A stretch of 64,000 nt of DNA, from positions 2,790,001 to 2,854,000 of the forward strand of contig NC_043009.1 in assembly GCF_006345805.1 (NCBI RefSeq), read 5' to 3'. A program made the translations under genes and the position numbers. The notes beneath the pieces are model-generated. The model was not told the DNA's origin and searched no databases. It saw only the letters and a list, made by a program, of their open reading frames with translations. The DNA is from Octopus sinensis (Eukaryota). Shown here piece after piece: positions 1 through 64,000 of this stretch (position 1 is its first letter; the number at the start of each line of letters is the position of its first letter).

Positions 1-759
1 GGAAGTAACTTCGGTCAAGGGGGAAGAAAACGGATGCATGAAGAAAGCAAGCTAGAACGGTCAAGAATCGTGGCTGCTACCACCAGCAATCAATCATGGT
101 GTGTATATTGTGTTAACTTCTACAAGGAAAGGATTCCCAGACTCCTCGCTCGAGCCCTTTTTAGTCACCTGTTACGCCACGCAGGGAATACGGCGACTGC
201 ATTCTACCGATGCCCCCACCCCAGTCGCAGTGCGGTTTGCTAGCTAACTCATAGCTGGAGCCCTTACAGGTGCTACGACTCCGAGACAGAGTAGACCTGG
301 GAACAATAGTGGCTAAGAGATGGTTCCACACTCCTCAAACACTGAAAACAGGGCCCCACGATCCCACTACCGTATGCATAAAATCTGATGTTGCACAAAG
401 GGGTACGGAACCAGTATGATGCAGCCGGGGTAAACCAGGATATGCTGTAGAGTCCCGCTGCTGATATGGTGGGTGAGGCATAAATTCTTGTCAAATGTTC
501 TAGAATAAACTCCATTAAACCTTCGCTGAAATCATCGGACAAATCATAATCAAAATATATGAGTGAGAGTGTTGTTGTACCAAACCCAATGTTGGAGTAA
601 GATACAACAATAAATAAATATTCAAATCCCTTCTTACAATCTTCTATATATTGATAAAAGTCTCTCGAATTAAAGAGTTACGATGATATCATGATATATT
701 TCAATGCATAGTGCTATTTTAATCTTCAGAAACTTGCTTTGTGTCTATTTATCCATAGT

Positions 760-1345
760 AAGACTTCGAGCTGGCAGAAACGTTAGCATGCAGGGCGAAA
801 TGCTTAGAGGTATTTCGTCTGCCGCTACGTTCTGAGTTCAAATTCCGCCGAGGTCAACTTTGCCTTTCATCCTTTCGAGGTCGATTAAATAAATACCAGT
901 TATGCACTGGGGTCGATATAATCGCCTTAATCCGTTTGTCTGTTCTTGTTTGTCCTCTCTGTTTTTAGCCCCTTGTGGCTAGTAAAGAAATAGGTATTTC
1001 GTTTGCCGTTACGTTCTGAGTTCCAATTCCGCTGAGGTCGACGTTGCCTTCACTCCTTTCGAGGTCGATAAATTAAGTAGCACGTTACGCACTGTGGTCG
1101 ATGTAATCGATTTAATTCGTTTCTCTGTCCTTGTTTCTCCTCTAAGTGCTTAGCCCCTTGTGGGCAATAAAGAAATAAGAAACGCTAGCACGCCGGGTGA
1201 AATGCATAGCGCTATTTCATCTGTCTCTACGTTCTGAGTTTAAATTGCGCCGAGGTCGACTTTGCCTGTCATCACTTTGGGTATCGATAAATTAAGTACC
1301 AGTTGCATACTGGGTCGTGTACCTAGAGTAGAAAAGAATATTTAT
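760..1345 (+). mobile_element. SINE family B with an internal ~184-bp tandem array
   Basis: Head GAGCTGGCAGAAACGTTAGCA, B-box GAGTTCAAATTCC. GGTATTTCGT occurs at 809 and 993 (period 184). Confidence 0.78.
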
Positions 1346-1855
1346 TCATAGTGATATTATTCCTTTTATCTCATATCTCAAATTTATTGACATCCAGAAC
1401 TTTGAAATATATCAAATAATTGATATAAACCAAATTTCTGCGTTCCTTTTAAATTTCATTATAAGGAGCGATTTTAGACTTATAAGCCCGCCATCAAAGA
1501 ATAATTTACAAATAAATTGAACATATTTGTGATCTTTCTGTTTCAAACCTTCTGTGTCCCTCCATTTTTTGTCACACCAGGGTATATTAAAAGGAAAATC
1601 CCCATGCAACTTTTTCTGTTTCACTGGCGAATTGACCACTACTCTGCGCACTGCTACTGATAGAGTTGTGTCATTAGAGAGGTTTACAATAATATTCTAT
1701 TTAACGGAATACGTAGCTCTGACTTTATTTTCAGGGATCTCATCGTAACAGGTCCATTCACACATCAATTATACACACGTTTGATTCACTTCTGTTAAAA
1801 GTCATCATTGCCAAGTAGATTCCCTTATAATCGGAAGGTATCTGCCGTAAACTCC

Positions 1856-1924
<69 letters not shown>

Positions 1925-1953
1925 CACACACACACACATATATATATATATAC

Positions 1954-1994
<41 letters not shown>

Positions 1995-2502
1995 AGAGAG
2001 AGAGAGAGAAGAGAGAGAGAAGAGTGTGCGTGAGTGTGCCTATGTATATATGCATTTATTTGTTAATATCTGTAACACAACGTGTGAAACTGTGCGGATT
2101 CATTAGCAGGGAATAGAGAAGTTGATTTTTGGTTAATCTGTTTCGTGTTAATACTGTATCCTTCCTTTTCTACTCGTACAATGATAATGTTAAAGACAAA
2201 AAACACCAGCAAAATATAGCTGCTATTTATTGATATAATCCTGTTTCTTTTGATTCCGTTCAACTGCTGTGAAGACGTCCATAGACTTAGTAACATTGCT
2301 AATAACGTTCAGCTTTGATGTACTTACGTTACTAACTGACTAGGTAGGTGATTTAGCGTATAATAGTTTAATTAAATACAGATATACTCTTTGTCTACCT
2401 CCCTGCATTTACATATGTATGTATGTTTCTATCTATCACACTTGAACTCACACTTCTTTATACAGACATTTATGTATTTTCGCACATACATACATACATA
2501 CA

Positions 2503-2542
<40 letters not shown>

Positions 2543-2628
2543 TTAATACGTATTTACATACACACACATATTTATACACATATATACACGTATATATGTA
2601 TTGAAATACATATTTTTCATCTGCACAT

Positions 2629-2670
<42 letters not shown>

Positions 2671-3009
2671 GTGTACACATATGCATATACACTTACATAT
2701 ATATAAATATACACACACATACATATATGAATATGTAGGTGTGCGTTTATGTAGCTTATTTCCACTGTAGTATTAGTACATCATTCTCAACAAATTAAAA
2801 AAAAACAAGTGTATATTGAAATAGTCACAAGTGTGAAATGTCTCGGCAGAATACTAGTAAAAGTGCACGTAATTATTTCTTCTTATTTCATGGTGTTTTT
2901 CTATTTTCCTAAACAGCAAAAACCACAAAAAAACGCCAATAGAAACAAAATTGTCATTATGTTGTCGCCTCCTACTGTTTCTATTGCTTATTATTATTTT
3001 ATATTCAGA

Positions 3010-3090
<81 letters not shown>

Positions 3091-3091
<1 letters not shown>

Positions 3092-3504
3092 GTTGTTTGA
3101 CCTTAACCAGTTGAGCATGCCCCTTAGTGGCTGACGATATGTGCATCTCTGATCACGAGCAGAAGTAGTGGGGGAGCATCATAGCTATGTGTTGAGAAGG
3201 ATTCTTTGGGGTTTCAATAATTCACCTCTGGAAACATAGGTGTTTCGTTCAACGTCCTTAAACAACCCTTATTCAGGGACCTTTTGAGCGGGATGGGTTA
3301 CTCGATCTGAAGAAAATTCTAACTGGGCTCCACCTGCAAGGTCATGTGCTGTTTATCTTGATATGAGATCACCATGTCGCGCACATATGGTTGTGATGCA
3401 TGTGCCTGGTGTGCCCTTATCGGACGGGTAGTCATGATGGGTATACTGGGCTTCGTATATTTTACCCCAGTGTCACTTTGATGGCATGCTCTGCTCGCTC
3501 ACTC
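3091..3504 (+). mobile_element. Element X, 5'-truncated copy
   Basis: Homologous to the other three copies. Ends GCTCGCTCACTC|AATAAT. (AAT)n on both sides. Confidence 0.8.
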
Positions 3505-3730
3505 AATAATAATGATAATAATAATAATAATAATGATAATAATGATAATAATGATAATAATAACAATAATAATAATAATAATGATAATAATAATAATAAT
3601 AATAATGATAATAATAACAATAATAATAATAATAATTATGATAATGATAATAATAATAATAATAATAATAATGATAATAATGATAATAATAATAATAATG
3701 ATAATAACAATAATAATAATAATAATTATG

Positions 3731-3764
<34 letters not shown>

Positions 3765-3800
3765 TAATAATGATAATAATGATAATAATAACAATAATAA

Positions 3801-3832
<32 letters not shown>

Positions 3833-3844
3833 ATAATAATAATA

Positions 3845-4258
3845 AGGCGCAGGAGTGGCTGTGTGGTAAGTAGCTTGCTTACGAACCGCATGGTTCCAGG
3901 TTCAGTCCCACTGCGTGGCACCTTGGGCAAGTGTCTTGTACTATAGCCGCGGGCCGACCAATGCCTTGTGAGTGGATTTGGTAGACGGAAACTGAAAGAA
4001 GCCCGTCGTATATATGTATATATCCATATATGTATGTGTGTGATTGTGCGTCAGTGTTTGTCCCTCCAACATGGAAACCGATAGTGGTGGGTTTACGTCC
4101 CCGTAACATAGCGGTTCGGCAAAAGAGAAACTGATAGATTAATTACTAGGCTTACAAAGAATAAGTCCTGAGGTCGATTTGCTCGACTAAAGGCAGTGCT
4201 CCTGCACAGCCGCAGTCAAATGACTAAAACAAGTTAAAGAGTAAAAGAGTAAAGAGTA
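3845..4258 (+). mobile_element. tRNA-like SINE family A
   Basis: AGGCGCAGGAGTGGCTGTGTGGTAAG head with A-box-like and B-box-like (GGTTCAGTCCC) motifs, internal TA/TG tract, (AAAGAGT)n tail. Five or more copies in the window. Confidence 0.8.
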
Positions 4259-4364
4259 ATAATAATAATAATAACAACAACAACAACAACAACAATAATA
4301 ATAATAGCAACAACAATAATAATAATAATAACAATAATAATAATAATAATATAATAATATAATA

Positions 4365-4401
<37 letters not shown>

Positions 4402-4408
4402 AATAATA

Positions 4409-5178
<770 letters not shown>

Positions 5179-5665
5179 GTACATTGTTTTGTCTTGGTAT
5201 AAAGATGGGCTACAGCAAATATTCTGCTCAATACCACAGATTTGCTTGTCAGTTGTTTGACCTTAACCAGTTGAGCATGTCCCTTAGTGGCTGACGATAT
5301 GTTCATCTCTGATTATGAGCAGGAGTAGTGGGGGAGTATATCATAGCCATGTGTTGAGAGGAATTCTTTGGGTTTGAATAATTCACCTCTGGAAACATGG
5401 GTGGTTCTTTCAACATCCTTAAACAGCCCTTATTCAGGGACCTTTTGAGCGGGATGGGCTACTCAACCTAAAGAAAATTCTAACTGGGCCCCACCTGCAA
5501 GGTCATGTGCTGTTTATCTTGATATGAGATCATCATGTCGCGCACATATGGTTGTGATGCATGTGCCTGGTGTACCCTTATCAGTCGGGTAGTCATGATG
5601 GGTATATTGGGCTTCGTATATTTTACCCCAGTGTCACTTTGATGGCATGAACTGCTCTTTCACTC
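5179..5665 (+). mobile_element. Element X, 5'-truncated copy
   Basis: Ends GCTCTTTCACTC|AATAAT. Follows the AAT tail of the family A fragment. Confidence 0.8.
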
Positions 5666-6709
5666 AATAATAATAATAGTAATACTACTACTACTACTAC
5701 TACTACTACTAATAATAATATAATAATGATAATGATAATAATAATAATAATAGTAATGATAATTATATTCCTCACTTCTAAAAGAGTAAATATAAATATA
5801 AAAATATACTGTTATATTGTATAATGTATTATTCCTTCCAGATTTGTCATGAACGTAATAGTCTATTGTTCATCTGTTGGTTGGAAGTAATTGAAATTCA
5901 TGTCGTAAATCTCTGAGGTATCCATAGTAACATAGAGCGGTGAATCATTTTTAGCTGAGCCATTATCGAGCATCAGCTTCGCTTTAATCCTGCACACCTG
6001 TGCTGGTCAGTTGAATATTGTAAGAATCATCATATCTGTTGTTTACACTATATTGTGGCCGGTCTTCGTGGTCAGAGAAACCAATCATAACAATTAAATC
6101 ATAGAAACTAGAAGGAGGATAAAATCTAGCCCAGAATGTAGCACGAAATGTAAGACATTTTAATAGCTGATGAGTTACAAAATATTTAAACAGTCTAAAA
6201 TTTATATCTGGGTGAGATCTGCATGCAATGCGAAGTGCAGAAATGTTTGTTTATATTATTTCATATTGTAGTGGTGGTGAGAATATCTGATTGCCAAGAG
6301 AGCGAAGGAGAAAAAACAGAAATTATTCATTGGGAGTCAGGTTTGTGAATACGTGTAGGGAAAATACGAGTTCACTCGTCTATGTAAATTTGGATATGCT
6401 TCTGTTGTTTTCTGATGACACTTGATCGGGATAGAAAGGGTAGGTTCCTAGCATTTTCAAATTTATGAATTCTCGAAATATTATTCTGAGGACGGAAATG
6501 AATTTGTATAAGCCTTATCCAGAAACGCGTACATAATTAATCGAAGACTGTTTGATTTCGCTATTTTTCTTCTTTTTGCCTATGTAAGTTAAAAATATTG
6601 TTATCTGTGGAGTAATATATGTACTAAATAAGGAAGGAACTGCCTTTGGCTGCTATTTGAAAATTTTCGGTATGTGGTGAAGCAACTTGTTGCTTAACCC
6701 TTATATATA

Positions 6710-6749
<40 letters not shown>

Positions 6750-6757
6750 TATATATA

Positions 6758-7001
6758 TATACAATAATATGTTACATTACTCGATAGTCAAGATAAAACT
6801 CTGAGTTTCAGATGCCGAAGTGGAAATCCACAACACCATCTCTTCGGTTCAGAAGAGATGGTGTTGTGGATTTCCACTTCGGCATCTGAAACTCAGAGTT
6901 TTATCTTGACTATCGAGTAACGTAACATATTATTGTATAGATAAGTTTCCTCTATTTACATAATATTGAAGTCTCTTTCTTTTGTTATCTTACCGTTTTA
7001 C

Positions 7002-7006
<5 letters not shown>
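6758..7006. repeat. Near-perfect palindrome (88-bp arms, 6-nt spacer) with a one-sided extension, embedded in (TA)n
   Basis: 6758-6845 is the reverse complement of 6852-6939 with one mismatch. Spacer GGTTCA. The right arm continues to ~7006. Confidence 0.92.
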
Positions 7007-7034
<28 letters not shown>

Positions 7035-7036
<2 letters not shown>

Positions 7037-7866
7037 TAAACTGTCTTCTAAATTACGCAAAAATGAGAAAATGAAAATATCACTGACATCTCATTTTAAA
7101 TGATATATTCACCATATTTATATAAGAATATCTTGAAATACTAAAGATTAAATGTATTCATTAAATCGCCTTAGCTTCAACTACGGCCTCCAAGCGACTT
7201 CCGAATCACCTGCAACTCTTCTGGACGGTTTCATTATTTAAGTTGGTGGACGCATACAAAATCCTAGCTTTCATTTCATCTTTGGTGAAACAAGGAGTTT
7301 TTTGGTCCCCTGCTCAACTGCACCCCAATCAGAATAATCAAGGAGGTTGCAGTCTGGGGAGTTAGGTAGCCAGATGTTAGGGATGTTGTGGCCTCAGAAA
7401 TTGTCTGATACTTATAAGTGGGTTCTCCAGCTTGTGTGGCATGGTGAAGAGTCTTCCAGCATCCACACTCTCGACTCACGGCTGTACTGCCTCCTCCAGG
7501 CACTTGATGTACACCTCTGTGTTGAGCCTGGGGCCGCGTGGGAAGATGAAGGGAGGCATCATCACTAGTGATCACTCCAAACACCCAGATTTTGACTGGA
7601 TGTTAGATATATATCACTTTTGGTAATGTCCTCAGATTGACACCTAAGTACTCTGAAATGTTAGTATTGGAGTTTACGGCGGAAATGCCAAACAGTAAAG
7701 CATGCTGTTTCCAAATTTCTGTTAGAATGAATTGCGTCATTGTGCTGTTTTTCTCGCAGACAGTGCCCAACGGACCCTACAATACTGTGTAGTCAGTAAA
7801 AATAAAGCAATCAATGCGCATGCACGGAATCCGAAATATTAAAAGGAGTCAATTTACCCCACGCAG
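7035..7866 (-). mobile_element. Internally deleted, degenerate Tc1/mariner-superfamily transposon
   Basis: Minus strand: HPVKIWVFGVITSD, SPCHTSWRT, NIWLPNSPDCNLLDYSDWGAVE (cf. the WPPNSPDLNP motif). Short N-terminal remnant MTQFILTEIWKQHALLFG at ~7640-7740. Confidence 0.75.
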
Positions 7867-8486
7867 AGGCTTAGACTATTTTCTTCAGTGATCGTTTATA
7901 ATCTTTAATATTAAATGATACTATTATCATTATTTACAGAACTGTAAACATCGACGCCACTTACCAAAACCAATGCAGTGAAAGCACTATAGTCCCTAAA
8001 TCTGACAGAAAGAAGCAGATTGCTGCGTCGGTGTGATTATAGCACACTTGGCCGCGTAAACAAGGAGGTGCAGGTACGAGTCCCGCGCGTACGGGAAAAG
8101 CTACATTTGTTTTTCTGTCGAGGGCTTATACTTCCCATCATTAGACTATTTTCTTCAGTCATTATTATAACTACCATCATCATTGTTATTATTATTATCA
8201 TTATATAAATCAAAGGCCTTTTCGAAAAACAGCTACCCGGGGTTTCCTTGTCGAAATATTTACCAAAACGATTTCTTGTTTTTATCAGCTTGATATATAC
8301 CGAAATAAATTAATATTTCGGCCAGAAAACCTTGGACAGCTGTACTTCACTAGCATTTTGGTGGTTTTTATTATAATAGTATCCTTACCCTCTTAACTAA
8401 TCGAAATCTAAACTATTTGCTGAAAATGTATGTATGCATCTATATAAATATGTCACTATTTTCTTTTGTGTGTGTGTATATATATA

Positions 8487-8520
<34 letters not shown>

Positions 8521-8526
<6 letters not shown>

Positions 8527-8636
8527 ATCACGTGACCGAGCAGACCATCAGATGTTGTTACACATCGCTGGTCACAATGCGTTCGCATTGTTTTTAGCCT
8601 TCGAATGACGCCACCCCGCTGGCTAAGCGAGCAGGT

Positions 8637-8637
<1 letters not shown>
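8521..8637 (-). mobile_element. Probable 3' tail fragment of a SINE or LINE between (TA)n tracts
   Basis: GC-balanced 117-bp island ending ...GGTCACGTGATCACGTG into (TA)n. Assignment rests on recall of similar cephalopod repeats only. Confidence 0.35.
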
Positions 8638-8666
<29 letters not shown>

Positions 8667-8673
<7 letters not shown>

Positions 8674-10572
8674 AATAAAATAGAACATATGCATATATAT
8701 GTACATATATGTACGTACCTACCTCTACATGTACATATACACGCATATATGTGTACAGGACACCAAAAAGACGTCGAACACATAGAGAGACGAAAAACAT
8801 AGACACAAACCAAGGAACAAGACAAGCAAAAAAAGAGATACAGGACAATAAGCACAACGAAAAATCCCCTTCTTCAGTCGCTAAGGTTTCATCTACTCTA
8901 CGTTTCGAAGGATAAAAGCGAGACGTATACTTCGAAGAAACTTCCTTCCTGCGAAAAGCAAATCAATTAAAATTCTGAGATCTTTTCGCAGAGGGGTAAA
9001 AAAAGCAAGACGGTAACGACAGTACAAACATATAAACAGTAAAAAAAAATATATATAAACAGTGGAAAAATAAATATATAACAGTGAGAGACAGGACAAG
9101 GAGAACAAGATAAGAAGGGCTGTTTACGCCAGACGAAAAAAGTATTGCAAACGCTGGATTATAGTGGACGACGAGAGAGAAAGAATGTCGACCAGTAGCC
9201 TTAGAAGGCGGGCGAGAAAAGACAGGATAGCAGTCACGACGGAAGTATCGTCGCAGATGGACGACGGGAATGGGGGAGGAGGAGCAAGAGGAAGAGAGAG
9301 AAGAAGGGGAATGGTGCGAGGAGACCATGAAGAACGGTGAGGGGGAGAGAGAGAATGAAGAATGAGAGAGAGAGGAAGAGACAAGTTAAGTGAGGGAAAA
9401 AAGACGAAAAAGGGAATGGGAGAAAAAAGAAAGAAAGATGCAGAGTCGCGTGAGAGTTAATATCAAGGCTAACTTGATAAACAGAGCAATCTTACTTAAT
9501 AAGGTGCGTGCGTTTAGTCGTATAATATGTTAATAAAATAGAACATATGCATATATATAAACATATATGTAGGTACCTACCTCTACATGTACATATACAC
9601 GCATATATGTGTACAGGACACCAAAAAGACGTCGGACACATAGAGAGACGAAAAACATAGACACAAACCAAGGAACAAGACAAACAAAAAAAGAGATACA
9701 GGACAATAAGCACAACGGAAAATCCCCTTCTTCAGTCGCTAAGGTTTCATCTACTCTACGTTTCGAAGGATAAAAGCGAGACGTATACTTCGAAGAAACT
9801 TCCTTCCTACGAAAAGCAAATCAATTAAAATTCTGAGATCTTTTCGCAGAGGGGTAAAAAAAGCAAGACGGTAACGACAGTACAAACATATAAACAGTAA
9901 AAAAAATATATATAAACAGTGGAAAAATAAATATATAACAGTGAGAGACAGGACAAGGAGAACAAGATAAGAAGGGCTGTTTACGCCAGACGAAAAAAGT
10001 ATTGCAAACGCTGGATTATAGTGGACGACGAGAGAGAAAGAATGTCGACCAGTAGCCTTAGAAGGCGGGCGAGAAAAGACAGGATAGCAGTTACGACGGA
10101 AGTATCGTCGCAGATGGACGACGGGAATGGGGGAGGAGGAGCAAGAGGAAGAGAGAGAAGAAGGGGAATGGTGCGAGGAGACCATGAAGAACGGTGAGGG
10201 GGAGAGAGAGAATGAAGAATGAGAGAGAGAGGAAGAGACAAGTTAAGTGAGGGAAAAAAGACGAAAAAGGGAATGGGAGAGAAAGAAAGAAAGATGCAGA
10301 GTCGCGTGAGAGTTAATATCAAGGCTAACTTGATAAACAGAACAATCTTACTTAATAGGGTGCGTGCGTTTAGTCGTATAATATGTTAATAAAATAGAAC
10401 ATATGCATATATATAAACATATATGTAGGTACCTACCTCTACATGTACATATACACGCATATATGGGTACAGGACACCAAAAAGACGTCGAACACATAGA
10501 GAGACGAAAAACATAGACACAAACCAAGGAACAAGACAAGCAAAAAAGAGATACAGGACAATAAGCACAACG

Positions 10573-10575
<3 letters not shown>
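8667..10575. repeat. Tandem duplication, ~2.2 copies of an 856-858-bp unit, flanked by (TA)n
   Basis: ATATGTTAATAAAATAGAAC occurs at 8667, 9525 and 10381. Copies differ by scattered substitutions and small indels. Confidence 0.93.
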
Positions 10576-10635
<60 letters not shown>

Positions 10636-10766
10636 GAAAGATGGAATAAATATCCTCCGTGTTTTGATCTACACGGAACCACACTGACAATCAAGTGATG
10701 TTGCACGCTTACCTGACTGTTACTAAAGATAGCACAATATTGCAAGCCCTTATTTATCTTCCGTAT

Positions 10767-11143
10767 AGGCGCAAGAGTGGCTGTGTGGTAAGTAGCTTGC
10801 TTACCAACCACATGGTTCCGGGTTCAGTCCCACTGCGTTGCATTTTGGGCAAGTGTCTTCTACTGTAGCCTCGTCTCGACCAAAGTCTTGTGAATGGATT
10901 AGGTAGACGGAAACTGAAAGAAGTTCTTTGTATTAGTATATGCATATAACTGTGTGTCTCCCATTGTCCTACCACAATCCCTTTACAAACGATGTTGATA
11001 TGTTTATGTCCCCGTAGACAAGTGGTTCGGCAAAAGACACCGATACAATAAGTACTAGGCTTGCAAATTATAAGTCCGGAGGTCCCTTTGTTCAACTAAA
11101 GTTGGTGCTCCAACCTGACCGCAGTCCAATGACTGAAACAAGC
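10767..11143 (+). mobile_element. tRNA-like SINE family A
   Basis: Same head and body as 3845-4258. Confidence 0.78.
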
Positions 11144-11168
11144 ATAATAATAAAAGAAGATATATATA

Positions 11169-11218
<50 letters not shown>

Positions 11219-11220
11219 TT

Positions 11221-11285
<65 letters not shown>

Positions 11286-12322
11286 TACACACACACATAG
11301 CGTGCACGAGGCAATTAAGTCAGAAAATTAAATCCAGAACTAGAAGCCGGAATGAAAGGTCATCACGCAGAACCATGAATTTAAAGAAAATAATAAAAAC
11401 GATCATTTAAAAGCATTTGGGTAAGTGATAGTCCCGAGGACGTCAGGGAAGTGAACTGGAGCAAGTGTCAGCTAACACTTTCTCTCTGATCATGTTACTG
11501 ACCGCACGAACCACGGCAATTGTCAACAAATATGCTCCACTTTAAGTCCTCTCTATACCTACATCTCCTTTAGTTGGCCGTTGAATCTAGAGAGCTTTAA
11601 AGATTCTTCAATACTTCCTAGGCTTATGCGAAATGGGGAAAGGTCACGCTAGAAACCGCACAGTCGCGTGTATGACAACATTATGTTTCACTGATGTTGT
11701 GGCTTCCATTTTAGTTGAGGTTTTGAAACCGGGAGAAGACGAATGTGACGACATACGATGGCTCCCCAACTCCATGCACTCAGAAACGAAATCAATACTC
11801 AAAAGAGAATTACTGTAATTCTCAAAATATCACGTTACATTTCATGCAGAATGTTTGGAAACACTCTTTGAAGTAAACATCTCTAAATGGTAGAGAATTT
11901 TAAAATCTCCAGATTAGTTTAGAAATATCTATTACGCCCATGACACTAGGCAACACTACTATACAGAAAAATCTGTCCATATCAAAAATCAAAGGATAAT
12001 ATTCACCCAGTTGTATAATAAACCTGCTGGAGAACATTGATATTAGTTGACTATTTTAATTCAATCAATTCATACATTGTTTTAATAGATTGGGATATTT
12101 ATGTGGAATGCATACTGTCACGATGTGCTCTGCAAAAATAATCGGTCACACAGGCTTATATGATCCCTATATGTGGCTGTGTAGTAAAAAACTCGCATTT
12201 ACGTCAAATCGTTTTGGACTTAGCCTTATTTCTCAGCACACTGAGCGGGGTTTTTTCTACCATATCCCTGGGTAGACGGCTCCTATTTGAGTGAAGGTGC
12301 GACGGAAATTATGGACGTCCGT

Positions 12323-12353
<31 letters not shown>

Positions 12354-13227
12354 ACGCATACACACACATATATATAAATGCGTGTGTGTGTGGGATTTTA
12401 TGCGCATGTATGTGTTTGTGATTTACCTTTCTCGGAAATGGCCTGGAAAAACCTGTTTTGGCATATTTTTGTCACTGTGATATAGCGGTTCGGCAAAACG
12501 GGTCCAATATATTTGGGGTCAGACATTTTAAAATGTACCTGTGTCGATTTGTTTAATTAAGCAATTCAAGGCGGTGCCCTAGTTACCTGCAATCCAACAA
12601 CGGTAAAAAGTAAAATGTTAAAGATAAAACAGGACACCCACTAATACACACATGCGTACACATTTATAGAAAAGTTCCCTAAATGGGAAAGTTCATTTTA
12701 TATTTCTATATTTCGGGTTCATGTAAGAAATAGAAAATTGTGTCGGGCTGATTATCCTCCCCCTGCGTATGCTGGTTATTGTAACAAGTGCTGAATCGTA
12801 GAGTTAACTATAATTTATCTGCTTCTAGGATTTATTTTCTGGTGTTCATATTTCGTTGCAGTATATCCACGGTGACAGCTTTCTAAGATTTGGTAAATTT
12901 AGCTAAGCCGAAGCATTCTTGTAGGTGGATATTTCTTATTGTATTAGGGATGCGATATTTCAAGTAGCGTCTTATGAAATTTATTCGGTAACGGATAATT
13001 GCTCAATATTCTGATAGTTTTAATTGACTTTGCGGCAAGCATCAAAGCGACAGAGCATAACCTTAGAAGTTGGAAGATCAAGAAAGATATTCGAAGATTT
13101 CCGCATTCATAAACGGAAATCATCGATCAACAATCGAGAAACAATGTGACCAGGCAAACTGACTATTATAACAATACCAGTCTTCACCTGTCGCAATCCA
13201 CACCGTCTCCTATATATCTAAACAAAT

Positions 13228-13968
13228 GATCCCAGATCGACGCCATCTCTTGACCACTGTGGAACTGGTACTTATATTATTGACCCCGAATGGATGAAAG
13301 TCAAAGTCGATGTAGGCGGAATTTGAACACAGAACATAAAGACGAACGAAATGCACTTAAGTATTTCACACGACGTGCTAACGATTCGTTCGTATTCTAG
13401 GCACAAGGCTCGAAGTTTTGGGGGAAGGAGCCAGTCGATTAGATTCACTCCAGTACGCAACTGGTATTTAATTTGTCGACTCCGAAAGCGTAAAAGGCAA
13501 AGTCGACCTCGGCGGAATCTGAACGTGGAACGTAAAGACCGACGAATTACCTATTTCTTTACTACCCACAAGGAGCTAAACACATAGAGGACAAAAAAGG
13601 GCAAACGAACCGATTAAGTTGATTACATCGACCCCAGTGCGGAACTGGTACTTAATTTATCGACCCCAAAAGGATGAAAGGCAAAGTCAACCTCAGCGGA
13701 ATTTGAACTCACAACGTAACAGCAGACGAAATACCTATTTCTTTACTACCCGCAAGAGGCTACACACAGAGAGGACAAACAAGGACAGACAAACAGATTA
13801 AGTCGTTGATATCGACCCCACTGCGTAACTGGTACTTATTTAATCAACCCTGAAAGGATGAAAGGCAAAGTCGACCTCGGTGGAATTTGAACTCACAACG
13901 TAATGACAGACGAAATACTGCAAAGCATTTCGCCCGGCGTCCTAACGATTCTGCCAGCTCGCCGCCTT
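13228..13968 (-). mobile_element. SINE family B tandem array plus an adjacent degenerate copy
   Basis: Head ends ...CCAGCTCGCCGCCTT at 13968. CCTATTTCTTTACTACCC occurs at 13550 and 13734. Confidence 0.78.
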
Positions 13969-14708
13969 CATTACCTGTCTTGCTCACAGCCGAACTCTAA
14001 ACTGTAAGTCATAGACCTAAGTTGATTTTAATGCGATATCATAATAACCTCAGGCTCGATATTGGAATTAGCGTCTACCAGATCAACTTCCCAGCTAAAA
14101 CGATTGTCACCCAGAGCCTCCTCTTCGTCCTTACTTGCCCAATATCCTTTCCCTCATCCACTTCTCCTTCCATTTTCTTTCCTCGTCCACTTCGTTCTCT
14201 TCTTCCTGCACTTCTTTATACATCTCCTCCTCCTGTTCAGTCAGTTTTTCCCTCGTCATCGCCTTGCTTTTCTTTGCTTGGTCGCTACCTTCACAACCTT
14301 TCGCTCCACCTCTCACATTTATTTCTCTACCTTCACCTCCTCCTCCACGACCAACAATTGTTCCTTCTCTTCTTCACCACATAGCTCCTACTTCAATTCC
14401 TTTTTTTCTTCCCACATGTTCTTCCCTACTTTGAGTTTCTTCATTCTTCCCTTCATCATTTTTTCCCTTTCCGACAGGATATCTTACCTTCCATTACGAC
14501 AATTATCATAACTCCGATTTTAACGCTAAAATATGTATACTTAAATACTACATCATGATTACTACGGATGTATGAAAGCGCTAATTGAACTTTATGAACA
14601 TTACAAAATATTTTTGTCGATGTTAAAATACTATAATAAAAGGCGTGAAAACCAGACTATGTTTTAACTAAATAATATTCTATACACATTCACAAAAATT
14701 CGGAAAAA

Positions 14709-14762
<54 letters not shown>

Positions 14763-16002
14763 GTATATAGTAAGCACATATATGCGAAACAAGGTGCAAA
14801 AATAGTACTCGATTACCGGAGGTAGATTAATATGCTGCATTAATAAAGTTGCAAAGACATCATAAATACTGTTACTCTGAGTAACAGTTTTTATGATGTG
14901 TATAATTTTTAATAAAGTATATACACACACACCACACACACACACACACAAACACACACATACACACACACAAACACACATATATATGCATGTATTTATT
15001 CGTGGGTCCGTGTATATACATTCCTACTGCAGCATTTATATCTTCCTTACTCTTGGCTGATAACCATCAGTATTTGGTGCTCGAAAATATAGCTGATATA
15101 AACGAAATAAGTGTTCTATGTTCTTCAGCATTAAAAAAACTATTTTCTTCAAAAACTTAAACTAATATCATTCATACGATAAAATAACAAAATTCTAAAT
15201 CATAAATAACATTTATTGCTTTCGAATTTAACGCAAATTCGATATTTTCTCACAATGATGGAAAGAAAGCAGATTAAATAAATCAAAACTATGGGAAAAT
15301 CAGGAAAATGTCAACAGTTTATAACAAAAAATAAACTTCATTTAAATGTAATCGAAAAAAAAGAAAACATAATTTTTCATGGCATGTATACACTATCGAA
15401 TCTATAATGTCCGCTTTCTTAGTGATTTGCGTCGAAATTCAGTTAAAATTATTTTCAGAACAAATTTCACTCTCTTTCCATTTTTGTCTTACGCTGAGTG
15501 AGCAAACATTTGCTTATTTCTGTTAAAATTGTATGTAATCTGGAATGTAAAGCTTGAGTGTATTTTACTAGCTTTAGTTCATTAATAATGATTGCTGACA
15601 CTATCATTTCAGTTGTTCTTCGTGGAAAATTTAAATGCACTGCCATTATTGTCTAAAATTTCGTTTCCTAAGAAAATATGTTACCATGGAGAAATATGAC
15701 ACGTTAAAATTTTAATAGTACGCTTTCGGATCTCCATTGGACTCAAATAGTGGTGTAGGAATGAAAATGCTTATTCTTTCTCTTTCGAAGAATATTTGTA
15801 TGCACTCTTCATTAATTTCATAAAAGGCAACGCCGTTGATTTCTGAGATTTTCCTTTTATAATCGTAGAAGGATTATAGAAGCAAAAATAGCATTGCTAA
15901 TACAACATTAACATTTGTAAATGCAAGCATATAAGACAGACTTCATTTCCAAACAAATAATGCAACGGAGAACCGATAAATGTCATAAATTCTGTTGGTG
16001 AT

Positions 16003-16212
16003 GTATGTTTGCCTGCGTTTGTCTTTCTCCACTGCTCAGTAACCGGTGTTGGTGTATTTATATCCCCGTAAGTTAGCAGTCGGCAAAGAAGTGTTATTGA
16101 GTAAATACCAGGCCTAAAAAAAAGTATTGTGGTCGCTACATTCGACTGTAAATTCTTCAAGGCAGTGCCCCAGCATAGCCGCAGTCTAATAAATAAAAGT
16201 TTAAAAGATAAA
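16003..16212 (+). mobile_element. 3' half of SINE family A (degenerate)
   Basis: TCCCCGTAAGTTAGCAGTCGGCAAAG...AAGGCAGTGCCCCAGCATAGCCGCAGTC matches the 3' half of SINE A. Confidence 0.6.
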
Positions 16213-17481
16213 AACGAAACCTTTAAATTCTTTCATATAAAACCCCTGACTGAACTATATTCTACGAAGGAAACGTTTGTTCATTCATTAAAAAAGAACG
16301 GGGAATGAATTTATACGCATTTGCTAAAGCAGGTAATAGAAGAAATATAATTCACTGCTGCCCGGGTCTAAACGCTAATAGTTATCATTGTAACACACTC
16401 AGGGGTTTCAGTGAGGGAGTAAAGATGTTGACATAGGCAGTGTTCATTTTGGGATCAATAATATGGGGATAAAAAGCGCCCAGTCCAGAAACAAGAACAT
16501 TGTTGAAAATTATATGCGACAAACATCACACAATTGTTCGACCTTTGTATATTCATTAGGTAAAACGCCATTAATTAACAATGGAATATTAATTGAAGAA
16601 TTTAGGTATTCATATTAATACTGATATCATCATTTTGCCTATCGTTGAAAGATATACATGCTTAAACAAAATAAAGGAAAGGATTGAATTACAAGCATTT
16701 CTATGGTTTATGAAATGCAACACAAGTCATACGTACAGATTTGTACAAAATATATGCCTCTTTATTTAATGGTATTCACTGACAGAAGATCCCTGGGTAC
16801 TGTATGGGTCGGCGCATAAGATGTTCTGTCTCACAAGGCGTACCCCTATTCTACATTTTTTGTAGAAAAACAAATCTACTGTGTTACATAATACACAAAC
16901 TAAAAGATATTTTAAAGGAAATATATGACTGCGCATGTAAATACGATGCTGGGAACGTTCGCTAGAATATAATATGAAAATATAGATTTATCATAAAGCA
17001 TCCATATTAACGTGTATTCTACTTTCATGCGTTTAAAAATAAAAGGAATAGAGTTGAATGCGCAGGAAATACACCAATCCTTCGGTTCTTTGTCGTGCAT
17101 CATGCTTTAGAGAAGCTAACGCTGATATAATATATGGCTCAATACTCCACGATCTGCAAGATTTCCCATTTAATCTCCAGGGTTTTTTATTTGGCGAGCA
17201 TTTAACACATGATTACAAAAATTATGCTCATATTTGACCGGCCAATTGAATACACTTAACGAATTGGTCGGATATGATTACTTATAACGTACTGATATTC
17301 ACACCTATCTTCTTGCCTTTATGTTACTGTTCCAGAGTGCCTCACCCTTTGCATTTTTATGCCACTTTTTAGGACGGCTGCAGCACAGGATTTCCTATAT
17401 ATCTGTGAACGAAGTTATATAACTAGTCACCTACTATTTCCCTCCTATCTTTTTCTTGAATTACAAACTTAATTTCTTCTC

Positions 17482-17577
<96 letters not shown>

Positions 17578-17702
17578 ATTATTATTATTATTATTATTAT
17601 TATTATTTTTATTTTTATTATTTTTATTATTATTTTTATTTTTATTATTATATTATTATTATTATTATTACTATTATTATTATTATTATTATTATCATTA
17701 TG

Positions 17703-17785
17703 AAAGGTGTCGAGCTGGCAGAATCGTTAGCACGTCGGGCAAAATATTTTGCGTTATTTCCTGTGCATCTACATTCTGAGTTCAA
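17703..17785 (+). mobile_element. SINE family B head, truncated after the B box
   Basis: AAAGGTGTCGAGCTGGCAGAATCGTTAGCACG...CTGAGTTCAA, followed directly by the R4 fragment. Confidence 0.65.
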
Positions 17786-19025
17786 CAGACTGTCCACTTG
17801 AACGATTCCTCTCTTGATATTTACTTCTCCCACCTTAACTCCACATGCTGTGAGTACAGTTCACCACGTTGTCATTGAGTTTTGTATTTACTTCAGGAGA
17901 TTGTGGGAGACCTTAAGCGGTTTAAGGCATTCAATAACCCACGAGTGTGGGACCATGTCATATGCTTTCCTGTAGCCCACCCATGCCATCGCCAAATTTT
18001 TGTGTCTCTTCTTGCAGTCAGACAGGATAGTCTTACCGAATAGCAATTAATCCTTCGTTCCTCTTCTCTTACGTCTTCACCCTTTTTGTTCCACTGTTAG
18101 TAGGTCGTTCTCATTTAGGTACTTATAGATTCTGTTTAATATGATGTCCGTTATCAGTTTCCACATCAGTGGCAAACAAGATATTGGTTGGAAATTTCCA
18201 ACCGCATCCCCATTACTTGGGTCCTTCTGGCAAAGTACCGTTCTTCCTTTTGTCATCCAGGCCGGTACTTGGAAGACACTACTCAGTAATTCGTCCATCT
18301 GTCTCGCAATTCACCTGTGCAGAGCTGTCAAGATTTTAAGACAAAAAACCCGAACCCCATCAGGCCCAGGCGCTTTCGAGTCTGGAACTTTCCTGCACTA
18401 ATCTCTAGTCATCGCCTCGGTCATACTCAAATCCTCCTGCTGATACTCTCCACTCTATTCTTTGAGTGTCTTTAATCACTCTGCTTCAGTTTTGTGTTGT
18501 TACTTTTGAGACCATATGTTTGGCAATAATCTTTTGCTTTCTTCAGCATCCGGCACGGCTTTTTCACCTTTTTCTTTCTCATCCAGTTTCTGATAGAGTC
18601 GTTTCTGATTTTGTTCGAAAAGTTTGTTTAATCTCTACTGCTCAATTCTCTGTTCATATCTCTTTAGTTTATGTGCTTTAGCTCTCAGCCTCTGCTTTAA
18701 TTCCCTTTCTCTTCACTCAATACTTCTTCTCTTGCTCAACATATTTCTCTCGCCAAACTTTATTTCTTCTTCCGTTCCAGAATATTAATACAATTTCTGG
18801 TCTCCTTAATAGACGGCGTTATTCTCCATCTCCACCATGGTTCCTTCAGGTTATGTTGGCCTTTACTCTTGGCTTTCAATCCTAACTTCCGGGCTATAAT
18901 GTTCGAGATTGCATTCATCAGATTGTTGGTCTCTGTGACACTGTCAGTCCTGATATCACCAGTGAGATCATTTATCTTCCTGACCCATTCATTGAGTTTC
19001 TTTCTGTCTACATTTTTAAACCCCG
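17786..19025 (-). mobile_element. Degenerate internal fragment of an R4-like element (N-terminal half of RT)
   Basis: Minus strand: EPWWRWRI, WMTKGRTVLCQKD..NFQPISCLPLMWK, NLAMAWVGYRKAYDMVPHSW, GEVNIKRGIVQVDSL. The 5' end abuts (AAT)n in element sense. The 3' end is cut at a SINE head. Confidence 0.8.
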
Positions 19026-19082
19026 TATTATTATTATTATCATCATCATCATCATCATTATTATCATTATTACTATCATTAC

Positions 19083-19139
<57 letters not shown>

Positions 19140-19150
19140 GATTATTATTT

Positions 19151-19331
19151 AGGCGGTGGGTTGGCTGAATCGTTAACACGCCGGGTAAAATGGTTCGTGG
19201 TATTTCGTACCGTCCTGTACGTTCTCTTTTCAAATTCCGGAGAAGGCGATATTGCCTTTCATCTGTTTGGAGTGGATAAATTAAGTACCAAAATTTCAGG
19301 GCCTGTGCTTTTAGTAGACTAGAAGAAAGGA
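19151..19331 (+). mobile_element. SINE family B (internally shortened) within (ATT)n
   Basis: AGGCGGTGGGTTGGCTGAATCGTTAACACGCCGGG head; ATT tail. Confidence 0.65.
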
Positions 19332-20070
19332 TTATTATTATTATTATTATTATTATTATAATTATTATTATTATTATTACTATTATTATTATTATTGCTA
19401 TTATTACTATTATTATTATTATTGTTATTATTATTATCATTATTATTATTATTATTATTATTGTTATTATTACTATTATTTTTTTTTATTTATCATCGTT
19501 TCTATTACAGGAAATACAGTTGTTATTGTTATCAGTGAGACAAATTAGAGATCTAATCGATTTGCTTTTCAATAAAATGTACGTTCCGGTTGCTATAAAA
19601 CTAGTTATAAATGCATCCTACTTCTTGAAATTATTAGAAGTCATGTCCTGGGATCAATCCAATTGACCATAATTGTGCCAACATCAAGAATTAATTAAAA
19701 TCCTGTCGCAGTGATATCACCCTTTTTATACTTTAACTGTCGACAAAGAACTTACTACAGACGCGTGCCAAACGTTCGGGAATAAATCCGGTGTAATCAT
19801 AAATTAGAATTTCTCTTTAGAAACCGAAATGGTTGTAAGAATACTGTTATTGTTCATTCAGAGTTATTGTATATCAAATTTCATTGTAGTGGATGAAAAT
19901 CTGATAGCAAAGATTGTTATATCTGAGATGATAAAGTCTCGCCATTCTGATAGAATATTATCGTACCAGGTCCAGTTACTCAACTGTCGACAAGTTCTTC
20001 ATGAGTGACTATACTTTTCTTCTTTTTTTGCAAGGAATAACGAAATCTAGAATTTATATATGTTTCTGGC

Positions 20071-20136
<66 letters not shown>

Positions 20137-20929
20137 CAGCGAAACACTTAAAGGAATTTGAAGGAAATGGAAATATATAAAACACACTGCAAATTGTGTA
20201 GGTTAATAGAGAGTAACTACATCGTTTATGATTACCATCGTAACAATATCTACTTCGCATATGGCAAGCGAAATGTTCAGTGAAGATCACACGAGGGAGA
20301 TTGCAGATAATTACAAAATTTGGCATCCTGTCACAAATTGTAATAGCATTCATTATGTAAGATTAAAAGACATCGTGTAGTCAACGGGCAACAAATGATA
20401 ATTTTCTTACGAGTCTATTGTAGTTACTGGACGAAAAAATCTATGCTGCTATTTGAAGATTATTCAAACACTGCACTGTAAAGAAACTAAAACATCACAA
20501 AATGTATATCCTTTATTTGCTATTACTGTATTATTATGGTGTATGTATAGTTGATAATTTAAGAAATGTTCAGTTTTGAGGCCCAATGTTCGATTCCTGT
20601 CCGTGGACATGTGCATTTTACTATCGTCCTATGTGAATCCAAACCAATACAAGTAGATAGTTGGAAAATGTATGGAAACTAGACAGATAGATAATAACTG
20701 TATAAGAGTAGAGTTTTATCAGACACATTCTATCAACTAACAGGATAGACACAGAATTAATGAGAAAAAAACAACAAACAAGCAAGGCATTGCAGGGGCG
20801 ATGTGTACCCTACGAGCAGATAAATTTTTCGTCAGTCATAGTGTGGCTTACAATGCGTTGCTCACCCATGCTTTTTAATTAGACTGAATTAAGTTTTGTA
20901 ATTAGAATTAGAATTAGAAGCCTAAGGAC

Positions 20930-21090
20930 GGTGAAATTAAGAAATCAACTCGTAAATAAAGGAAACTCTCGAATCCATCACACCCGCACACGCGCGAACA
21001 TACAAACAAACGTATGCACACACACACATACACACACGCACAGAGACAGTCGCATATGTATGTGTGTATGAATGTATGTATGTATGTATG

Positions 21091-21124
<34 letters not shown>

Positions 21125-21490
21125 TGTATGTATGTATGTATGTATGTATGTATGTATGTACCTACAGGAGTCTACGCGCGTAGGTACACCAAGATCTATA
21201 TACAGCAGACGAATGTTGATTGATATGAAAATGAAAGAGAACAAAATGAAATACAGAAAATATTGCATAAAATTTCAGAAGTGATTCGTAATATGTATTT
21301 ATACTCTGGTGAAATTAATTAGTCAACTCGTAAAGAAACGAAACCCTCGAATCCATCCCTGTACCCACACTCACAGACACACACACACACACACTTACAC
21401 AGAAACACACACAAGTACACTCACACTCACCTTTACACGCAAAATCACAGACAGACACACAGTCGCATGTCTGTGAATGTATTTATGTAT
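20930..21490. repeat. Diverged tandem duplication, period ~378 bp
   Basis: GGTGAAATTAA..TCAACTCGTAAA..GAAAC.CTCGAATCCATC at 20930 and 21308, each followed by a CA-rich tract and CAGTCGCAT..TGAATGTAT. Confidence 0.65.
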
Positions 21491-22704
21491 GTTTGAAGAT
21501 AATCAAACCAAATTCTCATCATTTCGAGCAACACACCCAATAAGTAGTTCTGTCAAATTTGGTGAAAATCCGTTCAATCGTTTTCCAGTAATTTTGCAAA
21601 CCCAGAGGAAAACCAGACGAAGACGAGTGATTACAATGCCCTGCTTTCTCTTACGTGTGCAGGACAGCAATGAAACATATTGAAGCCATAAAGAACAAGA
21701 TATGTAGTAACGGTAAAATTTGGCCTATAATTTGAAAAAATACGAACGCCATTCATTTTGACAAGCAAGACAATAATGCCAAGATATAAAACTAATAATA
21801 ACGTAAGTTGCCTTCGTCCGTTTATTGAACATCGTTAAAATATCTTGAGATATGTTACATTTGAAAGATTAGATTACAGCTTACTCCATAAGATTCAAAA
21901 AAAGAGCCAGAAAATTGTATGAAACACTTATGAAATATTCTATTAGGAGATTTAAGAATTCAACAAAAATCATATCTGTCGGATGCATTTCTTATAAAGA
22001 TATCGAAATTTCTCAATGAAATCTGAAATCCTGTCACAATGGGAATACATGTTGCCCTTATTTTTACATGCAACAGTAACCCCGTGGTCATTATGTAACA
22101 TCATGCATTCTATCGTTTATTTAATTTTTATGGAAAAAATGTCTAAATATCTTACAACACCAATAGTTGTATCTCAATAATGAATATTTTTCTTGTGCAG
22201 TAATTTGAGATTCGCTAAATTATGTACATAGAATCATTAGAGTGAAAGGCATTAAGAATAGAAAGATTGTTTATATTGCTTCAATCATCAGCTACAATAT
22301 CAATTACAACACCTCCTGATATCTTATTTCATTAATCTTTAATTAAAATGTATTAAAAATAATCAGCAACTGGTATTATATACGTGACAAAAATACGTTA
22401 TCTTGTTTACAAAAACAATCATACACAGATAAACATCTGGGCATATGTAAGAGGAAATATACACCTACACATTGAACTGTAGTGAATAATTATGCATACA
22501 TAAAGACACATACAAACACACACTCAGTCACACATACACATACATACACATATATTCATACCTATATATTCATATATATGCATATACATATACACACACA
22601 TATATATATATGCATATATATATATTTATGTATATGCATATATATATATATATGCATACGTATATATATGTTTATATATATATACACACACACACACACA
22701 TATA

Positions 22705-22777
<73 letters not shown>

Positions 22778-22860
22778 CAGAAAATTGATAGATACCTCGA
22801 TATACACATGTATATGCAATATAAAGATGTATGTGCTTATGGTATACATACATACATATA

Positions 22861-22910
<50 letters not shown>

Positions 22911-23097
22911 CAGAGAAAGAGAGAGAGAGAGACATAGAGAGAGAGAGAGAGAGAGAGAGGCAGAAGGCAAATATTTAGAAGTACTGAAATATTAAGAATG
23001 AACAATGTAAGAATAATAGAAGATGTATAAAACAAACAGAAATAATTCTAATAAATAAGAGAAAAAGGACACGAAAACGTCACGTAATAATAATAAT

Positions 23098-23138
<41 letters not shown>

Positions 23139-23150
23139 TGATAATAAAAA

Positions 23151-23215
<65 letters not shown>

Positions 23216-23936
23216 CAACAACAACAATAGCAACTATGATTAGAAATGCAAATAAAAGCAAATGACGAAGAAGGCAACTATGCTAGTGTTTCGGTTTTGG
23301 AAATGTTGTGACGATATTACTGTTATCCACGGAGTGATTTTAGTATTCACTGGCTTGGATTATGAGCTTTGCATCTCGTCATCGCATACAGGTCTGTTGA
23401 TAATGAGAACATTTATAAGAACTAATCCTTAGAATAACGTGAAATGCATACAGAATTGGTTTTTGTTCGATATCGAATGGTGTGGATATGGGTTATAATA
23501 CGTTATGACAAGACGTGGCTGTAGAAGTCAATGGGAAGCGATAGAAAATAAGAGCGATTGTTTAGTGGTGGTGTGAAGAGATTTTTACAAGCCCCGATCG
23601 GAGGGAGAGATAACAATAATGAAGAAGAAAGGAGATTATCATTATGAACATTTCTTGCATAACCACTGTCCTCTCCGTAGTCGTCGTCATCATCATCGAA
23701 GTCGTCACGAATGCAACTCTAAATTTTATTTCAAATGCTGCATTCGTTCGACTGTTATTCAATGGTGTTATATGGCTTCTATCATCAATATTATTATTAA
23801 CGTTATAATATATTTTCCTTCGTGGTGGGTTGTATTGCCGTGGTTGTCATCCACGATTGGACGTTGTCATTTCGATATTGCTCGCAACAGAAGCAGTAGC
23901 AACAACAGCAGCAGCAACGGCAGCAGCAACCGTAGT

Positions 23937-24313
23937 GGAGGCGCAATGGCCCAGTGGTTAGGGCAGAGGACTCGCGGTCGGAGGATCGCGGTTTCGATTC
24001 CTAGACCGGACGTTGTGTGTGTTTATTGAGCGAAAACACCTAAAGCTCCACGAGGCTCCGGCAGGGGGAAGTGGCGACCCCTGTTGTACACTTTCGCTCC
24101 AACTTTCTCTCACTCTTTCTTCCTGTTTCTTGTCCCCGACTTCCTACGCAGCCGCTGAGCCTGGATGCGCATTCATCCATCCGTCGATGCTCTCGGCATC
24201 GGGGGTTGACCTGCTTTCTCCTCTGTGGGTCTTACGAATAGTAAAGGACCACGTTTCCGACTTCTCCCAAGAGGACGAAGACCGCTTCGCTCAACAAACA
24301 AACAAACAAACAA
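23937..24313 (+). mobile_element. tRNA-derived SINE family C with a 3' stem-loop and (ACAA)n tail
   Basis: GGAGGCGCAATGGCCCAGTGGTTAGGG (A box), GGTTTCGATTCC (B box), hairpin GACCTGC-N10-GTGGGTC near the 3' end, ACAA tail. Confidence 0.78.
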
Positions 24314-24397
24314 GCAGCAACAGCAGCACCACCGGCAGCAGCAACAGCATTAGTAACAGCAGCAGCAACATCTTTAGGAATTGATAATTGTCCTATT

Positions 24398-24768
24398 TTA
24401 CTCTTTTACTTGTTTCAGTCATTGAGTGCGGCCATGCTGGAGCACCGCCTTTAGTCAAGCAAATCGCCCCCAGAACTTTGGAAGCCTAGAACTTATTCTA
24501 TCGGTCGCATTTGCCGGACCGCTAAGTTACGGGGACGTAAACAAACCTGCATCGCTTGTCAAGCTATGTTGGGTCGACAAACACAGACACACAAAGATAT
24601 ACACACACATTTGGTACACAGTTTCCTTCTACAAATTCAACTCAGAAGGCTATGGTCGGCCCGAGGCTATAGTAGAAGACATCTGTCCAAGGTGTCACGC
24701 AATTGTACTGAACCCGGAACCATGTGGTTGATAACCACGCTACTTAGCACACAGCCACTCCTACGCCT
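24398..24768 (-). mobile_element. tRNA-like SINE family A
   Basis: Reverse complement of the family A SINE. Confidence 0.78.
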
Positions 24769-25389
24769 TTTTTCCTCTATAATATTACAGTTATGATCTT
24801 CACCATGATCGGCATCATGGTCAAATATGATGGTGATGACGACGACGAGGATGATGAGGATGTAGAGGATGTTGATGATCAACAAAACCAACAACAGCAC
24901 TGGCACCAAAACTGCCTCACACCAACAAAACCGCAACCATCTCCATAAACATCATTGACATGAACTCCGCCATGTCGATCGTTTTATTCCACACCGACAA
25001 TACATCCAGTGCCACCACCACATTTCTTTCGTTACAATTCCTCATGAATATCGAAAATGTCATCAACCGCTTTGTTTTCCTTTCTGTCATCATAGTCTTT
25101 AGTCATCAGGAACTTCAATATACACAACATCTGTGTTATCCTTAGCATTAACACCAATGACATTGCCATTCTCATCGCTATGATCAGCATCATCATCATC
25201 ACCATCTCCACCACCACCACCACTACCATCATCATCATCATCCTCATCATCATTGTCGTTGTCGTCGTCATCATGATCACCGCCAGCACCGCCGCCATAA
25301 GAGCCAATTTCATTAGATCCATAATTAACACAATTCTTAGAAAACAAATTCAAATGATATTCTTCAACACCACTTTCATTCAAAACGAT

Positions 25390-25459
25390 AACACTACTAC
25401 TAATACTACTACTACTGCTACTACTACTACTAATATCACCACCACTACTGCTGCTGCTA

Positions 25460-25546
<87 letters not shown>

Positions 25547-25673
25547 TTGATAATAATGATAATAACAATAACAATACTAATAATAATAATAATAATAATA
25601 ATAATATAATAATAACGATAATAATAATAATAATGATAATAACAATAACAATAACAATAACAATACTACTACT

Positions 25674-25719
<46 letters not shown>

Positions 25720-25722
25720 ATA

Positions 25723-25755
<33 letters not shown>

Positions 25756-25854
25756 TAATAATAATAACAATAACAATACTAATAATAATAATAATAATAA
25801 TAATAACGATAATAATAATAATAATGATAATAATAATAACAATAACAATAACAA

Positions 25855-25948
<94 letters not shown>
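25390..25948. repeat. Compound (ACT)n/(AAT)n microsatellite with internal block duplication
   Basis: The block AATAACGATAATAATAATAATAATGATAATAA...CAATACTACTAC...CCACCACTACTAC occurs twice. Confidence 0.9.
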
Positions 25949-26160
25949 TGTCTACTCTCCTTTCGTCTCCAAATTCTCACAAGGTAGAATGGCCAAGTAG
26001 AATACACGTCTCCTTCTAAACCATAATAATTGGATGAGTTAATCTAACGACATCAACATCAAATGAGGCATGTTTTAAGGTGACTCGCTCTCTCCATTAC
26101 TCTTTTGCGTGGAACTGATTCCACTCTCAAATGCAGTGAGCAATCTAAAAGACTGTACTA
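25949..26160 (+). mobile_element. Short degenerate R4-like RT fragment following (AAT)n
   Basis: Translates SNDINIK*GMF*GDSLSPLLFCVELIPL, i.e. RT motif B with two stops. Confidence 0.6.
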
Positions 26161-26306
26161 ACAAGTACTGCTCACATCCTTCGAAAAACCCTATCAATTT
26201 AAATGTCTGCGTTATATGACATAAATATATTTCGCCTCTGCACCTGCCACTTCTGTACATCTCTTAACCTTCACTCACCGCTGGGTGTGTTTTGGTAAGT
26301 AACAAA

Positions 26307-27185
26307 CATGGTCGCACCAAATCATAAAATCCCATACGATATTTGCCTTTTCACGTTCGATAATGCTTTCAGTTTTCTATGCGTACCAATTTTTTGCACT
26401 GGCAAGTCCATACTTACCGCAAAGTATCTAATGGACAATCCTTGCTATATTGTCATGACGTCTCTTATATTCTTTCTGGGATAGTGGCGCACATTGACTG
26501 GCAATATGCCATACTGTTTCACCAATATCTCCACAAATTCTGCACTTATCACTTTCTGATGTGTTGTCTATTCTGTATTTGATGTAATTAGTTGTTAATG
26601 CTTGCGCTTGGGCAGCACAGATTAGATCCACCATTTATGGTTTTATATCACGTTTAGACATCCATAGTCATCAATGTTTCCTGACTGTCTTAACTTCAGT
26701 ATCCCTATGAAATTGCCCATGCATTCTTTACTTTATCCACCTATTTCAGTCCCATTCATTCTCAAGTCAGTGTAGAGTGCTTTATCTTGGGTGGAGTATC
26801 CCATATCTAGTCAGCAACTTCCTTGTCTTTCTGTCTAAGTTGTTTATTTCGTCTACTATCAATGCGAATACCCCTGCTCCATATCTTAGGAGTGAAACCG
26901 CCCAGATGTTAGCTTCAATCTTATTCCGTCCGTTTAATTTCGACTTAAGTATCAGTCTCAGTCTAATATTTTCTATCATTTCTTTCTCCCTCAATTTATC
27001 CATTTCCTATATCTCCATGTACTTATATCACAACTCTTCTATCTTCTTCATAACCTACCCCGACGGTAACGCTAGTCCATCCTTACTATACTCAATCCAT
27101 GAGATGGCTAAGTTAGTTTTCCTCCTCTTGCAGTTTCCTCCTCTAAGTACAGTTTTGTCTACAATCAGGAATAAGAGCAACAAAT
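26307..27185 (-). mobile_element. Degenerate, internally deleted R4-like family C fragment (RT thumb and CCHC)
   Basis: LILKSKLNGRNKIEANIWAVSLLRYGAG; LICAAQAQALTTNYIKYRID..CRICGDIGETVWHIASQC..EYKRRHD; WDFMIWCDH. Confidence 0.8.
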
Positions 27186-27329
27186 GGGGCCTAAAAATAA
27201 CTGAAAAGGTTTTCGACTATTCCTGAGAATGTAAGACTCATTAAATTTTCGATCCAACTCGCCATCACTCGCAGAAGTAAATTATGGCTCAAATCACCAA
27301 CATACTGTCTCCGTCCCAAATATACACAA

Positions 27330-27650
27330 AAAATGAAAAATTGATTAAGTGATGCCTGTATTATTCAGCCGATTAATAACAAACTGGAAGTGCGTACTTT
27401 AAATTTATTACACAAAAAGCACGAATATGACACCTGTACAATTCTTTAAGACCAGACACTAATGGGCCGGTACCCTACAAAAATAATAACCGTCTAAATA
27501 AAAGCCAGGATATTATTCCTCATCTCTTGCAAATAAATCCCAAAGACCACAAATGGACACAAGAAGATTATATATGTAATTTACACTCATGTTTAAACAC
27601 TTAATTTATCGTACCTAAAAATGAAAATTCAGTAGCATGCTTATATATAA
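27330..27650 (+). mobile_element. Diverged 5' fragment of a family A-like element
   Basis: Aligns by eye to ~33080-33400, e.g. AATGGGCCGGTACCCTAC vs AACGGACCGGTACCCTAC and CCCAAAGACCACAAATGGACAC vs CCCAAAAGACGTAAATGGACAC. Confidence 0.6.
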
Positions 27651-28259
27651 TCGACTCCAATACGATCTGAAATTATAACACGCTTTCAGATTATTATAAC
27701 TAAAATGATACCTGAGTACGTAGTACACTACAAGAACAAGTATCAACTATTTCAGGAGTACATCGCACCTTGGGTAAAACTTATTTAATGAAAATATAGA
27801 CGATGAAATTTCATACTTATATGAAAACAATATATTGTTTAATTATTTAGTTTCATGTATTTTCACTGCTGAAGATACTAGTCAAGCGACAGATTAACTA
27901 TTTCACCTTAGTTTCCACACACACACACACACACACACGCACGCACACGCACGCACACACGCGCACACACACATTGCAATTTCATTTTAATATTGTCGTT
28001 TGTATTTCTTAACATTTTGGTTTTCACCATCAGCGATGTTATTATAATAATGTGATTGGTTTCCGGCTTTGTACTTTATGCTTTCCTTCTATATAAAAAT
28101 ATCTTTTGCTCTTCAGATTTCTTAGTTATGTTTATCTTTCTCCTCTGACTCACATTTTACAATGTTTCATTCCCATTCTTGATATCTTGCAGCGGTTTAT
28201 TATTTGTATTAAATCCGCTGAACTTGTATACAGGATAATTATGTTCTAGTAATAAAAAA

Positions 28260-28375
28260 TCTTCTTCTTCTTCTTCTTCTTCTTCTTCTTCTTCTTCTTC
28301 TCTTCTTCTTCTTCTTCTTCTTCTTCTTCTTCTTCTTCTTCTTCTTCTTCTTCTTCTTCTTCTTCTTCTTCTTTT
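28260..28375. repeat. (TTC)n microsatellite
   Basis: Direct reading. Confidence 0.95.
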
Positions 28376-28476
28376 CATTCTCCACCACCTCATCGTGTTT
28401 TTCATCTTCTCATTGTTAAGTAGAAAGGACAATCATCATCATCATAATTATTATTATTAGTAGCATTATCATTATT

Positions 28477-28543
<67 letters not shown>

Positions 28544-28556
28544 TATTATTATTATT

Positions 28557-29103
28557 GCGTGAGAGAGCAGCGCATGTCATCAAAGTGACACTGGGGTAAA
28601 ATATACAAAGCACAGTATACCCATCATGACTACCAGTCTGATAAGGTTATACCAGGCACATGCATCACAACCATGTGTGCGCAACATAGTGACCTCATAT
28701 CAAGATAAACAGCGCATCACCTTGCAAGTGGGGCCCAGTTAGAATTTTCTTCTGGTCGAATATACTCTTTCTGCTCAAAAGCTCCCTGAATAAGGATTGT
28801 TTAAGTATGTTGAACGAAACACCCGTGTTTCCAAAGGGGTTTTATCAAAGCCCCAAGGAATTCTCCTGAACACATGGCTATATTGCTTCCCCACTACTTC
28901 GGCTCCTGATCAAAGAAGCACATATTGTCAACCACTAACGGACATGCTTTAACTACTTAAGGTCAAACAACTGACAAGCAAATCTGTTGTATTGAACATA
29001 ATATTTGCTGCAGCCCATTGTTTATACCAAGACAAAACAATATACATGACAACACTTTCAATCAGTTAAGATCAGAAGCCGTGAGAGCCACTGCCTGGTA
29101 CTG
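28557..29103 (-). mobile_element. Element X, near-full-length copy
   Basis: Reverse complement of the other copies. Ends CTCTCTCACGC|AATAAT in element sense. (ATT)n flanks on the plus strand. Confidence 0.8.
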
Positions 29104-29109
29104 GTATTA

Positions 29110-29168
<59 letters not shown>

Positions 29169-29386
29169 TTATTTTTTTTATTATTATCATTATTATTATT
29201 AATTGTACTACTATTACTGCTGCTACTACTACTACTACTACTACTACTGCTACTACTAGTACTGCTACTACTACTACTACCACTACGTGAACACTGGGGT
29301 CGATGTAATCGGTTATCTCTCTCCCCGAAACTGCTGGTCTAGCACCAACATTTTAAAGCATTATCATTATTATCATTAATATTCTC

Positions 29387-29593
<207 letters not shown>

Positions 29594-32469
29594 CGACTTT
29601 CTGCCGTTTGTTTAGTTTTTTCTTTGTTATTTTGAAATAAATAATATTAAAAATATTACTATGTCTTATACTGATGCTTAATATTAAATTTATATCTGGC
29701 ATTGTGTTAAAATCGGAAACCAAGATTTAATGTACTTTTCTATATCTCTGTTGTGTTTTCTCCTTATGTCTACAAATGTGCGTGTATGCAAAATAAATAT
29801 GCATGCATTTTAAACAATAATTTTATGTCTGAGAGCTGGAAGAATTTAACAATTTCAAAATCAAATTTTAACATATTAATTTTATTATAACATAAGAGAA
29901 TTTAATACTTTCGCAGTTATCTTTTTTGACGTTTGGTCAACGTCAAGCAGATAACTGGAAATGCAATATCGTCTCAACTAATGTTGAATTTATGTTAAAC
30001 TGCAACGTCTAATATATATTATAATTCGTTTTCCAAACACATTCACACACGTTGCATTCTGAGGTTGAATCAACAGCCATGTGTGGACTTTAAATAAACG
30101 CTTGAACATGGTTTATTTAATATTGAATGTCAGCTAGCATTACTACAATGATTAAACATTGAATCACCGTTAACTCGCAACGTTGAATAAACACCGGATT
30201 ATGACATATTTCGAAAATAAAGATGGACGTTCAATTCTGATATTAAATCAACATGTGATGTTGATCTTGAATCAATATTGAAACACGTTTCATTTTATAT
30301 GAAAACTGTTTGTATGATACGTTTTAAGCATTTTTCTAGCTTTAATATTTAATTATTAATGTGAAGCCAAACATAGTTACAGTTCAAGATCTTCAGTTTC
30401 ATAAACATTGAAACATCCGTAATTACCTCAGAAATACAGGCAGCTTTTCAGAGACACATTTTCTCACAGATTCAATATCGCCTTTATACGATGGTATTTC
30501 AAAACAACGTGTGACGAACAAGCAAACAAAACGATGTTCAAAAATCCACTTTACGTATCGGATATTTGGTTTATGAACTTATTGATCTCATCGAAACTTA
30601 TATGAATACCTCATTACTTAATATGAAAATAAGCAGCACAATACCAATCATTACCACAATCTCATTAAGATCTTAAGTCTAGCAATAGTTTTGTAGAAGT
30701 AAATTATATTACCACTTTTAGTTTGATTATTTTATACATACCATATTTACTAAGTAAATAATATACAACGGATAATTTGCATAAAAGTTGAAATATAGTT
30801 TATTTAATTATATACGAGCACTTTTGATAGTCAATAAAATTCAGATGCAGAATTCTGTACCTCGCCTCTTTAACTTATTTCTGTTTCACCATTCTTGAAT
30901 ATTTTAACTAAGCATGATAACACAAACATTATTCAGTGCATGTAAATAACTGAAATGCTTTATAAAGGGTCGTCAAACCTTCAATTTAAAAATTAATTTT
31001 AAAATCTTTTGGTAATTTCAACCAGTTTAAATTCATTCGAAACTTTCTCCCGCAAGAGTAATATTTTATTTTATGGAACTTAATCAAAAAATGTAATATC
31101 AATATTTCCAGCTTAATTATATTATACTTTTCCGGTATTTGAACATGGAACCATGTTTATGGTAAATGAAGCCTGTGAATTTAGCCGTCATTTTGATAGA
31201 CTGTACTTGATAGACTCTCAGTTACGTTTATCACTTCAGACTAAGTATTTATTTAATAATGAAATATGATATAAACACACTAACTTATATTTTATAAACT
31301 AAATACCAAAGATAAATTTAATGCACTCAAAATAATACATAATATTTAATAATTATGTATGAGAAAATGTTATTTAACATATAATATTCGCTGACTTGTG
31401 TTGATATTTTCTGAAGTAAAATAATTAACTTGTAGCGTATGATCTTCAAAGGCATTGTAAAGTATATATTTAAGTAAATTATGTGTATATCCATAACATG
31501 TTATTATCTTCTGAATACATAATGTAGATTCAGCATTGATTTATTGACAAGTAGTTAACTAATGCATATTTATTGACAATATTACCAGACAGACGCAAAT
31601 TTGAATTAACTAAATCATTCATTAAATTTTGAGGGTGGGATATTCGTCATACCATTATGTAGTACATATTATATATGGCATTATTTAAATTTGCTTGAAA
31701 GCACGTAGCGATGGTTTTGTTAGTTAGGAACAAAGAGTTAATACGAAATGCGGATTAGAATAATGCATCAATGCAGCACTATAAATGAGAAATTATTCAA
31801 GAATGCGAATATGTTAGATAAAGAAGTAGAGACAAGAGAATTACAACAAACACAAATGCACAAATCATTTGTTATTAACAAACTCTACAGTACACCGCAT
31901 TTAAACGAGAGAAAAGTTTCTGACTGAATATTTCAGACGCATTAAATTAAATATTTTATCACGTTTAATTGCAAACACATGCATAATTGGCCTAAATACT
32001 CAATATGTCCCAGTAATATGTAATAGCTCTGCAATTGTAAAATGGACGTTCAATAAACTAGCAATAAAATACTTTGAGCGTTTTGTATGAGCCTATAGAT
32101 ATTAAGGAAAACCATTAATCAGTGACGATGATTATGATTAAGATGGAGATGATGATGGTGAGGAGGAGAAGGGGTTGATGTTAATATTAGTGAGCTCTAT
32201 GTTAGATAGAAGAAATCAATTTTAATTGGAGATATTGAACCTAGTTCTCCGTATGTATTTTATTTTATCAACTCGGAATCGATAATGAAAATAAGTTCCC
32301 CCACAGCCAAGAGTTAGACATTTATAGGGTGGGGATCTAGTCAATTACACCGACGCTATTACTTATTTCATCGACACAGAACGCAAATTCGAAAGAAATG
32401 ACGTTAATCATTTTTCCAAGTGCAGTAAGTATTCTACTATCTTGCCAATTGCTGATAATAAAACTGAAA

Positions 32470-32487
32470 TAATAATAATAATAATAG

Positions 32488-32546
<59 letters not shown>

Positions 32547-32573
32547 TTAATAATAATAGTAATAGTAATAGTA

Positions 32574-32609
<36 letters not shown>

Positions 32610-32694
32610 GTAATATTAATAATAATAATAATAATAATAACAACAACAACAACAACAGCAACAACTATAATAATAATAATAATAATAATAATAA

Positions 32695-32769
<75 letters not shown>

Positions 32770-32785
32770 AATAATAATAATAATA
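32470..32785. repeat. Compound (AAT)/(GAT) microsatellite upstream of the family A insertion
   Basis: Direct reading. Confidence 0.95.
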
Positions 32786-35700
32786 AGACACCGGGGACGT
32801 TTAAGAGGGAAGACACCGGGGACGTTTAAGATGTAAGAAGGAAAATACAGAGCTCCGAAATCTATCCACAAACATCGAAAACAAGGACACCCTATGGAGC
32901 CAAAGACTTACTAACAAAGAATTGGACTATATCCGAGTAAGTAATACGAATTGAAATTTATTACTATTTTCGAAACGAAATGATGTATTTTGACTCGATA
33001 TTATCTCCACCTCTGACACAACACATATAAACATGCGTGGAACAACACGATCATCCCCGACCTCAAACACCATGTACAAAGGAACTACGAAGAAATTAAA
33101 TGCCACCGATACTATTCAACCCAAGAATAACAATCGAGCGGTACGTACATTAAACCTACATCAAAAATGTACGAAAAACTACACGTGCGAAATAATGTGA
33201 CAACAGAAATAAACGGACCGGTACCCTACGAAAATGACGGCCGTCAAAATAATGGGCCGGACGTTGTACCTCATGTCCCGCAATTAAAACCCAAAAGACG
33301 TAAATGGACACGTGAGGAATACATTTCTATCTTACACGCATACTTCACAGCAATGCTCTACCCACAAAATGAAAATACAACAACACATACATATAAAATA
33401 TGGAAGGAAAATAATAGAGATATAGACTTGGATACAGCAATGAACCCTAATAAATTAGCTAACGTACGAAGATACATTCTCATAGCCAAAAAAATATCAG
33501 AAATAGAAATAGAACATTTAAAAGAAAAAATACACCAGGAAAATGTAGATAGAACCCACACAACAATGCCCAATAATATAAACACTGAAACTGTAAAACA
33601 CGAAGACAAACGCAACATTCCCAACAAACACGATGTAAACAACGAAGGGGAGCCTAATGATTATGATAATATAAAAAATAAAATAATCAAAGAACTAAAA
33701 ACCACAGAGCTCAAAATGGACCACCGACCATACCTCCCAAGAATAAAAATAAACGCAATAACAACACCAATTATAAACAACATAAACCTAGCCGTCACTG
33801 AACTAGCCACTGATACAAAAAAAAAGGGATATCACTGAACTAAATGACCTGATATACGCAGCAGCCACTGCAGCCACAAAAGAAGCTGGATACTCACCCA
33901 AACCCGCCCAAACAGGAGTACCACCACCCAAACAAACCCTGTGGATAAATAACATCCAAAACAAAATAAAAAAAATTAGAAAAGACCTGTCGATTCTTAA
34001 TGAAATCAGCAAACAAGCAACGCTACTGAGCAACAAAAAGAGAACAAAAATGCTCCGCAAATATAACATCACAGAAAAAGATTTGCCGGAGATAAAAGAA
34101 AAGCTGAAGCAAGATATCCTTGCCAAAGCTCAAAGGATCCGCCGGTACGAGAAACGCCAACGCTTCTTTGAACAGAACAAAAAGTTCAACTCCGACCCCA
34201 AAAAGTGCTACCAAGAAATGGGCAAAAATAAAATAGAAGTCACTGCAGCACCAACGGCAGAAGAATTGGAAGAATTCTGGAAAGAAATATGGTCGGCGAA
34301 CGAACAGCCAAAAAAAAGGAGTATGAAAATAACAAACTCGGCATCTGAACAAATTTGGACCCCCATAACAACTGAAGAGGTCACCCAGGCACTGCAAAAA
34401 CAAAGCAACTGGAAGGCACCTGGGCATGACAAGATCCCCAACTTCTGGTTGAAATATCTAACAGGAATGCACAAAAAGCTGGCTGAAAACTTTAACAGCA
34501 TACTAGCAGAGCCAGAGACAATGCCTGAATGGCTCACGAAGGGGAAAACCATCTTAATTCCCAAATCAAATGAAACAACAAAACCAGAAAACTACAGACC
34601 AATAACCTGCCTCCCTCAAGGCATTTACTGCAGTGATATCGCAAAGGCTGAACAAGCACCTGGACGAAAACAAACTGTTCCCAGAAGAGCAGAAAGGATG
34701 CCGCAAGGGCTCATATGGCTGTAAAGATCAACTAATGATTAATAAAGCCGTAACTGAAGACAGCCACAGAAACAAGAAAGGCCTCAGTATGGCCTGGATT
34801 GACTACAAAAAGGCGTTTGATAGCATCCCCCACACATGGATCCTCGAAACACTAGCCATTAACAAAGTAGCACCAACAATCATAAAATTCATAGAGCACT
34901 CTATGAATAAATGGCAAACAGTCCTACACCTCCAAACAAAAGAGGGACTCATGAAAACCAAAGACATCCCCATTAGAAGAGGAATATTCCAGGGAGACAC
35001 GGTCTCTCAACTCCTTTTCTGCTTGGCACTGTCACCTCTATCTGATATGCTAAATAGAACTGGATGCGGATATAAATGTTACGGCAAAACGATCAGCCAC
35101 CTTTTATATATGGATGACCTAAAACTATACGCTGCAAATGACAAACAGCGGGAAACACTATTAAAGACAGTTCATGGATTTACCAAAGAAATAGATATGA
35201 AATTTGGATTAGAAAAATGGGCCAAAGTAACCATGAAAAGAGGAAAACTAGTTAAGAGTAACAACATCACACTAGATAAAACCAATGAAATTAAAGAATT
35301 AGACCAAAGCCAAACTTACAAATACTTAGGAATCCATGAACTAGATAAGACACAACACACACAAATGAAAGAGAAAATAAAAAAAGAATATTATAGACGA
35401 GTTAGATCAATACTAAAAACAGAGCTCAATGCTAAAAACAAGATAATAGGTATCAACACTTTAGCTGTCCCAGTTATAAGTTACAGCTACAATATCCTTA
35501 ACTGGGCACGAAATGAACTGTCCAAAATAGATAGGAAAGCAAGAAAAATACTTACAGGATCTAGGATTCATCACCCAAAATCTGACATAGAAAGACTATA
35601 TATACAACGTATAGAAGGTGGTAGAGGCCTTATACAGCTGGAAAACTACTATAAAATAACCACCATAGGACTGCAAAAATATCTACTTCAGAAGGAAGGA

Positions 35701-36764
35701 AAACTGATCCAGATAGCAGCAAAACACGAGCAAAACAAAAAACTGTTCTCAGTATTTAAGGAAGCTGAAAAAAACAAACAAGAAATCATACCACCTAATA
35801 AACACAAAGAAGAAGAAGAAGAAGATGAAGAAACAACAAAAGCTATAAAACAAATGAAATCCAAACTAAAAATAGAACAGCAACGAGCCATGATAAAACG
35901 ATGGCAAGAAAAACCCCTTCATGGTAAATACTGCACTAAACTGAACGCAAAAGAAATAGACAAAGAAAAATCCCAGCAATGGTTGAGAAGCTCAGGACTC
36001 AAAGCAGAAACAGAGGGATTTTTAATTGCAGCAAAAGACCAAAGCCTCCCCACCAGAAATTACCAAAAACATGTAATGAAAAGAAATATTACAAGTAACT
36101 GCAGAATATGTGGAGATGGACAAGAAACAATAAATCATATTATCTCTAGCTGCCCAGTCCTGGCTAAGAAGGAATATATTCACAGACATGACAGAGTTGG
36201 AACCTACATACATTGGAAGCTATGCCAACATTATGGAATAACAACAGAAAAAAGATGGTATAGGCACACACCAGAAAAGGTCACAGAAAACGAGAAAGCA
36301 ACCATACTCTGGGATATGCCGATACACACAGATAGAGAAATTAAGGCCAACAGGCCAGATATAGTTGTCAGAGATCATGAAGAAAGAAAAATGCTTTCTA
36401 ATTGATGTATCAATACCGGCAGATGACAACGTGTCTCTAAAAGAAATGGAGAAACTCTCAAAATACAAAGACCTGGAAATAGAGGTAACTAGAATGTGGA
36501 ACCTGAAAACAGAAACAATTCCTATCATAGTAGGTGCATTAGGCATGATAAAAAAATATTCAGACAAATACATAACAAAAACACCAGGACTTACAAACAC
36601 ATATAACATACAGAAAATTGCACTACTAGGCACTGCACACATCCTACGCAGAACACTTTCCATACAATAACCATCAGAGCATCACAACAAATCACAGCAC
36701 ATACCCAAGGCACACAGAGCTGCGCTCGGTAGTGAAGTGAAAGCACGCTATAAAAATAAAACTA

Positions 36765-36767
<3 letters not shown>
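32786..36767 (+). mobile_element. Near-full-length R4/Dong-like non-LTR retrotransposon (family A) inserted in an (AAT)n tract
   Basis: Single long broken ORF with RT, CCHC and RLE motifs. About 100-nt 3' UTR ends ...AAAATAAAACTACTG and runs directly into AATAAT. (AAT/GAT)n tract lies upstream of 32786. Confidence 0.92.
33033..36670 (+). pseudogene. Frameshifted family A ORF: N-terminal Myb-like region, reverse transcriptase, CCHC knuckle, restriction-like endonuclease
   Basis: Track ORFs 33167-33838, 34050-34724, 34633-36405 and 36365-36670 join into one protein. Motifs: RRKWTREE (N-term), NYRPITCLP, AWIDYKKAFDSIPHTW, RRGIFQGDTVSQLLF, HLLYMDDLKLY, CRICGDGQETINHIISSC, HRHD, RPDIV..LIDVSIP..EKLSKY. 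Frameshifts at the A9 run 33817-33825, at ~34616 and at ~36385. Confidence 0.9.
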
Positions 36768-36833
<66 letters not shown>

Positions 36834-36835
<2 letters not shown>

Positions 36836-37388
36836 TACACTGATGGAGTACCAGACAGTGGCACTTGTGGTTTCTGATCTTAACTGATTAGAAGTGTTAT
36901 CATTTACATTGTTTTGTCTTGGTATAAAAGCTACAGCAAATATTCTTCTCAATACAACAGATTTGCTTGGCAGCTGTTTGACCTTAATCAATTGAGCATG
37001 TCCCTTAGTGGCTGATAATATTTGCATCTCTGATCACGAGCAGAAGTAGTGGGGAAGCATTATAGCCATGTGTTGAGAGGAATTCTTTGGGGTTTGGATA
37101 ATTCACCTTTAGAAACACGGGTGTTTCGTTCAACATCCTTAAAAACCCACCCTTATTCAGGGACCATTTGAGCGGGATGGGCTACTCGACCAAAAGAAAA
37201 TTCTCACTGGGCCCAACCGCCAAGGCCGTGCGCGGTTGATCATGATATGAGATCACAATGTCGCGCACATACGGTTGTGATGCATGTGTCTGGTGTACCC
37301 TTATCAGACGGGTAGTCATGACGGCTATACTGGGCTTCGTATATTTTACCCCAGTGTCACTTTGATGACATGTTCAGCTCCCTCACGC
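36834..37388 (+). mobile_element. Element X, longest copy (~555 bp)
   Basis: Starts GATACACTGATGGAGTACCAG and ends GCTCCCTCACGC|AATAAT. Lies between the family A copy and the C/B chimera. Confidence 0.8.
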
Positions 37389-37468
<80 letters not shown>

Positions 37469-37479
37469 TAATAATGATA

Positions 37480-38848
37480 ATATGTGGTTTGTGATTCGTA
37501 TGATACCCCTCACATATATCCTACGGAAAAAGTGCATCGGGGTACATCTTGGAAAGTGGAGTAAGATTAAATCATCTGTTATATATGGATGACTTAGAAG
37601 TATTTGGGAAAACCGAATTTGAAATAAATGGCCAAGTTTCAATAGTGGAGTTATTCAGTAATTACATCGGAATGGAATTCGGGTTTAAACAGTGTGGTAT
37701 GTTTATAATCGAAAGTTGCAAATTAATGTTGTCTTCTGTGTTAGAGCTACCCAACTGCGAGAAAATCAAGGATATTGAGACTAATATTTGGTGATTTTAG
37801 AATACGACAAAATTAAGTAAAGGAAAATGATGGAAAGATTTAGACGAGAATATCTCAGAAGGCACCAAATTAATTATGGGAAGTAGACTTGACGGAAAAT
37901 GCAAGAACAGGGTATTGAATGCGAGATGGCGCAGGTGTTGTTAGGTAGACAAAGATGGAGTTTAAGGAAATGGACAGGAAAATCAGAAAATCAAGGACAA
38001 TTAACAAGGAACGACACCCACCAAAGCGATACTGAGGGTCCGTATGTGCCTAGGAACAGGGGAAGAAGAGACCTCACAAGATGAATGATCTGTGTTGTCA
38101 ACGAGTAGAATAGTCTGGGATGGTACATCAAACAGCAGAGTGAATCCTAGCTTGTCGCTGTTAGAATTAACAATACAATACCAGCCAAAATGTGATGCAT
38201 CCACAAACATTTAAGAAACAAGATGAAGTTGAAAGAGTAAACAATTGCATGGGCAATATCTCAGAAATCGAATGGAAAGACAAGATTGACACTTTGAGAT
38301 GGCTAAAAAAATGTGATCTGAAAGACCAAAAGCAATAAAGTCAGTTTATTGATTGACATGAGCATACTCTGTGATCGGCAAAAGAATTCATTAAGCTTAG
38401 AAAATATTAAGATTTGCTAATCGAAATCGAAAAAAAATGTGGCATCGCAACACGGTTACTATGTCAGTGATAGTTGAAGATCTTGGATTGATCAAAAATT
38501 GAGCTGAAAATTATTTTAGAATGATCGTTGGCTTACCATCCGTACAGCAAGCGCAAAAGATTCTCTTACCTTGCACATCAAACGTACTGAGAAGAGCATT
38601 GTGAATCGTATTTCCGTTTTTCACTTTTATTTCTAATTTTTCTCCTTCCTTTCATTTTTGCATTTTTTCATGTTTTACACTTATATTTCTTTGGTTTTCC
38701 TTTTTTTCTTTTTCAATTCACTTTTTCATTTTTTTTCTCATCTTTTCCCTTTTTCTCTCTGCATTTCTCCCACTTTTTCTCTATCAGATGACTTCGTAAA
38801 TGAACAATCTCTTCCCTACGTGTCAGGAAGACACTCGGCAAGAAATGG
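37480..38848 (+). mobile_element. Degenerate, apparently chimeric R4-like copy (family C-type RT part joined to a family B 3' end)
   Basis: LNHLLYMDDLEVFGK at ~37565-37610. From ~38319 the sequence matches family B 45584 onward at nucleotide level and ends with the same GGAAGACACTCGGCAAGAAATGG. Confidence 0.72.
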
Positions 38849-38919
38849 AAGAAGAACTGAAAGATGATAACGATGATGATGTTAATGATGATAATAATAA
38901 TAGTAATAATGATAATGAA

Positions 38920-39004
<85 letters not shown>

Positions 39005-40873
39005 TAATATTTTCAAATTTTGGTACAAGAGGGAAATTTCTGGGGAGGGAGTATATTCGATTAAATCAGCCAGAGTGCTTAGCTACTAATTAGTTTATCA
39101 ACCTCGAGAGGATGAAGTGCAAAGCTGACCTCGTAGGAATTTCTAATTCGAAACTGAAAATGAAAGGAATATAGCTAAGGAATATGTCTGCCGTGCCTAC
39201 TATTCTGCCTGCTGACAACTACTACTACATACCACCACCACCTTCACTACCACTATCACCACCACCACCTTCACTACTACCACCACCACCACCACCACCA
39301 CCACCACCACCACCACCACCACTACCACTACTACTACTACTGTTCATGCTGGTGATGCTTATGAGGATGCTGCTGATTATGATGATGATGATGACGGCGA
39401 CGATGACAACGCCGATGATGATGATGATGATGATGACGTCAACGACGACGATGATGATATTATCATAGAGTTAAGCCCAAACAGATTTTTATATTACGTT
39501 CAGCACAGAAAACCCTACTTTTAATTTGAGCATACAGTCTACACCCTATATCTTGTGTATCATAAAAGGTATTGTTTGAAAACTTATTAGCAATTCAGTC
39601 CACAGTATTTGCAACAGTCACTTTCTATGTCAATATCATGGCCAGCAGAATAATCAAAAAATTTCAGAAAGCATTCTCTTCACTCTGCAAGAAATTTCTA
39701 ATGGTATTTCCACCAAAGGTAGGAAATGCTGTACGCAGAAATATTCAGCGTGCGTCTCAGACGTAATTTCAATCCAATATTATCTCTGATAAATGTGGTG
39801 TGACTCAGAATGTGTCTGAAACTCTGAAGATCTGAGGTAGTTCAGGTATTCTAGAATTATAAATATCTGTAAATATTTTCAAGTTCTTTTCTTTACCCAT
39901 TCTGCATATGCAGCAGAAATGTTGCATTCGTCTGATTTTGATACATTTCGATACAATCATATTTATCATTTAAAATATTCTTTTCGATAACTTCAACCGT
40001 TCATCCTAAGCAGTTTTTTCGGCGTTTCGCTTCGATTCCTTTCCTTCGGTTTTGGTGTGTGCTTATGACCGGCCGACTAATTTCAATAGTGTTTGTTGCA
40101 GATGCTGTACCTGTTGTAAACGTTATGTTTTAACTGTTGCAGCAGTCGTAAAGTCAAAGTAAGACTGATTGGTATAAGTAACAAGAAGAAAACTGATTAG
40201 ACCAAACAAGCCAATGTAAACCTAATTACGGTCTATAAGAAAAAGAAACGAACATAATATGTAACTTTATAAGGAAAAAATTGAATTAACCGAAATAAGG
40301 CGAAGGTAATTACACATAGCAAAATGTTTTATGACAAGATAGCACGACTAGAAGAGTGGGAATGCGATGAAAAAAAATCAAAGTTGAACTACAAAGAGAA
40401 ATAACAATAACTGCAGAGAAGACACTCGGGATGATACATAATTTAAGTCACTGGATAGAGAGAAACAACGCTGGGATTCAAAATTGTAGCAACGCTCAAG
40501 CTCAACTAGAATATTTAGTCTGATTTAAGTGGTATAAGCTCATTCTATGCATAATAATACCTCAAAATATACCATGATGGTAAATATTCATTCCAGTAAT
40601 ATGACTGAGCTAGAAGCTTGCACATTTTAGCTGCTTACGTGCAAAAATATAATATAACCACTTTTATGAGTAGTACGTAAGTACCTCCTTTTGTATTTCG
40701 TTAATATTATGAATTTGTATTCATGTTCTTCAATATATGGAGTATAATAAATTTTGTATCTCGTATTTTGGATATTTATCATTATTTCCACAATATCATA
40801 ACCGAATAATCAACTTCTAATTGAAATATAAATAGACAGATAGATATATGGATGGATGGATAAATAAATAGAT

Positions 40874-40971
<98 letters not shown>

Positions 40972-41078
40972 CAAGAAGGGTAGTAATATTATTACTACCA
41001 GGTGCCCAGCACAAAAGACGAATTAGTCATAAGACAAAAATATTATTCATATAGAAAAATATTATTCATGTAGTTATA

Positions 41079-41273
41079 CAATTAAGGGCTCCTAAATAAA
41101 GATGCCGAGTGCTGGGAACGCAAAAAGGGGATGAATTTATCGAGAGTGAAAATCAAAAACGTTTACCGATAACTTAACAACTCGTACCGCGGTTTCTGCT
41201 TCTTTCTAGCAAAACACAGAATAAATTTGCTAAGGTGTTCCCAGCACTCGGCATCTTTATTTAGGAGCCCTTA

Positions 41274-41277
<4 letters not shown>
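41079..41277. mobile_element. MITE-like element with perfect 41-bp terminal inverted repeats and TA flanks
   Basis: CAATTAAGGGCTCCTAAATAAAGATGCCGAGTGCTGGGAAC at 41079-41119 and its exact reverse complement at 41237-41277. TA on both sides. Confidence 0.75.
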
Positions 41278-41306
<29 letters not shown>

Positions 41307-42606
41307 GCAAATAGACAAACAAACGGACAGATAAATAGAAGGCAAGATTGACGGAATGAGAAATGCATACGCAGGAGGCCTGCTTTCGGGTAGAATTAAT
41401 GCTCCAGGTGTAACGTGACAATTTATCTCAAAGTACGTATCTGTTTGCTATGCTTTAACGTTCTTCTAACCCTGTCATGCACTTAGGTAGTGTACATTTA
41501 AACATTCGCTTTTGTTTTTGATGTTGACGAAAATTGGTACAATATTCAGGGAACGAAAGCAAAAACCTTATCATGTCGAAAATCGTTTGCAATGTGATAT
41601 ACTCAGCATATATCTTAAGCACAAAGCCTGAGCTTCTGCTAAATCCTGAAGCATTATGCTATTCGACGTACAATATACAGCAGCAAATGAATATGTTCCA
41701 TGATATACACTTATATAGAATGCTATAAGTATTTACTACATGTCATATCCTAATTCTCAGATTTGGCTACAGACCGCCGGGCCAATTTTCTTATTCCATG
41801 TAATTTGATATATACGCAAATTTTCTTCAAAGAGAAACGCTTTTAAAACCATTTTTATATTATAATATTTCCAGATATTCTATATTTCTATTTACATTTA
41901 TATAAATATGAAAAGCTAAATGTCAGAAAATAACTTTCAAATACGCCGTGGATTGTTTTGCGTGAAAGGAACTAATCCAGACAAAAGAATACAAAAAACT
42001 CATATATAAACACGAATATAGTGAAATGATATCACTGTTGATAAATATCATTTCATTTTGCTGGCGATAGATACGTGTGCACACACATACATGTGTATAT
42101 ATGCATATATATATATATATATATACATAAATGCACACATACATAAGTAGGTGTATATATGCATATGTATCTACATACATACACCCCCCACACATATATA
42201 TATATACATGCATACATACATATATATATGAGTTTCTTTACTGAGAAACACGGATGTAAAATTCTCAATAAAAAGAGACAAACCGAAAAATATAAATCAA
42301 AGACAATTTATTAGAAAAGATTATGATTGATTCCAATGCTAAGGACATCGTTGTCATTGATGAATGGCGACTTTAATCTCATACATATGGAAATATGTAG
42401 CACAATATAGAATATAATGAAAACATTTATTTTTGTTTTCTCTATATTCGCCATATTACATTTTATATTCACTATCAATCGAGATTTCCATTATTTATAG
42501 GTTTCAAAATTAGGTTAGGAGACCAATTCTGCATAGAAGAAAATTCATCATTTGAACCGATATGAAAAATAATGCATGCGTATGCGTAATGGCACATTCA
42601 TACATA

Positions 42607-42663
<57 letters not shown>

Positions 42664-42714
42664 TATATATGTATATATATATGTGTCTATATATATGTAT
42701 ATATACATAGATAC

Positions 42715-42745
<31 letters not shown>

Positions 42746-43019
42746 ATATATATATAGACATCATTGCGTGTACGTGTGGGTGTATGTAGGTGTAAAATGC
42801 ATATTTTTTATTGGCATGGATATGGATATATATGAGGATATAAATGTTCGTTCTTTATGGACTTACCTGATTATAATTTTTCTCCGTTTAAATCGTTAAT
42901 ATCTTTTTCACAAACATATTTAAGTGCTGCGCGCTCTCCTCTCAAATTTTATAACAATAAATCTATGCCTATTTATTTCGCTCTGCATTGCAAATATACG
43001 CACACATACATATGCTCAA

Positions 43020-43054
<35 letters not shown>

Positions 43055-43102
43055 TACATATACACTCACACCCACGCTCACACACTCGAAAATATATATA
43101 AG

Positions 43103-43139
<37 letters not shown>

Positions 43140-43207
43140 TCATACATATATGTATATCGTCTATGTCTGGTATGCATGAATATGTATATATGTATATATA
43201 TATTATA

Positions 43208-43290
<83 letters not shown>

Positions 43291-44020
43291 ATATATATCG
43301 GTATATGAATCAGTGTATGTACCTGTTGATTCACGTGTGCGTCTTAGTGTATCCTAATATGAATCGATGTATTTTTGTGTATTGTATTCCTTCCATTAAC
43401 ATATTATTTCGGATATAAATGTGAAACTGGGTGAAAATAATAAATGATAATTTAATGGGACGAGAAGTCTATGGTTTTTGAAGTAGAATGAGAATGGCAG
43501 CATACACAGATATACATCTGGAAGTATATATGAGTAATAGAATTCATATTGCAATTTCTCTTTATAATGGTTTAAAATTTTGGCACAAAGCCAGGCATTT
43601 CGAGGAAGAGGTAATTTATTTTATATCAACTGGTACTCATTCTATCGACCCCGAAAAGACGAAAGACAAAGACGACCCCGGTGAAATTTGAACGTGGGCC
43701 GTAAAGACAAGCGGAATGCCGCTAAGCACTTCACCCGGTTTTTGAGAAATTCTGCTGACTTACCGCCCTTCTATTTCTCTTAAAACTACTGTTAAATATT
43801 ATTGCTCTTAAGGCCAGCAGCCCTTAGAACAAGGAGCACGTCTATTACATCACGCCCGATAATTTGATTGGTACATCAATCTTAGACGATTAGTAGTTAA
43901 CGTCAACCTTGGCTGTATTTTAACTCAGAGGGTAATGGTGCAGAAGAACTACCCAATAATAATAATAATAATAATATAATAATAATAATAATATAATAAT
44001 AATAATAATAATAATAATAA

Positions 44021-46029
44021 GGATTGACTACAAAAAGGCCTTCGACAGTATACCGCATCCATGGATCTTGAGATCGCTGGACATCTTCAAAATTTCCCCT
44101 GTGATTTCAAACTTCCTGAAGCACAATATGTCGTTGTGGAATACGAATATCCAATTATACCACTCTAATGGAGTACTTGCCTCAGAAAATATAAACATCA
44201 ACTGTGGAATTTTTCAAGGTGACTCACTTTCACCTTTAATATTCTGCATAGCCCTAATACCCCTTACAAGTGAATTAAACAGAACAGGGTATGGGTATAA
44301 AATTGCCAATAAAAAAATAAGCCATCTATTTTATATGGATGACTTAAAACTTTATGGTAAAGACAATAATGAACTTGAAGGCCTATTGCGCACCGTGAAA
44401 GCACTCAGCGATGACATCGGGATGGGGTTTGGACTTAAGAAGTGTGCCAAGGTCACTTTCCAGAAAGGGAAAGTGAAGACCACAAATTCAGTCGTGTTAG
44501 ATGTTGACACAGTCATAAGAGAGCTTGAGCAAGAACAAACATACAAATATTTAGGGATAAATGAAGGCTCTGGTATTCAGCATGCAAGCATGAAAGAGAA
44601 AATCAGGAAGGAATGTTATAGGAGAGTTCGTGCAGTCCTGAAATCTGAACTAAATGCACGTAACAAGGTGTTAGTTATAAATTCCTTAGCAGTTCCAGTT
44701 GTTACTTATAGCTACAATGTGTTGAACTGGAATATGAGTGAAGTAAAGAATATAGATAGAAAAATACGCAAGCTGCTGAGTTGTAATAGGATGCACCACC
44801 CAAAGGCAGACGTAGATCGCCTTTACCTTCCCAGAGCCCAAGGAGGTCGAGGCCTGATCCAATTTGAACTAGCTTACAAAACAACCACAATTGGACTGGC
44901 CAAATATCTCGAAATATCGAATGACTGGATGCTAAAGCTTGTGGAAAATCACGAGAGACGAAAGAAGCTTCATTCTATCATAAAGGAAAGCAAAAAATTT
45001 GCTATTGATCTCGTGCAGGATACCCAAACTGAACAACCCGAGGGAAGTACGGCAACTATTGTTGCAAAGGTGAAACTGATGGCAATGAAAAAAGCGCACG
45101 AGCAATTGGCTGATAGGTGGGAGGAGAAACCTCTGCACGGCAAATATGTGACCCGCAGCAAACAAGCTGATGTTGACCAGAAGCAAACCCATCAGTGGCT
45201 ACGGAGCTCAGGGCTAAAAACAGAGAGCGAAGGTTTCATCCTGGCTGCTCAAGATCAAAGCCTATTAACCCGGAACTACCAGGCCAATGTGATGAAAAAT
45301 GGAGCAGACCCAAAATGCCGATTCTGCAACGACATTATTGAAACAGTGGACCACCTAATCTCTGGATGTAAAGTCTTAGCACCAGTGGAGTATAAATTAA
45401 GACATGACAGAGTTGGCCAATATCTCCACTGGCTAATAAGTCGGCATTACAATATCAAAACTGCCGACAAGTGCTATAATCACCACCCTGAGGCTGTAAC
45501 TCAAGGAGAAAATGTAACCATTCTGTGGGACTTTCCAGTACATACAGACCGAACCATCAAGGCCAATAAACCAGATATTGTTGTGAAAGACCAAAACAAT
45601 AAAGTTTGTATTTTGATCGACATGAGCATCCCCTGTGATCATAATATCTCAGCGAAAGAGTTTGACAAGCTCAGAAAATATAAAGGCCTACTCATTGAAA
45701 TTGAGAAAATGTGACACCTCAAGGCGGTTACAATACCAGTGATCGTAGGAGCACTAGGAATGATCAAGAAGGGAACCGAAAATTATATGAGAATGATCCC
45801 TGGCTTACCATCCCTGCAAGAAGTGAAAAAGATTGTCTTAACTGGTACATCACACGTATTGAGAAGAGCATTGTCGATGTGAGAACTGTTGCTGCTCATG
45901 TATTTTAATTTAACTTTAAAAAAAAATTTAAAAAATAGAAAAAAAATGAACGAACTACTGAGTTTGGTTTAATGGTATACTATGAGTTTCCATGCCCTAG
46001 GCGTCGGGAAGACACTCGGCAAGAAATGG
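44021..46029 (+). mobile_element. 5'-truncated R4/Dong-like retrotransposon (family B) in an (AAT)n tract
   Basis: Begins TAA|GGATTGACTAC (W-I-D-Y-K-K-A-F-D) and ends GGAAGACACTCGGCAAGAAATGG|AATAAT. (AAT)n on both sides. Confidence 0.92.
44023..45882 (+). pseudogene. Family B RT-CCHC-RLE reading frame with one premature stop
   Basis: IDYKKAFDSIPHPW, GIFQGDSLSPLIF, HLFYMDDLKLY, CRFCNDIIETVDHLISGC, RHD, KPDIV..LIDMSIP. TGA at 45712-45714 sits where family A has Trp (MW). The frame continues HLKAVTIPVIVGALGMIKK...HVLRRALSM to a stop at 45880-45882. Confidence 0.88.
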
Positions 46030-46053
46030 AATAATAATAATAATAATAATAAT

Positions 46054-46542
46054 GTTAAAGTGGTACGAGCATACACCCGAAGGCATCATCGAAATGGATA
46101 ATGCAAAAACCTATGGGATTTTATGATTTAGGGCGACCATGAGATAGAGAATAAGAAACCAGACATAGTGTAATTGAGAAAGAAAGCAAACGATGCTGGA
46201 TATAGATATAGCATGCCCATCTGACATTAGATTATGCGATAAAGAAGAAAAATATCAAAAGATATTACAGGTTTGGGATGTTAAGCAGTTGGGTCACTGC
46301 AAAAGGTGGTAGAATTATCAATAAGTGTCGGAGCCTAAGGAACAGTGAGTAAAAATCATTGTGAGGCACTTGTAAAAAATAGGGGCTGCAATAAGGGTGA
46401 AGCACTTGCAGAAAACAACACTGCTTGGAACCACTCTAATACTCCGGATGGCACTCAAACAATAAGGCGTGTTACCTTACTTTACTTGTAGTGAACAACT
46501 GACACCGTAGTACATCTCCAGGGCTAGAAACTGTGCAAAGGC
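46054..46542 (+). mobile_element. Degenerate 3' fragment of an R4-like family C element (RLE plus 3' UTR)
   Basis: KWYEHTPEGII, WDFMI.GDHEIENKKPDIV with stops and frameshifts. Ends TGTGCAAAGGC|AATAAT. TATGGGATTTTATGATTT is shared with the reverse complement of 26307-26340. Confidence 0.75.
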
Positions 46543-46599
46543 AATAATATAATAAAAAAAAAATAATAAGTAGGCTTGGTCATCATCAAGCTACTGCTG

Positions 46600-46860
46600 A
46601 ACATCAGTAGAGCGAGAAAGAGATTAAAATGAATGGAGAACAACAGATTGTTGTTAGAATGCTGTGTTAGGAGCAAACCAGCGAAAATATTATATAGGAA
46701 CAGTTTATTAGAGATCTGGAAAAAATATCACTATGAAGAACTGAAGGATGTGAATGAACTAAGTTTGGCTTATCAGATCAAGGAAATTAAGACCAACATA
46801 TGCTTAGAAAAGATAGAAAAAGAGGTGATAATAATGGCAGGGAGAAATGAACTGCAATGA
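46600..46860 (+). mobile_element. Degenerate N-terminal (Myb-like) fragment of an R4-like ORF
   Basis: ORF 46633-46860 (ENNRLLLECCVRSKP..YRNSLLEIWK..ELSLAYQIKEIK) resembles the N-terminal region of R4-type ORFs. Recognised by pattern only. Confidence 0.45.
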
Positions 46861-47637
46861 ACTATAGGCCCATAAGAAATTCACATACAACAAGAGATTC
46901 GACAAGGCTGGGGCATACAGGTAGTGAATCTGGAATATACAGAAACCATTAGTGTACTTCGAAATAGAGAAGCACCGGAAGAAATTATCCCAGAACTAGC
47001 TAAAAATTATTACAAGGGTTTCAAATTTTAGCAAAACTTCAGCATTTTTTTTCGCAATGGAATAATAGATGACATCGAACCTAATTTACAGCTGGTACTT
47101 ACATCACCGTTCCCAAAAAGATGAAACGCGAAGTCGGTGTTTGTATTCTGTCCCCGAAGACAAATTTGTTATAGTGGATTTGAAACGAGATTCTGAAATG
47201 ATATAAATAAATATACATTTGTATTTACATCGATTCTACTAACCACATTCCTCTAAAAACGATTAATATTAAAGTATATATGAATAAATATTAGAAAAAC
47301 TATTTTAAATACTAGCTGATAAAATCTCATGGATTTTATTGAAGAGACATCAATCTATTTCACCGCTGTATTATAGGTCAATATATTCGATTTAAACCAA
47401 TCAGTATTTTCGTGTTTGATCATATTTGTGGGATTATCTTCCGTTGATTAATTCGCAAAATGATTGATTTATATTTTAGTACTGTTTATAGAATTGAAAT
47501 GTGTATAATTTTTTCCAAAGTAAATGAGAAAAACAAAACATATTTTCTCCATCACAAGAAGAAATGATTATTATTTATTATCCGTTTCTCAATGTGCACA
47601 TCAATCATTATTCATCTATCACACACACACACACACA

Positions 47638-47684
<47 letters not shown>

Positions 47685-47769
47685 GTATGTGTTGGGTATC
47701 TGTGTATAATAATTGGGATATGAATGTTCAAACAGCACAACCAATAACTGGCATTTAAACATGTAGGTA

Positions 47770-48142
47770 TACTCTTTTACTTATTTCAGTCATTTCACTG
47801 TGGCCATACTGGAGCACCCAGGACCTATTCTTTGTAAATCTAGTACTTATTCTATCGGTCTCTTTTGCTGAACCGCTAACTTACGGGAACTTAAACATCG
47901 GTTGTCAAGCGATGTTGGGGGGACAATCACAGAAGCACAAACATATACATAGACTTATGTATATATATATATATATATTATATATATATATACGACGGGC
48001 TTCTTTCAGTTTCCATCTACCAAATCCACACACAGAGCTTTGGTTGACCCGAGGCTACAGGAGAAGACAGTAGCCTCAGACACTGAACCCGGAACCATGT
48101 GATTGATAAGCAAGCTACTTACCACACAGCCACTCCTACGCT
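47770..48142 (-). mobile_element. tRNA-like SINE family A
   Basis: Reverse complement of the family A SINE. Confidence 0.78.
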
Positions 48143-48850
48143 TAAGACTGTATGGAGAAGACAGGCGTTATAATTCACACATAATTTTTTTTAATGTGCA
48201 GTTTCATATTTTCCTGAATACACGTAAAAAATGAAACAAAGGAAGCAAGATTGGTGATAAACTAACTGGATATATCCTACATTCATTTCCTTTTGAATAT
48301 ATATAAAACGTACAATACATGAGAAAATTACTTCGTATTATCATTAGAGAAATGCTACTCATATACTTAGTATTATTTATGGATTAATGTCATTGCTACA
48401 AGCAAAATATAAGCAAACAACCGATAGTTATTAGAGCATCCTGTCATTAGGTTTTCAGTTTACATACGTAAAATTGTACGTGTTTGTCATTATGTGCATG
48501 TTTGTGAATAGGTTTGGTTCTGCGTTTGGCGTCAATCTATTCCTATACGAACTCAGGTTTTAAAGATTTGTACAAGCATTTTGGTGTGGCGTCTCCTCTT
48601 CTGGTACCGAGATAGAACAGAGCACCACAGCGAGCAACCAGTCATTCAATGATGACGGGAAGAACATAAGTGTGACACACACAAACACACTCATACACAC
48701 ACGCACACGCATTCAGACCACGGAACATCACAAAACTAAACACTAATATCTCAGCTTAATAATATTGTACGTTTAGAATTTTACAAAAAAACGGGGGAAA
48801 TCCAATAATCCAGCATCAATGTAAGTAATCGCCACAACCCTTGAATTCAT

Positions 48851-48907
48851 ATGTTGTACTTTTCTAAAATGTTGTACTTTTCTAAAATGTTGGACTTTTC
48901 TAAAATG
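48851..48907. repeat. Minisatellite, 3 x 18 bp
   Basis: ATGTTGTACTTTTCTAAA three times, with one substitution. Confidence 0.9.
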
Positions 48908-49528
48908 AAGCACGACTCAGAGTAACTTGAGTAAAGCATGTTCAATTCACAAGGAAGCATGACAAATATGTATTTCCATTTTACCCCTCATTAGCTATGG
49001 ATATCACTATGGTTTCCACATCTGGGTAGTACCACTCAATCCCGCTTTATTAAAACATAAACGCGGTTTGGGAATCAATAATAATTAGTAAAAAGGAAAC
49101 ATTAAAATAGTATTTCCGCTACGTCAACACCTACACATTGCTATAAGAAACAACATCAAAGAAAGCAATTAGTATTAAAATATATAAAAGAAAAACTGTA
49201 AATTCAAACAAAGAACGTCTTCCCAAAATGGCGAATTTTGTTCCTGATGTTTAAGATTATCAAAATATAATACAATACCTTTATACGTATACAACTTGAA
49301 AATATACGCTTTGTTTACTATTTAATGAAAGAAATACTTATTGAACAAACGTCATATTTTACGTATATAGTTCACTGTTCATTATAAGCATTTCCGAAAT
49401 GCTTCTTACTTGCCCTGGTGATGGTTTATTTACGTCCAATAAAGCATTGCGAGCAAAATTTTGGGAAATCTCTCAAAATCATCATCATCGTCATCTTGTA
49501 TTACTTTTAATGTTATAGATAATTATAT

Positions 49529-49562
<34 letters not shown>

Positions 49563-51999
49563 CATTCACACACGCACATGCATACATATATACATGTATC
49601 TGTGAAGCATTATGGAGAACATTGCAGTCCTATACACAGTTGAACGACTGAATGTATTACAAATATACGGCATTACTTCTAATTCTTCGTAAGTTATACA
49701 TATATATTATGCCGACGCTATTCTATTTGATTTCTCTTTCACAAACTTAGACATTTATCTGCTTTGCACTTTATATACAAGCAGTATATTTTAGTGCAAC
49801 ATTAACGAGTCATTTATTATTGAATGGATTGATTCTGCAGAGGAAATATGACTGGATAATTTTCTACTTTTATCTAATGGAAGAAAGTACATTCTCGAAA
49901 CGTTCGGTGGTGTCGTGGAACATAATCGTCAATCATTACTTTCTTTGTGATTTATTTATTAATTTCCGTTCGGTTATTAGCCATTTATCTTCAGATAAGA
50001 TGCAAATGAAGGCACACATTCTTAAAAGTAGATAATGACATATATGAATACATATACAAATAAGACCCAATATTAATACGGATCATACTCAGACAGTTAG
50101 TCAGTAATCCTAATTTTCTACGGATGTAATTCCGTCAAATTGATTGAAAATATTTTAATATTAGGACTTAAATATATCGAATGATATTTAGTTCCACAAT
50201 GGCGGTCGCTACTAGGAAATAAAATATCAAAAACAAAAAAATAAAACGAAAACAATTATCGTTTCTATCGGAGTCAGACAACTGCATATTGCCTATGATT
50301 TGTAGCGGATAAAATGCCTTGGTATCTATGCGTCATGTGACCTTATTACAGAATGTTAAGTAATTAAACGCCTCATATAGCAAACTGTTCGACCATTCTT
50401 GTTAACATTGACGCAAGGTCACACAATATGGCAGCGCAAATATTCGACTGAAACATCTGGGCCTTATGCTCTCCATCCTTTTTATGAAACGTTATATCTT
50501 GTATCTCTATGCTTGAAAATGTAGATTCGTTTGGAAAATTTATAAATGATCTCTGTATCAAAACTAATAACATCCGTATTAGCTTTTACATAATTTACGT
50601 AAGCATTCTACTTGTCAAAACACGGTTATCTTTCAATTACAAGTTGCGTGTGTCATCTCGTGTCTCTCCGAGTAAACAGAGTATTAAACTAACCCGATAC
50701 CTACTGACCCATTTTAGGATATAATCCAAGTTCTTCACTTCAATCTGCAATTGAATAACATTTCTAGTCATTAAGATGCCTTATATTCTCTATTTGTTTT
50801 TTCAAAGATATTATTTGAGTGCTGCCTGCACATAACGGAAATGGTGCTGTACCTCTTCCATATTTTAGACCGCCATGTAAACATGTATGTATATTCACTT
50901 TTACACGGCGGTTATTATGACTAAAAATATCGAATTTATGTGGTCTCAGCATTTACAATTCATTGTATATTTATGATGCGACAATGTATGATTGGAGGGA
51001 TATTTGGTTGCTGCTTTTAATAATTTGTGTACACTGAGTTTTCTGTTTATATTTTATTGCAACTGTTATTTTTGCGATTGGTAAACGTAGCCACTGGGAT
51101 TATTGCAGGTTTTATTGAAAATGCTTTAAAATTTCAGACACTTTTCTTAAAAGTATTGCAAAAATTGGTAGAATGACGAACAGATTAACAGTCATTTTAT
51201 TTTTATATATAAACGTCGCTCTCTTTTCGTGATCCCATGACTTTCATAATTCGATGGAAGCAAATGAGTACGAATTAAATATTGTACTACACTTTATTGC
51301 GTTTGCTTTAGGTCTGTGTATGCATGAGTATGGTAGAGATTATTATTGGTATTTTGAGCGTTGATATCTAATATTGAACTAAACTCACTATATAAGAAAA
51401 TTACCCGCATTACACGATTCTATAGCCATTAATATTCAAAGGAGACGGCTTCCAAAACTCATTACAGGGATCAACACTGTTACCGGAGGAAAAATGTTGA
51501 AAGGATTTTCTGTCGTTAAGGTTGGCCCCATTGATCAACGACTATGAAGAATAGAGATATTTTGATTGCAAGATTATTTGGTAATATTCTCAGAAATCTG
51601 AACTCTATGAATATCTTGTCATCGATAAAAGTAAAATTATGCTATTAAATAGTCAAACGTGTTTTCTAAAGACAATTATAATAATAAAATATATGTCGTT
51701 GACGTAAATACAACCTCAAAATCTTATATAATCAGGAAAGATTGGGCGTGCCGTTAAATGTACGGCTACCGGTGCATGAATTAAAGCGCTATGTAGATTA
51801 ACATCATCTTGTCAGCGACTATTATAGTGGTTAGTCAGTCACAGTTTTTGGCCATTCCTATGGTGATCCGTTGCAGTTCAGCATCGAAATGCACTTGGAA
51901 TGCATGATTCGAAACACCTACAGTGGTGTAACGTACGCAGGAAATAAATCTGCGTTTATTTTAATTTCCACGATATGTATTATGTATATATATATATAT

Positions 52000-52037
<38 letters not shown>

Positions 52038-52095
52038 GTATGCGTGCATGTAAGTGTGTGACAGTATAATTTCTCTATCTCTCTCTCACACACAC

Positions 52096-52147
<52 letters not shown>

Positions 52148-53449
52148 ATATATATATATATATCTATATATATATATATAGCTCTAAGGAATCTGTAAAC
52201 CTGCTCATTAACCCCTCCTAAAATTCCTTCTACTACAGTCACACGGCCTAATATTCTAGGTCTCACTGACCTATTGATACTTCTTTTATTGATCGCAAAA
52301 TATTAAACGCAAAATCGACCTAGGTGGTATTGAACACGGAATGTAAAGCTAGAAGAGATGACGTTAATCGTTTCGTCAGGCGTACAAAGTATTTCATCAG
52401 ATCTCCGCCTTCAACTCACCGACTAATAATCATTTCTCATAAAAGCATAGGGCCTGATGTTTTGCAGAAGGCAGATAGGCGACTACATTGGTCCCAGTTC
52501 TCGACTGGTACTTATTTCATGGAATCTCCGAAAGGAAGAGGAGAGATAATTCGACTTAGGCTGAAGTTGAACGCACGAACATTCAGTCAGAAAAAAATTG
52601 CTGTTAAGGAGATTGCTCGGTTGCTTAATTAGGCTGTGAGCGCGCCGCCTATAAACATCACCTGATAATTCTAAAACGTTCAGCTCAACACGTAAACGTA
52701 ATTTATATTGTTGCGAGGTGTGTCTGATGAATATCTGACATGTCTGAAACAAAGAGTTAAAATTAAGATCACTACCACATCTACCAGACACGGGTTATCG
52801 GGCTGCACGTTACTTGATGTAAATAATTAAACAGATAGTGTCCCTTAAATACAAGGGGATTATGTTTCACCATTATTCTTGATGAAATTATATTATCTAT
52901 ACTTAATTTCCTCAGAAAATAAAGACGAATATGTTTAAAGTCATATACTGAAAAATTAAGGCGTGATAAATATCAACGGATATTAAAAACGTATAAGATT
53001 AAAACAAAACAAATACAAACAGAATGAAGCAGACATTTTTTAGGAAAAAAACAACATATAAAAAAAAAATTAAGTTTTGACATTTGTTTCCTTTATAACA
53101 ATTGAAAAGAAAATTTTAATTATAAAAGTGAAGTTCATCGTAGACATATCCGAACAATTAATATTGATGTTTAAAATCAGAGATGTCTGTGAAAATGAAG
53201 AGAAATAATGACTATGGAAAATGTACATATATACGTATATATGTGTGTGTATATGTGTGTATGTGTGTGTGTGCATATGTGTATGTGTGCGCATGTGTGC
53301 ACGTGTGTCTGTGTGTGCGTACGTATATATAAGGACAAATATATATATATATATATGTTTTTTATGTGTTCGTGAGTTTGTGTGTATACACTCATCGTTA
53401 CTTCAATTAACTCTTTTGCTATCTATAGAAAATCTGCAATGTGAGTGGC

Positions 53450-53510
<61 letters not shown>

Positions 53511-53513
<3 letters not shown>

Positions 53514-53939
53514 CTTTTCTAATATAGGCAAAATGACTAATTTTTTTTTCGGAGAGAGGACAGTCGATTATATCAACTCCTGTGCCTAACTGGCACTTTT
53601 TCCATCGACCAAAAATGTTTCAAAGGCAAAGTCGACTACGGTGCAATTTGAATTTAGAACGTAACGGCAGAGGAAATACCTATTTCTTTACTACCCACAA
53701 GGGGCTAAACACAGGGATGAGAAACAAGGACAGACAAACGGATTAAGTCGATTATATCGACCCCAGTGCGTAACTGGTACTTATTTAATCGAACCCGAAA
53801 GGATGAAAGGCAAAATCGATTCGGCGGAACTTGAACTCAGAACGTAGCAGCAGACGAAATACCTATTTATTTACTACCCACAAGAGGCTAAACAAGAGGC
53901 TAAGGCGTGGTAGCGATTCTTCGAGCTCGAGACCGCCTT
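53511..53939 (-). mobile_element. SINE family B tandem array
   Basis: CCTATTT repeats at 53679 and 53862. Degenerate head at 53905-53939. The 3' end runs into (ATT)n in element sense. Confidence 0.72.
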
Positions 53940-54019
53940 AATAATACAACTACTACTACTACTACTACTAATAATAATAATAATGATAATAATAATAATA
54001 ATGATGATGATGATAATAC

Positions 54020-54079
<60 letters not shown>

Positions 54080-54149
54080 TAATAATAATAATAATAATGA
54101 TGATGATGATAATAATAATAATGATGATGATAATAATAATAATAATAAG

Positions 54150-54180
<31 letters not shown>

Positions 54181-54203
54181 TGATAATAAAATATAATAAA
54201 ATG

Positions 54204-54244
<41 letters not shown>

Positions 54245-54444
54245 CAAAGCCCCGGATTTAGGACACAGTCCCAGCAACTTAGGACCGCCTTTATACTACT
54301 ACTACTACTACTAATAATAATATAATATAATAATAACAATAAATAATAATAATGATGATGATGATGATAATAATAAAAATGATGATGATAATAATAATAA
54401 TGATGATGATATAATAATAATAAAATAATAATAAAATAATAATA

Positions 54445-54482
<38 letters not shown>

Positions 54483-54641
54483 TCCCCGGATTTAGACACA
54501 GTCCCAGCAACTTAGGACCGCCTTTAATTACTATACTACTACTAATAATAATAATAATAATAATATAATAACAATAATAATAAGAATGATGATGATGATG
54601 ATAATAATAAAAAAATGATGATGATAATAAATAATGATGAT

Positions 54642-54672
<31 letters not shown>

Positions 54673-54688
54673 TAATAATAATAATACC

Positions 54689-54721
<33 letters not shown>

Positions 54722-54757
54722 TCCCCGGATTTAGACACAGTTCCAGCAACTTAGGAC
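53931..54757. repeat. Tandem triplication of a ~234-239-bp unit (45-bp core plus AAT/GAT microsatellite)
   Basis: CCCCGGATTTAG(G)ACACAGTCCCAGCAACTTAGGAC at 54250, 54484 and 54723, with similar microsatellite spacers. Confidence 0.85.
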
Positions 54758-55167
54758 ATGTGTGAACCAATAGCTTCCCTCCTGTGCTGAAAAAACAAAG
54801 ACACACACACACACACACACACACATGCACACACACATACACACACACGCACACATACACACACACAAGCATATATATGTACAAAAACTTGTGATGTCTG
54901 AATTCGAGTTTAAAACATAATGACAGAGCTCATAGATTAATAAAACCAACAAATAAAAAAGGACATTACATAGTATATCTGTTGAGGATGTCCCCCCACC
55001 CTTTGGATTATTAGCATCTCCTTTAAACAATGATGTAAAATACTCTATACTTTTCTAAAGCTGGTAAGCTCAAGGAATATTCCATGTTAATATTAGGTTA
55101 GTAAAGGCGGAGATCAAGCGGAATCGTTAGCAAAACAGGTTGCCTCTCATGCTTTCGGTGTCGATAA

Positions 55168-55585
55168 AGACGTAGGAGTGGTTGTGTGGTAATTAGCTTG
55201 CTTATGAACCATATGGTTCCGGGTTCGGTCCTACTGCGCGACAACTAGGGCAAGCGTCTTCTACTATAGCCTCGGGCCGACCAAAGCCTTGTGAGTGGAT
55301 TTGGTAGACAGAAACTGAAAGAATCCCATCGCATATATGTATACATATATATGTTTGTGTGTGTGTATGTTTACGTGTGTCTGTTTGTCCCTCCAACATC
55401 GCTTGACAACCGATGCTGCTGTGTTTACGTCCCCGTAACTTAGCGGTTCGTCAAAAGAGAGCGATGGAATAAGTACTAGGCTTCCAAAGAATAATTCCTG
55501 CGGTCGATTTGTTCGACTAAAGGCAGTGCTCCAGCATGGCCACAGTCAAATGACTGAAGCAAGTAAAAGAGTAAAAGAGTAAAGT
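55168..55585 (+). mobile_element. tRNA-like SINE family A
   Basis: Head, body and AAAAGAGT tail as in 3845-4258. Confidence 0.8.
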
Positions 55586-56300
55586 AAGTATGGAAGCAAT
55601 ATTGGTTTAGTAAATCTACATACCATGCAGTTACAAAACTTACCTGCCAAAGTATCTGGTCGTTGTCTAGCTGTGAACAGTAATTATATCCAACGGTTTT
55701 TCTGTTTGTTAGTAAAAGACGCCATCATAGATAATCACTTTTCGTTATTTTGCTCATGAAACAGTCATATTTTTTTTAATTATCAGATACGCAAAACACG
55801 ACCACGGGTTAGTGCAAGGGGATGCGGATGGGAACGGGGAAGGGCCTGATTGACGCTTTCGCCAGTCGCTGGTCGGTTTCGCTGAAGCTTCGAGAACGTG
55901 CCGGAACGCAGCGGATATCGCTGGGGAAGGATGCGCAGGAGAGGGGGAAAGTAGACGCGAGGGAGAAGGAGGCGAGATCGCGGTAGAGCACGAGCACGTC
56001 GATGTGCACACGCCTGCAGCCATCGGGCGCACGACGCTTTCAACCAGCTTCCGACCCTGCCCCGCAGCTTAGCAATCGTTCGGAAAAATCCTTCGTATAT
56101 ATTTTCTTAACCCCGTTGTGGCTGGAAGCCTCTGTATCAACGCACGGCAACCATATACATATTGAGACAAAACAAGTGAGTACACATGTACTAGACAATA
56201 TCCTGACAATGCACTTCTTTAGACAAATCACGAAACGTAGTATTTAATTGCTCGGCCCGATTTCCGTCGTCTACATTGTCATGCGTATACAATGAACAGC

Positions 56301-56368
<68 letters not shown>

Positions 56369-56370
56369 TA

Positions 56371-56410
<40 letters not shown>

Positions 56411-56731
56411 TATATATCCCCATATATATATATACATATATATATATAAGTATATACATATACATACATATATATTATGTATATATATATCAAAGTGGGT
56501 TATGAGTGTAACCCACTATGGTAATATCATTTATCCAATTAACTGCCAGTAACCTTATGTGTATTATATTATCATGTAGATACTTATATATATATATATA
56601 TATGTATATGTAGGTGTATATAAACCTATATGAATATGTATATATGCATATTCTTGTATATGTGAACCTTGTTAAATATTCATATTTGCATTGTATATCT
56701 CCATTTTATATTTTTATAATTGTACTTCATA

Positions 56732-56851
56732 ATCTCTGACGAGGCCTTGAGATATATATATAACTCATTTTTAACCGCATATTACCACAATACCTGACTA
56801 ATATGGGCATAATGAGATGCTCCTATGTACAGGCTGAAACACCTGTAAGAT
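56732..56851 (+). ncRNA. Type I hammerhead ribozyme-like motif (Penelope-element style, long stem II insert)
   Basis: Stem I AUCU/AGAU. Core CUGACGA (56736-56742). Stem II GGCCU/AGGCU. GAAA (56836-56839). Stem III ACA-CC-UGU. Predicted cleavage GUA after 56847. Confidence 0.6.
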
Positions 56852-57035
56852 CCATTTTATATGTATTATTCTTATGGTATTATCTTACTTATCGATGTAT
56901 ATTGTTTTATTCTGTCTTATTCTGTTGGATTCGGACGTTCCTATTTAATCTAAATAATTAGTTAATAATTATATGAATTGGTATTATCTGGAAGTTGATG
57001 ATTGAAAGAAATCTATTCCTCCATTTTCTTATTTG

Positions 57036-57087
<52 letters not shown>

Positions 57088-57130
57088 TATATATACAAAT
57101 ATAGATACAATACTACACGGCGGTACATCA

Positions 57131-57230
57131 NNNNNNNNNNNNNNNNNNNNNNNNNNNNNNNNNNNNNNNNNNNNNNNNNNNNNNNNNNNNNNNNNNNNNN
57201 NNNNNNNNNNNNNNNNNNNNNNNNNNNNNN
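57131..57230. other. Assembly gap (100 N)
   Basis: Run of exactly 100 N, typical of an unsized scaffold join. Confidence 0.99.
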
Positions 57231-57399
57231 TTGTTGTTTAACTGTCTGAGAAAGATTAATCACGAAACGCAGCGCACTCCTTTTTTGACCGTATATAAGT
57301 TCCTGTGTGTGTGTGTGCGTGTGTGTGTGTGTGTGTATGTGTGTGCGAGTGTGTGAGAATGTGTTTGTGAGTGTTTGTTTATGTATGATATCTAATATA

Positions 57400-57618
57400 T
57401 AGTAATCCTTCCCCTATCGCGGTTCACCTATCGCGGTTTGTTATTCAACCTTACGTCGATTCCTCTGTTGTGTTGTTTTGTATTTACACTAAAATAAATA
57501 CATACAAATCATAAATATAATAAAAATAATTATTATACAATACTGTTTCTACTGTGCGTATTTTGACCTACCGCGTGTGTTTTGGAACGCAACACCCGCG
57601 ATTGCCGAAGGATCACTG
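57400..57618. mobile_element. pogo/Tigger-like MITE (degenerate TIRs)
   Basis: TA|TAGTAATCCTTCCCCTATCGCGG ... CCCGCGATTGCCGAAGGATCACTG|TA: imperfect ~24-bp TIRs with TA target duplication. Confidence 0.6.
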
Positions 57619-58046
57619 TATTTTAGAAGAAGGACAAAAGCACGCATTCTACACAATCGACATAATATATTTATTGAACTACAACATTGTCAACCTATCA
57701 GAAGTCTATGTTAGTTTATTATCATGCGGAGGAAAGACTTGAGTCTTTCATCACGTCGATGAGATGAATTGATTTGACCAAATATTGCTGAGAACTCAGT
57801 ACCTTCTCGTTTATTTCTATTAGGCATAAAACAGGGAACATCTTTGGGAATATATTTTGTACAAAAGATATTTTGATTTTGATATTTTTAATAAAGAGGA
57901 GAAATTTCATTTAACTTTTTTATATTTATTTTACAATTCGGTTTTAGCTATACTTATTGCTCTCTCACTCACACAGAACATACACACACACTCTCTCTCT
58001 CTCTATGTTATATATATACACACACATACACACACACACACGCACA

Positions 58047-58089
<43 letters not shown>

Positions 58090-58214
58090 TATATATACAT
58101 ACATACATACACACACAAATATATAATGAGAATTTACGAAAAAAACAGAAGACGAAGACGGGTATGTAAACAACAAACAGGTGTATTAGTTTAACGCACG
58201 GGAAGCAAGAAAGT

Positions 58215-58250
58215 CTTTTACGTTTCTAGCCTACGCTCTTCAACAGAAAG
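58215..58250 (-). ncRNA. Minimal variant hammerhead-like motif (36 nt)
   Basis: Minus strand: CUUU-CUGUUGA-A-GAGC-GUAG-GCUA-GAAAC-GUA-AAAG. Core has A6>U and there is a mismatch at the base of stem II. Confidence 0.4.
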
Positions 58251-58999
58251 GGTCGCAGAAATAAACAGAGAGGTAATATCAAAAAAGGGTTACTGGCTAG
58301 CGATCTATATATATACACACAGAACCTTTTATAATATGGTATGTTGACTTCCACATCTGTTACATTGACATGTATTCCTGTTTATTCTATATTAGTCTAT
58401 CCCCTCTGTGCGATAAAGCCTAGCGCAGCTTAAAATGTAACGCTATTAAAAGTATTCTAGTTTTGGTGTTGTAGAAAGTATCTTTCTATTAATGAAAGGG
58501 CGAGGAAATCTACGACTACGTTTATACATTGGGACCTCCACATAATAGTGTGGGACTCTCCATGTATTATTGTTGTCGTGAATGACAACCTGGTTGGTGA
58601 GATGATGTTGTATGATAAATTCAGGTATACAAACAGATATATTCGTATACTCGTATGTAACAAGCTTGCGATATAAAACCTGAATAGTATACGAAGATTC
58701 ACGTGTCGTTTAGGAAAACTGCTAATGGTTTTATACGTTCATCTAGAGGCAATCGGATATACACATCATATCTACTCTTGGGGACTTTAATCGAGCAACA
58801 TATCCAGGATGTGGCAGACGCTGGGTTAAAGAGCGGCACCGGTGCTGAAGAGACACGCATATTCTGTTGAATAAAACCGAGAAAATTGATATAAACTGCA
58901 TTCACCATTGGCATATATCTCCATACTGTCTCGGTAGGTATTGACTCCATGAAATGATAACTGTGAACCTGAAACTTACACACCTACACACACGCAAAC

Positions 59000-59037
<38 letters not shown>

Positions 59038-59395
59038 TACATATATATATATACATATATATATATATACATATATATATATACATATATATATGCATAT
59101 GGGGGCGTGCCAGGGGATGTGTGTACGTACGCATGTATGTGTTTCTATGCAAAATCTGTGAAGTTTTAATTCAAGAAGAACCATAAATGTTTACAATTAG
59201 AGAAATATTAAAAAAAGAAATTAAGTGAATCGTTCTATGGAAAATGTTGCAATAATTATTAGTTATTAAATATGAAAAATAGCAAACCTCATCATCATCA
59301 TCATTATCATCATCGTCATCATCAACATCGTCACCGTTATTTTTGCAATTGTTGCTGTTATTGTTATTATTTCCAACCTCCCCTTCCTCCTCCAC

Positions 59396-59498
<103 letters not shown>

Positions 59499-59961
59499 TT
59501 AACATATTTCTTTTTTATCGCTATTGTATTTTAGTTGTTGGTAAAGTTAAAGCTATCTCCAGCATCAATATTATTTTTATTAACGATTATCTGCACACTT
59601 ATTATCATTATCGACAGCGCTATTCTCTCGACAATTAAGAATACTAATAAAAGATAAAACAATGATTTTAGAGTGAATAATAATAATAATATATAGAGAG
59701 TAAAACAAGCAGTTAAGGAACTTAAATTTGATGCAGGAAAACATAAAAACAAAGATGAGAGTTAACTGGAAATGAATAGTTCAATGCAAGAGTAAAAGTT
59801 AAATATCAGATGAAAACGTCGCACAAAAAATAAATGTATGGCGGCTGTTTATATATAATGTGCAGCCTATGTAGGTATATATAGAGACAAATCTATTCGT
59901 GCAAGCATATACACGAGCGAAGGTAGAAGCGTGTGTAATTAAGTATGCATGTATATATATA

Positions 59962-60023
<62 letters not shown>

Positions 60024-60151
60024 TGTGTGATTGTGCGTGATTGTGTCTGTGTTTGCGTGTATAGACGCATGTATTTATGTGTGAATACACCAACGCACCT
60101 ATAATGTATATGCAGACATTTAAATATATATTTTAGATACATACTTATCTA

Positions 60152-60221
<70 letters not shown>

Positions 60222-60320
60222 CTCTGTCGTACGTCTGCCTGCCTGCCTATCTATTTATCTATCTATATATTATCTATCTATTTATCTATCACTTTATCTC
60301 TCTCTTTCTATATATATATA

Positions 60321-60364
<44 letters not shown>

Positions 60365-60403
60365 GTTTGTGTGTGTGTGTTTATATATCAGTATATATTT
60401 ATG

Positions 60404-60458
<55 letters not shown>

Positions 60459-61155
60459 GTGTGTATATATATTCAATTCAGGAAGACAAAATACACATGC
60501 ACAGGCATATGCGTAATCTTTTGGTTGTTTCGTATCCTACATGCGTATGTATCTTTTGACAGCAACTTTGTGATTCGAAAAAAAAGGTAAGTTTAGAGTA
60601 ACGAATCGAAACAGAGAGCATACATCCATATCAACCGTAACAGAAATGGCAACAACATATCTCAAAATACACAACAACAACAACGACAACAAAAACAACA
60701 ATAATATCTGTAGAGCTAGATGCAACAATAAGGAACATTCTAATACATTCTAATACAACTGTATCGCATTCGATCATAGAAAAAATTGCAACAAAAACAA
60801 TAGAATCTATTGCAAGAACAACAACAACAACAATAACAACAACAACAGGAACAACAGCACCAAAAACCTACAATGACAACGCCACCAATACCACCACCGT
60901 TCTTATCATCATCATCATCATCATCGTCGTCATCATCGCTGACAACAATACGAATGCGTGTGACAATGAACGGGCTGTTATTAGAATGTCCAAGTCTACT
61001 CCTGCAATATGAGAACGTAACAGCTGCGCTTCTGGTAGCAATTATGTATTATTTATTTCTCTTTTATCGTTCCCCAATTTATTTTCAGCTCAAATTAAAC
61101 TTTTAGAAAATTCTTAAGAAGCATAAGTAAAATTGTAACAAATAATAATAATGGT

Positions 61156-61217
<62 letters not shown>

Positions 61218-61290
61218 TAACAATAATAATAATAATAATAATATTATTAATAATAATAATGATAATGATAATTATAATAATATTATTATA

Positions 61291-61330
<40 letters not shown>

Positions 61331-61915
61331 TTGATACGTGTGTCAACATCTTACGCATAGAAACACGTTCAAAGATATGTATACACGAGTATATAAACTG
61401 TTTCTGTGTGATTCTGTGTCGGTGAGATTGTGTATGTCCTTATGCCTATATGTGTTTCTATATTACTATGTGGGAACGAAAGTGTGGAGTTAGAGGTATA
61501 ATAAATGATGCATTAGAGAAATGTACATCTGGAGCAACATATATACGTGAGCGAATGTGTTGGTGAGTGCGTATACACACACACACACACACACATCATA
61601 TATACATATATTTATATATATATATAGATATAATATATATATATATATATTATATATATATATGAAGGAGAGAGAGGAGAGAGAGAGAGAGAGAGAGAAA
61701 GAAAGACAATGGAGTAAATAAACAAATAAAACTGATTTGGTTAGATTATGCAGATTTTACATATATTTATATATATATAAATTGAGGGAAAGCAAAGATT
61801 GAAAACATTCAGTCGATGAGTATTCATGTATAAATACGTAGATATTTATATATTAACACAGCAAAATTACAGAACGTTAAAATACGCAGCAAATTAAAGG
61901 GAGGTAAGTATCAGA

Positions 61916-62076
61916 GGTCCGACAGCTGTTTCTAGGGCTTGGAATTACTTCGTAATATCGACAGATGTAGTTTACACAAATATGGAACTAGGAGTGGAAG
62001 CATTAGGTATATTAGGCATTAGGTATATATGGAAGCATTAGGCATTATGTATATCCGGCCTCTTTCTTCAGGGTGG
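61916..62076 (-). ncRNA. Degenerate type I hammerhead ribozyme-like motif
   Basis: Minus strand: CC-CUGAAGA...GCCCUA-GAAA-CAGCUG-UC-GG, with palindromic stem III ACAGCUGU and a GUC site. Stem I is only 2 bp and stem II is imperfect. Confidence 0.5.
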
Positions 62077-62693
62077 ATATATATATGTATACACAACCAA
62101 GTCTGGTGATATCGAGCAAGAGCAAGAGATCGTGTATACTTTCTAGTGAAGATTAGGGCTTTCTTTAACATGAAAGTTTATATGGTAGCATAGTCATTAG
62201 AAATATGAAGCTGGAGGAAATCGATGCGTGGTTTATAAGAAAGAGAGCGGAACCAGGTGACGATATCACCTGTACAATTCCAAAGTGAATGCTTTACGTT
62301 ACGCCAAAATTGAGGTAGGTTTGCTCGATTATGTCTTTGTTAATTCGACCAATGTGTGATTTTGAGGGTCAGATTAATCTAATAGGTTTGGTGGAGAAAT
62401 TTGATTCACGATCCTTCAGGATGAAATGGCTAGTTTGGTGTGCATGGTTCACTTCTATTTAGTAGTTCGAAGTCTGAGATGCTTACAATGAAGGTTGTTA
62501 ATGTTAGATATTGAAATCTCCATCCTGAAGAAGAACGGATCTACATAATGTTTACATTAATTTGCATATTTTGGGGAACTAAAACTGCAAATATTATGAG
62601 ACCCCCGAACCTGTAACACTACGCCTACTCCCCCTAATGTACCGACTCCATTTATTTTGTGTAAATTTGCTAGGTTGATATTAATATCTTTAT

Positions 62694-62810
62694 AAGGCGG
62701 CGAGCTGGCAGAAACGTTAGAATGCCGGGCGAAATGCTTAGCGCTATTTCGTCTGCCGTTACGTTCTGAGTTCAAATTCCGCCGAGGTCGACTTCGCCCT
62801 TCATCCTTTC
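62694..62810 (+). mobile_element. SINE family B 5' part
   Basis: AAGGCGGCGAGCTGGCAGAAACGTTAG...GAGTTCAAATTCCGCCGAGGTCGAC. Confidence 0.75.
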
Positions 62811-62904
62811 AAATCATTTAAGCGCCAAATTGTGATTTCTATATTGAACATCTCTGGATCTCATCTGATGAATCCCTCTCTCTCTCTCTCTCCTCTCTCT
62901 CTCT

Positions 62905-62978
<74 letters not shown>

Positions 62979-63159
62979 TATGTATAACGAGACAAATAGG
63001 TTAGTGTAGAACTCATTATACTGATGGTCCAAGCACAATGTTATATGAGTGTAGAGTCGTAACAGAAAAAGAAATAAGAAATAAGAGCGGAAAAACAAAT
63101 GTTATGTAATGAATTCCCTACTCTACAACTGTTTCTGCCATAGGTTTAGTAGTACCACA

Positions 63160-63191
<32 letters not shown>

Positions 63192-64000
63192 TATATATAA
63201 TATATATAGTTATGCAGGTCTTATTTAACGAAATAAAGGACCATGCGATGAATTTGTTATAAGTTTGACTACATATATTTTTCTCCTGATATTTACGTAT
63301 AGTATGCAAAGCGATACAATCAGACTATCTAGCATGTCATCCTATTTCTGCTCGCACCGATTCCTATTTCCTCTTCCTTTAATCCTTGTACTCTTTCTTG
63401 CGTCTTACGTCTCTGCCTCTCCTACGTTTCATTGCATGCACACGCATATATATACAAGTATACACACATACAGAGAGTTGAGTGTACCTATCTCTTATAT
63501 ATTTATACTGAAATGCATACATTACTAGTGTGAGCAATACCACGGATGTTTTATTGCAGATACCCTTTGTTGTTATTACGCGTTATTTAAGAAATCTAGA
63601 TCTGACCGATCTAAGCACGGGTCTTACAAGTACTAGGGAGAAACTATTTCTTTGAGAAAGTGAGACAGACTGTAAGAAAGAAGTGACAGAAAGAGGATAT
63701 TCCACTTCAGTTCAGAGCTTTTTTTTATCTACTGTTCTCGAAAGGATATAAATGTGACATTGACTAAATGTCATTTCCGATCGCATGCCTGCAAATCGAC
63801 CGATAAACTCTAACCATTTTATCTAATGCAGTAATACCTTACCCAAACATTCCGTACAGTATATCGTAATTTATAATACCCGTATCATAATTCGGAGAGC
63901 TGACAGAATCAAAATGCTTCGAGTTATTCTGAGTTCAAATTCCGTTCAGCTCAATTTCACCTTTGATCCCTTCGGAGTCAACAAAATTGATAACAATGAA

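What the first reader, a model, noticed from the sequence alone, without database searches (positions are those of the whole stretch)
36834..37388. Element X: a ~555-bp non-coding, non-tRNA element behaving as an AAT-targeted non-autonomous retroposon
Seen: four copies (3091-3504, 5179-5665, 28557-29103 minus, 36834-37388). All end at the same nucleotide (..CAC[T/G]C|AATAAT), all are flanked by AAT on both sides in the same polarity as the R4 elements, and their 5' ends vary, as expected from TPRT truncation. The two longest stop within about 15 nt of each other. No B box, no TIRs, no real ORF, and no visible 3' similarity to families A, B or C. Inference: either a discrete parasite of an R4-type enzyme (analogous to the short internally deleted elements of R2) or the unusually long 3' UTR of a fourth family absent from this window. 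In two places it sits immediately behind a family A copy.
Basis: partly seen in the sequence, partly recalled or inferred. Interest (0 to 1): 0.72.

Follow-up and report, generated by a model that had tools for sequence, protein, structure and literature searches.

The report
Non-coding retroposon that targets AAT microsatellites
Element X is a real, old, roughly 555-bp non-coding repeat of octopus genomes that was copied through RNA into (AAT)n microsatellites, apparently as a free-rider on the Dong/R4-type jumping genes that use the same target, though its helper enzyme has not been identified.

Summary
The window has exactly four X copies (555, 547, 487 and 414 bp; 84-90% identical). All share the 3' end ..CTCAC[G/T]C|AATAAT. 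All lie inside (AAT)n tracts in the tract's polarity. Their 5' ends fall at X positions 1, about 9-14, 72 and 139.

X has no ORF, no similarity to R4 proteins, no tRNA head, no Rfam match, no terminal inverted repeats and no similarity to the R4 copies here.

Related copies exist in Octopus bimaculoides, a TARA marine scaffold and Logan read assemblies. At DNA level they again sit beside AAT. Most near-full-length copies end within about 14 nt of the same 5' point, and the sequence beyond differs. That favours a discrete non-autonomous retroposon over a fragment of a longer LINE.

- Family A copies are 98.3% identical, so their position just upstream of two X copies reflects later insertions, not co-mobilisation.
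- The helper enzyme is inferred, not shown. No 3' tail is shared with families A, B or D.
- In one Logan contig X starts 167 nt behind a decayed R4 ORF with only AATAATAC between, so the 3'-UTR reading survives at lower probability.

Modest interest: a likely new variant of LINE-dependent retroposon.

The parts
36834..37388 (+). X copy c4, the longest copy (555 bp), used as reference
28557..29103 (-). X copy c3 (547 bp); its 5' end lies about 9-14 nt inside c4's
5179..5665 (+). X copy c2 (487 bp), 5'-truncated at X position 72
3091..3504 (+). X copy c1 (414 bp), 5'-truncated at X position 139
36768..36833 (+). (AAT)n tract at the 5' junction of c4; it is also the 3' flank of the family A copy
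37389..37482 (+). (AAT)n tract at the 3' junction of c4, followed at 37483 by a 5'-truncated R4 (B-like) copy
3010..3090 (+). Perfect (AAT)27 at the 5' junction of c1, preceded by unique sequence
3505..3845 (+). (AAT)n tract at the 3' junction of c1
5061..5178 (+). (AAT)n tract between the truncated family A copy and c2
5666..5767 (+). (AAT)n tract at the 3' junction of c2
28447..28556 (-). (AAT)n tract (read on the minus strand) at the 3' junction of c3
29105..29201 (-). (AAT)n tract (read on the minus strand) at the 5' junction of c3
37314..37353 (+). Most conserved block of X (positions 481-520): 94% identity among window copies and 87% against copies from other sources. Candidate recognition site for the reverse transcriptase (inferred).
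37288..37335 (+). Predicted 20-pair imperfect hairpin in the 3' domain. About 91% of cells are paired and one pair shows a compensatory change. Covariation is not significant.
37354..37371 (+). Predicted 6-pair hairpin GTGTCA..TGACAT just before the 3' end. One compensatory change; not significant.
32787..36767 (+). Context: a family A Dong/R4-type element running from one AAT tract to the next. It has an RT and a C-terminal zinc knuckle plus RLE region aligning to R2 proteins, and its ORF is broken by frameshifts. It is an example of the enzyme class proposed to move X, not the demonstrated partner.
4467..5060 (+). Context: a 5'-truncated family A copy, 98.3% identical to the full copy, inserted upstream of c2

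Best explanation
X is a discrete, non-coding, non-autonomous retroposon of octopus genomes, about 555 bp long in this species. Its 5' edge varies among lineages. Shown: copies share one 3' end, are 5'-truncated to different extents, and lie inside (AAT)n microsatellites in a fixed polarity. Inferred: X RNA, probably carrying an (AAU)n tail, is copied into nicked (AAT)n DNA by target-primed reverse transcription. The enzyme would be supplied in trans by a Dong/R4-type element (RT plus restriction-like endonuclease), the class that fills the same tracts here in the same polarity and junction register. The strongly conserved block near the 3' end (positions 481-520, with two predicted hairpins) is the likely handle for that enzyme. 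How X is transcribed is unknown; it has no tRNA-type pol III promoter. The family is old: copies differ by 10-16% and it is present in several octopod sources. It is older than family A, which inserted next to it later.
For: There are four copies with an identical 3' end and graded 5' ends. All eight junctions lie in AAT arrays of matching polarity, although such arrays cover about 4.5% of the window. The 3' junction register (unique end | AAT AAT) is the same in X and in R4 families A, B and D. X has no ORF and no blastx similarity to 120 R4-type proteins, and no tRNA, Rfam family, A/B box or TIR. An independent copy in TARA scaffold L002 is a 165-nt 3' fragment sitting between (AAT)8 and (AAT)4 within unique DNA. 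O. bimaculoides antisense ORFs show AAT-derived poly-L or poly-I directly after the X 3' end (P0123, P0126) and next to a truncated 5' end (P0129). The 5' ends pile up at X positions 1-14 in c4, c3, L040 (main copy and an older fragment), L043 and L038. Beyond that point lie AAT arrays in four cases and mutually unrelated sequence in the others (P0127, P0135, P0140). Positions 481-520 are the best conserved within and between sources. Dong-R4 LINEs are abundant in octopus (51 families, about 93 Mb in O. vulgaris; PMC13282606 supplement). Dong elements are known to target (TAA)n, including in a mollusc (PMC3812793).
Against: No helper was identified. X shares no 3' sequence with families A, B or D or with any other sequence in the window. 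In L038 a decayed R4 ORF ends 167 nt upstream of X in the same orientation with only AATAATAC between. The intervening 100 nt is not significantly X-like. Two O. bimaculoides copies share about 20 nt beyond c4's 5' end (LANLWY). In the O. bimaculoides ORF sample most 5' flanks are not AAT, although gene models avoid masked simple repeats. Copies outside the window were found with a 5'-region profile, which biases the sample towards copies that reach the 5' end. Covariation support for the hairpins is not significant. No transcript or promoter evidence was obtained.
Confidence: 0.62

Rival explanations
1. X is the unusually long 3' UTR, or a sub-genomic 3' part, of an autonomous Dong/R4 family that has no intact copy in this window. 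The copies seen would then be ordinary 5'-truncated insertions of that LINE.
For: L038 has the C-terminal 240 codons of an R4 ORF (stop near nt 977 of the reverse complement). It is followed after 167 nt by X in the same orientation, with only AATAATAC in between. Two O. bimaculoides copies share sequence beyond c4's 5' end. O. vulgaris is reported to have 51 Dong-R4 families, most of them not represented here.
Against: Near-full-length copies c4, c3 and L043 and the older 5' fragment in L040 end within about 14 nt of one another directly against AAT arrays. The sequences beyond that point in P0127, P0135 and P0140/L038 are unrelated to one another. A family A 3' UTR is about 97 nt, so 555-720 nt would be exceptional. 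The arrangement R4-(AAT)n-X arises twice in the window by demonstrably separate insertions, so L038 can be the same arrangement with a shrunken AAT tract.
Confidence: 0.2
2. X is an (AAT)n-tailed non-autonomous retroposon moved by a different kind of LINE, for example an APE-type element with a microsatellite tail. Its association with AAT tracts would come from annealing of the tail to existing AAT DNA, not from an R4-type endonuclease.
For: There is no 3' similarity to any R4 copy here. Several O. bimaculoides copies have non-AAT 5' flanks. The octopus genome also carries abundant RTE, CR1 and L1-Tx1 LINEs.
Against: All five copies whose two flanks are both on hand at DNA level (c1-c4 and L002) have AAT on both sides, not only a tail. 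Polarity and junction register equal those of three R4 families. X copies are interleaved with, and in L038 and L040 fused to, R4 copies. No non-R4 LINE with an AAT tail was seen in the window, but this was not searched exhaustively.
Confidence: 0.12
3. X is not a retroposon. It is a DNA segment spread between AAT tracts by unequal recombination, gene conversion or segmental duplication.
For: AAT arrays offer long stretches of homology on both sides of every copy.
Against: One exact 3' end combined with four different 5' ends is the signature of reverse transcription from the 3' end. Recombination within the flanks would not produce it. Copies are dispersed on both strands with unrelated outer flanks, and occur in other sources at unrelated loci. 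The neighbouring A copies differ in age from the X copies, which excludes block duplication.
Confidence: 0.03

Closest known systems
Dong and other R4-clade non-LTR retrotransposons (Dong of Bombyx mori, DongAg, DongBg of the snail Biomphalaria glabrata)
   Same: Insertion into (TAA)n = (AAT)n microsatellites in one polarity (PMC3812793). In this window families A, B and D use the same tracts and show the same 3' junction register as X.
   Different: Dong elements are autonomous, about 4 kb in family A, and encode an RT with a C-terminal endonuclease region. X is about 0.55 kb, non-coding and has no sequence in common with them.
SIDEs, the short internally deleted non-autonomous derivatives of R2 and of R2/R1 hybrids in Drosophila (PMC3414825)
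   Same: Short non-coding parasites of a site-specific, restriction-like-endonuclease LINE, inserted at the LINE's own target site.
   Different: SIDEs keep the 5' ribozyme and the 3' UTR of their parent. X shares neither end with the full-length family A nor the 3' ends of B and D. No HDV-like or other ribozyme family was detected.
Classical tRNA-derived SINEs with a LINE-derived 3' tail, such as the Y family in this same window
   Same: Non-autonomous, retroposed, 5'-truncatable and a few hundred bp long.
   Different: Y has A and B boxes and a (AAGAGTAAA)n tail and is not tied to AAT. X has no pol III head and no identified LINE-derived tail, and it is confined to AAT tracts.

Membership tests
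Non-autonomous LINE-dependent retroposon (SINE in the broad sense) | Multiple dispersed copies with one constant 3' end and variable 5' truncation (the footprint of TPRT) | tested here: met
   Four window copies plus L002, L040, L041, L043 and L038
Non-autonomous LINE-dependent retroposon (SINE in the broad sense) | No coding capacity for its own reverse transcriptase | tested here: met
   Stops in all frames, longest open stretch 66 codons; no blastx hit to 120 R4 proteins
Non-autonomous LINE-dependent retroposon (SINE in the broad sense) | A defined full-length 5' end, i.e. a discrete unit rather than a LINE fragment | tested here: inconclusive
   The 5' ends pile up at positions 1-14 in six near-full-length copies, with AAT or unrelated sequence beyond. 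However, the sample is small and partly biased, two copies share a short 5' extension, and L038 is ambiguous.
Non-autonomous LINE-dependent retroposon (SINE in the broad sense) | 3' tail shared with a partner LINE | tested here: not met
   No similarity to the 3' ends of R4 families A, B, B2 or D present in the window. The other Dong-R4 families of the genome could not be examined.
Non-autonomous LINE-dependent retroposon (SINE in the broad sense) | Target-site duplications | not testable with these tools
   Both flanks are the same trinucleotide repeat, so a duplication cannot be recognised. No empty-site allele was available.
Classical SINE (pol III, derived from tRNA, 5S or 7SL) | Head derived from a small RNA gene, with an internal A box and B box | tested here: not met
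   ARAGORN finds none. Rfam finds nothing at gathering score, and only chance matches, all far below gathering score, in E-value mode. There is no B box within 2 mismatches and no A box near the 5' end, while the control SINE Y scores.
R2-type SIDE (short internally deleted LINE) | 5' and 3' ends identical to those of a parent LINE | tested here: not met
   There is no similarity to full-length family A anywhere, nor to the 3' ends of B and D. Parents absent from the window are not excluded.
R2-type SIDE (short internally deleted LINE) | 5' self-cleaving (HDV-like) ribozyme | tested here: not met
   No ribozyme family was found in the permissive Rfam scan of 36760-37420.
Dong/R4-clade element | Insertion in (TAA)n/(AAT)n in a fixed orientation | tested here: met
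   All eight window junctions and both L002 junctions
Dong/R4-clade element | Encodes an RT followed by a CCHC motif and a restriction-like endonuclease | tested here: not met
   X is non-coding. For contrast, family A has RVT_1 and aligns to R2 proteins through the C-terminal region.
3' UTR of an autonomous R4 family | Longer copies run without a target tract into an RT/RLE ORF | tested here: inconclusive
   This is not seen in the window. L038 shows an ORF stop, then 167 nt containing AATAATAC, then X.

The most novel reading that the evidence does not exclude
X is a microsatellite-specific non-autonomous retroposon that exploits restriction-like-endonuclease (Dong/R4) LINEs without sharing their 3' UTR. 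It would be recognised only through an (AAU)n tail plus its own 3' hairpin domain. The direct X-R4 fusions seen in L038 and L040 would then be template-switch products of the same reverse transcriptase. I found no description of such a partner for the R4 clade in the papers searched.
Probability: 0.3. Interest if true: 0.55.

Novelty: new variant of a known kind. Interest (0 to 1): 0.4.

Why it matters
Site-specific LINEs with a restriction-like endonuclease (R2, R4, Dong) are being studied as programmable insertion tools. What their reverse transcriptases accept as template is known mainly for R2. A natural free-rider of Dong/R4 elements that carries none of their 3' UTR would show what minimal RNA features suffice for insertion into (AAT)n. 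It would also help explain why AAT microsatellites in octopus genomes turn into dense nested clusters of repeats. For annotation, X-type units are likely to sit in the 'unknown' or 'unclassified SINE' bins of octopus repeat libraries.

Tried and rejected
- **Co-mobilisation with family A:** rejected. The two A copies are 98.3% identical, while the X copies behind them are about 89% identical and start at different X positions.
- **X as a coding remnant:** no ORF and no blastx similarity.
- **Known RNA families, ribozymes and tRNA heads:** nothing found.
- **Shared 3' tail or internal-deletion origin from A, B, B2 or D:** only chance 7-8-mers.
- **Metagenome scan with an 18-mer from X:** 35 loci, all chance matches with no further X similarity.
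- **Scans of prokaryotic genome contigs and viral contigs with a 23-mer:** no hits.
- **Full-text search for X k-mers:** no paper. No paper describing a non-autonomous partner of Dong/R4 was found.
- **O. bimaculoides loci:** these could not be fetched because the proteins are UniRef-only.
- **Covariation in the 3' hairpins:** two compensatory pairs, not above the shuffle controls.
- **The 100 nt between the AAT remnant and X in L038 as a duplicated X 5' end:** not significant (z 0.8-2.5), so this is not claimed. The partial 5' duplicate in L040 is significant (score 44-52 against a shuffle mean of about 18).
- **The Y repeat and the SINE with 184-bp modules:** ordinary tRNA-type SINEs unrelated to X.

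Full report
**What is there**

The window is AT-rich eukaryotic DNA packed with microsatellites and interspersed repeats. BLASTN of 36834-37388 against the window returns four and only four copies. They are c4 36834-37388 (+, 555 bp), c3 28557-29103 (-, 547 bp), c2 5179-5665 (+, 487 bp) and c1 3091-3504 (+, 414 bp). A profile search adds none. Pairwise identity is 84-90%.

The alignment and flanks show one common 3' end..CTCACGC or ..CTCACTC, followed at once by AATAAT. The 5' ends lie at X positions 1, about 9-14, 72 and 139. Every copy lies between two (AAT)n tracts read in the element's own orientation. Perfect AAT/ATT arrays of five or more units, merged across gaps up to 40 bp, make up about 4.5% of the window, so this placement is not chance.

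**What X is not**

- All six frames carry stops and the longest open stretch is 66 codons.
- blastx against 120 Dong/R4-type proteins and the window's own R4 ORFs gives only noise.
- ARAGORN finds no tRNA-like sequence in the window. Rfam gives nothing at gathering score, and only chance matches, all far below gathering score, in permissive mode over X.
- There is no B box within two mismatches and no A box near the 5' end, whereas the tRNA-derived SINE 'Y' in the same window scores for both.
- There are no terminal inverted repeats.
- X has no DNA similarity to any other sequence in the window, including the 3' ends of the R4 families.

**The neighbourhood**

tblastn with R4-type proteins maps at least eight R4 pieces. 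Family A runs from AAT tract to AAT tract at 32787-36767. It has an RVT_1 domain and aligns to solved R2 retrotransposon proteins from the RT into the C-terminal zinc-knuckle region. Its relatives are widespread in animals at about 45-57% identity. I read a CCHC motif and a PD..D..K-like motif directly in the ORF; that reading rests on sequence inspection. Other copies are:

- a truncated A copy at 4467-5060;
- B at 44021-46029;
- a B-like copy at 37483 to about 38860;
- a further family, D, at 46054-46545.

All lie in AAT tracts in the tract's polarity. A, B, D and X all show the same 3' junction register, unique end | AAT AAT. Dong elements are known to target (TAA)n, including in a snail (PMC3812793). 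Dong-R4 LINEs are a major component of octopus genomes, with 51 families and about 93 Mb in O. vulgaris (PMC13282606).

**Family A next to X**

The two A copies are 98.3% identical over 594 bp. The two X copies behind them are about 89% identical, start at different X positions (1 and 72), and are separated from A by AAT tracts of different length. A therefore inserted recently into the AAT tract upstream of old X copies. The adjacency is a consequence of a shared target, not of co-mobilisation.

**Relatives elsewhere**

Antisense pseudo-ORFs of X, used as protein queries, hit only Octopus bimaculoides 'uncharacterized proteins', one TARA marine scaffold and a few Logan read-assembly contigs. 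The window is therefore octopod DNA, and X is an old octopod family. Logan copies are 68-78% identical to the window copies.

- **L002 (TARA scaffold).** It carries a 165-nt 3' fragment of X between (AAT)8 and (AAT)4 in otherwise unique sequence, ending ..CTCACTC|AATAAT.
- **O. bimaculoides ORFs.** They show AAT-encoded poly-L or poly-I directly after the X 3' end (P0123, P0126) and next to a truncated 5' end (P0129).
- **L043.** It has (AAT)7 directly upstream of a near-full-length 5' end.
- **L040.** An AAT tract is followed by an older fragment of X positions 9-60 (significant: score 44-52 against a shuffle mean of about 18) and then by a complete 5' end.

**Discrete unit or 3' UTR**

The 5' ends of c4, c3, L040 (both pieces), L043 and L038 all fall within X positions 1-14. 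Beyond that point the sequences are AAT arrays in four cases. In the O. bimaculoides and Logan ORFs they are mutually unrelated (P0127 ..YILSVNHK.., P0135 ..AEENQL.., P0140 ..VDFISH..). None matches anything else in the window. That is what a defined full-length end looks like, and it is not what random truncation of a multi-kb LINE gives.

Three caveats keep the alternative open:

- The external copies were found with a profile of the 5' region, which biases the sample.
- Two O. bimaculoides copies share about 20 further nucleotides (..CIR[A/T]LANLWY).
- In L038 the last 240 codons of a decayed R4 ORF end 167 nt upstream of X, in the same orientation, with only AATAATAC between. The 100 nt that follow are not significantly X-like, and the R4 3' end there matches no family in the window.

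L038 can be read as the same R4-(AAT)n-X arrangement seen twice in the window, with a shrunken tract. I cannot prove that reading.

**Internal organisation**

Conservation is lowest over the first 40 nt and highest at positions 481-520: 94% among window copies and 87% against copies from elsewhere. RNAalifold places a 20-pair imperfect hairpin (37288-37335 in c4) and a 6-pair hairpin (37354-37371) there. About 92% of cells are paired and two pairs show compensatory changes, but this does not exceed the shuffle controls. The whole element folds only slightly better than shuffles (z -2.2). I take the 3' block as the likely enzyme-recognition region; this is inference.

**Mechanism proposed**

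- **Shown:** retroposition-type copy structure, AAT target, fixed polarity, junction register shared with R4 families, non-coding nature and old age.
- **Inferred:** X RNA ending in (AAU)n is used in trans by a Dong/R4 RT-endonuclease that nicks the (AAT)n tract and primes reverse transcription. Frequent premature termination then gives the truncated copies.
- **Unknown:** the promoter and the specific helper family.

In L038 and L040 the X copy loses its 3' end (near positions 405 and 460). It runs straight into a 5'-truncated R4 ORF in the same orientation, in L038 without any AAT at the joint. This could be target deletion at an R4 5' junction or template switching by the reverse transcriptase. 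Only the second would tie X RNA physically to an R4 enzyme.

**Comparison and novelty**

X works like a SINE or a SIDE, but it fails the defining tests of both. It has no pol III head, and it shares no ends with any R4 element on hand. It is not itself a Dong element because it is non-coding.

I found no paper describing a non-autonomous partner of Dong/R4 or a microsatellite-specific non-coding retroposon, and no paper containing X k-mers. Dfam and Repbase could not be consulted, and automated octopus repeat libraries very probably already hold X as an unclassified consensus.

I rate it a new variant of a known kind, of moderate interest to transposon biologists. Confidence is about 0.6 in the discrete AAT-specific parasite reading and about 0.2 in the long 3' UTR reading.

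Noticed in passing
window 3844-4254 (+), 55167-55584 (+), 10767-11157 (+), 24393-24772 (-), 47770-48141 (-): Family 'Y' is an ordinary tRNA-derived SINE of about 400 bp with A and B boxes and an (AAGAGTAAA)n-type tail. One copy happens to sit inside the AAT array between X c1 and the truncated A copy. The family is not AAT-specific.
   Followed up: partly
window 759-1313, 13254-13968, 53546-53898 (also 62693-62810, 19151-19290, 17704-17785): A SINE-like repeat built of internal tandem modules of about 184 bp. Some copies end ..CCGCCTT|AATAAT beside AAT arrays, but the copy ending at 13968 does not.
   Followed up: partly
window 32787-36767 and 4467-5060: Family A Dong/R4 copies are 98.3% identical, which points to recent activity. 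The full-length copy nevertheless has its coding region split into four overlapping ORFs by frameshifts (33167-33838, 34050-34724, 34633-36405, 36365-36670).
   Followed up: partly
window 46054-46545 and about 46569 onward: A 5'-truncated copy of a further R4 family ('D') ends ..GTGCAAAGGC|AATAATATAAT. It is 72% identical to the R4 piece fused behind X in Logan contig L040. Right after its decayed AAT tail, what looks like the 5' region of yet another R4-type element begins.
   Followed up: partly
L038 (reverse complement, about nt 1140-1689) and L040 (reverse complement, about nt 95-1105): In two contigs from related sequencing runs the X copy lacks its 3' end (lost near X positions 405 and 460). 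It is joined directly to a 5'-truncated R4 ORF in the same orientation. This may be target deletion during R4 insertion or template switching between R4 and X RNAs.
   Followed up: partly
window 53969-54757: A unit of about 60 nt (AATCCCCGGATTTAGACACAGTCCCAGCAACTTAGGACCGCCTTTA) recurs three times inside one long AAT array. Each occurrence is followed by ACT/AAT repeats.
   Followed up: no
window 8662-9723 and 9521-10578: Two stretches of about 1.06 kb, 859 bp apart and overlapping each other, are 98% identical. This looks like a young tandem duplication with a period of about 859 bp.
   Followed up: no
protein P0136 (UniParc UPI0006952DFD, 203 aa): The first approximately 135 residues of this protein look like a genuine host protein. 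Its last approximately 65 residues are antisense X, so an X copy appears to have been taken into a gene model or transcript.
   Followed up: no
L001 (GCA_024449705.1, contig JAANSU010039273.1): A 2.2-kb contig of an unidentified NCBI assembly is 73% identical at DNA level to family A over 2165 bp. It is the closest relative of family A found outside the window.
   Followed up: no
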